DNA from: Dendrobates tinctorius
Lineage: Eukaryota
NCBI RefSeq assembly: GCF_039654945.1
Contig: NW_027361787.1
Span: 3,038,001-3,102,000, forward strand
DNA: 64,000 nt
Direction: 5' to 3'
The position numbers were made by a program, and so were the translations under genes. Every line of letters starts with the position of its first letter. Positions within the stretch are counted from its first letter, which is position 1. Of this stretch, positions 1 to 64,000 are shown in pieces. A model generated the notes under the pieces. It saw nothing but the letters and a program-made list of their open reading frames with translations. It searched no databases and was not told the origin of the DNA.

Positions 1-517
1 ACAACACCTTGGAAGGAATCCTTGGAATGCAGAAGCTGAGATACTGGATACCATATATGGAAGTGAAGCTGAAATGGACCTATCATAGACTGACACTGGC
101 TACTCAGGAGATTGTGTGACACCCATTTCCTGTCTCTTTGTCTTGAGAATAAACTTCAGTTGTGTGCAAGCCTTTGCTGAGAAAGGAGTAGACATCTAAC
201 TCTGTGCTCAGTGTGACTCTAAGCGCTCACTTGGCCTATATTGGGTCAGGTGCAAGCAATCATATAGATCTCGCTTTAAGGGATCACCCTCACACTAATC
301 CCAGGAGGTAGGTGGATCCTCCAGGTCGTAAGTTCTATAGAAAAGGGCTTTCACTGCCCAAAGTCATTTGAACAGTTTTGGGTGGAGGAGAATGTTGTGG
401 TCTAGAGGCAAAATGGTGATTATGGTAATACGGCCGGACTACACCACCGATAAAGCAGCCACAGCCGGTGACTGAGAGGAATCTGTGACTTCTCTGCATT
501 CAGTGGTTACTACTCAC

Positions 518-1652
518 CTGGGTGGTCATATGTGGGAATCTCCTCTTTACACCACTCAATACCCCTCACATATGTCTCTGTAGTATTAATATGGGTCAGA
601 TCTTCACCCTGAAACAAATATTGTAAAAGTCACCGACAGATGGAGAAGTCCCATCTATGATCAGCTCTAATCCTACCATCTCCACCGCTCTCATTACACA
701 AGTATAAAACAGATAATACTGGTGGATAAAACAAGACTGAGCACAAGACCTTCACAGCCGTCTACACATCATAGGGGAGAGCTCCTGACACCTTCTCTCC
801 ATCTACCTGATGATCCTGAGGAGCACTGGGATCTTCTTGTTTACAGTCCTGTGGAAGAAGAGGACGGGGATATCTCTCTGGTGTTGTCCTCTTACTGGAT
901 AGATCTGGAGGAAACACATACAGGGACTGAATTCATTCTCTACATACAGATAATTATAGGCCGTGTGTATTTAGTCCTGTCTATTACCTGGAGATGTGAG
1001 GGGCTGGGGAACCTCCATTATGACGTTCTTGTACAGATCTCTGTGTCCTTCTAAATACTCCCACTCCTCCATGGAGAAATAGACAGCGACATCCTGACAC
1101 CTTATAGGAACCTGACACATACAATGATACCGTCATCCCCCGATCCCTTCATAGTGTTACTGTATAATGTCCCAGCATTCCCAGCAGTGTCACCTCTCCA
1201 GTCAGCAGCTCAATCATCTTGTAGATGAGTTCTAGGATCTTCTGGTCATTGATGTCCTCATGGATCAGGGGGTGAGGTGGAGGCCCCGTGATTGGGCTCA
1301 GGGGTCTTCCCCATCCCTCAGACACAGGGTCCTGACAGCGATCACTAGAGGTCTTCTTCACCACTGTGTAATCCTGGTTATGGAGAGACACATTAATAAA
1401 TCTCACTCCAGACATTTCCAGAGTCCTCACCTCTCCAGTTCTGTCCATCTGTTATTCCCATAGATAAGAATGATGTAATGTGACGTCATCAGAATCTCTC
1501 ACCTCTCCAGTGAGACGGAAGAGGATCTCTAGGGTGAGGTGTAACATCCTCTCCGCCATCTTGTCTCTGTCCATATCCATCCTTGATGGGTAAATCAGGA
1601 AAATTCTCTTCTGTAGAAGATCTTCACTGAGAGGATCCGATATTGTAGAGAC
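518..1652 (-). CDS. KRAB-ZNF N-terminal exon cassette A (exons 1652-1503, 1373-1194, 1111-988 KRAB-A, 904-807, 608-518); finger exon lies beyond the window start
   Basis: All exons have AG/GT boundaries, compatible phases and no stops. Translation [26 protein letters not shown] / DYTVVKK...LLTGE / [33 protein letters not shown] (KRAB-A-like) / [10 protein letters not shown]...QDHQ / GEDLTHINT...YDHP. Nearly identical to the + strand gene at 31280-32414. Confidence 0.9.
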
Positions 1653-1984
1653 CTGAATGAAAAGAAGAAGATCCGATGTAACATCATAAGAATCCTGTGT
1701 AATAATACAATGACAGCATGCAATTTGCAGAGTCGGGAGATATGACTCTGCCAAACAGATATATATACATACACACACATATATACAGAATATATCTATA
1801 TATATAATTTCACCATCAAAGAAAGTAAGGACTGCAGCACTCACTGATCCATATTGAAAGTCCGTAGTTTATTTGTAGCAAAAGTTTAAAACTTCATGGC
1901 CGGGAGGCGGAAGAAAGGAGTGAGTAAACTCTAACGACGGCCTAACAGCGCTTCCACGGGTCAGCTATATATAACATATATATA

Positions 1985-3082
1985 TCTATTTATATAATCG
2001 TCTAACTCTGTCTGTCTGTAACGGAAATCCCGCGTCGCTGATTGGTCGTGGCCGGCAGGCCGCGACCAATCAGCGACAGGCGCAGTGCGCAGGCGCAGTC
2101 CGGAATTTGAAGGACACACGCCACCGCTACCGTCGGGAGATCAGCGGCGCTAGGAGTCGGGAGACTCCTCCGGACCTTGGGTACCATAAACCTGTAAAAA
2201 TAGAATTAAAATAAAAAATAGTGATATACTCACCCTCCGACGGCCCCCGGAGCTCTCCCGCCTCTAACCACGCAGCCGGCATCTTCCGTTCCCAGTAATG
2301 ATTTGCGTGAAAGACCGCTGATGACGTCGCAATCTCGCAAGCATCGCGCTCTCGAGAGTGACGTCATCTCCGGTAATTCGCGCTAAGCATAACTGGGAAC
2401 GGAAGATGCCGGGAGCGTGGAGAGGAAAGAAAGAGTCCGGGGACCGTCTGAAGGTGAGAATAACCTTTTTTTAATTTTTTTAGTCTTTTTTACATGCTAT
2501 CTTTTACTATTGATGCTGCATAGGCATCATCAATAGTAAAAATCCACACTTGCGGACAAAAAAGAATATTACTCCTTATCCAAAATGAAGCGAACCACAA
2601 TTATATTAAAAACATGTAACTTTATTAAACAAAACAGAGATAATTGTCTGCTGTTTTTTTCCCCTTTTGGGGTAGGTTATCAGGAAACAATGAATATGTA
2701 GCCAATTTTAAATGTCTTTATTTTGTTTAATAAAGTTACATGTTTGTAATATAATTGTGGTTCGCTTCATTTTGGATAAGAAGGAGTAATATTCTTTTTT
2801 GCCCGCAAGTGTGGATTCATGTGTTGAAGTGCCTATTTAAATACTTGCAAAAAATTGTGGTTTCAATCAATAGTAAAAAGTTGATCACAATTGTCAAAAA
2901 CACTATGCTTCACAAGTGTGACCAACCTGTCAATCACATTCCAAGCGATGCTTCAAATCGTTTGGTATGCGCTTGAATTCCGCGCGTGAATAACGAGTGA
3001 AAAATGTTTTCTGCGGCAAAACGCATACGAATTTGGCCATATTCAAGAATACCCGATGCGTTATAATTGGGCCACCATCTAG
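1985..3082 (+). mobile_element. Non-autonomous Helitron-like element, copy 1
   Basis: 5' TC start (tctatttatataatcgtctaa); 3' hairpin cccgat...attggg followed by CTAG|T at 3079-3083; the same termini recur at 4701-5209. Confidence 0.7.
2543..2865. mobile_element. Short Penelope-type insertion with inverted 5' arm
   Basis: About 90-bp inverted arms (about 2543-2634 and 2721-2816); 14-bp direct repeat atcaatagtaaaaa at 2529-2542 and 2866-2879 (TSD). Confidence 0.65.
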
Positions 3083-3092
3083 TGTACATATA

Positions 3093-4698
3093 CAGTGGGG
3101 AAAAAAAGTATTTAGTCAGTCAGCAATAGTGCAAGTTCCACCACTTAAAAAGATGAGAGGCGTCTGTAATTTACATCATAGGTAGACCTCAACTATGGGA
3201 GACAAACTGAGAAAAAAAAATCCAGAAAATCACATTGTCTGTTTTTTTTTTCATTTTATTTGCATATTATGGTGGAAAATAAGTATTTGGTCAGAAACAA
3301 AATTTCATCTCAATACTTTGTGATATATCCTTTGTTGGCAATGACAGAGGTCAAACGTTTTCTGTAAGTCTTCACAAGGTTGCCACACACTGTTGTTGGT
3401 ATGTTGGCCCATTCCTCCATGCAGATCTCCTCTAGAGCAGTGAGGTTTTTGGCTTTTCGCTTGGCAACACGGACTTTCAACTCCCTCCAAAGGTTTTCTA
3501 TAGGGTTGAGATCTGGAGACTGGCTAGGCCACTCCAGGACCTTGAAATGCTTCTTACGAAGCCACTCCTTCGTTGCCCTGGCGGTGTGCTTTGGATCATT
3601 GTCATGTTGAAAGACCCAGCCATGTTTCATCTTCAATGCCCTTGCTGATGGAAGGAGGTTTGCACTCAAAATCTCACGATACATGGCCCCATTCATTCTT
3701 TCATGTACCCAGATCAGTCGTCCTGGCCCCTTTGCAGAGAAACAGCCCCAAAGCATGATGTTTCCACCACCATGCTTTACAGTAGGTATGGTGCTTGATG
3801 GATGCAACTCAGTATTCTTTTTCCTCCAAACACGACAAGTTGTGTTTCTACCAAACAGTTCCAGTTTGGTTTCATCAGACCATAGGACATTCTCCCAAAA
3901 CTCCTCTGGATCATCCAAATGCTCTCTAGCAAACTTCAGACGGACCCAGACATGTACAGGCTTAAGCAGTGGGACACATCTGGCACTGCAGGATCTGAGT
4001 CCATGGTGGCGTAGTGTGTTACTTATGGTAGGCCTTGTTACATTGGTCCCAGCTCTCTGCAGTTCATTCACTAGGTCCCCCCGCGTGGTTCTGGGATTTT
4101 TGCTCACCGTTCTTGTGATCATTCTGACCCCACGGGGTGGGATTTTGCGTGGAGCACCAGATCGAGGGAGATTATCAGTGGTCTTGTATGTCTTCCATTT
4201 TCTAGTTATTGCTCCCACAGTTGATTTCTTCACTCCAAGCTGGTTGGCTATTGCAGATTCAGTCTTCCCAGCCTGGTGCAGGGCTACAATTTTGTTTCTG
4301 GTGTCCTTTGACAGCTCTTTGGTCTTCACCATAGTGGAGTTTGGAGTCAGACTCTTTGAGGGTATGCACAGGTGTCTTTTTATACTGATAACAAGTTTAA
4401 ACAGGTGCCACTACTACAGGTAATGAGTGGAGGAAAGAGGAGACTCTTAAAGAAGAAGTTACAGGTCTGTGAGAGCCAGAAATCTTGATTGCTTGTTTCT
4501 GACCAAATACTTATTTTCCACCATAATATGCAAATAAAATGAAAATAAACAGACAATGTGATTTTCTGGATTTTTTTTTCTCAGTTTGTCTCCCATAGTT
4601 GAGGTCTACCTATGATGTAAATTACAGACGCCTCTCATCTTTTTAGGTGGTGGAACTTGCACTATTGCTGACTGACTAAATACTTTTTTTCCCCACTG
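3093..4698 (-). mobile_element. Full-length Tc1 DNA transposon (long IR/DR-type TIRs)
   Basis: TA-flanked TIRs of about 205 bp beginning cagtggggaaaaaaagtatttagtcag; contains a complete transposase ORF. Confidence 0.95.
3310..4332 (-). CDS. Tc1 transposase, 340 aa, DD34E
   Basis: Paired-like N-terminus, [20 protein letters not shown] and [11 protein letters not shown]; 34 residues between the second D and the E. Confidence 0.95.
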
Positions 4699-4700
4699 TA

Positions 4701-5209
4701 TATAATCGTCTAATTCTGTAACGGAAATCCCGCGTCGCTGATTGGTCGCGCCCGGGGACAACACTGAAGGTGGAGGAAAATGGCGCCCGCAGCAGTCCTC
4801 CACAGGAACTTCACCAACGATGTGCCCTGCCTTAACTTGAGCAGAGGAGGGCGAAAAAACCCCGGTCAGCAAGGGGCAAGCCTAAGGCAGGACGCAGATG
4901 CTGTTCAGAAGGAAATCTCCACACCGCCCGAACACCGGGTAGCGGTGATGTCACCACAAAGGAGGAAGATGGCGCGTGCAGCAGGCAGAGAGGGAACCTT
5001 TACCAGCGGTGTGCCCAGGGAAAACAAGGTCAGATGAGGGTCCAGCTCCCCAGGTCTGCAAGGGGCAATCCCAAAGTCGATTCCAGAAGCCTTTCCAAAG
5101 CAATTTTCTACACCGCCCGAACATTCATTGCATTATTCTTAAATCTTCATAAATAAACTACATACATATTCTAGAATACCCGATGCGTTAGAATCGGGCC
5201 ACCATCTAG
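4701..5209 (+). mobile_element. Helitron-like copy 2 (its 5' tip is split by the Tc1)
   Basis: Same 5' sequence (tataatcgtctaa...gtaacggaaatcccgcgtcgctgattggtcg) and 3' cccgatgcgttagaatcgggccaccatctag|t as copy 1, but a different interior. Confidence 0.7.
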
Positions 5210-6014
5210 TGTCATTTAGACTCTGTTCATATGTTCAGGTTTTAAATACATTAGATAGGGACTGCTTCAATAAGGGTTACCTTGACGAGGTGGAGCAGCT
5301 TGGGATACATTTTTTTGCAAAAAAAGTATTGACTAAATACCCTGTATTTGTTGTCATCTTTTTATCAGCACTTGCTGACTACTGTTATATGTCTTACTGC
5401 AAGGTATTTCTGCACATTTGTCATTCTGTGCTTTCTGTTTGTGTTTCACCATCTAGTATAGGATAATTATATATACACACACATTATAGCAGAGTCATAT
5501 CTCTCGACTCCGCAGATGGCATGCTGTTGTTGTAGGCCCAGACCAGATGGTATGGAGATGAATGAGGGAGACCAAAGTTAAAAAATAGACTTTCCTTCAC
5601 TTAATAAGAACTTGATGAGAAGTATATACATCAGATGGCAGGCACAACACTTTTGCTGATTTAATAGCAGAATATAGCCGAACATGCACAGCACAAAAGC
5701 CGGAGTTTCCCAAGCTGTATGGCAGTGTGGTAAACACTGGTGTAGTGCTTCTGATTGGCGGTAAAATCATCCCCGCCGGTCACAGAGCCGTGGTTCCCAC
5801 ACTGTCAGAACACAGCATGACCACCCAGCTGTGATTGGAGGTAAAAAGTTTATCTCCGGTCACTGGTGTCAGCTCTAATACTGCCATCTCCACCGCTCTC
5901 ATTACACAAGTATAAAACATATAATACTGGTGGATAAAACAAGACTGAGCACAAGACCTTCACAGCCATCTACACATCATAGGGGAGATCTCCTGACACC
6001 TTCTCTCCATCTAC

Positions 6015-9000
6015 CTGATGATCCTGAGGAGCACTGGGATCTTCTTGTTTACAGTCCTGTGGAAGAAGAGGACGGGGACATCTCTCTGGTGTTGTCCTCT
6101 TACTGGATAGATCTGGAGGAAACACACACAGGGACTGAATTCATTCTCTACATACAGATAATTATAGGCCGTGTGTATTTAGTCCTGTCTATTACCTGGT
6201 GATGTGAGGGGCTGGGGAACCTCCATTATGACGTTCTTGTACAGATCTCTGTGTCCTTCTAAATACTCCCACTCCTCCATGGAGAAATAGACAGCGACAT
6301 CCTGACACCTTATAGGAACCTGACACATACAATGATACCGTCATCCCCTGATCCCTTCATAGTGTTACTGTATGATGTCGGTCTGTCATTCCAAGGATGT
6401 CATTCTAAGGATATCATCTGAAATATGCCTGAAAATGACTCCCTGCTATAGATGCTTCATTATTATTATTGCTATGCTTCACTATTACTATCACTCTGAC
6501 AATCGATCTGCTTCATCCACAGGTATGTGTTCTGGCTGCAATACCATCATCACCCATCTTTCCTGACCCCCAATCACCCCTGTATCTGTCTGCTATCAAT
6601 GGTATGTATCCCGGCTGCAATACCATCATCACCCAGCTTTCCTGAACCCCAATCACCCCTGTATCTGTCTGCTATCACTGGTATATATTATGGCTGCAAT
6701 ACTATCTCCCTTTGCATTTCCTCTTGTGACTTTAATTAATCATCCTGTGTCTGCATCCAGTCTCCCTGCTGCTCCTCCCTTTCTGATCACACCTGGGCCC
6801 TTTCATGTGCTGTTAAGTTAGTATAAATTCAGACTAAGAGATCTGTCTGACCACGGTCCGTCATTGCAAGGATGTCTTCTAAGGATAACATCTGAAATGA
6901 GCCTGAAGTGACCAGAAGGTACGACTAACCGCTGCATTTACATGTACTAAATTTCTTTTGCCTTCTAAATTACTCTCACCATGCTGACATACGCTCTAAC
7001 AGTTTTGGCTCCACTACTCCTCCCTCGCCTTCGCTATCCGCAAACCCCAGTGCCCGCTAACCAAATAATAATCTCTCCTTCCCTTTTGCCTCCCCACCTG
7101 ACCTCCACTGCTGACCTGCTCCTCCACCTCAGAGCTCTCCTAATAAAATACAAAACAAGCCACCCACCCTCCTTCTCCCACACGCTCTCCCTCTCTCTGC
7201 TTCTCCTCACTGCTGGCGACATATCTCTCAACCCTGGACCCACACAGCCCATACCTCCCATTGTTGCCCCCTTCTATCATTCCCAAACCAACACAAACAC
7301 CAGAAATCTTTCCCACCTCAAATCCATGCCCTTGACACCCACCACCCTGCTCCCACTCTTTGGCTCACTCTGGCGTGCCAGCTCCGTCTGCAATAAACTC
7401 CATGTGATTCATGACCTCTTTACCTCTCGTAATTTTTCCTTCCTTGGCCTCATCGAAACATGGCTGACACCCTCCGACACTGCCTCCCCTGCTGTGCTAG
7501 GTTACGGCGGCCTCCACTTCACCTACACTCCTCGCCCTGGCAACAGACATGGCGGAGGAGTGGGCCTTCTCCTTTCTTCCAATTGCACCTTCAACCCAAT
7601 CCAACCTCTACCCTCCCTTATCCTCCCCTCTTTTGAAGTCCACTCTGTCCGCATCTACTCTCCCTCCAACCTCCAAGTGGCCGTCCTATACCGACCTCCA
7701 GGTCCGACCACTGCCTTCATTGACCAATTCTCCACCTGGTTCCTTCACTTTCTCTCTGCTGACATTCCCACCATGATCATGGGTGATTTGACGAATCAAT
7801 AGACAACCCTGGCACAATAACACCACTAAAAAGCTTCGGTAAGCATTCAGAATTGCAGAACGGCGCTGGAAGAAAACGCATTCGCAAGACGACTTCACTG
7901 CACTCAAACAAGCAACACTTGCATTCAAATCTGCCCTCACCTCTGCTAAACAGGCCTACTTTACATCCCTTGTATCTTCCTTATCCCACAACCCCAAACA
8001 GTTGTTCAGTACTTTTAACTCTCTCCTCCACCCACCACTTCCCCCTCCAACCTCTCTCATCTCTGCCGAGGACTTTGCGCACACTTCAAAAACAAGATGG
8101 CCCAAACACGGCATGTCTTTATTGCTCAACCACCACAACCCCTTTACACACCAGACCAAAGCCCAAACCCCATAACCTCCCTATGTAACATCACTGAAGG
8201 GGAGCTTGCTCATCTCTCCAAATTACACCTCACCACTTGTGCACTTGATCCTATGCCATCCCACCTCCTCCACAACCTCGCCACCACTCTTATTCCATCC
8301 CTAAACCACCTCTTCAACCTATCATTTACTTCTGGTACCTTCCCTTCTGCTTTCAAACATGCCACAATCACGCCTATCCTTAAAAAGCCAACCCTCGACC
8401 TAACAGCCACGTCCAGCTATCGCCCAATATCGCTGCTCCCATTCGCTTCTAAACTCCTGGAGCAGCACACCCACGCTGAACTTTCCTTCCACCTCTCATC
8501 TAACTTGCTCTTTGACAATCTACAATCTGGTTTCCGCCCCCATCATTCCACTGAGACAGCCCTGACCAAAATTACCAATGACCTGCTTACAGCCAAATCT
8601 ACGGGACAACACTCTATACTCCTCCTAACACAATTGACCTCTGCCTCCTATTAAACATCCTCTCTCCTCCTTCGGCATCAAAGATCTCGCCCTATCCTGG
8701 ATTTCCTCATACCTTTCCAACCGCACATTCAGCGTCTCCCACTCCCACACTACCTCCTCATCCCACCCTCTCTCTGTTGGAGTCCCCCAAGGCTCTGTTC
8801 TAGGACCCCTACTCTTCTCAATCTATACACTTGGCCAGGGGCAACTCATAAAGTCCCACGGATTCCAGTACCACCTTTATGCCGATGATACTCAGATCTA
8901 CCTCTCTGGCCCAGACGTCACTTCTCTGCTCTCCAGTATCCCAGAGTGTCTATCAGCCATATCCTCCTTCTTCACCTCTCGCTTACTCAAACTCAATGTA

Positions 9001-10452
9001 GACAAATCTGAACTCATCATCTTTCCCCCATCTCACAGATCTTCCTTACCCGACCTTTCTATAACAATTGACATCATGCTTTCCCCCCTACCGAAGGTCC
9101 GCTGCCTGGGAGTAACCCTTGACTCTGCCGTGTCCTTTAAACCGCACATTCAAGCTCTCTCCACCTCCTGCCGCCTCCAGCTCAACAATATTTCCAGAAT
9201 CCGTCCCTTCCTCAACCCTCATTCTACTAAAATGCTTGTACATGCCCTCATCTTCTCCCACCTCGACTATTGCAACATCCTTTTCTGTGGCCTCCCTGCT
9301 AACATCCTTGCACCTCTCCAGTCCATCCTCAACTCTGCCGCCTGATTAATTCATCTCTCTCCTTGCTACTCCTCCGCTTCTCCCCTCTGCAAATCTCTTC
9401 ACTGGCTCCCATTCCCTCAGTGTATCCAATTTAAATTACTAATACTGACCTACAAGGCCATCTATAACCTGTCTCCCCCATGTGTCTCTGAACTAATCTC
9501 CCCATACCTTCCCTCATGTAATTTCTGGTCCTCCCAAGACCTCCTTCTCTCCTCCACACTTATTCGCTCCTCACCCAACCGCCTCCAAGACTTCTCCCGA
9601 AGTGCCCCTATTCTCTGGAATTCTTTGCCCCAACACGTCCGGCTATCAACCACACTCGGATCCTTCAGACGGAACCTGAAAACCCACCTCTTCAAAAAAG
9701 CCTACAGCCTGCAATGACTCCATTACCTCCTCACCACTACCGGAGATATCACCTCAACCAACACCGGAACTGCTGCAACCCCCCCAACCTACTGTCTCCT
9801 TCCCCACCATCCTGTAGCATGTAAGCCCGAAAGGGCAGGGTCCTTTCTACCCTCTGTATCAGTCTGTCATTGTTAGTTTGTTTACTGTCAATGATATCTG
9901 TAACTCTATGTAACCCCTTCTCATGTACAGCACCATGGAACCAATGGTGCTTTATAAATAAATAGTAATAATGTCCCAGCAGTCCCAGCAGTGTCACCTC
10001 TCCAGTTAGCAGCTCAATCATCTTGTAGATGAGTTCTAGGATCTTCTGGTCATTGATGTCCTCATGGATCAGGGGGTGAGGTGGAGGCCCCGTGATTGGG
10101 CTCAGGGGTCTTCCCCATCCCTCAGACACAGGGTCCTGACAGCGATCACTAGAGGTCTTCTTCACCACTGTGTAATCCTGGTTATGGAGAGACACATTAA
10201 TAAATCTAACTACAGACATTTCCAGAGTCCTCACCTCTCCAGTTCTGTCCGTTATTCCCATAGATAAGAATGATGTAATGTGACATCATCAGAATCTCTC
10301 ACCTCTCCAGTGAGACGGAAGAGGATCTCTAGGGCGAGGTGTAACATCCTCTCCGCCATCTTGTCTCTGTCTATATCCATCCTTGATGGGTAAATCAGGA
10401 AAATTCTCTTCTGTGGAAGATCTTCACTGAGAGGATCCGATACTGTAGAGAC
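6015..10452 (-). CDS. KRAB-ZNF N-terminal exon cassette B (exons 10452-10303, 10177-9998, 6319-6196 KRAB-A, 6112-6015); no fifth exon
   Basis: Open exons with canonical splice sites, near-identical to cassette A; ATG at 10380. Similarity to A stops at about 5868, before exon 5. An L2 is inserted in intron 2. Confidence 0.85.
6380..9967 (+). mobile_element. L2-clade LINE, internally deleted and frameshifted
   Basis: APE endonuclease ([25 protein letters not shown]; 6981-7790) and RT ([34 protein letters not shown]); 3' tail tttataaataaatagtaat; imperfect TSD atgatgtc/ataatgtc at the point where the paralogous intron is uninterrupted. Confidence 0.9.
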
Positions 10453-11491
10453 CTGAATGAGAAGAAGATGATCCGATGTAACATCATAAGAATCCTGTGT
10501 AATAATACAATTACTGGAGATAATAAGGGAAACATATGAGGAGATTTATTATCTTACAGGGTTTAGTTTTCTTCCCTGACATCTACTAATAAAACCTATA
10601 TATTTAGGCCACAGACAACAAGCAGTTTCCTCCTCGGAGTCGGCAGCTGAACACGTTCTTCATAGACTCATCTTCCATAACGCTAATTCTCGTCTCATTA
10701 CCGACACTGGAATCGGCATTAACAATACTGCAGGAGATATTCATTACACGCGACATGAGAAATAACTCCTTCATGATGAGGACGACATCTTCATCATCTA
10801 CTGCGGCTCTAGAGACAGATGTGGCCAGAGTCGGTCACTGCCTCCATCCCCACCGGCCGTCTATATGAAGGTTTCCCGTCTTCCCCGCACTGTAATCTTC
10901 TATCACGTTAGATCTCAGCTCTGAGTCACACACAGAAGTTTGAGGCTTTTAGAAAGATTTTTTGTTTCCACAAACACAACGGACAGAAATGATCTGATCC
11001 CAAAGTCTCCATGTACAGTGATTTATGGGGATTATTTCTGGCCTTAGGCTTTCCTATATTACAAGAAAAACTCCAGAAAAAGCCGATATTAAAATGTTTC
11101 TAAAGAAAATTGGCTCCAACAATTCTTGTAAGAAGAAAAAAATAAGAAAAAAGCAGAAGACACATTTTATAATTTTTAACATGTTGAACATTTATTAAAA
11201 AGAAATGAATCTTTTTGATCCCCAGAACATAGATATACACAGCAGGGACGGCACAGATGAGGCTGCAACAAAATCCCTGACAGTTTAACCACTTGCTGCT
11301 GTGAAAAGCAAACATGATATCTAAGAAGGTGTGACAGAGTTTGGCTGAATGCCCCCCGCCCCCAAGTACTCGATAGTATGGGGCGGCTTAGTTACTGCGA
11401 TACTTACATGCCTAATAATGGTGTCTGGGCTGCAATATATGAAGGTCTATTAGGCCGGGCCAGAGGCAGCATCCAATAAGTTACCTTATAA

Positions 11492-11768
11492 CGCCCCATA
11501 CACATTAAAGTTCCATTAAAGCACTGATTTCGGGGGGGGTTTGGCCGACCATATAATGTATTTGGGGGCCTCCCGACAGATGATGTCAGGGCAGAGAAGG
11601 ATCTGACATCCTGAATTTCAGAGGATAATCCGTTAGAGGAGTCTGGAGGCGACTCTCTCATACAGACCACAGGAAAGCTGGAATATTTGTGTGTATGGGG
11701 GAGTCGGGAGAGATCGCCGTCTGCCAAATGACCGTTCAGCCAACTCTGATCTCATGTGTATGGGGCCG
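11492..11768. mobile_element. MITE, probably PIF/Harbinger type
   Basis: TIR gccccatacacat / atgtgtatggggc with TAA/TTA-like flanks. Confidence 0.6.
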
Positions 11769-12111
11769 TTAGTATTACACTGACAGGCAGTGATGATACA
11801 CGGCACTACAGTAGTACAGGGCATCACCGGAGCCATCAGATGCTTGTATGTTGTATGATCGCACTGATCAGAGGGGTTTAAAAAAGGTTTAAAGTGGAAA
11901 AAAATTACAGTTTCAGCAACAATAAATATCCATCACTATATGGAAAGCAGAGTCACTGCACAATGTTAGTTACGTCACGTCCATAACTACTTTATTATAC
12001 TCTATTATCCTGTACACGGTGGAGTAGATAGAAATCACAGATCCCACAGCAATAGCTGGAATTGGCCCCTCCAACGCAAAGAAAAAAGAACAATCTATCT
12101 CTACCTATGTA

Positions 12112-13045
12112 CACTGTTCAAAAAAATAAAGGAAACGCTTAAAAAACAGAATATAACTCCAAGCAGATCAAACTTCTGTGAAATCAAACTGTCCACTTAC
12201 GAAGCAACACTGATTGACAATCAATTTCAAATGCTGTTGTGCAAATGGAATAGACGACAGATGGAAATTATGGGCAATTATCAAGACACCCTCAATAAAG
12301 GAGTGGTTCTGCAGGTGGGGACCACAGACCACATCTCAGTACCAATGCTTTCTGGCTGATGTTTTGGTCACTTTTGAATGTTGGTTGTGATTTCATACTC
12401 ATGGTAACATGAGACGGACTCTACAACCCACACAAGTGGCTCAGGTAGTGCAGCTCATCCAGGATGGCACATCAATGCGAGCTGTGGCAAGAAGGTTTAC
12501 TGTGTCTGTCAGCGTAGTGTCCAGAGGCTGGAGGCGCTACCAGGAGACAGGCCAGTACACCAGGAGATGTGGAGGGAGCCGTATGAAGGCATCAACCCAG
12601 CAGCAGGACCGCTACCTCCACCTTTGTGCAAGGAGGAACAGGAGGAGCACTGCCAGAGCCCTGTAAAATGATCTTCAGCAGGCCACAAATGTGCATGTGT
12701 CTGCACAAACAGTTAGAAACTGACTCCATGAGGATGGTCTGAGAGCCCGACGTCCACAGATGCGGGTTGTGCTCGCAGCCCAACACCGTACAGGACGCTT
12801 GGCATTTGGCACAGAACACCAAGATTGGGAAATTCACCAATGGCGCCCTGTGCTCTTCACAGATAAAAGCAGGTTCACACTGAGCACATGTGACAGACGT
12901 GACAGAGTCTGGAGACGCCGTGGAGAGCGATCTGCTGCCTGCAACATCCTTCAGCATGACCGGTTTGGCAGTGGTCAGTAATGGTGCGGGGTGGCATTTC
13001 TTTGGAGGCCACACGATGTTGGGCTGTGAGCACAACCCCCATGGA
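12112..13045 (+). mobile_element. 3'-truncated Tc1-like transposon (pseudo-transposase)
   Basis: TA then cactgttcaaaaaaataaagg terminus; [33 protein letters not shown] and WRPVLFTDKSRF; in-frame stops; no right TIR. Confidence 0.85.
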
Positions 13046-13113
13046 GACACAATTGTGCCTTTACCTGGAGATAAATTCCCAGTGGGGGCAATTTCCAAAA
13101 TGCAATAACTTAA

Positions 13114-13386
13114 GGCTATGTGCACACGTAGTTTTTTGGGTGTGCAGATTTTGTAGAGAAAAGCGCAGGTAAATCCGCAGGACAAAAGTCCTTCGGTTTT
13201 ACACCTCATAATGGATGAGGTGTAAAACTGCAGCGTTTCTGCACCAAACAATTGACATGCTGCGGATTGTAAACCGCAGCAAAACCGCGCGGAAAAATCC
13301 GCAGCATGTGCACAGCATTTTTTAATTTCCATAGGAAATAAAGGTACTGTAGAACGCAGCAGAATCCGCACCATGTGCACATACCC
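13114..13386. mobile_element. PIF/Harbinger-type MITE
   Basis: TIR ggctatgtgcacac / atgtgcacataccc with TAA on both sides. Confidence 0.75.
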
Positions 13387-13684
13387 TAAGTGAGGAATTC
13401 AGCTCTTTTCACACTTAAGGGATCTGTATATGGAGTCTACAAACTACAGTGGGGGAAATAAGGATTTGTTACGCTGCCGATTTTGGGGCTAAAGTCACAT
13501 TTTTGTGAGGAAAAAAAGTAAAATTGTCATTTTTTCCTTCCACATTGCTGAAATTCCCGTCACACTATCCGAATTCAGATATTGTCCTGTCAGAAAGGAG
13601 AATACAGAGAGTGAAAGGGTTAATAGGACTCACAGGAGGAACCGGCCCAGAAAGCAGAAGGTCCAGGAGTGTCCGCCACATATA

Positions 13685-13785
13685 TGACTGCTCTGTGCAC
13701 ACAGGACCTGTGATGAGGTCACAGGAGGGGAGGAGTCAGGGGTCACATGATCAGGGGCCTCAGTGTGTGCAGGACTCAGTGTGCT
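13685..13785 (-). promoter_or_regulatory. Recurrent ZNF 5' motif block (putative promoter), copy 1
   Basis: Reverse complement of gatcatgtgacccctgactcctcccctcctgtgacctcatcacaggtcctg; also at 15675-15737 (-) and 30820-30920 (+), each time upstream of and co-oriented with KRAB exons. Confidence 0.5.
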
Positions 13786-14179
13786 GGAGCGCTCCCGATA
13801 ATCAGCTGCGTGTGTCGCTCTGTGTGATAGTCACAGCACCTGCATGGAGGGCGACACATGCAGCTGATTATCGGGAGCGCTCCAGGGATCCGGGGTCCCG
13901 ATGCAGCTATTCGGTAAGTGATATTAGCCAATAACAACTTCTCCGACGATATTCGCTCATCTCTAGTAATAACAGCTCAAAGAAATTCACCGAACTTTTC
14001 ATTAAGTTTAATAGTAAGACCCTATTAAATATTGAGCACCAGCGGGATGAAGCATTGACAGCGGCATGTAAAAGTGTGGGCGCCCCGGGTCAAAATGGAG
14101 ATTTGTGTACTGAGATAATTTTGACCAAGATTTCACACCTTAATTAGCTTGTTAGGGTTATGGTGAGATCACATGGTGA

Positions 14180-15598
14180 CCAGGAGCTACAGTCTGAGGA
14201 AAGGGCTAAAAAGCCTTCACTAGACCCCTGTACAGCTGTATAATGAGGCCCAGGCTTTATAGTGAAGGGACAGGAGTGAGGGCCTGTGCCCAGGAGCTAC
14301 AGTCTGAGGAAAGGGCTAAAAAGCCTTCACTAGACCCCTGTACAGCTGTATAATGAGGCCCAGGCTTTATAGTGAAGGGACAGGAGTGAGGGACTGTTCC
14401 CAGGAGCTACAGTCTGAGGAAAGGGCTAAAAAGCCTTCACTAGACCCCTGTACAGCTGTATAATGAGGCCCAGGCTTTATAGTGAAGGGACAGGAGTGAA
14501 GGCCTGTTCCCAGGAGCTACAGTCTGAGGAAAGGGCTAAAAAGCCTTCACTAGACCCCTGTACAGCTGTATAATGAGGCTCAGGCTTTATAGTGAAGTGA
14601 CAGGAGTGAGGGCCTGTGCCAAGGAGCTACAGACTGAGGAAAGGGCTAAAAAGCCTTCACTAGACCCCTGTACAGCTGTATAATGAGGCCCAGGCTTTAT
14701 AGTGAAGTGACAGGAGTGAGGGCCTGTGCCCAGGAGCTACAGTCTGAGGAAAGGGCTAAAAAGCCTTCACTAGACCCCTGTACAGCTGTATAATGAGGCC
14801 CAGGCTTTATAGTGAAGGGACAGGAGTGAGGGCCTGTGCCCAGGAGCTACAGACTGAGGAAAGAGCTAAAAAGCCTTCACTAGACCCCTGTACAGCTGTA
14901 TAATGAGACCCAGGCTTTATAGTGAAGGGACAGGAGTGAGGGTCTTCTGCCCAGGAGCTACAGTCTGAGGAAAGGGCTAAAAAGCCTTCACTAGACCCCT
15001 GTACAGCTGTATAATGAGGCCCAGGCTTTATAGTGAAGGGACAGGAGTGAGGGCCTGTTCCCAGGAGCTACAGACTGAGGAAAGAGCTAAAAAGCCTTCA
15101 CTAGACCCCTGTACAGCTGTATAATGAGGCCCAGGCTTTATAGTGAAGGGACAGGAGTGAGGGCCTGTTCCCAGGAGCTACAGTCTGAGGAAAGGGCTAA
15201 AAAGCCTTCACTAGACCCCTGTACAGCTGTATAATGAGGCCCAGGCTTTATAGTGAAGGGACAGGAGTGAGGGCCTGTTCCCAGGAGCTACAGTCTGAGG
15301 AAAGGGCTAAAAAGCCTTCACTAGACCCCTGTACAGCTGTATAATGAGGCCCAGGCTTTATAGTGAAGGGACAGGAGTGAGGGCCTGTTCCCAGGAGCTA
15401 CAGACTGAGGAAAGAGCTAAAAAGCCTTCACTAGACCCCTGTACAGCTGTATAATGAGGCCCAGGCTTTATAGTGAAGGGACAGGAGTGAGGGCCTGTGC
15501 CCAGGAGCTACAGTCTGAGGAAAGGGCAAAAAAGCCTTCACTAGACCCCTGTACAGCTGTATAATGAGGCTCAGGCTTTGTAGTGAAGGGACAGGAGG
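14180..15598. repeat. 110-bp tandem satellite, about 13 copies
   Basis: Unit ccaggagctacagtctgaggaaagggctaaaaagccttcactagacc...gggcctgtgc starting at 14180, 14290, 14400 ... 15501, with few substitutions. Confidence 0.97.
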
Positions 15599-15646
15599 GA
15601 GAAAAGTGGGGAAAGGAGCCAGAAGAGCCGGACTGCCCATCACTAA

Positions 15647-15737
15647 CCTGCAGAGCCGCACTCCACATATATGGCTGCTCTGTGCACAGGACCTGTGATG
15701 AGGTCACAGGAGGGGAGGAGTCAGGGGTCACATGATC
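15647..15737 (-). promoter_or_regulatory. Recurrent ZNF 5' motif block, copy 2, plus a candidate first-exon donor
   Basis: Same motif block, followed on the - strand by ...ggctctgcag|gttagtg (donor-like). Confidence 0.45.
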
Positions 15738-18045
15738 TCCGGAGTGCAGACCTCCATGGAGCCTTCTCCTCAGTCAGTGACATTCCCGCCATTATTCGCC
15801 CCTCACTACTGGCACAATTACCCCGCGCTGCCTTCTCTACACAGTGTTATGTGTGGAATGTAACGTGTGATTTCTCTGGAGGGAAATAGACCCCACACAG
15901 GAGGGAATTCTCACCAGTTACCGGCCGTCTACTATATGGCGGCATATGATTGTGCTATCGACTCCACACCAGGAGCTAAAATGCCCAAATCTCTAATGTA
16001 ACCGCTATAAGAGAAGATATAACAAATTTCCCCTAAACTCACACAGCGGAGGAGGCCTCACTTGGAGCAATGTGACTCGCGCACAGAAAATCTATTCCCG
16101 GTTCTGTGATTAAGTTATCGGCCAACAGGAAGAAGAAAGGTCTGAATTACATCCCAGACTGGAGGAGAAACTGCAGAAGTTAGAATTGGCCAATCAGCGC
16201 TCTTCACCCCTATACTTATCTACACAAATACAAGATATGAAATGACAATTAGACGCCATTCTCACCACCAGAACGGAGAGGCGCTAACTTGGAGTAAAGC
16301 CGCGTTTTATCACCATGCCAATAAGCCTAATAAGATGCCGCTCGTAAGCTCAGAATGAGAGAGTCACTGCATATAATCTCCTCTATAAAAGACCCTAAGG
16401 GTCAGACCTCAGCCCACCCCGATGTCATGTATAGCACTTATAATGAATACCCCCAGAGTTTGTATTCCCCCCACAATCACCCCCCTCACTACTGGAGTCA
16501 TTCCTTCACACACTACATCTACCTAACCTGACTGAGTCCGCGGCACAACAACTCCATTTACACATCTCTGAGGAGGAAATAGTTTCAACAATCAAAAAAC
16601 TAAAAGAGGAAAGGCCCCGGGGCCGGATGGTCTTACAGCAATATATTATAAAAAATGCAGCGATGTGCTGACACCACATATAAAAACCTCTGTAATTCAC
16701 TACTAAATGGCTCACAGCTGCCCCCTGAGCTCTACGTGGCGCATGTAACCGTAATCCCTAATCCTAAGAAAGATCATCTCACCACAAATTATAGACCTAT
16801 ATCCCTCTTATACATTGACTTCAAAATCTTTACATCCATTGTGACTAACAGGACCAATAAAATCCTCCCTCACCTCATCCATCGGGGTCAGGTTGGTTTT
16901 ATACCAGTGTGACAGGCCCCAGATAATATTAGGAGAGGGTTAAATATTATTCATACAACTAACCTACAGCGAAAGCGACTTCTCCTGCTTGCATTAGATA
17001 CTGAGACGGCTTTCGATTCGGTGTCCTGGACATATCTCTTTACTGTTCTATCGGAAGTCGGATTCTCCCCTAAACTTATAAAGTGCCTCCAATTGTTATA
17101 TGATAGCCCTATCGCTTATGTAAAACTCCCATCACCACATCCCCCTCCAATTAATATTCAGAGGGTACCAGGCAGGGCGGTCCTCTATCTCCGGATCTTT
17201 TTGCACTTACAATGGAACCCATTGTGGAAGCAATAAGGAGAGATCAGAATATCCTGGGCCCTGAGAATATGGGAGACCAATATAAAGTCAGTCTCTTTGC
17301 GGATGATCTCCTGCTAACATTAATAAGTCCCCACACTACACTCCCTCACTTGTTTTCCCTCCTTCACGAATTTGAGAAGATCTCAGGGTTAAAGATTAAC
17401 ATTGATAAATCCGAAGCATTATTTGTAAATTTTCCTAAGACAGAGCAAACTACCGTATATACTCGAGTATAAGTCGATCTGAGTATAAGTCGACCCCCCT
17501 AATTTTGCCACAAAAAACTGGGAGAACTTATTGACTCGAGTATAAGTCTAGGGTGGGAAATGCTCCATAGATTATTCCCCCATATGCTGCCCCCATTAGA
17601 AGCTCCATATTGTTCCCCCATATACTGCCCCCATAAGCAGCTCCATAGATTGTTCCCCCATATACTGCCCCCATTAGAAGCTCCATAGATTGTTTCCCCA
17701 TATGCTGCCCCCATTAGAAGCTCCATATTGTTCCCCCATGTGCTGCCCCCATTAGAAGCTCCTTAAAATTATTCCCCCATGTGCTGCCGCTGCTGCTGCA
17801 TGTAAAAATAAAAAAATGACATACAGTCATGGCCAAAAGTATTGACACCCCTGCAATTCTGTCAGATAATATTCAGTTTCTTCCTGAAAATGATTGCAAA
17901 CACAAATTCTTTGGTATTATTATCTTCATTTAATTTGTCTTAAATGAAAAAACGCAAAAGAGAATGAAGCAAAAAGCAAAACATTGATCATTTCACACAA
18001 AACTCCAAAAATGGGCCGGACAAAAGTATTGGCACCCTCAGCCTA

Positions 18046-18567
<522 letters not shown>

Positions 18568-18768
18568 CTATGTTGATGCTTTTGCCCTAAAGCTCTACTT
18601 TTGTCTCATCTGACCAGAGAACATTCTTCCAAAATGTTTTAGGCTTTTTCAGGTAAGTTTTGGCAAACTCCAGCCTGGCTTTTTTATGTCTCGGGGTAAG
18701 AAGTGGAGTCTTCCTGGGTCTCCTACCATACAGTCCCTTTTCATTCAGATGCCGACGGATAGTACGGG

Positions 18769-19157
18769 TCGCACTCTGCGGGATAATGATGAATGTTTAT
18801 TGACACTGAATTACATGTCACGTCGGAGATGTGAAGGAGAGTGTGTCAAATGGCTGACTACGGCCGTTTCACACTACTCGAGCGCTTCCACGGGTCCTGG
18901 AAGCGCTCGAGTAGCGTGAAACGGCCGTAGTCAGCCATTTGACACACTCTCCTTCACATCTCCGACGTGACATGTAATTCAGTGTCAATAAACATTCATC
19001 ATTATCCCGCAGAGTGCGACCTTTTTCTCTTGGAAACTACATTCGTCTTGCTACGAGGTCAAGCACCTGGGAGTCCTGGATGTGAGCTCTCCGCCTGCTG
19101 CCAGCCACGGACCTTAGCACGGTAACAGCGGTGCCGTCCGCTTTCTTGCATTGACTT
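18769..19157. mobile_element. Penelope-type pLTR insertion forming a 124-bp-arm hairpin
   Basis: 16-bp TSD cgacggatagtacggg (18753-18768, 19158-19173); inverted arms 18767-18890 and 18898-19021 with one mismatch. Confidence 0.8.
18856..18896 (-). ncRNA. Minimal type I hammerhead ribozyme-like motif (non-canonical core)
   Basis: GAC-CCGUGGA-A-GCGCU(CGAGU)AGUGU-GAAA-CGGCCG-UA-GUC: stems I and II, a palindromic stem III and GAAA are present; the core is CCGUGGA instead of CUGANGA. Confidence 0.55.
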
Positions 19158-22024
19158 CGACGGATAGTACGGGCTGACACTGTTGTACCCTCGGACTGCA
19201 GGGAAGCTTGAACTTGTTTGGATGTTAGTGGAGGTTCTTTATCCAACATCCGCACAATCTTGCGTTGAAATCTCTTGTCAATTTTTCTTTTCTGTCCACA
19301 TCTAGGGAGGTTAGCCACAGTGCCATGGGCTTTAAACTTCTTGATGACACTGCGCACGGTAGACACAGGAACATTCAGGTCTTTGGAGATGGACTTGTAG
19401 CCTTGAGATTGCTCATGCTTCCTCACAATTTGGTTTCTCAAGTCCTCAGACAGTTCTTTGGTCTTCTTTCTTTTCTCCATGCTCAATGTGGTACACACAA
19501 GGACACAGGACAGAGGTTGAGTCAACTTTAATCCATGTCAACTGGCTGCAAGTGTGATTTAGTTATTGCCAACACCTGTTAGGTGCCACAGGTAAGTTAC
19601 AGGTGCTGTTAATTACACAAATTAGAGAAGCATCACATGATTTTTCGAACAGTGCCAATACTTTTGTCCACCCTCTTTGTTATGTTTGGTGTGGAATTAT
19701 ATCCAATTTGGCTTTAGGACAATTCTTTTTGTGTTTTTTCATTTAAGAAAAATTAAATGAAGATAATAATACCAAAGAATTTGTGTTTGCAATCATTTTC
19801 AGGAAGAAACTGAGTATTATCTGACAGAATTGCAGGGGTGTCAATACTTTTGGCCATGACTGTACTCACCTCTCCGTCGCTGGGTGTCAGATTCTCACCT
19901 GTCCTGCGTCCATGGCTGCTCACCGCTATCTGCCACGTCATTGGTCAGTGACGTTCAGACTGCAGGGGGCGCGCACTAACCACGTCACCGCGCCCTCTGC
20001 TGTCTGAAGTCACTGACCGATGACAGACACAGACAGCAGCAAGCAGCCATGGACGCAGGACAGGTGAGTATCGCTATACTTACCCGTCCTGACGCTGTGT
20101 CTTGAGCCCCCAGCTTCTCCGGGCTCTCTCTTCCTACCTTCAGCGGTCACGTGGTACTGCTCATTAAAACTCATGAATATGCGCATATTCATGAGTTTTA
20201 ATGAGCGGCACCACGTGACCGCTGAAGGCAGGAAGAGAGAGCACGGGGAGAAGCTGGGGGCTCAAGACACAGCGTCAGGACGGGTAAGTATGACCTGACA
20301 CCCCCGCCCCCCATCCCCCTCCGACCACCTTTGTATATGACTCGAATATAAGACGAGAGGGGGACTTTCAGCCCAATTTTTTGGGCTGAAAATCTCGACT
20401 TATATTCGAGTATATACGGTAATATAGCCTCCCATTTTGGGTTTATACACAAAGGACATTATCTAACATATCTGGGTATCAACTTAACAGCCAACAGGTC
20501 ACCTCTGTTTCGGTGGAATTACACTCCACTGATCCAAAACTTCCAGAGGGACCTGGATAGATGGGCTTCCTCAAAGTTATCCTGGCTCGGCAGAACACAT
20601 GCATTAAAAATGGTGTCACTGCCTCGCTTCTTATATCTATTTAGGTCCCTCCCAATTATGGTACCAGCCAGAACGATCACTCATTTACACTCTATGAGGT
20701 CTAAGTTTCATTGGCTCGGAAAACAACCCAGAATTGTGCAAAAACGTATGTTCCGTCACAGAAAAGAAGGGGGTTTATCCCTCCCTAATTTTACACTTTA
20801 TTACAAGTCGGCACAGATTGCTCCATTAATAAGTGCGTGTTCATATCCCAATAGTCTGAGATGGGTTATTCTGGAATCATTTCTCTCCAAACCATTCTCT
20901 TTATCAGGCCTAATGTGGACCACAGACCGACTTCCACGGGGGTTAATGAATGTGGCTCCTTTTACAGTCCACTCGTTGCTTCTTTGGAGGAAAGTCCGGT
21001 TTAAATATAACTTACAATCAAGCCCTTCTCCCCTGACAGCTATATTACAAAACCCCATGCTCCCGCCAGGCCTTGAGCCTCAAATTTTTTCTTGGTGGAA
21101 GCTGAAAGGTTTTCATATACTTAAACATTTGTGTTCCCCATTTAATATCTTACTTGACAGAGAGGAATTTGTTCAAAAATTTGAACCAGATCTTCCACTT
21201 TGCAAAGCAGATCCTCCCGAGCGGTACTACTCTCAGGGCAACGAGTTTTGAAAATAAATGTCTAAATGACCCTTTGGGCAGGGGAATGATCTCATTGATC
21301 TACTATGCTATAAATTCTCCACAAAATGATAAAAAATTGAAGTATATGTTACAGTGGGAGGAGGATCTGGGGTTTGAACAGTCAATTGATGAATGGTATC
21401 GTAGCTGTGACACCCTATCAGAAGGTAGTCACCAGACTTCCCTTGTGGAGACCTCCTTAAAACTATTGTACAGAATCTATTATGTACCGGAAAAAGTTCA
21501 CAGCATTTTTCCTAAAATCTCGGGAGACTGTTTTAGGGGCTGTGGAATATCTGGTGACATGAGACATATTTGGTGGTCTTGTATGGTGGTTTCTGGGCTT
21601 TGGGAGAAGGTGAAGTGTCTGATAGCACAGATGTATGGTGGACCGGTTGTTCTGGAACCTTCTACCCTTTTACTGGGAACCAGGCCTTCCCGGCTTCCAG
21701 AAAGCTTTCAGAAGCTAGTAAACTACTTATGTATGGCCACTAAAATCCACATTGCGGCAAAGTGGAAGTCGCCCTCACTGCCAATATCTATGGTGAAAGA
21801 GAAGATGAACGACATTATGTTACTCTCATTTGTGGCCCCAGCATTTCTTGTAGAATAAATCCCTTTCTCACACAGTCCTGTAGTAATGACTTTGCTCTCA
21901 CGTTTTGTAGGAGGGTTCGTCTGACTCCATCTTATGTTATCAGTATAAGTGCGAGAGATGAGAGACCGACGACCGCAGTTTTACCGTGTGTGTCCGGCGT
22001 CAGTTCTACAGTGTGAGAGATGCA

Positions 22025-23230
22025 GTGTCTGTGACCGAAGCTTGGGGTATATGGGTGTAAACAGCATACACAGAGGGGTCTGTGACCGAAGCTGGGGGTA
22101 TACGGGTGTATACAGCGTACACAGGGGTCTGCGATCAAAGCTGGGGGTATACGGGTGTATACAGAGTACACAGGGATCTGCGACCAAAGCTGGGGGTATA
22201 CGGATGTATACAGCATACACAGGGGACTGCAACCAAACCTGGGGGTATACGGGTGTATACAGTGTACACAGGGGTCTGCAACCAAAACTGGGGATATACG
22301 GGTGTATACAGTGAACACAGGGGGCTGTGACCGAATCTGGGGTATACAGTGTATACAGCGTACACAGAGGGGTCTGTGACCAAAGCTGGGGGTATATGGG
22401 TGTATACAGCATACACAGAAGGGTCTGTGACCGAAGCTGGGGGTATACGGGTGTATAGAGCATACACACAGGGTTCTGAGACTGAAGATGGGGGTATACA
22501 GGTGTATACAGTGTGAGAGACGCGGGGTCTGTGACTGAAGATGGGGGTATACAGGTGAATACAGTATACACAGGGGTCTACGACTGAACCTGCGGGTATA
22601 CGGGTGTATACAGTGTACACAGGGGTCTGCGACCAAAACTGGGGATAAACAGGTGTATACAGTGAACACGGGTCTGTGACCGAAGCTGGGGGTATACGGG
22701 TGTACACAGCGTACACAGAGGGGTTTGCGACCGAAGCTGGGGGTATACGGGTGTATACAGCGTAAAGAGAGGGGTCAGTGACCGAAGCTGGGGGGTATAC
22801 GGGTGTATACAGCATACACACAGGGTTCTGAGACTGAAGCTGGGGGTATACAGGTGTAAATAGTGTGAGAGACGCGGGGTCTGTGACTGAAGCTAGGTGT
22901 ATACAGTATACACAGGGGTCTGCAACTGAAGCTGAGGGTATATGGGTGTATAAAGAGCACACTGAGGGGTCTGCGGACGAAGCTGAGGGAATACAGGTGT
23001 ATACAGCGTACACTGAGGGGTCTGCGACTGAAGCTGGGGGTATACGGGTGTATACAGCGTGCAAAGAGGCGTCTGCAACCGAAGCTGGGGGTATATGGAT
23101 GTATACAGCATACAAAGGGGTCTGCGCCCGAAGATGGGGGTAAATGGGTGTATACAGCGTACACTGTGGGGTCTGAGACCGAAGCTGGGGGTATACAGCG
23201 TACACAGAGGGGTCTGTGACTGAAGATGGG
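22025..23230. repeat. About 50-bp minisatellite (gggggtatacgggtgtatacagcgtacacagaggggtctgtgaccgaagct), split by the ERV
   Basis: Degenerate tandem units; the array continues at 30123-30150. Confidence 0.92.
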
Positions 23231-23623
23231 TGTCGGGATCCCTCAGATTACTCTTTCATCTGAAGGACCGATGTTCTTGGGTGTGAAGCATCATATGTCT
23301 CTAATTAAATCAGCTCCGTGGAGAAGAACTACACAGACACCAGCTGTATGGTACAACTCAGGATGCCTCCAAGACGCCTCTGGCTTATCAGTTAGGCTTC
23401 CGTCTTTTATAGTAAAGAATTTAAACATTTTACAGACATGCGCAGTACAAATGATTTTACAACTTGTTTTAGACAAAGAAAGTCATTTAGGCGAAAAAGC
23501 AGAGGTATTTGACCTTGGTTCACAAGGGAGATGTCTGAGACATCTCCTCGAAGAACAGATAAGGTTTTAAACAAGAGAATGCAACATAGACAGAACTCAA
23601 TTTAACTCCTTCAGTTCCTATCA
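23231..23623 (-). repeat. ERV 3' LTR
   Basis: Identical to 29730-30122 except for 4 substitutions; adjacent polypurine tract (aaagggggga on the - strand). Confidence 0.95.
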
Positions 23624-23887
23624 TTCCCCCCTTTGACATCTTCATTTTCCACAATCTGGAACACTGGATCCTGCAACAACAGCGGATAGTGGCTCGTTCA
23701 CCAGGTACTATCCCAGGCCGACGGGTTGCCCAAGGGAGACAGGTCCTCTACCTTCTCCATCCCCCAGATACTGAAGCCACGTCCATCATTGCAAGAGTAC
23801 GCTCCTTCATGCCAGAAATGAGATGTCAATCTAGGACTCAAAGGAATAATAGTTAAATTCTTGTTGTTTACAGTCAAACTTCCTTAT

Positions 23888-25100
23888 CTATTTCTACATC
23901 TTTTCTTGCATACAGAGATACACCCAAAAACAAGTTTCAATAGCACATATATTACGAAGATACAAACAACAATGATTTTGGACAGCAACGGTGGTGTTCA
24001 ATATATCCAATATATCCCATATTTGGTCATCTAAGTAATCTGTAGCCCTGACTAATTTATCCCACATTTGAGTAATCATAGGATAAATAAAAATAGAGCT
24101 GACAATTTTATTAGCCACACTCATCTGCACTATATGTGGTCTCCCAGAGAGGCGAGATGTATTGTCAGCAGCTCTTTTGTACAACGTGTGTTTAGGTATG
24201 CTCTGAGTATTCAACTGGTCATTCGGAATAACAAAGGTAGCTGGAGTCAAACGTCCCAGAGTACAAGCACCTTTTACCCCTACTGGCAACCATTTATATG
24301 CATTGTCTCCACATACCCAGAACATGTCACTAGGTAGGTCCCATAGGGCTGAATGTTGTAATACCAGTCTATGAACTAAATCTATGAACGGAGATACATT
24401 CTGAAGCATACACCAATTTGGAAGTTGTCCTAAAGGGCTACAATACCCTACATCGGGATTTCTACAGGTGGGAGTTCCTTTCTCATATCCAGATGACTCG
24501 TTGCAAGGTATATTACCTGAAATATTAAAACAAGTTTCATTATTGCCCTGGGGAAATAAATTGGAATACTCCCAGGACGTGTTATGCAACCTTCTTTCTA
24601 GCAGTATTGGTTTGAAGGCATCAGTAGAGTGGGAAGTTACATTAAAACTAACTTGTAGGCCATACATTGGAATTTGCCCCAGGTAGGTTAATCGAGTTCT
24701 ATTCCTGGGTACCCAAGCCCCCCCTTTATATGCCAGATATTGAAGGTATGTATTACTTCCTGAAAGATTACCCTGCCACCAAGGGTATCCTACCCATCCC
24801 ACAATAGGTATACCGACAGTTGTGTTCCATAACTTCACATTATTTGTGGCATTATTAGCAAGTGTATCAGAACAACTGGTCCAGGCAAATAATTCCTCGG
24901 GTGGCATAGGAATAACAAGGAACGGAATACTAGTGGCTGATACTGCTGAATGTGTGCAGATCCAGCAAATGATTTGACCAATCATTTAGTATTTTTTCAT
25001 GATGTTGTATAAACTTATTATTCAAGGACATTGGAGAATTTAGATTGTCCCACGCAGCTACCATTATTACAGATAATGCAACAAAACCAAACCAAAACAT
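23888..25100 (-). pseudogene. env: ERV env (SU largely open; signal peptide frameshifted; TM ectodomain deleted)
   Basis: Signal-like MFWFGFVALSVIMVAAW at 25100, CWIC motif, FWVCGDNAYKWLP...CTLG, basic site YKR; the membrane anchor IIVVCIFVIYVLLKLVFGCISVCKKR is in another frame. Confidence 0.85.
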
Positions 25101-25109
25101 TATGCACTC

Positions 25110-26940
25110 TTATGCTTTGTTAATTCCTGTGGCTAGTTTGCAATGCGATGCGTGGATCCAGGTTGGTCGTCCTTCCAACTTAACAGAAGTAGGCGTTGTT
25201 AGGAGTACTTGGTAAGGTCCTTGATATCGGGGTTCAAGGGTCTTTCTGGAGTGTTTCTTGACATATACGTAATCACCAGGTTGTAGACAATGAGTTCCTT
25301 CCACACTATCTGGATCTGGAATGGAAGAGAAAACTAGAGAATGCATTTGAGTTAAATGCTTTTGCAACTGGATTACATAACTTGTCAAATTATCCACATT
25401 AAGTGTTAAGACCTGTGGGTAGTACAACGCTGTGTTCGGTGGTCTTCCAAACAGTATCTCGAAGGGTGACAGTTTAGCTTTCCCCGTGGGTGTGTACCTT
25501 ACTGAGAATAATGCTAATGGGAGACACTCTGGCCATGGTCTATGGGTCTGCTCCATGGTTTTCTGTATTTTCAATTTCAGTGTCCCGTTCATTCTTTCTA
25601 CCTTCCCTGAACTCTGTGGGTGGTAGGGTGTATGAAATGCCTGTTCTACACCTATCATTTGCATTACATTTTGCATTACCTCAGCAGTAAAGTGTGTACC
25701 TCTGTCTGATTCAATTGTTTCAGGGACACCGAATCGTGGTACTAGTTCCATCACCAGTTTCTTTGCAGTGGCTCGAGCTGTAGCCGTTTTCACCGGGTAG
25801 GCCTCTGGCCATCCAGAGAAGAGATCTACACATACTAGGATATTTGCATACACTCCTACCTTGGTAGCTGTATGTCGTCAATCTGCCGTCTCTGAAACGG
25901 GTAGAGAGGCCTAGGTGTCGCTTTCTTAGGGACTTTTACTGTTTTACCTGGGTTGTGCTGTGCACAGATGAGGCATGATTGTACAAGTTTCGCGGCTGCG
26001 CAACTGAAGCCAGGAGCGATCCAGAAGGCATCTACCATGGCACACATGTGACTTTTTGAGGTGTGATTGGGGCCATGTGCTGCTTGCGCCATGATTGGGA
26101 ACAGGGACTTTGGTGGGCACATTTTATCCTTATTCTCCCATACTCCATTTGAGTTCAGCTCAGCTCCCAGTCTCCCTCGGTGTACCTTCTCTGTTTGGGC
26201 AGCCTTTTGCTGGAGGGATTTCAGGACATCTAGACCCAATGTGGCTGGAATACGCTGACTCCCCGCCACCGTCCACTGCTCTCTCTAGGCCGCCTTGTGC
26301 TATTTTAGCAGCCTCGTTCGCCCTTCTATTGCCCTCTACCTCCACGGAGTCACCTTTGTGTGTGCTTTTACCTTGACAATGCCAACCTGGACTGGTAACA
26401 TCAATGCCTCCATCAATTGTTTCACCAGCTCTGCATTTTTAATGGGCTTCGAATCTGTGAAAATATTAGCGACTTTACCTGCAGCGGCTCTACACGCCTC
26501 AGTGAGTGCCTTCAACTCTGCCTCCTGCGCCGACATGTGAGGAGAGAGTGGTCCGCTCGGATTACCTCATGTGAGGATACTACTGCATATCCAGTGTAGA
26601 ATCGTCCATCCTGGTGGTATCTGGGGCCATCTACAAAAAAGAAACTCAAAGTCTGCATTAGGAACAGGTTTTTCATGAACGTGTGCAAACCCAACTGTCT
26701 CCTGACTCATCAGTTCTATGCAGACATGTTCATGCGTCATGTCAAAGTATCCTTCCTCACTTGCCAATACGGTCACCAATTCCCCCTTTTCTGAATCCAC
26801 AGGCAGGAGGGTGGCTGGATTCAGAACGTTACATCTTTTGAGGAGTGACATACTCAGGAATTAGTAGGGCACACTCAAGTCGGAGCTGTCTGGCCATAGA
26901 CAGATGTTTTGGTTGAACTTGTAGGAGTATGGCATGGATC
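25110..26940 (-). pseudogene. pol: ERV pol 3' part: RNase H and integrase
   Basis: SAQEAELKALTEAC (RNase H), HHCC (H...H...CLIC), SDRGTHF, HTPYHPQSSGKVERMNGTLK, GPYQVLL, WIHASHCK; frameshifts. Confidence 0.9.
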
Positions 26941-26952
26941 GTCAGTGTCATC

Positions 26953-27558
26953 TCACATGCCTTTCCTATTACGTCTCCACTTTTTTCCTTGTGCTCCAGC
27001 ATACATGACAGGTCGTTTTATTGTCCTTGTTTGCTTAATTTCTTTAGCTACCTTAAGGAGGTCTTTCGGATCTACATGTCTCCATTCAGGTCTGGCTGTC
27101 TGTACTGCGTCTCGTAAGTCTTTGTTCATACCGTCAATGAACGCATCCACCAGTATTCTAACATCAAGTGGGTTTATGCAAATGTACCCCATGTCTGCCC
27201 ATTTCAGCTGTAACCGTCCAAGGTATATCTCTACTCTCTCTCCTCTTTGCTGTGTCACATTAGTCAGGAGTACAGACTGCTCTGATTGTTCCACTGCAGC
27301 CCATTGTCTTAGTGACTCACAGTACGTCTCCCCAGATCGTGCAGATTTATCATCCATGCCCCAAGCCTGATTCTTTGTCACATCTGTGTGTCTGTAAAAC
27401 GGGAATGGTTGGTCCTCAGGGGCAGGCAGCTGCTTCAGCAAAGCTAGCTGGTCAGAGGGGCTCCAGGGATAATACACCTGTATCTTTCTTATTCTAGTCA
27501 CACTTCTAGGTCCTGATGGGGTTGGCCGTCTGATGTCTACTGTCAGCTTACTCCTCAA
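26953..27558 (-). pseudogene. gag: ERV gag capsid fragment
   Basis: YYPWSPSDQLALLKQLP and the MHR-like VTQQRGERVEIYLGRL; joined directly to the pol tether region. Confidence 0.75.
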
Positions 27559-29704
27559 GGGCCAATGTCCCTACTACCCACTATCCACACTATTATGTCA
27601 GCTTCTTATGATCTTGTCTGGATAGGATTTAGTGCAATTCTCTTAGGTCAGTAGCACAGGTCACACAAGTAGCTATTCAGTCTGGGTTTGTCTGAGTCTG
27701 ACCACAGTGTTTACAAGTCCATCTGTTTTGTCTGGGTCTCTGGTTACACTTTGTCAATCAAACATTCATAATACACCTTCCACACTGCTGCACATTCTCA
27801 AGCATCATTTATTCACTTGCTATTTTCTTCCCTTGTCTGTGCCTTTTTGTACATCCAAACATTCACACTCTGGTATTTTTGCCTTTTTCAATATTTGTCC
27901 CACTTGTTTTACTGCTTCCTTCCTTCTCTGTCTCTTGTAATTTGACACAATTTGCTATACAAATCAATCACACAACTAGAAGCAGGTTCAAACACATTAA
28001 TGACCAAGCAATCACTTACAATTCCCTTCTAAATTAGGCACCATATCTTACTTTTAACTTCCAATCTTCAATTAAGTACTGTTGCTTTAAAATGCACAAA
28101 TCTTTCAGCGTGTACCTTACGGATAGAATTACAGAGAATTTTGAGCACAGCTCACACTCAGCAGAGATAAGAGCGAAGGGAGAAGAAAAACTACGCAGCT
28201 CCATCCTTCACCCCTCCCGTCAGAATGCAGCGTCGTCCTTCACAGAATTCTGTAGTTCTTTAGACTTATCAAAATCAATTTCCACAAAGAAACTCAAAAT
28301 CACGGGATTTCACTGTAAGGGCAGATAACTGTATAATGAGATTAACCATGCCTTGCCCTTTTTCTGGCCAAATGCATTCAGGAAACTTTACAATGTAATG
28401 CCACATATAACACGAACTATATCATTACTCAATTCATTCAGTCTCAGATGTAGATTTGAAATATCTATAACGCATCTGTCCGGCATTCCACCACAACTAG
28501 AAAGGTCACAAATCTCTTGACACAAAAATGATGTGTGATGATTCATTCATACGTGCTCATTCACTGATTTTTTTTTTTTTTATACTCAATTACTCATCTC
28601 TCATCTTATTCAGAGGTTCTCAAAGACATACATACAAGGATTCACACAGCCTGCCTATCTTGCACTTTGGATTTGATTAATACTTTTTCCAGGTTCTTTG
28701 CTGCACTACTTCCATATCTATCCTCAATTATATCACATAACCGATTTCCTTCTTCAGGTATCTTTCCCTGACTGTTCCCCATCTTATCTTTTATTCTTAT
28801 CCTGTCTCTCTTGTTGTCTTCCTGTTAGTCCCCTGCCTTAGGTGGTGTATTGGGTAAGCTCAAGACTAGGCTCTACTATACCTCGTTACCTTCTTCCTAA
28901 GGTGCTAACAGGCTAAATGGAGTGTCTGTTCCTCGGTGTACTACGTGTTTCGTGTACTTATATGCTATGTAGCATCCGAACAGAAATACTCCCACAACAC
29001 ACAGGATTGTAAATAAAGTGTCCATCTACTGGGGTTCTTCAGTCATATCCTGTCACAGGCTCATTTCACGGTCCTGTGCTCATTCGGTCACACTCTTATC
29101 TGTCACAAGGTTTATTCGTAAAGGGTGTTGATTTAAGCTTAGGCGGTGACCTCCCCGAAAGGACGCTGTCACATGACCCAGTTAGGCAATATCACCACTC
29201 TTTGAACGAATACCTACTGTGCAGCTTATTTTTCTACTTTCCACAACCTTTCAAATCAAAGTAGCCATTCAACAACCTCCTCTATTCCTAGTGCGGAACC
29301 GTCTATTGTGAAAAACTTGTCCGTCCGGGCTGCGCAGTATGAACTGTTCACCCAGCCTTATATTCCATAATGTCAGACCTCTCCCATTTTGATTTGCATC
29401 AGCTCTTTTTCTAAAAATAGCTGTGCACACACAGAACCTACAGTAACCTCTCATTCGAGCAGAAATTACATATGCGTGTCACACCCGATTTCCTCAGAGT
29501 TCTTATATGGACCTGATTTTACGGCCCCCTCCTCTACTAGATTCCCCTTTATACGGACCTTAGTTATAATGATAGATTATGAAGAGCAGAGAAGAGAAAA
29601 ATTGATCTCTTACCTGGCCAGGTGTTTAGGTCTGCTGTTCACAATTTCATCAGTAACTGGTGTGGTCTGTAGATCGGGTAGTCTTGGAGAGGTGCCTATA
29701 TCAG

Positions 29705-29723
29705 GTCCCTGTTTCGGGCGCCA
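29705..29723 (-). promoter_or_regulatory. Primer-binding site, tRNA-Lys type
   Basis: tggcgcccgaaacagggac, one extra A relative to the tRNA-Lys3 PBS TGGCGCCCGAACAGGGAC. Confidence 0.88.
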
Positions 29724-29729
29724 GGAAAC

Positions 29730-30122
29730 TGTCGGGATCCCTCAGATTACTCTTTCATCTGAAGGACCGATGTTCTTGGGTGTGAAGCATCATATGTCTC
29801 TAATTAAATCAGCTCCGTGGAGAAGAACTACACAGACACCAGCTGTATAATACCACTCGGGATGCCTCCAAGACGCCTCTGGCTTATCAGTTAGGCTTCC
29901 GTCTTTTATAGTAAAGAATTTAAACATTTTACAGACATGCGCAGTACAAATGATTTTACAACTTGTTTTAGACAAAGAAAGTCATTTAGGCGAAAAAGCA
30001 GAGGTATTTGACCTTGGTTCACAAGGGAGATGTCTGAGACATCTCCTCGAAGAACAGATAAGGTTTTAAACAAGAGAATGCAACATAGACAGAACTCAAT
30101 TTAACTCCTTCAGTTCCTATCA
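29730..30122 (-). repeat. ERV 5' LTR
   Basis: 393 bp, TG...CA, followed by the PBS; TATA-like ctataaaag on the - strand. Confidence 0.95.
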
Positions 30123-30154
30123 TGGGGGTATACAGAGTACACAGAGGGGTTCAC

Positions 30155-30750
30155 ACAAACACGGCTTCGCTCCGTACACCTCGTACACACACAGCTCCAC
30201 TCCGTACACCTCGTACACATATGGCTCCGCTCCGTACACCTCGGACACACACGGGTTTGCTCAGTATACCTCGTACACACACGGCTCCGCTCCGTACACC
30301 TCGTACATACACGACTCCGCTCAGTACACCTCCTACACACGCGGCTCCACTCCGTACACCTCCTACACACACGGCTCCTTTCCATACACCTTGTACACAT
30401 GGCTCCGCTCCGTACACCTCCTTCACACGTGGCTCCACTCCGTACACCTCGTACACACGGCTCCGCTCCGTACACCTTGAACACACAGCTCCGCACACCT
30501 CGCACACACACGGCTCCGCTCCGTACACCTCATACACACACGGCTCCGCTCCGTACACCTCGTACACAAACGGCTCCGCTCCGTACACCTCGTACACACA
30601 CGGCTCCGTACACCTCGTACACACACGGCTCCGCTCCGTACACCTCGTACACACACGGCTCCGCTCCGTACACCTCGTACACACACGGCTCCGCTCCGTA
30701 CACCTCGTACACACACGGCTCCGGTCCGTACACCTCGTACACACACGGTT
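30155..30750. repeat. 30-bp minisatellite (acacggctccgctccgtacacctcgtacac)
   Basis: About 20 tandem units directly upstream of the ZNF 5' motif block. Confidence 0.93.
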
Positions 30751-30819
30751 CTGTTACATCCACCCTGTAAACCCCTCCTGACCCCACACAGAAACTTCCC
30801 CTCATCCAGCACCATGACA

Positions 30820-30920
30820 ACCAGCACAGCAGAGTCCTGCACACACTGAGGCCCCTGATCATGTGACCCCTGACTCCTCCCCTCCTGTGACCTCATCACA
30901 GGTCCTGTGCACAGAGCAGC
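30820..30920 (+). promoter_or_regulatory. Recurrent ZNF 5' motif block, copy 3
   Basis: Contains the E-box CATGTG, TGACTC, a GC-box-like CTCCTCCCCTCC and CRE-like TGACCTCA; about 360 bp upstream of the first coding exon acceptor. Confidence 0.5.
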
Positions 30921-31351
30921 TGTAGAAATCTCCGGCCTCGGGGGTCTCACCAGACTTCGCTCTTTTCTTGCAGGGGCCGCAGTGGATTTCATCCTGGATC
31001 CATAGAGCTGAATAGAGGAGCGATGTTCCTTCACTCTGATGGTAATTGATGGTGACGTTGATGAGTCTATGAGGAACGTGTTCAGCTGCCGACTCCGAGG
31101 AGGAAACTGCTTGTTGTCTGTGGCCTAAATATATAGGTTTTATTAGTAGATGTCAGGGAAGAAAACTAAACCCTGTAAGATAATAAATCTCCTCCTATGT
31201 TTCCCTTATTATCTCCAGTAATTGTATTATTACACAGGATTCTTATGATGTTACATCGGCTCATCTTCTTCTCATTCAGGTCTCTACAATATCGGATCCT
31301 CTCAGGGAAGATCTTCTACAGAAGAGAATTTTCCTGATTTACCCATCAAGG

Positions 31352-34300
31352 ATGGATATGGACAGAGACAAGATGGCGGAGAGGATGTTACACCTCACCC
31401 TAGAGATCCTCTTCCGTCTCACTGGAGAGGTGAGAGATTCTGATGACGTCACATTACATCATTCTTATCTATGGGAATAACAGATGGACAGAACTGGAGA
31501 GGTGAGGACTCTGGAAATGTCTGTAGTGAGATTTATTAATGTGTCTCTCCATAACCAGGATTACACAGTGGTGAAGAAGACCTCTAGTGATCGCTGTCAG
31601 GACCCTGTGTCTGAGGGATGGGGAAGACCCCTGAGCCCAATCACGGGGCCTCCACCTCACCCCCTGATCCATGAGGACATCAATGACCAGAAGATCCTAG
31701 AACTCATCTACAAGATGACTGAGCTGCTGACTGGAGAGGTGACACTGCTGGGAATGCTGGGACATTATACAGTAACACTATGAAGGGATCGGGGGATGAC
31801 GGTATCATTGTATGTGTCAGGTTCCTATATGGTGTCAGGATGTCGCTGTCTATTTCTCCATGGAGGAGTGGGAGTATTTAGAAGGACACAGAGATCTGTA
31901 CAAGAACGTCATAATGGAGGTTCCCCAGCCCCTCACATCTCCAGGTAATAGATAGGACTAAATACACACGGCCTATAATTATCTGTATGTAGAGAATGAA
32001 TTCAGTCCCTGTATGTGTTTCCTCCAGATCTATCCAGTAAGAGGACAACACCAGAGAGATGTCCCCGTCCTCTTCTTCCACAGGACTGTAACCAAGAAGA
32101 TCCCAGTGCTCCTCAGGATCATCAGGTAGATGGAGAGAAGGTGTCAGGAGATCTCCCCTATGATGTGTAGACGGCTGTGAAGGTCTTGTGCTCAGTCTTG
32201 TTTTATCCACCAGTATTATATGTTTTATACTTGTGTAATGAGAACGGTGGAGATGGCAGGATTAGAGCTGATCATAGATGGGACTTCTCCATCTGTCTGT
32301 GACTTTTACAATATTTGTTTCAGGGTGAAGATCTGACCCATATTAATACTACAGAGACATATGTGAGAGATGATGAGCGGTGTAAAGAGGAGATTCCCAC
32401 ATATGACTACCCAGGTTAGTAGTAACCACTGAATGCAGAGAAGTCACAGATTCCTCTCAGTCACCGGCTGTGGCTGCTTTATCGGTGGTGTAGTCCGGCC
32501 GTATTACCATGATCACCATTTTCCCTCTAGACCACAACATTCTCCTCCACCCAAAACTGTTCTAATGACTTTGGGCAGTGAAAGCCCTTTTCTATAGAAC
32601 TTACAACCAATTACATTGTTTCTGATCCTAAGGAATTCAGATTACTGCACAATCTCTCCTGAAATGGGGAGCAATAAGGAATTCAGATTACTGCACAATC
32701 TCTCCTGAAATGGGGAGCAATATTATTTTCTCTAATCTTCTGCTCAGGATCCATAGTAGCTCCTATGGTCCACCATAAATGAGGGCAACTCTGGTTTACT
32801 GTTTAATCTGTATTTGTAGTTTTCAGTTAATGAGATTCTCGTGCTCTGGGGCGGGGCTGTGGGCGGGGCTGTGGATGGGACTGTGGGCGGGGCTTTATGT
32901 GGTGCACTGATTACATATTCCTCTGTATTGGCTTATGACCGGTCGCTGATCCCTCACTGACCTGCCCCCCATTATTACATAATGCATATAATAGCATTGA
33001 TATTATTGGTGATAATGCCTATAATATTGTGGCCATTGTGAGGCTTAGAAAAAAATTTCATCCAGCAAAATTTCAACTTATCCAGATGTGTATTGATCAC
33101 CTTGAACCCTCAAGTGCTTCACAGAAGTTAATTATGTAGAGCCGTGAAAATAAAAAATCATATTTTTTTCACAAAAAATGATCGCTTCTCTCTCACCCAT
33201 GACAGCACCATGGAGAGAGGGGATCCGCCCATCAGGGACAGAAACCTACAGATAAAAAGGGCGGTACCTCTCCTCCGCCCCTGGTTGGGTTCCTGTCCCT
33301 GACGGGTGACCTACAGAACCGCAGCAGCTTAACTAATAGGAGATCCAGGGCTGTCCCGTCCGGGGGCTCACAGCGGGGAAGCCCCTGTCATGGCGGGTCG
33401 GTTCCTGAAGCCGCCACCGCTGCAGCCGACGGGCTCGACAGGGTGAGCGGGGGGGAGAGGACTGAGCCGCCGCTCTGGAAAGGATTCTGGGGCTGGTGGG
33501 GACCCGGGACACACACGGGCAGCGCCATGGTACAGAGGTGTACCAATATGGTGCTGCCCCGGAAATGGATAAATGTCTTCTGAGTCAGCGCACTGCGCAC
33601 TCCCCGGGGCAGACAGCGGTGCAGTCTGGTAGAGGAGGTGACGTCACGCGCCGCGAAATTCGAAAATGAAAGTGCTGGAATTGCTCCTGGCTGGAGGCGT
33701 CCTGTAAGTATGGAAGACAGCGACCAGCAAAGGGAGCAACAGCTCAAGCAGCAGCCTAAGCAGCAGCCCAGGCAACAGCAACACCAGCATCACCGGCAAA
33801 AAGAGCAGGACAGGAGTGATGGCCGATCCAGTCGCCACTCCACGCAACGCAGCAGGTCGGCTGCAAGGAGCAAGTCACCATCCTTGGATCAGCCCGTACG
33901 GGACCTGAATCCACCTCCCGAACCGGTACCTGCAGCCGCGCATATCTGGTGAGTGACCTTCGAGAATGTTCACCATTGTAATAGACTTCTTTTCCCTTAT
34001 CAGGGAAAAAAGAAGGGGAAACAAAGAACAGGGAATGCCCCACTTATAGCAGAGCCCTGCGAATCCTGCATACAGGAAGTTCTTTGTGAGGAAACCCCGG
34101 ATTTCGCCTCGGACCTAAGAGCTGTAATCAGATCAGAGGTTCAGAGTGCCCTTTTATCCCTGAAACAAGGGGAAAAAGTTAAAAGGAAGGACTCTGGAGT
34201 GGGTTCCCAGTCAGAAGTCTCGACGTCAGGGGAGGTTACCTCACATACCTCAGTCACCGGCTCATCATCCTCAGACGAGGAAACGGGAGGCCATCATTGT

Positions 34301-37300
34301 TTTCCCCCAGAGGAGGTAAACACGCTAGTTAAGGCAATAAGATCTACCATGGGGGTGGCAGTCCCTCGCCCTGATAGGTCAGTCCAGGACATAATGTCCG
34401 GGCGACTGGGCCAAAAGAAACAGAGTGTTCCCGATAAACGAGAACGTACAGGGCCTTAAAAAAAGAAAAGGGAAAAACCAGAGTGGAAAAACTCCACTGT
34501 CCCTTCCCTTAAGAGGAAATATCCCTTTGATGAAGAGGCGTCCACATCTTGGGACAAAGCCCCGACACTAGACGTAGCTGTCGCCAAGGCCTCAAAAAAG
34601 TTTTACACTCCCCTTTGAGGACACTTTTAGGGTACTCTGAAGGACCCCTTAGAGAAAATGGCCGATACCTTCCTCAAGGGCGCTTGTGAATCAGCTGGGG
34701 GAAATCTGAAGCCAGTTATTGTGGCAATATGTACCTCCAGAGCCCTTATGGTATGGGTGGATCAACTAAAGAGACAGTTAAGGGAAGGTACACCCAGAGA
34801 GAAGATTCTGGAATCTATTCCAGTAAATAAGGGGAGCGGTGGCATTCTTGGCGGACTCATCAGCTGACTTGGTGAGATTATCATCTAAAGCAGCAGCCAT
34901 GTCAAACGCAGCCCAAAGAACGTTGTTGCTCAAATGTTGGCCAGGGGATTTACAAACTAAAATGAACCTAGGTCGATCCCCTGCAAAGGGAAGTTCCTAT
35001 TCGGGGAGACGATAGATGACATCCTCCAAAAGGCAGGGGATAAAAGAAGGGATTCCCAAATCTGGGTCCTACAGTGTTTGAGGTCCTTTCGTAACAGAAA
35101 GTTCTTTCAGAGCAGAAATAGGATGACAGAAGGAGAGATATGGGGTTTCTCTTCGGTAACTCGTCCTGAGACAAGAAACCCTCTTGGTGACAGTTGCCCA
35201 AGGTGGGGGGGGGAGTCTAAACCTTTTTCTCCCAGCTTGGAGGGAAATCTCGAACAGCCCTTGGTTGGTAAGTCTGATTGGCTCGGACCTAAGGATAGAC
35301 TCTCTCTCTCCCACTGTAATGTAATGTCTGCAAAATATGATGTTTTCTGTTGGAACCTTCTAGAAGTCTCCCATTTTCTTATCAGGACATTGCAGCCTGC
35401 CATGTTGCTGCAAATCCCCCCTTTCTCTTCCCCCACACACACACACACCAGTGTCTTCATGGGCACAGCTCTGTGAAACCTGAAGCTGTCCATTTCCTGT
35501 GAGCAAGGAATGTTAATTAAGCTAGTGGAAAAGATGTTCCTTTGTTCTCTGATCTGTGGCTGAATGAAACTATGGGTGATATTAAAGAGACTGTACCGTA
35601 AAAACCATACGCAGCAGAGATATAAAACCCACATTTCTGCGAAGGGCACAAAGCCAGCTGTCTAAACCCCTAAGTTTCACGATTCTCGGACTTCTAGAAA
35701 ATGAGATATGGATTCCTTCTAAACGGTGTGTCTGAAATACTGCATATTTGGTCTTGAATTATTGTAATCAACAAACTACAAAGAATGATACCATGTGCGT
35801 GTTTGTGCGAACTTCCTCCTGCGAGATACAGTTATATTAAGTTTTGTAGTTTGATTCTAAATCCAAGAGTAGGGGGCAGACCCTCTCCAGACTGCCCCTT
35901 CCGTGATGTCACACAGCAGAGGCTATAAGGCATTCCCTTGGCAAAACCAGTTCAGAGCAGCTGAAGTCCTCATGCCAGAGAGACGTGCCGATGAGTGGCG
36001 ACGTTTGGTTACGTGCCCCTCCCCCTCCAGCCACATAGGATGCCTAAAGATTCATAAGCAACCGTGAGTGTACTTTCTGTTTTCATCCACTTTTGTTTTA
36101 TACTTGTATCTGTACATATGTAATGTCTCAACTTTATAGCAACTTTCATCTATATAATCACTGCCCTCATTTTGGGGAATAAATGATATAATAATTCAGT
36201 CTGTCTTCATGCTCTTAGAAATGAACTATACGCCTTATTTAGATAATCGCTACTAATTTGGGGTTTGTCACGGACCCTCTTAATTAACTCTGTGATTAAG
36301 TAAAGCGTGGCTGGTGGCAGCGTAATGTGCGCGGCTGCCGAGACTAGCTGGCAGTACAGAAGGGTCTTATATTGCTGAATGAGGGGCTGCGGCCACAGCA
36401 TTGATAATTCCTTACTGCAGTAGTCTAGAGGTCAGTGCACAACAAGCAGCCCATCCGGCGGCTAATTATCCTAGGTGCAGTTCCCTGACTGACCTGAGGG
36501 TAAGGGGGGCGCCGGAGAGCTGCAAGTTCCAAAGTGGAACTGAGAAAGTGGGATATACATAAATATTCGCAGTTCTTGGAAGGTTGTTAGCAGAGGTGGG
36601 GGCATCCAAAATAACCCCCCCTGTGGTAAATTGTTAGAGCAAGGTTAGTTTGCTGCATTTTGTTCACATGGTGCCAGTGGTAGATAACTAAGATAAGCCC
36701 CCACTTTGCCTGTGATAGCCATGTGCCGGCAGTGTGTCGCGTCCCTCCGTCCACTGATACACCCGTGTCAGTGGTGAGATTGTGACATATTGGTGACACA
36801 GGGTCTGCTGTCCGTCACGTTTTGGTGGCAGCGGGACCCCTGTTCGTCATATTTGGTGGCAGCTGTGGGCTGTTCATCACACACCTCAAAAATACGTGGT
36901 AACTCCATACTCCATAAGATCTATATGAGAACAAAAAACTCTCGGAAATGAGGTCCTAAGTTTACTAAAGAAAGGAGGAAATGGAGTCAACCACCAAAAT
37001 CCTGTTCCCACACTGCCTTATGACAGTATTAGATCTCAGCGACGCATACTATGACGTCCCCATCCACAAAGACTACCGAAAATACCTCAGACTGCCGGTC
37101 TCTATAAATGGCGAGATGAGTTTCAATACAGGGCCCTTCCGTTCGGAATATCTATAGCCCACGAGTTTTCACGAAACTAGTGGCAGAAATGATGGCCCAC
37201 CTAAGGCAGCAGGACATATTAATAATTCCATGTTTGGACGACTTTTTAATAGCAAGCGACTCGGCTCAAAATGCAAGGAATGGAGGGACAGAGTGATGAA

Positions 37301-40300
37301 CACTCTACAGAACCTCGGCTGGCTTCTAATCCTGGAAAAAATCAAGGTTGCAGCCCAGCAAAATTCAGGAGTTCCTAGGACTAACACTGGAATCAAACAC
37401 CCAAGAGTGTTACCTCCCGGACCACAAAAAGAGAGAATTGCTCAAATGATAGCAAAGGCGATTCAGATCCCTTCCATGACACTAACAAAAGCAATGTCAC
37501 TACTAGGCTCTCTCCTCTCTCTCCGCCTGCCTGCCGGCGGTCCAGTGGGCACAGCTACATAGGAGAGATCTCCAATGGGATGTATTAGCCAACCAGTTAG
37601 CATTAGGAGGTCACTTAGAGGGTCGCATTACCCTAGATTCCAAAACTTCATTCCCTAGCCTGTTGGGGAAACACAGACAACCTATCCAAATGGATTCCGT
37701 GGGTAATAAAAATCACATATAATTACCGCGGATGCCAGTCCCATGGGATGGGGAGCACACATGAACAGCAGGGTGGCTCAGGGGGAATTGGGAGGCCAGG
37801 AATTAGAAGCCTCCTCAAACCAAAAGGAACTCTGGGCAGTAGGCTATGCCTTAACACACTTCCTATCCATGCTGCAAGGTCATCATGTCCGCATATTTTC
37901 GGACAATCAAGTGACAGTGGCCTATATAAATCACCAGGGGGGGGATCCAGGTCCCGAGCCCTAATGAACACGTCCTCCAAAATCCTCACCCTAGCCGAGA
38001 TAAACCTACTATCTCTTCCTGCACTGCACATACAGGGAACAGAGAACCAGACAGCAAACTTTCTGAGTTGCACTCAATTGCGCCAGGGAGAATGAGCCTT
38101 TAAACGGTCCATTTTCGGCAGATTGTGGAAATGTGGGGAATCCCAGACATAGATCTGTTTGCCGACTACAAAAATAAAAAAGTGGAAGAAAAGGGGGAAT
38201 CCTCGGGCCCTGGACGCCTTGATGCTCCCGTGGACACAGAACCTAACGTATGCCTTTCCCCTGATCATTCTCATTCTGGCTGTCATAAGGAAAGTCAGAG
38301 AGGATGGGTCGAGAATGATACTGATACCCCCCTTCTGGCCAAAAAGAACTTGGTTTTCCTGGCTGAGAATGCTCTCGATAACTGACCCCTGGATCTTACC
38401 AGATCTCCCGGACCTACTGTCTCAGAGACCAAGGTTACACCCTCGGGCAGTGAACCTCCATTTTATAGCATGGAATTTGAAAGGGCACTGCTGAGGAAAA
38501 GGGGGTTCTCCGAAAGCCTAGTTTCTACACTACAAAAGAGTAGGCAACCGACCACGACGAGCCTATGGGAGAACTTTGAGGAAATTTCTGTCCACCTCCG
38601 GGACAAGGGTTCAGGATGGGGTCCAGATTGACAGAATTGTTGAATTTCTGCAGAGGGGCTTAGAGCAGAGACTGGCGGTTAACACACTGAAAATACAGAT
38701 AGCAGCCATAGGTGCCCTTTATAACCAGGATATGGCAGGCAGCCCCGGGGTAACATGGTTTATTAGGGCCGCAACCAGGTCCAGGCCAATAGTCAGCCTG
38801 AAATTACCATTGTGGGACCTGAATCTCGCACTATCCGCACTAACAGGTCCCCCGTTTGAACCTATCCAGTCAGTACCCCTAAATATCTTATCATTAAAAA
38901 CTGTGCTTCAGGTGGCGCTATCGTCGACTCGCAGGGTGAGCGATATTCAAGCTTTATCAGCGGCGCCACCGTTTACTAAAATACTAGACGACAGAGTCAT
39001 CTTAAAGCCTGACCCGGCATATCTATCTAAAGTAGCATCACATTTTCATAGGTCCCAGGAGGCAGTCCTTCCTTCCTTCTGCCCAAACCCTAGGAATAGG
39101 GGAGAGGAAAGATTTCATACCCTAGATGTAAAGAGGTGCCTAGTTCAGTACTTAGAGGCCACCAAAGAATGTAGGAAGGAAGGCTCTCTCTTTGTGTGTT
39201 TCCAGGGACCTCGGAAGGGACTCAAAGCATCTAAGAGTACCCTGGCAAGGTGAATAAGGGATGCGATTGCCAGGGCATATTCATCAAGTGGAAATACCAT
39301 CCCGGAAGGGTTGAGAGCTCATTCCACAAGAGCGATGGTGACCTCATGGGCTGGAAGATCGGAGGTATCTATAGAACAGATCTGTAAGGCGGCCACCTGG
39401 TCATCACCTTCTACCTTTTTCAGACACTATTGTTTAGATCTAGCCTCTACGTCTGACCTGACCTTTGGGAGAAGGGTCCTTCAGGCTGTGGTCCCTCCCT
39501 AAGCTACAAATCTCTGAAATTCTCTCCGTGGTGCTGTCATGGGTGAGAGGGAATAGCTTAGTTACTCACCGATAACGGTGTTTCTCGGAACCCATGACAA
39601 CACCCGCTTATTCCCCCCCTTCATGTGTGCGGTGAGCACGTTTTACTGTTCGTAGATTGGTTTTCATTTAGACACGGTGCTTCTTGATAATATGCAACAT
39701 TACAATGTTATGTATATTCTTTTGTTGTTAACTAACCTGGAGACCCTCTGATGCTCTGTAACCAACTGGGGGCGGAGGAGAGGTGCCGCCCTTTTTATCT
39801 GTAGGTTCCTGTACCTGATGGGCGGATCCCCTCTCTCCATGGTGCTATCATGGGTTCCGAGAAACACCGTTATCGGTGAGTAACTAAGCTATTCACCCTC
39901 ATTTTTTTTCCAAAGGGTAACAGGAGAAATTGGATGCCAAAAGTTGTTGAGCAATTTCTCCTGAGTACGCCCATACCCCATATGTGGAAGAATACTACTG
40001 TTTGGCCGCATGACAGAGCTTGGAAGGGAAGTAGCGCCATATTGGAGATCAGATTTTGCTGGAATTGTTTGTGGGTGACATGTCACATTGTCAGAGCCCC
40101 TGAGTTGCCAGGACAGCATAAGCCCCCAAAAGTGACTACATTTTTCCAAATACTTCCCTGAATGAATTCTTCTAGTGGTACAGTGAGCATACTGACACCA
40201 CAGCTGTTCCATAGAAGATTATACCATTGGGCAGTGAAGAAAAAATAATAACTGTATTTTTCGGACTATAAGATGCACCCAAAATTTTCAAAAGGAAAAT

Positions 40301-43300
40301 AGGGGAAAAAATGTGCCAAATGGGGGTCCATCTTACAGTCCGAATTCAGCTTATCGGGGGGATCAGCACAGGTGCAAGAGTGGTCACAGAGGTTGTTTGG
40401 TGGCCCAGGCCTCCGGAAAATCCCATCCCAGGCTGGTGTGGCAGCGGTGCTCTGTGCTGGGGTGGCAGCGCTCTGTGCTGGGGCGGCGGCAGCGCTCTGT
40501 GCTGGGGCGGCGGCAGCGCTCTGTGCTAGGGAGGCGGCAGTGTTTTGTGCTGGGGCGGCAGCGCATTGTGCTGGTGTGGCTGCAGCGCTCTATGCTGGGG
40601 CGGCGGTGCTCTGTGCTGCGTGGGGGGCTATGCCGCCATTTTGTCAAAGCCGGAGGCCCCTGCAGCTCCATTGCTGCGATGCGGTGGCAGAGATCTGAAT
40701 CCGAGCATGCGCCGCCCACGGCGGCCATTTTTCCGGAGACCACCGCATCCCAGCAATGGAACTGCGGGGGTCTCCAGCCTTTGACAAAATGCCGGCGGAG
40801 CTCTCCACGCAGCACAAAGCACCACCGCACTTTAGAATAAACCCTAACAGTAACTCTAACTTTAGCCTAACAGTAACCCTAACAGTAACCCTAACTCTAG
40901 CCTCAACACTAAACCTAACTCTAGCACTAACTCTAACATGCCTTATCTGTTTCTTTTTACTTTATAGCACAATCGCTGACTGACACAGCTGTTTGCAGCA
41001 GCACTTGTAACACTGTTTCTTCTCTAATCTCTCACTGACAGGAGATCTGAGGCAGATTGCCCAGAAAAGTTTGCTGCTACAACAAACTTATCTAGTGATT
41101 TGTCTCATTGGCTGGTGTGACACTGACGTCATAAGGACCTGAACCAATCAGGTCTCAATGAGGTCGGGGGTCACAGGAAGCGCTGTGTGCCAGAATCCCC
41201 CAGTTATAAGGTACATGGGGGGCCCGATGAGCACAAAACCGCTGACAAGCGTCGGCGGTGCACAAAGTCCTGCTAGCGCCGACGTTTATCTACTCTTGGT
41301 GGTCACAAAGCGGTTAAGTTAAGGGTACCATAATTCCTGTCCAGGCCTATTTCATGAGTTAAAAAAAAAAAAAAACTGGAGTCTGAACTGAGAAGGTAAG
41401 TTAATGTGTATGCACAATGTAAGTGCATATTAACACATGACCATTAACCAGAGAAAACAAAAAGCAAAAAACACAAATATCCTAAAATAAAAAATAAATT
41501 TCATGAGTTTTACTTTTTTTTTAAATACTGTGGAAGCATGGTTAAAAAGCTATGGTGTAACTACAAAGTTATGGGCCCCTATGCGAACTTTCAAATGGGG
41601 TCCCCCCACCCCGGGCTGCCACTAGGAGTTTCGGGGACCCCATACTGGCAAAATTTTCGGGGCCCCCTTGAGACCAGCCTCCATCCCCCGAACTGTCCAC
41701 AGCCTCATCGCTCCCATAATTCCACCCCCACATAGAGAATGAAAGGAGCAGAGGGCAGATGTCTGACTTGCTATACCATAGAATATAATGCCGCCCCTCA
41801 TATTATATAACACAGCCTCCCCCATAGAATATAATGTACCCCCCATGGTATATAACACAGCAGCATAGTACATAGCACAGCATCACTGTTAGCGTGAGTG
41901 GTCTGGAGCAGGAAACCCCGGGAGTGGACCCTCTGGACCGTGGCACCGAGGGACCCCGGGCGAGCTGCCAGGTGGAACCGACCCCTATACAGGGACCGTT
42001 AGGAGCAGGCCCAGGGGTTCGAGTACCACGGTAGCCGGTACCAAGAGGGGCGGCTCAGGATGGATCGGAGTAAGACTGAGACTGGAGTAGGACGGCAGGA
42101 ACACTGAAGGCAGGACTGGAGTAGGACGACAGGAACACTGGAGGCAGGACTGGAGTAGGACGGCAGGAGCACTGGAGGCAGGACTGGAGTAGGACGGCAG
42201 GAACACTGGAGACAGGACTGGAGTAGGTCGGCAGGAACACTGAAGGCAGGACTGGAGTAGGACGGCAGGAACACTGGAGACAGGACTGGAGCAGGAACAC
42301 AGAAGACAACTGCGGAAGAGAACAAGGAACACGGGAAGCAGGACTGAGAAGCTGCTGCGGGGAGCAGCCGAGAACGGAACTGCAGGAGCAGAGCGTACAC
42401 GATGTAGCGAGGCCAGAGTGCTGGAAACACAATGATCAGGCGCCTCCCTCAGGGGGAAGCAGCCTGATATGGCCCCGTCTGGTCCACCATTAGTCCAAAG
42501 GTGCTTCCGGGTCAGGGCACAGCCGGAGCATAAGAAGCAGGAAGGAGGCGCGGCCGCGGCCTATGGTGCATGCGCATAGCATGCAGGGACGGCATCGGTC
42601 ACGAGCCCGTCTCAGGTGACCGCTGCGGCCGTCGGGTGGAGAGAGGCTGCGGCATGGGAGCGGAGGCCAACTGCGGCGTGGGAGCGGAGGCCGGGTGAGT
42701 ATGGCGGAGTGATGTAACCATCACATAGTATATAGCACAGCATCACATGGTATACGGCACATTACCGCATGGTATACAGCACAGCACCCCCCCATTCTAT
42801 ACAACACAGCACCCCCATGGTATACAGCGTAGCATGGTATACAGCCCCCCATGGTATATAGCATCGCATGGTATACAGCACAGCACCACATGGTATACAG
42901 CACAGCAACCCACCATGGTATACAGCACCCCCTGTTGTGAATTCGCTTTCTGGCCTCCCTCTGGTTATTACTGAAGGTAGTGGAGCTGGTCAGATTGACA
43001 GAGGGATTGTGAGTTCTCTTTCTGGGCTCCCTCTTGTGGTTACTGGAGGTAATGGAGCTTGTTGTGAGTTCATTTTCCCCTTCACTACTGAGGCCCGATG
43101 AACTCCCTCTTCTGGTAAGGAAAGGTAGTGAGCCTGATTATCAGGCACCTGAGCCTAATGATGATGACTGGCTGAGTGGAGTTACGGACTGGATATAAGG
43201 CTGCCTACGCCCTTCTGCCCTGCGGGTGATTTCTCTGTGGGATCCTTGGAGACCAGTCTGAATTCCTGCTCTTCTAAAGCTAAGTTTTTCTGCTCTGCTT

Positions 43301-46300
43301 TTTGCATTTGTGCTTTGACTTTGTTTGCTTTGTTTTTCTGGATTTCTGCCATTCCCTGCTGGGGTGAGCTGAATTCCTTTAGCTCTGTCTTCTGAAAATA
43401 CCTGAGTGCTGATATAGTTTTTGAAGCCTAGCTGCTTCAGGGTCTTTTTCCATATCAGCTGTTGGCTTATGTCTTTGATAGGGTTTTGGCAGATTGCAGA
43501 CAGCAACCTTCCTTTCCTGTCCTATTCGCATTAAGCATGGGGATGAATGGAAGACGGCGTTTAATACTCCGGAGGGACATTTTGAGTACCTGGTGATGCC
43601 TTTTGGGCTCACTAATGCCCCTTCTGTCTTACAGTGCTTCATGAACGATATTTTCCGAGATTTTGTCGATAAATTTTTGATTATCTATCTGGATGATATT
43701 TTGATCTTCTCCAAGGATTGGGATTCTCATGTGGAACATATTCGGACTGTGTTCCGGATCTTGAGGGAGAATTCCCTGTATGTCAAAGGATCTAAATGCC
43801 TTTTTGGAGTACAGAGGATTTCTTTTTTGGGATTTATTTTGTCTCCGTCAACTATTGAAATGGACCCGGCCAAGGTACAGGCCATTTACGATTGGGTTCA
43901 GCCCACTTCTTTGAAGGCCCTCCAGAAGTTTTTGGGTTTTGCTAATTTTTATCGGAAATTTATAGCAAAATTTTCTAGTATTGCCAAGCCATTGACTGAT
44001 TTGACTAAGAAGGGTGCTGATGTGTTAAATTGGTCTCCGGAGGCTGTTTCTTCCTTTCAGGAGCTGAAGCGAAGATTCACTTCCGCCCCGGTTTTGCGGC
44101 AACCTGATGACCCTGCTCGTGAGAGCTTACAATCTACAATGAGGTGAGGGAGATACAAAGTACAGGTGTGTATTTACATTTGTATTTTTACAATGAAGGT
44201 CCAGCCATTTTGAGGGAGTGAAGGATGGATAGAGATAGTGAATGGGCTACACACGCACACTTACACATAGAATGACTTTGATTAGTGAATGTGATAGGCC
44301 ACTGTGAACAAATGTGTTTTGAGGGAGCGCCTAAAGCTATGCAAATTGTGGTTAGTCCTAATTTCTTGGGGTAGAGCATTCCAGAAGATAGGAGCAGCAT
44401 GGAGAAGTCTTGGAGTCGGGAGTGGGAGGTACAGATTAGTGCAGAGGTAAGTCGAAAGTTTGCAGAGCGCAGCGATCGGCTATGCCGATAGACAGAAATG
44501 AGGGAGGAGATGTGGGGGGGTGCCGCACTGTGGAGAGCTTTGTGGGTGAGAACAAGTACTTTGAATTGGATCCTATAATGAATGGGCAGCCAGTGTAATG
44601 ACTGACGAAGAGCGGACACGTCCAAGTACCGATTAGCCAGATGGACGACCCTGGCAGCTGCATTAAGAATGGACTGGAGAGGGGATAGTCAAGTGACAGG
44701 GAGGTGTTGTGAGTTCATTTTTCCCTTCACCAGTGAGGTCTGATGAACTCCCTCTTCTGGCGAAGGAAGGTAGTGAGGCTGATTACCAAACAGCTGATGA
44801 CTGGGTCACAGGAACTGATGACTGGATATAAGGCAGCCGACGCCCTGCTGCATTGCTGGTGATTTTCCTGCTGGATTCTTGGAGACCAGTCTGATTTCTG
44901 CTTCTCAAAGCTAAGTTTTGCTCTGCCTTTTGTACTCTTTAGTTCTGGTTTTGTTTGCCTTGTTTTATGGAGTTCAGCCATCCCCGGCCGGGGGTGAGCT
45001 GAATTCCATTTTTGTCTCTGATCTGTTGATCTCTGGCTCTGTCTTCAGAATTTACCTGAGTACTGATATAGTCTTTTTGAAGCCTAGCGGCTTCAGGGCC
45101 TGTTTTTCCTCCTTCGGTGACTCATCCATTACAGAATCACCAGCCATACCGCAGATCCTAGGGTACTCAATAGCAGGAAAGAATTGTAAGAAAAAAAAAA
45201 GGTGTCAGAATTTCTTTGTGTATATTTTTTCCTCTATCTCTGAGGCCGTAGGGGGAATTTTTCTTTTTCTCTCAATGGAGGTGAAGCAATTGTCTGATCG
45301 TGTGGAGCAGCTCGCTGCGGAAGTGCGGGGAATTTCCGCCTATCTTACTCATTCACATGCTGCTGGACCAAAGATCCCTACTCCTGATGTGTTTTTTGGG
45401 GATCGGTCTAAATTTTTGAATTTCAAGAATAATTGTAAATTATTTTTTGCCTTGAAGCCTAACTCGTCGGGGAGCTCCGCGCAGCGGATTAAAATTGTCA
45501 TGTCTTTGCTGCGCGGCGATCCCCAGGATTGGGCGTTTTCTTTGAAACCTGATGATCCTATTCTAAATAATGTGGATGCATTTTTTCAAGCCTTGGGGTT
45601 GTTGTATGATGAACCTAATGCTATTGATCAGGCTGAAAAGGCCCTGTTGGCATTGAGCCAAGGTCGGGATTCTGCAGAGTTGTACTGTCAAAAATTCCGA
45701 AAGTGGGTGGTCCTTACTACCTGGAATCATGATGCCTTGGCAGCTCTCTTTCGGAAAGGTTTGTCAGAAACCGTAAAAGATACTATGATGGGATTTCCTG
45801 TTCCCTCAGGTCTTGACGATTCTATGTCATTAGCCATTCAGGTTGATCGGCGTTTGCGTGAACGTAAGACCGCACGAGAGGTGTTGCCACCTGTTGAACA
45901 AATGTCTGAACCTATGCAATGTGATAGAGTTTTGTCCAGGGAGCAACATCAGGAGTTCAGAAGGCGTAATAAGCTGTGTTTTTTTTTGTGGAGATGCCTC
46001 GCATATTATTTCTGTCTGCCCTAAACGAGAGAAACGTTGTGCTCACACGTTTTCTGTGGTTGGTGTTCAACCTAAGTTTCTTCTGGCAATTACTCTGATC
46101 TGCTCCCTGTCCACATTTTCCGCTAAGGCTTTTGTGGATTCGGGAGCAGCTCTGAACCTGATGGACTTGGATTTTGCTAAACGTTGTGGATTTCCTATGA
46201 CACCTTTGCGGATGCCTATCCCTTTGAGGGGTAATGATGCGACTCCTTTGGCGAAAAATAAACCTCAGTTTTGGACCCAGGTGGTAATGCGGGTCGCCCC

Positions 46301-49300
46301 AGACCATCAAGAAAATTGCAGATTTTTGGTGTTGCATAATTTGCATGATACCATTGTTCTGGGGTTTCCCTGGTTGCAAATCCATAATCCAGTTTTGGAT
46401 TGGAAATCTGTGTCTGTGGTGAGTTGGGGTTGTCGGTGTGCCCTTAGTGATGCTCCTGTTTTCTCCACCTCTCCCCAGTCGCATGATGTTCCTGACTATT
46501 TGGCTGACTTTTATGATGTATTTAGTGAGAATGAGTCTGCGTCTTTGCCTCCTCATAGGAGTTATGACTGTGCAATTGAGCTGAGCCCGGGGTGCAAATT
46601 TCCCAAGGGTTGGCTCTTCAATTTATCTGTACCCGAACACGAGGCTATGCGATCCTATATTAAGGAGGCGTTGGAGAAGGGTCATATTAGACCATCCTCG
46701 TCACCCTTAGGTGCCGGTTTTTTTTTCGTGGCTAAAAAAGATGGTTCATTAAGGCCTTGTATTGACTATCGTGCCCTCAACAAAATTACTGTTAAATATC
46801 AGTATCCGTTACCCCTGATTTCTGATCTATTCTCCAGAGTTAAAGGTGCTTGCTGGTTTACCAAGCTTGACCTCAGGGGGGCGTATAATCTTATTCACAT
46901 TAAGCATGGGGATGAATGGAAGACGGCGTTTAATACTCCGAAGGGACATTTTGAGTACTTGGTGATGCCTTTTGGGCTCACTAATGCCCCTTCTGTCTTC
47001 CAGTCCTTCATGAACGATATTTTCCGAGACTTTGTGGATAAATTTTTGATTATCTATCTGGATGATATTTTGATCTTTTCCAAGGATTGGGACTCTCATG
47101 TGGACCATGTTCGGACTGTGTTCCGGATTTTGAGGGAGAATTCCCTGTATGTCAAGGGATCGAAATGCCTTTTTGGGGTACAGAGGATTTCATTTTTGGG
47201 ATTCATTTTGTCTCCGTCAACTATTGAAATGAACCCGGCCAAGGTACAGGCCATTTATGATTGGGTTCAGCCCACTTCTTTGAAGGCCCTCCAGAAGTTT
47301 TTGGGTTTTGCTAATTTTTATCGGAAATTTATAGCTAATTTTCTAGTATTGCCAAGCCATTGACTGATTTGACTAAGAAGGGTGCTGATGTGCTGAATTG
47401 GTCTCCGGAGGCTGTTTTTTCCTTTCAGGAGCTGAAGCGAAGATTCACTTCTGCTCCCGTTCTGCGGCAACCTGATGTCTCACTCCCGTTTCAGGTAGAG
47501 GTGGACGCCTCTGAGATTGATGCAGTAGCTGTTTTGTCCCAAAAAGATCCTGTGACATCTAAAATTAATCCCTGTGCTTTCTTTTCCCGAAAGTTCTCCC
47601 CATCCGAACGTAACTATGATGTGGGGAATCGGGAACTGTTGGCCATGAAATGGGCATTTGAGGAGTGGAGACATTGGTTGGAGGGAGCTTGACACCAGGT
47701 TGTGGTCCTTACTGACAACAAGAATTTGATTTACCTGGAGTCGGCCAAACGCTTGAATCCTAGACAGGCTAGGTGGGCCTTGTTTTTCACACGTTTTGAT
47801 TTTGTGGTCTCTTTTCTTCCTGGCACTAAGAATGTCAAGGCAGACACCCTCTCTAGGAGTTTCTTTGCTGATTCTCCTGTTGTGACCAAGCCTGCTACCA
47901 TCTTAGGCGAGGGGGTAGTTCTTTCTGCCATCTCGCCCGATTTGAGACGTGCTCTGGAAGAGTTCCAGGAGGACAAACCTGAGCGTTGTCCCAGTGGAAA
48001 GTTGTATGTTCCTGACCAGTGGAGGAAGAAGGTGATGTCTGAAGTTCATTGCTCTGCATTGGCTGGTCATCCAGGTATTTTTGGTACTAGAGATCTGGTG
48101 AGTCAGTCTTTTTGGTGGCCCGCCTTGTCTCGTGATGTCTGGAATTTTGTGCAGTCCTGTGGGACTTGCTCCCGGTCTAAACCTTGTTCTCGCTCTAGTG
48201 GGTTGTTGATGCCTTTGCCGGTGCCCAAGAGGCCATGGACCCATATTTCAATGGATTTTATCTCTGATATGCCTGTCTCTCAGAGAATGACCGTTATTTG
48301 GGTGATTTGTGATAGATTCTCTAAGATGGTCAACACCTCGGCAGGTGGAGCCTTCTGCCTGCCCAGGTGTTGACACTGTGGTGGAGAGAATGCATCGGAT
48401 CTGGGACCAAGTGGTGGATAAGTTGTCTCTCTCCCAGGAAAAGGCCCAGCGGTTTTCCAACCGGCATAGTACCATTGGTCCCCAGTTTAAGGTGGCTGAT
48501 ATGGTTTGGTTGTCATAAAAAAATATCGCTATGAAGGTGGCTTCTCCTAAGTTTAAAGCCTAGATTTATTGGACCTTACAAGATTTTGGAGATTATTAAT
48601 CCGTCTCTTTTCGGTTGGCTCTTCCTGTCACGTTTAAGATTCATAATGTGTTCCATAAGTCCTTGTTGAAGAGGTTTGTTGAACCAGTAGTTCCTGGGGT
48701 GGCACCTCCTGACCCTGTATTGGTTGAAGGTAACATGGAGTATGAGGTAGAGAAGATACTGGATTCCCGTCTGGCTAGACGGAGACTCCAGTATTTGGTT
48801 AAGTGGAAGGGTTATGGTCAGGAGGATAATTCCTGGGTCTCTGCCTCTGATATTCATGCCGAAAGATTGGTGCGTGCCTTTCATCGGGCTCACCCTGATC
48901 GCCCTGGTGGCATGGATGAGGGTTCGGTGACCCCTCCTCAAGGGGGAGGTACTGTTGTGAGTTCATTTTTCCCTTCACCAGTGAGGTCTGATGAACTCCC
49001 TCTTCTGGCGAAGGAAGGTAGTGAGGCTGATTACCAAACAGCTGAGCAGGTAGATGATGACTGGGTCACAGGAACTGATGACTGGATATAAGGCAGCCGA
49101 CGCCCTGCTGCCTTGCTGGTGATTTTCCTGCTGGAATCTTGGAGACCAGTCTGATTTCTGCTTCTCAAAGCTAAGTTTTGTCTCTGCCTTTTGTACTCCT
49201 TAGTTCTGGTTTTGTTTGCCTTGTTTTATGGAGTTCAGAGATCCCCGGCCGGGGGTGAGCTGAATTCCATTTTTGTCTCTGATCTGTTGATCTCTGGCTC

Positions 49301-52300
49301 TGTCTTCAGAATTTACCTGAGTGCTGATATAGTCTTTTTGAAGCCTAGCGGCTTCAGGGCCTGTTTTTCCTCCTTCGGTGACTCATCCATAACAGGGAGG
49401 CCAATTAATAGAGCATTGCAGTAATCCAGGCGGGAGTGGATCATTGCTACAGTGAGGGTTTTTGTTGCTTCCATGTTGAGAAAAGGGCGGATTCTAGAGA
49501 TGTTCTTTAGGTGTAAGCGGCAAGAGCGGGCAAGAGATTGTATATGGGATGTGAAGGAGAGATTGGTGTCAAACATAACACCCAGACAGCGTGCCTGATG
49601 CCGGGGTGTTATTGTGGTACCACCCACAGAGAGGGAAATGTCAGATTTAGGGAGGTTAGTAGACGGCGGGAGCAGAAGAAGTTCAGTTTTGGAGAAGTTG
49701 AGTTTCAGATAGAGAGTGGACATGATATTGGAGACTGTGGACAGACAGTCACTGGCGTTCTGTAGTACAGCGGGGGTAAGGTCGGGAGAAGACGTATATA
49801 GTTGTGTGTCATCAGCATAAAGATGTTACTGAAAGCCAAATCTGCTGATGGTCTGTCCAATTGGGGCTGTGTAGAGAGAGAAAAGAAGGGGGCCAAGGAC
49901 TGAGCCCTGAGGTACCCCGACAGCAAGAGGAAGAGGAGATGACGTGGAGCCAGAGAACAAAACACTGAAGGAGCGGTCAGAGAGATAGGAAGAGAACCAG
50001 GAGAGAGCAGTGTCCTTAATGCCTAGTGACTGGAGCCTAGAGAGTAGGAGATGGTGGTCAACAGTATCGAAAGCTGCAGATAGGTCAAGAAGAATGAGTA
50101 GAGAGTGGTCACCGTTACGTTTTGCTGTCAGAAGGTCATTGGTCACTTTGATGAGTGCAGTTTCAGTCGAATGTAGGCGGCGGAAGCCTGTCTGTGAAGG
50201 GGAGTGAGTGGAGAGGTAACGGGTAAGGCGGGAGTAAACTAAGAGTTCCAAAAGTTTAGAGATGAAGGGGAGATTGGAGACTGGTCTGTAGTTGTTGGTG
50301 CAGGATGGGTTGAGAGCGGGTTTCTTTAGTAATGGAGTAACAATGGCGTGTTTGAAGGAGGATGGGAAAATGCCCGAGGAGAGGGAGAGATTAAAGATTG
50401 TAGTTAGGTGGGTTGTGACGACTGGAGAGAGAGACTGGAGGAGATGTGAGGGAATGGAGTCAGTAGTGCATGTAGTCGGACGAGAAGAAGAGAGGAGTCT
50501 GGAGACTTCTTCTTCTGTGATGGGATCAAATGTGGAAAGTGAGCCAGGGGAGATGCAGGAAGGGATGGGAGTCACAGCACTTGGTGGTTGAGAGATTTCC
50601 TTACGGATATTATCTATTTTTTCTGTCAAGTGGGAGGCCAGGGCATCAGCACAAATGTCTGTGATAGGGGCTTGTGCTTTTGGCCTGAGGAGGGAGTGAA
50701 AAGTGTCAAAAAGTTTCTTGGGGTTGTTGGCTAGTGAGGAGATCAGGGTGGTGAAGTAGGTCTGTTTGGCGAGGTGAAGGGCAGCATTATAGGTTCTTAC
50801 ATAAATTTGAAGTGGATGAAGTCTTCAGGTGTGCGGGTTTTTCTCCATAGGCATTCAGCACTCCTAGAGCATTGCTGGAGAAGTTGAGTTTGCGATGTGA
50901 GCCAGGGCTGTTTTACTCTGTGCTGGGAGGTTCTGAGGGTGAGGGCAGCTACTTGGTCAAGGGTGCTTCTAAGAGTGTCATTGTAGTGATGAACAGCCAG
51001 ATTAGGACAGGATAAAGAGGAGATTGGGGACAGTGATGAGTGTAGGGAATCTGAAAGTGTCTGAGGGTTAATGGCTTGTAGATTTCTGACTGTGTGGTAG
51101 GTAGGAGTAAGCTGGGGTGGGCGAGGATTTGTGAGCGTGAAGGAGAGAATGTTGTGGTCAGAGAGTGGAAGCGGTGAGTTATTTAGGTGGGAGATTGAAC
51201 AGAGCTGACCGAAGACCAGATCCAGGGTGTTACCGTCCTTGTGTGTCTCAGAGGTTGAAAGCTGCGAGAGGCCTAGAGAGGTGGTTAGTGATAGAAGCTG
51301 GGATGCAGATGTGGAGGTAGGGCTGTTAATGGGGATGTTGAAATTTCCCAGGATGAGGGTTGGAAGTTCTGAGGACATGAAGTGTATAGCACAGCACCCC
51401 CCATGGTATACAGTCCCCTATGGTATACAGCATAGCACCCCGCCATGGTATACAGCACGGCACCCCCCATGGTATACAGCACAGCACCCCCCATGGTATA
51501 CAGCACAGCACCCCGCCTTGGTATACAGCACCCCCATGGTATACAGCACCCCCATGGTGTACAGTACAGCACCCCCCATGGTATACAGCACGGCATGGTA
51601 TACAGCACGGCACCCCCCATGGTATACAGCACGGCACCCCCCATGGTATACAGCACTGCATGGTATACAGCCCTGCATGGTATACAGCACAGCACCCCCC
51701 ATGGTATACAGCACCATGGTATACAGCCCCCCCGAGAATGGCCCCACAGTCCTGGCTGTACTGTTGCATAAACTAAAAGAAAAACTCTCCTCACCTTCTA
51801 ATCGTGCTTCCGCTGCTCCCAGCTCCTGTCTCCTGCTCTGCCTGATAAACAGTTAGTGCGCATGTGTCAGAGGCAGACAGGGGAATGATGGGAGAGGGAG
51901 CGTCGGCTGACGCTCTCCTCCATCATTGCTTTGAACTGTACCGGCATCATAGACGCTGGTACAGTTCAATGCGGCGGGGGGGTCGGTGCTGACATGGTGC
52001 CTCTCTGACCCCCCTCCCGCCCAGCCTGCCCCGCCGCTGGGGCCCAATGCGGGCCTCCTCTGCTCATTGGGCTCCATACGCCAGTCAGGGCATTAATGCC
52101 CTGACTGGGGGCCCAGACCCCTAAGCGCTCCGGCCCCTGTCGCAGCTGCGACCCCTGTGACCGCGGGGGTCATTTTTTTATTTATTACTACTTTTGTCAG
52201 ATTCAAGATATTTCTGTCACCATTGTGGGTTTTTCTATCATCAAACGAGGGGTACCAGCAATTTAGACCACAGGAGGAGTGAATATTTTGATTCCACAGC

Positions 52301-54014
52301 CACTTTCCGGAAATTAACACGCAGTGGATGTTGGAGAGTGAAAATTACACATTTGCCATTTTGATACCCAGCACATAATGCCCAGATTGTGCTCCAGGAG
52401 ACACACACCAAAAATTAAGTGGATTCTTCTCACTATAATATTGCTAAATACAGGGATCCTAAATGTTGTTTGCGCACACTGCAAGACTCCGGAGTGAGAG
52501 CGGATTTTGCTGGATTGGTTTATAGAAACTCTTGCTTTTCAACAGCCTTTGAGCCACTAATAGTGTGGGAACCTCTGTTTTTCCAATGACAGATGATGGA
52601 CCTGAGTGGGGACTTGTTTTTGTGAGATGAGAATTGGTATTATTTTTGCTTACATAACATTGATTGGTTTCTTTCTATTTGATATTTGGGAGGCAGAATG
52701 AACGGACAGTTGAACACCGCACACTACTGGTTCATCCAACAAGGTTTTCTATTAGACTGTGAATTGTCATTGTCTTGGTAAATAATTAAAGTTTTTTACA
52801 TAGCTTGCCATTTTTATGGACAGTTTAAGTAGAAATGTTCAAGAATATAAAACTCAAGGATATTTTATTAAAAAAATTGTTTTTTTATCTTAGCAGATGA
52901 CTGTACCAGGAGATCAGAGGGACAGCTGACATCTTCAACTATTAAATCTGATGATCTTGAGATCCTACAAGATACAACTGAAGTGATTACCATTACTCCA
53001 GATATATCATCATCCATTCACAGCAAAGATCTGTCATCTGATCCTATGAAACAGGTCCCATCTTCTGATTCATTACCGACTACTAAGGAAAATCAAAGTC
53101 ACAAAAGAGACATTAAAAAGCAAACTGCTCCTAAAGCAAAGAAGTCATTTTCATGTTCAGAATGTGGGAAATGTTTTAACAACAAATCACATTTTGTTAC
53201 ACACCGGAGAACTCACACAGGGGAGAAGCCTTTTTCATGTTCAGAATGTGGGAAATGTTTTAACAACAAATCACATTTTGTTACACACCGGAGAACTCAC
53301 ACAGGGGAGAAGCCTTTTTCATGTTCAGAATGTGGGAAATGTTTTAACCAGAAAGGGAATCTTGATAAACACCATAGAACTCACACAGGGGAGAAGCCTT
53401 TTTCATGTTCAGAATGTGGGAAATGTTTTACACGTAAATCACTGCTTGTTACTCACCATAGAACTCACACAGGGGAGAAGCCTTTTTCATGTTCAGAATG
53501 TGGGAAATGTTTTGCACATAAATCACTGCTTGTTACTCACCATAGAACTCACACAGGGGAGAAGCCTTTTTCATGTTCAGAATGTGGGAAATGTTTTGCA
53601 CATAAATCACTGCTTGTTACTCACCATAGAACTCACACAGGGGAGAAGCCTTTTTCATGTTCAGAATGTGGGAAACGTTTTAACAACAAATCACATTGTG
53701 TTGCACACCAAAGAATACACACAGGAGAGAAGCCTTTTTCATGTTCAGAATGTGGGATATGTTTTAACCTGAAAAGAAATCTTGTTAAGCACCAAAGAAC
53801 TCACACTGGAGAGAAGCAATATTCATGTTCAGAATGTGGGAAATCTTTTGCAGATAAATCACTGCTTGTTACTCACCATAGAAGTCACACAGGGGAGAAG
53901 CCTTTTTCATGTTCAGAATGTGGGAAATGTTTTAATCTTAACTCAAATTTGGTTAGGCACCAGAGAACTCACACAAGGGAGAAGCCTTTTTCCTGTTCAG
54001 AATGTGGGAAATGA
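31352..54014 (+). CDS. KRAB-C2H2 zinc finger protein (XlCOF/XlCGF-like), about 562 aa, 6 coding exons: 31352-31429, 31559-31738, 31821-31944, 32028-32125, 32324-32414, 52897-54014
   Basis: Exon lengths 78/180/124/98/91/1118 give one open frame through GT-AG introns; [21 protein letters not shown]; phase-1 join to a tagcag acceptor at 52896. Confidence 0.88.
35315..36881 (+). mobile_element. Probable solo LTR (about 1.57 kb) inserted in the DIRS
   Basis: tgtaatg...atcaca termini, tataa at about 35924, aataaa at about 36178; DIRS sequence resumes on both sides; TSD unclear (cac). Confidence 0.65.
38576..39502 (+). pseudogene. DIRS tyrosine recombinase with an internal stop
   Basis: [50 protein letters not shown]; TGA at 39251-39253. 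Confidence 0.9.
40251..40940. mobile_element. Tc2-like MITE fragment with a 24-bp GC-rich minisatellite
   Basis: ctgtatttttcggactataagatgcacc terminus; (ggcagcgctctgtgctggggcggc)n at 40440-40620. Confidence 0.55.
41887..42720 (-). mobile_element. Solo LTR with an internal 34-bp tandem repeat
   Basis: tgttag...gtaacca flanked by the direct repeat (a)tcac inside the minisatellite; (gcaggactggagtaggacggcaggaacactggag)n at 42080-42300. Confidence 0.65.
42932..44110 (+). mobile_element. Deleted Gypsy copy: LTR-like sequence fused to an RT fragment
   Basis: LTR related to 44705-45133; RT segment (DEWKTAF, YLDDILI) nearly identical to 46890-47477. Confidence 0.85.
44111..51378 (-). mobile_element. 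L2-clade LINE, 5'-truncated, split by a Gypsy
   Basis: APE C-terminus ([12 protein letters not shown]), RT ([30 protein letters not shown]), [11 protein letters not shown] and LHWLPI; the two halves rejoin across the gggagg TSD. Confidence 0.9.
44705..49394 (+). mobile_element. Chromodomain-bearing Ty3/Gypsy (Tf1/sushi group) LTR retrotransposon
   Basis: LTRs 44705-45133 and 48953-49394, direct repeat gggagg, PPT 48941-48952; gag with CCHC, protease FVDSGA, RT YLDD, RNase H, deleted IN core, chromodomain [10 protein letters not shown]...YLVKWKGY. Confidence 0.95.
52897..54014 (+). CDS. Zinc-finger exon: 10 complete C2H2 fingers with TGEKPF linkers; the 11th is cut by TGA
   Basis: ORF 52983-54014 with repeated CSECGKCF...H...H units at an 84-bp period. 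Confidence 0.96.
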
Positions 54015-54675
54015 TTTGACCGGAAAGAGCATCTTGTTAGACATCACAGCAGTCACACAGAGGAAAAGCTTTTTTCATTTTCTTAATGTGGGAAATATTT
54101 TACTTGAAAATCAACTGTTAATAAACATCAGAGACATCACATAGGGGAGAAGCCTTTTTTATGTTCATAATGTTGGATCTTCTTAAAGGGGTTGTCTCTT
54201 GTCATTCCTCATGTTTACTGATGAAAGGAAAAAATAAACTTTATTAATTCCAAATGTAAAACTATACCCATAATTCACTCCCTGAAGGTTAGTCAGTAGG
54301 TGACTAATAGGTTGAGGGTATATAGGATGAGGTGACATATACACACTCACTCTCCAAGCCTCTCATTTCTACGGGTTTCATCATCCTCACCAAAGACGAC
54401 TCATCAGGAGACAATTTAATATTGACCTATATTCAAGTGAGACTAGACAAAAAAAACTAAAATCATGTTATCCGAAACAGTCAGAAAACTAGCCACATAT
54501 TGGCAGACCCCAGACCTCAAGCTATATACTTTGTAAGTTTATAAGCCACTCCAGTGTCAGGAATAGATAGTATGTGAAAATACAGTATAATTCTTGTGTT
54601 TTTATCCTATAGGGACCGACCTAGTTTGGTATTGTAACTGCTGTTAATTAGTGGTGCAAACAAATTGTCCTAGAC

Positions 54676-55350
54676 CAGTGATGGCGTACCTATGGCATGC
54701 AGAGCCCTCTCTGCTGGCACGTGGTATCACCTCATCTACAAGTGTCCTCGCTCCAGATCTGTAGCTTCCTGCCTCACATGGCAGTCAGCAGCGCTGCTGG
54801 ATAACATCATCATTCAGCTCCGCAGCCGCTGTGCCAGTGAGAGGAAGCTTCCGGCGAGTTCGCGGAGAGGTGAGAGGTGTGTGTGTGTAATGATGTGAGT
54901 GATGGAGAAGGAAATGATGGGGAGAAGGCAATGATGGGAGTGATGGAGAAGGCAATGATGGGAGTGATGGGGGTGATAGCAATGATGGAAGTGATGGAGA
55001 AAGCAATAATGTGAGTGATGGAGAAGGCAATGATGGGGGAGAGGGCAAAGATGGGGTGGTAGTGAAGAGGGCAAGGATGGGAGTTATGGAGAAGGCAATG
55101 ATGCGGGTGATGGGGGAGAAGGCAATGATGGGGAGAGGGCAATGATGTGAGTGATGGAGAGGGCAATGATTGGGTGGTGAGGAGGAAATGATGGAGGTGG
55201 AATGGGCAATTTCTACATGAAGGAGATCATGATGGGGCAATTTCTACATGAAGGGGATCAGGATGGGGCACATTATTAAAAGAATGGGGCATATTACTCA
55301 AAGAAGGGGACAATGATGGGGCATATTACTACAAGAAGGGGACAATGAAG
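54676..55350. mobile_element. hAT-like non-autonomous element with a GA-rich minisatellite
   Basis: cagtgatggcgtacctatggca terminus; (gatggagaaggcaatgatgggagt)n at 54890-55200. Confidence 0.5.
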
Positions 55351-55751
55351 GGGAATATTTCAGGGTAGAATCTGCTTGTTATTGTTAGGTTCTTTAGAAG
55401 GACGTAGATCTGGGGATTTATTCTGACAGAATTTTATAGGCTGAACTGGATGGACTAATGTTTTTTTTTTGGCGTTACTAACTATGTTACTAAGTTATTC
55501 CATGCTAATATCTATCTAATCTGCATTTTTGTCCCTAAAGATCAATCCAGCCGCTGTGTCTGGAAAGGGCAGTGTGAGTGGCTCAGTGTCAGTGAGCGAC
55601 AAGCACGCATGAGCTTGAAGCCCCCCTGCTGAACAGAAGAGAAGACTGCAAAGGTAAGTTTCAAATCAATGAATTGTTTACATAATAGAATTGATCATCA
55701 AGGTTTAGGGATGGCAAGCGCTGTACAGGGAAGAGAGTTTGCAGCTTTTCC

Positions 55752-57074
55752 TTCTATACCAGGAAAGATCTTTGAACAAATTATTAAACAACATGTATGT
55801 CAATACCTGGATAAGAATGAAGTGATTAAACAGAGTCAGCATGGGTTTGTAACTAATAAGTCATGTCAGACTAACTTAATTTCCTTCTATGACGGAATCA
55901 CTGATTGGGTGGATCAAGGAAATGCTGTAGATATAGTATATCTTGACTTCAGCAAAGCATTTGACAAAGTCTCTCATACAATCCTTATTGAAAAAATGAC
56001 TAAGTATGGAATGGACAAGGCAACTGTTAGGTGGATTCATAACTGGCTTAGTGATCGGACCCAAAGAGTGGTCATAAATGGCTCCACATCCGGTTGGAAG
56101 AATGTCTCAAGTGGGGTACCACAGGGCTCTGTCCTGGGCCCTGTATTGTTCAACATCTTTATCAACGATTTAGATGAAGGAATTGAGGGTAAACTGATTA
56201 AATTTGCTGATGACACAAAGCTAGGAGGGATAGCTAATACTAGAGAAGAGAGAGAGAGGATTCAAAAAGATATAAATAAACTGGAGAAGTGGGCAGCAAT
56301 TAACAGAATGGTTTTTAACAGGGAGAAATGCAAAGTACTTCATCTGGGCAATAAAAATGAAAAAAGCATATACAGAATGGGAGGAATAGGGCTAAGTGAC
56401 AGCACATGTGAAAAAGACTTGGGTATACTAATAGATCACAGACTGAATATGAGTCAACAGTGTGATGCAGCAGCAAAAAAGGCAAATGCAATTCTAGGAT
56501 GTATTAACAGAAGCATACAGTCTAGATCACGTGAAGTCATTATTGCCCTCTACTCCTCTTTGGTCAGACCTCATCTGGAATATTGTGTCCAGTTTTGGGC
56601 ACCACATTTTAAAAAAGACATCAACAAACTGGAGCAAGTTCAGAAAAGAGCGACTGGAATGGTGACCGGTCTGCAAACCCTGTCTTATGAGGAAAGGTTG
56701 CAGGATTTGGGAATGTTTAGTTTGCAAAAGAGAAGACTGAGAGGAGACTTAATAGCTGTCTACAAATATCTAAAGGGCTGTCACATTGTACAAGGATCAA
56801 CTTTATTCTCATTTGCACAAGGCAAGACTAGAAGCAATGGGATGAAACTGAATGGGAGGAGACACAGATTAGATATTAGAAAAAACTTTTTGACAGAGTG
56901 ATCAATGAGTGGAACAGGCTGCCACGAGAAGTGGTGAGTTCTCCTTCAATGGAAGTCTTCAAACAGAGGCTGGACAGACATCTGACTGGGATGATTTAGC
57001 AAATCCTGCTTTGAGCAGGGGGTTGGACCAGATGGCCCAGGAGGTCCCTTCCAACTCTACGATTCTATGATTCT
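55752..57074 (+). mobile_element. CR1 LINE, 5'-truncated
   Basis: QHGF...[40 protein letters not shown]; 3' tail ctctacgattctatgattct. Confidence 0.95.
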
Positions 57075-58315
57075 TATCAGAGAAAATGAACTTCTGTATC
57101 GGGTTACCAATGCTGATTCCCTAGATAAGCCCTGGACTTATAGCAAACAGCTGATTGTTCCTCAGAAATACAGAATTCCCCTATTACACCTTGTTCATGA
57201 CATTCCTACTGCTGGCCATCAAGGCAAAACACGCACTGAGAGACGATTGACTCAATCTTTCTATTGGCCTGGGATTTCCCAAGCCGTAGCGCATTTCTGC
57301 CGAACTTGCGACATTTGTCAGAGTAGAGGGCGACCCGGAGATCACCCAAAGGCACCCCTGCAACCGCTCCCTATAATAGAAGAACCCTTTCAAAGAGTAG
57401 CTGTCGATATCATTGGACCTCTGGCTAAACCAAGTAAATCTGGAAAGCAGTACATTCTCACTGTTGTGGACTATGCCACCCGATATCCAGAAGCTGTGGC
57501 CTTGTCAAGTATTTCTGCAGCCAAGGTGGCCGAGGCCCTGGTTACCATTTTCACCAGAGTAGGATTCCCCAGTGAGATCTTGTCAGACCAAGGATCCCAG
57601 TTCATGTCAGAGCTGGTCCAGTGTCTGTGGCGCACCTGTGGAGTACGAGCGATCCGAACGACCCCGTATCATCCCCAAACAAATGGACTTTGTGAACGAT
57701 TCAATGGCACTCTGAAGAATATGCTGAGGGCCTTCAATGACAGAGATTCAGACTGGGAGAAGTACCTACCCCATCTCTTGTTTACCTATCGGGAAGTTCC
57801 CCAGGAGTCCACCGGGTTTTCCCCCTTTGAACTACTCTATGGAAGAAAGTTCCGAGGACCCTTAACCCTGCTAAAAGAATATTGGGAGGGACAAGTTGAA
57901 GATACAGGAACCCCTGTTGTCCCTTATGTCCTAAAGCTGCGAGAAACCCTGGCTCAACTCACTAGTTTAGCCCAGAGTCATGTGCGTATGGCTCAAACCA
58001 GACAGAAGACATGGTATGACCGTAAAGCACGCTATCGGGAGTTTGTAGACGGACAACAGGTCTTAATGATTGTTCCCCATCGGCAGAATAAACTGCAGAC
58101 AACATGGGAGGGTCCCTTCCGGGTTCACAGAAAACTAAATGATACCAATTATCTTCTTGCTTAGATGATCAGGGGCTAAGACAAAAGACTGTCCATGTGA
58201 ATATGATTAAGGAGTACATGACCGGAACTTTCCAATGATAGCAAGCTGTCGGCTAGCTTCAGAAGACGGTCAAGAGGATGAGGACTCCCTACCTGATCTC
58301 GTGGAAGCAGAAAAA
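57075..58315 (+). pseudogene. Gypsy integrase fragment
   Basis: HHCC (H...GH...CDIC), VAVDIIGP, SDQGSQF, YHPQTNGLCERFNGTLK, WEGPF; no LTRs visible. Confidence 0.9.
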
Positions 58316-61250
58316 AGCCAGTAGAAAAAAATATATAAAGTGCTCTCAGTGAGAGAAACAAAATTCCTATTTCAAAATTCCTATAACAAGATTCCTATTT
58401 TGTTTCTCTCACTGAGAGCACTTTATATATTTTTTTCTACTGGCTAACACGGTACCAAACCACTTTTTTCGTTTTACTAAATGGAGGATACCAGAATGTA
58501 CCGTAAATCTATGGAACTGAAAGATCGTCTGAAGAAACTGGCACAACTGGATAGCGACATCTTCTTTTTAACAAGATGCAAGAAGGAGCACTTAATACCC
58601 AAAGGACTAAGCTTAAAGAATCCCATTCGGAATACCTACAATACTCATTACTCACAACACCTCTGCTATAGGACTTCGGAGAGACTACGGAACCACCTTA
58701 TTCATGTTTTCTACAGCACCAAGAAAACGGTCCAAATGGAAATACAAACTTTAAGGAGTACAATTGCTGGTGACATACAGCAGAAAATGCAGCTTTTCTA
58801 TACAACACTGCAGTCGTACCTAATATACAGCAAGAAAAAGAAACTCCACAGACTTCGACTGAAAGCAGGATTACATTCCAGCACCAGTCAAGACCCTCCT
58901 AAACACTACAGCATGGGGCAAAACCACCAGAAGGACACAGGTACAGTCAGCTGTGTTATTAATCTGTCATCTTACAAACCCACTAATCTAGAACTTAATG
59001 TACTTTCCAGAGGTCTCACATTCTGTCCTACAAAACCTCTAGACAAAACAGAACTTTGTAGTGACATGGAACAATACTTCAGGAGACTTAGACTGAAGGA
59101 GTTCTTCTCTGTCAAAGAGGACTTGGGGCTTCTGGGCAGCCAAACTCAAGTCAGACTAGAGAATAAGAAAAACTCTGACTGGACACCTCCCTCTGGCCGC
59201 AACACCATTTTGGACCAATATATTGACTCATTTAGAAATTCGATGCAGTCCACGATATTGGATAAAAAAGCAAAGGAAACATCTAATATAAGTTTGCAGG
59301 AGAAAAAGGCGATTCACGGCCTTAAGAACAACAGGGAGATCACTATTAAGCCTGCGGATAAAGATGGTGCCATAGTTCTCCTTAATACAACCGACTACAT
59401 CAAAGAGGCTCACAGACAACTGATGGATATACAGTACTACACCAAACTGGATGATGACCCAACTCCAAAATATCTGAGGGAGTTGAAAAGAGTCATCAAA
59501 GGTCTATGTACAGACCCCATAAACCTTCTGGACTTAATACCCGAGAATCCAAGGATGTGAACTTTCTATATGCTTCCCAAGATTCATAAGCCAGGCAACC
59601 CAGGGAGGCCAATCATCTCAGGGGTGGGAACACTAACTGAAAAATTCTCAGGGTGGATTGAAAACATCCTCAAGCCGCTGGTAAGGAAGACAGCCAGCTA
59701 TATACAGGACACTACAGACCTGCTTAATAAGCTATCCATGATAGGTCCCCTCCCCAACAGCACCATCTTAGCCACCATGGACGTCGAATCCTTATATTCC
59801 AACATCCCACACGAAGATGGACTAGCGGCCTGCCGAATGTTTCTTGAGGCCAATGGGATCCCCTCCAAGTCTGTAATAGCACTTACCAGATTCATCCTCA
59901 CACACAACGTTTTCTCTTTCGGTGAGGAGCTATACCTACAACGCACCGGCACCACTATGGGAAGTAAAATGGCACCCCAGTACGCTAATCTCTTCATGGC
60001 TAAACTGGAAAATGACTTTTTAGCATCCTGCTCCATCAAACCCTTTGCCTATTTCCATTACATTGATGACATATTAATAATCTGAACTGAGCCTGAACAA
60101 GAACTTCTAAATTTCCATGACAAATTCAACAAATTTCATCCAACCATAAACTTGACTTTAGACCATTCAAAAACAAAAATCAACTTCCTAGACACCACCA
60201 TAAAAATCCAAAATGGTTCATTCCAAACATCAGTATATCGGAAACCAATTGACCGTCCCACATACCTCAAATGGGACAGCTTCCATCCTAAACACATTAA
60301 GAAATCCATTGTCTACAGCCAGGCCCTCAGATATAACCATATCTGTGCCAGTCCCAAGGACAGGGATGAACACCTAACCCAGCTTAAAATGTCATTTTTA
60401 AATCAAGGTTACCATCCCACCTCCATTGATGGTCAGATCGTTAGGGCCACAAGGATCCCTAGAAGTCAAGTACTTCAATACAGAAAAAAAGAGGAAAATT
60501 GTGTACCTCTGGTAGTGACCTACAACCCACAGCTTGAAATACTCAGAAAAATGGCTAAGAAACTTCACCATATCCTACACAAGGATGACCGGTTAAAAAC
60601 ACTATTCAAAGACCCCCCCTTGCTATGTTACAGACAACCTCCCAATCTAAGAAACATCATTATCCGAAGTTCAGTGCCCTCAGATTCACCAAGAGGAACA
60701 TATCCTTGCAATGGGCGAAGATACAAATCCTGCATTCATATAGAGACCAAAGACAAAATCCAAATTCCCAACACAGCAGGACTATAAGATCCCAGGGACA
60801 GTCACATGTTCCTCTTCCAATGTGGTGTATTTAATTCTATGCAATATATGTCCTGTGGGTGGCCTCTATGTTGGAGAAACAGGACAGAGACTGAGAGCAA
60901 GGATGAGGTCTCATCGTCATACAATTACAGACAAAAAAACCCATTTACCTGTGGCTAAACATTTCTGTGGTCCAGGACACAACATAGGCAATATGAAAGT
61001 TGTCATTTTAAAAGGCAATTTTAAATCACAGACGTATCGGAGAGTGTGGGAGCATAAATTCATTACTATCTTTGATTCTATTCACACAGGACTCAATTTG
61101 TCAGAAGGTTTTATGACCCATTACCATATCTGAGCTATCTCCTCCAAGTAGCGCTTTGATCTTCAGAACTTTTCATACTACCTATCTGATCTTACCTAAT
61201 TAAGGATTCTCTCTCCAAGCTCATTGTTTGTTTATTGAAATGTTGTGCTT
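58316..61250 (+). mobile_element. Penelope-like element: RT and GIY-YIG endonuclease
   Basis: Near full-length ORF 58481-61133 with two stops and one frameshift; LPKIHK...GRPIIS, DVESLYSNIPH, YIDD, VVYLILC...YVGETG; 49-bp inverted 5' arm. Confidence 0.93.
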
Positions 61251-61253
61251 TAA

Positions 61254-62950
61254 CCCCTTTCTGACATCCGATGTACTATCCCGTCCATGGGACCCGGGCC
61301 CCTATGCCCATGGACGGGATAGTACGTCTACCGCGATCAGCGGCGCCCACGTGGTGAGCGGCGCTGATCGCGGCCGGGTGTCAGCTGATTATCACAGCTG
61401 ACACCCGGCACAATGTGTCAGGGGCGGTCACGGACCGCCCCCGACATGTTAACCCCTTGCACACCGCGATCAAACATGATCGCGGTGTACCGGGGGTTAA
61501 AGGGAAGCATCGGCAGGGAGGGGGCTCCCTCCATGCTTCCCTGAGCCCCCCACGGCAGCGCAATGTGCAGCGCTGCTGCGTGGGGCTCCTTTGCTCCAGG
61601 CCCCCGAATCCAAGATGGCGACGGGGGCCTTCGGGGGCCTGCAGGAAGCTGGCTTCCTCAGTGCCTGCAAAGCGCAGGCATGAGGAAGCTTTCTGCACTG
61701 CCTGTGACAGATCGCTGATCTGTCACAGTGATCTGTGATGTGACAGATCAGCGATCTGTCACAGGACAGTGATGTCTCACCTGGGACTATTTAATAAAGC
61801 TAAAAAAAAAATAAAAAAGTGTTAAAATAATTTTAAAAAAATCGCCAAATAAATTAGAAAAAAAAAAAAAATATTCCCCCAATGAATCCATTTTTTGGAA
61901 ATACATAAAAAAAAAACAATAAAAGTACACATATTAGGTATCGCCGCATCCGTAACAACCCGCCCTATAAAACTGTCCCATTAGTTAACCCCTTTAGTGA
62001 ACCCCTTAAAAAATAAAAATAAAAAACGAAGCAAAAAATAATGATTTATTATCATACTGCCAAACAAAAAGTGTAATAACGCATGATCAAAAAGACGCAT
62101 ATAAATATCCATGGTACCGCTGAAAACGTCATCTTGTCCCGCAAAAAACGAGCCACCACACAGCATCATCAGCGAAAAAATAAAAAAGTTATAGCTCGCA
62201 GAATAAAGCGATGCAAAAATAATTATTTTTTATATAAAATAGTTTTCATTGCATAAAACCGACAAAACATAAAAAACGACCTAAATGAGGTATCGCTGTA
62301 ACCGTACTGACCCGAAGAATAAAACTGCTTGATCAATTTTACCGCACGTGGAACGGTGTAAACGCACCCCCCCAAAAGAAATTCATGAAACGCTGGTTTT
62401 TGTTCATTCTGCGTCCCAAAAATCAGAATAAAAAGCGATCAAAAAATGTCACATGCCCGAAAATGGTGCCAATAAAAACATCAACTCGTCCCGCAAAAAA
62501 TAAGACCTCACATGACTCGGTGTGTCAAAATACGGAAAAATTATAGCTCTCAATATGTGGTGATGCAAAAACTATTTTTACAATAAAAAGCGTCTTTTAG
62601 CGTGCGACAGCTGCCAAACATAAAAACCACCATAAATAGTAAATCAAACCCCCCGTTATCACCCCCTTAGTTAGGGAAAAATAATAAAATAAAAAAAATG
62701 TATTTATTTCCATTTTTCCATTAGGGTTAGGGCTAGGGTTAGGGTTTAGGTAGGGTTAGGGCTGAGATTAGGGTTAGGGGTGTGTTGGGGTTCGGGTTGG
62801 AGTTAGAATTGGGGGTCTCCACTGTTTGGGCACATCAGGGGCTCTCCAAATGCATCATGGCATCTGATCTCAATTCCAGCCAATTCTGAGTTGAAAAAGT
62901 CAAATGGTGCTCCTTCCCTTCCAAGCTCTGCCATGCGCCCAAACAGTGGG
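61254..62950. mobile_element. piggyBac-type non-autonomous element (left part)
   Basis: TTAA|ccccttt terminus truncating the Penelope 3' end; internal palindromes and a TTAGGG-like tract; right end not found. Confidence 0.6.
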
Positions 62951-62954
62951 TGAC

Positions 62955-63573
62955 AGGACAATTGTGTACAAGATAATTGTGTACGGACTATTGTGTACAG
63001 ACAATTGTGTACAGGCCAATTGTGTACAATGACAATTGTGTACAAGGCAATTGTGTACAAGGCGATTGTGTACAAGGCAATTGTGTACAAGGCAATTGTG
63101 TACGGGCAATTGTGTACAAGGCAATTGTGTACGGGCAATTGTGTACGGACAATTGTGTACAAGGCAATTGTGTACGGGCAATTGTGTACAAGGCAATTGT
63201 GTACGGACAATTGTGTACAAGGCAATTGTGTACAAGGCAATTGTGTACGGGCAATTGTGTACAAGGTCATGGAACCGTGTACAAGAGGCAATTGTGTACG
63301 GACAATTGTGTACAAGGCAATTATTTGTGTACAGGCCACTTGTACAGGCCACTTTCACACTGACGCTTACTTTCGGTTGTCTGTACACAATTGTCCTTGG
63401 ACACAATTGCCCTGTACACAATTGTCCTTGGACACAATTGCCCTGTACACAATTGTCCTTGTACACAATTGTCCTTGTACACAATTGTCCTTGGACACAA
63501 TTGGCCTGTACACAATTTTCTGTACACAATTGTCCGTACACAATTATCTTGTACACAATTGTCATGGAACCGG
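62955..63573. repeat. Foldback array of 15-bp units (ggcaattgtgtacaa) in two inverted arms
   Basis: Left arm 62955-63340 and right arm 63381-63565 are mirror images, unit by unit, at their outer ends. Confidence 0.88.
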
Positions 63574-63689
63574 ACACACCATATGCAGAAGCCCTAATAT
63601 AACTAAATGACAGGAAACCAGAACAGTCGAAATCCCATAAAGTGATTCCATTTTATAAATTAATTCACTGAGGGTTATAATCCTTAGCA

Positions 63690-64000
63690 GGAGTGAACAT
63701 TTTGGCTCCACAGCCACTTATCGGAAATTAACACTCAGTGGATGTTGGAGAGTGATAATTAGACATTTGCCATTTTATTACCCAGCACATAGTGCCCAGA
63801 TTGTGCTCCAGGAGACACCGCAAATTAAGTGGATTCTTCTCACTATAATATTGCTAAATACAGTGATCTTAAATGTTGTTTGCGCACACTGCAAGACTCC
63901 GAAGTGAGAGCGGATTTTGCTGGATTGGTTTATAGAAACCTTGTTGGTTTTCAACAGCCTTTGAGCCACTAATAGTGTGGGAACCTCTGTTTTTCCATTG
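63690..64000 (+). repeat. Paralog of the intronic block upstream of the zinc-finger exon (about 52275-52590)
   Basis: ccacagccact...ggaaattaacac...gtgctccaggagacac...tagtgtgggaacctctgtttttcca is collinear in both places. Confidence 0.85.

What the first reader, a model, noticed from the sequence alone, without database searches (positions are those of the whole stretch)
518..10452. Tandem KRAB cassettes that splice in frame: candidate double-KRAB zinc-finger gene
Seen: cassette B (exons 1-4) lacks exon 5 and a finger exon. Cassette A (exons 1-5) lacks its own upstream region, because similarity to its paralogs ends at about 1711. B exon 4 ends in phase 0 (...QDHQ). A exon 1 starts in phase 0, and its 72-nt pre-ATG segment is stop-free ([24 protein letters not shown]). 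Inference: one transcript B1-B4-A1-A5-fingers could encode two repressor modules, with a former 5'UTR recruited as the linker.
Basis: partly seen in the sequence, partly recalled or inferred. Interest (0 to 1): 0.7.

Follow-up and report, generated by a model that had tools for sequence, protein, structure and literature searches.

The report
Two-module KRAB zinc-finger gene, poison frog
Two tandem copies of the front (KRAB) part of a poison-frog zinc-finger gene can be spliced in frame into one double-KRAB protein; sister genes are already annotated this way in public frog genomes, so this is an ordinary family member whose own transcript is still unproven.

Summary
On the minus strand, cassette B (exons 1-4, 10452-6015) lies 4.4 kb upstream of cassette A (exons 1-5, 1652-518). 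All splice sites and frames are intact, and exon 3 of each cassette is a KRAB box. B has no exon 5 or finger exon. A's similarity to B and to a third copy C stops at 1714.

The double-KRAB reading is plausible but not new. RefSeq/GenBank models from five dendrobatoid frogs carry exactly this join (...PQDHQ|[31 protein letters not shown]...). Among the 120 best cluster representatives, 80 have two or more KRAB boxes.

The closest sister gene is in Dendrobates tinctorius (locus L002, 915-aa model). It shares B's upstream 5.6 kb, the same first coding exon (window 10774-10748) and the same donor and acceptor letters. The window's 407-codon model is stop-free and 94% identical to that protein.

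The "former 5'UTR" is already coding in many relatives, which start MW[SC]AALQVE in an upstream exon.

RNA reads did not settle this locus. They come mostly from paralogs, and no B4-A1 joint was among the 15 of 155 joints displayed. A's finger exon lies outside the window.

The scan found the same layout earlier on other DNA of this genome (s1-377038).

The parts
10748..10774 (-). B0: candidate first coding exon (MKELFLMSR) with donor gtaatg at 10747-10742, 295 nt upstream of B1
   Evidence: 33 of 33 letters are identical to the CDS start of the D. tinctorius RefSeq two-module model P0301 in L002 (8001-8033). It is in frame with B1. Assigned by homology only; no RNA seen here.
10303..10452 (-). 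B1: 72-nt leader plus MDIDRDK... exon, phase 0 to 0
   Evidence: acceptor ...ctcattcag, donor gtgaga
9998..10177 (-). B2 (DYTVVKK...ELLTGE), 180 nt
6380..9967 (+). 3.6-kb LINE fragment (endonuclease and reverse-transcriptase ORFs), antisense, inserted in B intron 2. It is absent from A and C.
   Evidence: Self-BLAST breakpoints; Pfam Exo_endo_phos 7e-4 and RVT_1 3e-7
6196..6319 (-). B3: KRAB-A box exon
   Evidence: Pfam PF01352, 6.3e-10
6015..6112 (-). B4, ends in phase 0 (...QDHQ), donor CATCAG|gtagatgg
   Evidence: the donor letters are the same as the donor used in the RefSeq model at L002
5869..6014 (-). Remnant of intron 4 after B4 (146 nt). If unspliced it reads [14 protein letters not shown] and then a stop.
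   Evidence: Homology to A and C ends at 5869. The same tail is found in 174-aa RefSeq models such as P0124.
5535..5868 (.). Stretch X: 334 nt unique to this locus, between the B remnant and the transposon block
   Evidence: No match in the window or in L001-L003. Zero RNA reads in X21 and X24.
1715..5534 (.). Composite transposon block bounded by 46-nt inverted repeats (5489-5534 and 1706-1751). It contains an intact Tc1/Sleeping-Beauty-like element (3088-4703).
   Evidence: repeats; HTH_SB, DDE_3; boundaries
1503..1652 (-). A1: 72-nt leader (candidate linker) plus MDMDRDK... exon, acceptor ...ttttcattcag
1194..1373 (-). A2
   Evidence: A1-A2 joint seen in RNA reads of the family
988..1111 (-). 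A3: KRAB-A box exon
   Evidence: Pfam PF01352, 6.3e-10; A2-A3 joint seen in RNA reads
807..904 (-). A4, ends in phase 0
518..608 (-). A5, ends in phase 1. The expected finger exon lies beyond the window start.
   Evidence: Family reads leaving exon 5 continue into letters identical to the finger exon of gene C.
10775..15601 (-). Upstream region of B, colinear at 93-97% with the 5' flank of the annotated sister gene. It includes a tandem array of 13 units of 110 nt at 14176-15601.
31280..32414 (+). Comparator gene C: single cassette, exons 1-5, 98% identical to A and B. Its finger exon is at 52894-54014.

Best explanation
B and A are the two front modules of one KRAB zinc-finger gene of a type common in dendrobatoid frogs. 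A roughly 1-kb piece of an ancestral gene was duplicated in tandem. The piece ran from 60 nt before the leader exon to 146 nt after exon 4. The junction between the copies now holds 4.2 kb of foreign and transposon DNA.

Only the upstream copy B keeps the gene's 5' region, including the candidate first coding exon B0 (10774-10748). A has lost its own 5' region. A transcript started upstream of B would therefore be spliced B0-B1-B2-B3-B4, then across a 4,362-nt intron to A1's acceptor, then A2-A5 and on to a finger exon beyond the window.

The predicted protein starts with 9 residues from B0. It then has two copies of [24-aa leader, two LTGE-motif exons, KRAB-A box, exon 4], followed by exon 5 and a C2H2 array. 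The second leader serves as the linker.

Shown here: the sequence anatomy, the intact 407-codon frame, and the same join in annotated sister genes. Inferred: that this locus is transcribed and spliced this way, and that each KRAB box recruits a TRIM28-type corepressor.
For: - All 10 exons are intact, with canonical splice sites and a 407-codon stop-free frame.
- KRAB is detected in both modules.
- A phmmer search with A1 plus leader finds the whole 50 residues at internal positions of RefSeq/GenBank proteins, directly after ...PQDHQ.
- A word search with a two-module query gave 80 of 120 top cluster representatives with two or more KRAB boxes. Of the 120, 53 have at least one exon4-to-leader join, and 65 have no fingers between the KRAB boxes.
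- D. tinctorius models carry the join letter for letter.
- Sister locus L002 (P0301, 915 aa) has the identical first coding exon, 5.6 kb of colinear upstream DNA, module 1 without exon 5, and the same donor and acceptor letters. The window's model is 383/407 identical to it.
- A lacks the more than 1 kb of upstream DNA that B and both modules of L002 and L003 keep.
- Family RNA reads are on the gene's strand and show that the leader acceptor is a real, used acceptor.
Against: - No B4-A1 joint (1652 to 6015) is among the 15 joints displayed out of 155. Loose ends at the exon-4 donor lead mostly to exon 5, and loose ends at the leader acceptor lead to 5' exons that are not in the window.
- There are zero reads in the locus-specific stretch 5426-5819. 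Reads on A and B introns carry letters of other copies (places 1408, 675, 6127). Expression of this locus is therefore unshown.
- The B0-type start is rare among the fetched models (2, against 34 with MW.AALQVE). That common first exon is absent from the window.
- RefSeq models are predictions, and some are clearly chimeric (transposon tails; one three-module model spans 192 kb).
- B shows no sign of purifying selection (4 nonsynonymous and 2 synonymous private changes; exons are no better conserved than introns).
- The finger exon of A was not seen.
Confidence: 0.55

Rival explanations
1. B is a stand-alone, finger-less remnant. Its transcript runs through the exon-4 donor and ends in the intron-4 remnant or stretch X. 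That gives a KRAB-only protein of about 174-183 aa ending ...[19 protein letters not shown] would then be either silent or driven from some promoter inside the transposon block.
For: RefSeq holds many such 159-177-aa finger-less models named 'gastrula zinc finger protein XlCGF66.1-like', some with this same read-through tail (P0124; clusters of 10-65 members). An ATTAAA lies at 5665, about 350 nt after B4. Family reads show low-level coverage just past exon 4 (bin 5820-6016).
Against: B4's donor is intact and identical to a donor that RefSeq uses for the module-to-module join. There are no reads at all in 5426-5819, where such a transcript would have to run or end. No first exon or promoter for A was found in 1715-5868, and RNA depth there is confined to transposon parts.
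Confidence: 0.25
2. The pair is a recent, transcriptionally dead by-product of cluster turnover. B (and perhaps A) are neutral duplicates that merely have not yet acquired stops.
For: Divergence is only 2-3%, too little for decay to show. B's private changes look neutral (4 nonsynonymous, 2 synonymous; similar rates in exons and introns). There are no locus-specific RNA reads. The usual first exon is absent from the window.
Against: All eight modules compared (window, L001-L003) keep 552 nt of open frame at up to 10% divergence, and the modules of R. imitator L001 are 6% apart yet intact. B keeps the upstream region of an annotated gene.
Confidence: 0.15
3. The duplication is an assembly artefact (a falsely doubled cassette).
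For: The family is highly repetitive: depth on the exons in run X16 is tens of times that of unique stretches.
Against: A and B differ at 16 of 911 aligned positions. B carries a 3.6-kb LINE that A lacks, and the flanks differ on both sides. An exact 123-nt contig of the independent run X15 covers 5771-5893 across the B/X boundary, though with only 25 letters on the B side. X16 has depth in all 30 bins. The same layout exists at other loci and in other species.
Confidence: 0.03

Closest known systems
RefSeq two-module KRAB zinc-finger models of Dendrobates tinctorius (for example XP models P0301 915 aa, P0294/P0297/P0298, P0296, P0371), with equivalents in Phyllobates terribilis, Ranitomeya imitator, R. 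variabilis and Anomaloglossus baeobatrachus
   Same: Same exon set, same phases and the same exon4|leader join (...PQDHQ|[31 protein letters not shown]...). The 407-aa front part is 94-95% identical. At L002 the first coding exon, the upstream DNA and the splice-site letters are also the same.
   Different: None of the proteins fetched is identical to the window's model (best 98% per module). The duplication boundaries and the DNA between the modules differ: 4.4 kb here, 13.5 kb in L002, about 29 kb in L003, and 5.7 kb in R. imitator L001, whose repeated unit runs from -310 to +170. These look like separate events or heavily remodelled copies.
Human double-KRAB zinc-finger proteins ZNF333 and ZFP28
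   Same: Two KRAB boxes ahead of one C2H2 array. [quoted passage not shown] 2002, cited in PMC8479281). ZFP28 has two KRAB domains, one a repressor and one an activator in a recruitment assay (bioRxiv 10.1101/2020.09.09.288324).
   Different: No orthology is implied. The frog module also carries two LTGE-motif exons ahead of the KRAB box, and the two frog modules here are near-identical recent duplicates.
Xenopus KRAB/FAX-type zinc-finger proteins (XlCGF66.1, XlCOF29, XFIN)
   Same: NCBI names the single-module relatives 'XlCGF66.1-like' and 'XlCOF29-like'. An amphibian KRAB-AB domain (XFIN) represses transcription and binds TRIM28 (PMC3912051).
   Different: Only a KRAB-A box is detectable here. 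The N-terminal exons 1-2 have no Pfam family. That they correspond to the FAX box is my recollection of the older Xenopus literature and was not tested.

Membership tests
KRAB-C2H2 zinc-finger genes | KRAB-A box | tested here: met
   PF01352, E 6.3e-10, 39 bits (cut-off 20.4), for exon 3 of both A and B
KRAB-C2H2 zinc-finger genes | C2H2 finger array in the same gene | not testable with these tools
   The exon after A5 lies beyond window position 1. The sister copy C has a 10-finger exon at 52894-54014, and family reads join exon 5 to such an exon.
KRAB-C2H2 zinc-finger genes | KRAB-B box | tested here: inconclusive
   Exon 4 gives no Pfam hit at E up to 1. The Pfam model is mostly A box.
Dendrobatoid two-module KRAB-ZNF genes (as annotated in RefSeq) | Two same-strand cassettes of exons 1-4 with intact frames and splice sites, and no exon 5 or fingers between them | tested here: met
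Dendrobatoid two-module KRAB-ZNF genes (as annotated in RefSeq) | Exon 4 (phase 0) can join the leader exon in frame using the family's donor and acceptor | tested here: met
   Donor CATCAG|gtagatg and acceptor ...cattcag|GTCTCTACAATATCGG are the same as those used in the P0301 model at L002
Dendrobatoid two-module KRAB-ZNF genes (as annotated in RefSeq) | 5' region and first coding exon shared with an annotated member | tested here: met
   Window 10774-10742 is identical to L002 8001-8033. Window 9968-15601 is colinear with L002 at 93-97%.
Dendrobatoid two-module KRAB-ZNF genes (as annotated in RefSeq) | Transcript that contains the module-to-module join at this locus | tested here: inconclusive
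   In one search the joint 1652-6015 is not among the 15 of 155 joints shown. Most reads are 95-99% alike, so they come from paralogs or another species. No reads fall in the locus-specific stretch.
Human double-KRAB ZNFs (ZNF333, ZFP28) | Orthology or shared descent of the duplication | not tested
   This is a resemblance of architecture only. The frog duplications are young (2-6% divergence).

The most novel reading that the evidence does not exclude
Multi-KRAB N-termini could be a lineage-specific, recurrently generated and actually expressed architecture of dendrobatoid frogs. The roughly 1-kb 'leader to exon 4' cassette appears to have been duplicated many times independently, with different breakpoints in the window, L001 and L002. 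That would give proteins with two, three or more KRAB modules, and would tune corepressor recruitment in a way that is rare in mammals. This locus would be a very young example, caught with a transposon block at the duplication joint.
Probability: 0.35. Interest if true: 0.45.

Novelty: new member of a known kind. Interest (0 to 1): 0.22.

Why it matters
On its own this locus adds little: the layout is already in public annotation of sister genes, and double-KRAB proteins are known from human. The broader pattern may be worth a specialist's look. Dozens of frog models have two or three KRAB modules, apparently made by separate duplications, and I found no paper in the searched library describing this. 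If long-read cDNA confirms the models, poison frogs would offer a natural series for asking what extra KRAB modules do to repression strength.

Tried and rejected
- RNA test of the join. The only read-laying run covered 501-6400 with two raw poly(A) RNA runs and two contig sets. Reads were mostly 95-99% alike, and only 15 of 155 joints were printed, ranked largely by contig depth. Neither presence nor absence of the B4-A1 joint can be claimed. Even the certain exon4-exon5 joint is not in the printed rows.
- The 5' exons seen as loose ends at the leader acceptor were searched in the window, and none was found. A search for the common first coding exon (..AAL[QR]VE) in all six frames also found nothing.
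- A word search with a junction-spanning piece (P0004:150-250) was meant to find short RNA-derived fragments carrying the join. All hits were NCBI genome models, so there is no independent transcript evidence.
- I tried to learn whether this very locus is annotated. No fetched protein is identical to A, B or C, and none was flagged as window-encoded.
- Selection test on eight modules: exons are not better conserved than introns and pN/pS is 0.3-1.4, so it does not discriminate between the readings.
- Rfam scan of 1-12000: no hit.
- A simple transposon-insertion explanation for A's boundary is rejected. There is no target-site duplication, and the DNA beyond the other inverted-repeat arm is not A's missing upstream.
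- Assembly artefact is rejected as unlikely (see rivals).
- The joined spliced model was never sent to a search tool. Exons were searched one by one by reference, and joining was done only in local scripts for frame and identity checks.
Full report
**What is there**

Read on the minus strand, window 10452-518 holds two copies of the front cassette of an anuran KRAB zinc-finger gene.
- Cassette A: A1 1652-1503 (ATG at 1580), A2 1373-1194, A3 1111-988, A4 904-807, A5 608-518.
- Cassette B: B1 10452-10303, B2 10177-9998, B3 6319-6196, B4 6112-6015.

Every exon has an AG acceptor and a GT donor. Exon 4 ends in phase 0 (...QDHQ). The exon holding the ATG begins in phase 0 with 72 stop-free nucleotides ([24 protein letters not shown]). 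Exon 3 of both cassettes is a KRAB box (PF01352, E 6.3e-10). The other front exons have no Pfam family. No exon-5-like or finger-like sequence lies between B4 and A1. The one exception is the finger exon assumed after A5, which lies outside the window.

**The duplication**

Self-comparison shows three copies, A, B and C. C lies on the plus strand, with exons at 31280-32414 and a 10-finger exon at 52894-54014. The three copies are about 2% apart from one another.
- A equals C from 1714 to 324.
- B equals A over 10514-9968 and 6379-5869. The break between those two blocks is a 3.6-kb antisense LINE in B intron 2 (Pfam endonuclease and RT).
- B and C share 158 nt more upstream than A does.

The repeated unit therefore runs from 60 nt before the leader exon to 146 nt after exon 4. 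Between B's end (5869) and A's start (1714) lie two things. One is a 334-nt stretch that matches nothing else. The other is a composite transposon block bounded by 46-nt inverted repeats (5489-5534 and 1706-1751), which contains an intact Tc1/Sleeping-Beauty-like element (3088-4703). One inverted-repeat arm abuts A's boundary exactly, but there is no target-site duplication. How the joint arose remains open.

An assembly artefact is unlikely:
- A and B differ at 16 of 911 aligned positions.
- B alone has the LINE.
- An exact contig from an independent run covers 5771-5893, though only 25 of its letters lie on the B side of the boundary.

**Relatives**

I searched with A1 plus its leader (50 aa, by reference) against 1.84 billion representative proteins. 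This gave 113 hits. In many of them the whole 50 residues sit inside the protein, directly after ...PQDHQ, which is the end of exon 4. The hits are RefSeq or GenBank models of Dendrobates tinctorius, Phyllobates terribilis, Ranitomeya imitator, R. variabilis and Anomaloglossus baeobatrachus. The closest ones (96-100% over the 50 aa) are almost all D. tinctorius.

A word search with the first 400 residues of a two-module model (P0009) returned 3,556 proteins at E up to 1e-30. Among the 120 best cluster representatives:
- 80 have two or more KRAB boxes (15 have three);
- 53 have at least one exon4-to-leader join;
- 65 have no fingers between the KRAB boxes and at least three fingers after them.

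D. tinctorius models carry the join with the same letters as the window predicts...[22 protein letters not shown]|[39 protein letters not shown].... The two-module layout is thus an annotated, common architecture of this family. An earlier follow-up of this scan reached the same conclusion for another locus of this genome (s1-377038).

**The nearest sister gene**

Locus L002 (D. tinctorius JAYMGB010000478.1) holds the gene of P0301, a 915-aa 'isoform X1'. Its order is:
- a first coding exon;
- module 1 (exons 1-4), cut 7 nt after exon 4;
- 13.5 kb of other DNA;
- module 2 (exons 1-5);
- a finger exon 10 kb further on.

Its first coding exon, ATGAAGGAGTTATTTCTCATGTCGCGT|gtaatg, is identical to window 10774-10742 on the minus strand. 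I call this exon B0. Window 9968-15601 is colinear with L002's 5' flank at 93-97%, including a tandem array of 110-nt units. The exon-4 donor and leader acceptor that the RefSeq model uses have the same letters as B4's donor and A1's acceptor.

Joined only in a local script, B0-B1-B4-A1-A5 gives 407 stop-free codons. These are 383/407 identical to the first 407 residues of P0301 and 386/407 identical to P0297.

A lacks the more than 1 kb of upstream DNA that B, and both modules of L002 and L003, keep.

Duplication boundaries differ between loci. In R. imitator L001 the unit runs from about -310 to +170, and its two modules are 94% alike. The layout has therefore arisen, or been remodelled, more than once.

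**The linker**

The 72-nt segment is not simply a former 5'UTR. At least 34 of the fetched models start in an upstream exon with MW[SC]AAL[QR]VE and read straight into it. The best-supported RNA loose end at the leader acceptor (70 reads, run X21) translates to ...MCSAALRVE| in frame. In other transcripts the upstream exon has a stop, and the segment is then untranslated. That common first exon is absent from the whole window. B has the rarer MKELFLMSR exon instead.

**RNA**

Twenty contig sets held part of the cassette, but none is on record as RNA (14 were only guessed to be). The listed runs on record as RNA were four raw-read poly(A) runs added by species label. I laid two of those runs (X21, X24) and two contig sets (X15, X16) on 501-6400.

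What the reads show:
- Coverage lies on the exons and on the gene's strand.
- Joints exon1-2, 2-3 and 3-4 have hundreds of reads.
- Short loose ends at the exon-4 donor (138 reads in X24) read into exon 5.
- Loose ends after exon 5 (119 reads) match the first 30 nt of C's finger exon exactly.
- Loose ends at the leader acceptor lead to several 5' exons that are not in the window.

What limits them:
- Most reads are only 95-99% alike.
- Reads on A and B introns carry the letters of other copies (places 1408, 675, 6127).
- The locus-specific stretch 5426-5819 has no reads.

These reads therefore describe the family, not this locus. A 1652-6015 joint is not among the 15 of 155 joints printed. The certain exon4-exon5 joint is not printed either, so absence from that table proves nothing. 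One contig joins exon 2 to exon 5 (607-1193). This is a KRAB-less isoform that RefSeq also has (P0025).

**Selection**

Among eight modules (window A, B, C; L001-L003), exons are not better conserved than the short introns, and pN/pS is 0.3-1.4. B's private changes are 4 nonsynonymous and 2 synonymous. All eight modules keep 552 nt of open frame at up to 10% divergence, but most were chosen from annotated models. The test does not separate the readings.

**Verdict**

My best reading, at about 0.55, is that B and A are the two front modules of one gene, as at the annotated sister locus. The rivals are:
- B as a stand-alone finger-less unit ending in intron 4, like the many 174-aa RefSeq models (P0124): 0.25.
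- A dead recent duplicate: 0.15.
- An assembly artefact: 0.03.

Double-KRAB zinc-finger proteins are also known in human: ZNF333 (Tian et al. 2002, cited in PMC8479281) and ZFP28 (bioRxiv 10.1101/2020.09.09.288324). An amphibian KRAB domain represses transcription and binds TRIM28 (PMC3912051). The finding is therefore a new member of a known kind, and interest is low to modest. The wider abundance of multi-KRAB models in these frogs is the part that might repay long-read cDNA work.

Exons were searched one by one by reference. The joined model was not sent to any search tool.

Noticed in passing
window 3088-4703 (-): Tc1/Sleeping-Beauty-like transposon with an intact 340-aa transposase ORF (4332-3310) and 213-nt terminal inverted repeats that are 98% alike. 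A 98.6% identical copy sits in D. tinctorius locus L003 (59886-61505). This looks like a recently active family.
   Followed up: partly
window 14176-15601: Tandem array of 13 units of 110 nt (96% matches) upstream of cassette B. A longer array of the same unit lies upstream of the sister gene in L002 (1-4982).
   Followed up: partly
window 607-1193 (joint in run X15): An RNA-like contig joins exon 2 directly to exon 5, skipping the KRAB exon and exon 4. A RefSeq model (P0025) has the same KRAB-less form.
   Followed up: partly
window 5123-5210 and 3038-3085; L001 32152-32239: A short element of about 88 nt has RNA reads with loose ends on both sides in two runs. It occurs twice in the block between the cassettes and has a 96.6% copy in R. 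imitator. There is no Rfam match and its nature is unknown.
   Followed up: no
window 31280-32414 and 52894-54014 (+): Gene C is a complete single-module gene whose 10-finger exon lies 20.5 kb after exon 5, across an intron filled with retroelements. 119 RNA reads leave exon 5 into letters identical to 52894-52923. C lacks B's first exon, because B-C similarity stops at 10672/31060.
   Followed up: partly
whole window: The family's usual first coding exon (MW[SC]AAL[QR]VE), seen in at least 34 fetched models and in RNA, is absent from all 64 kb in any frame, even though three cassettes are present.
   Followed up: partly
window 1706-1751 and 5489-5534: A 46-nt inverted repeat bounds the transposon block. 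One arm abuts A's homology boundary exactly, there is no target-site duplication, and the 334 nt beyond the other arm (5535-5868) match nothing. This may be a trace of how the duplication formed.
   Followed up: partly
modules in window, L001, L002, L003: Across eight modules the coding exons diverge as fast as or faster than the short introns between them (for example 0.083 against 0.051), with pN/pS mostly 0.6-0.8.
   Followed up: partly
protein P0266 (D. tinctorius): A three-module RefSeq model has a gene range of 192 kb that contains other called genes. Some multi-module models may be stitched across separate cassettes.
   Followed up: no
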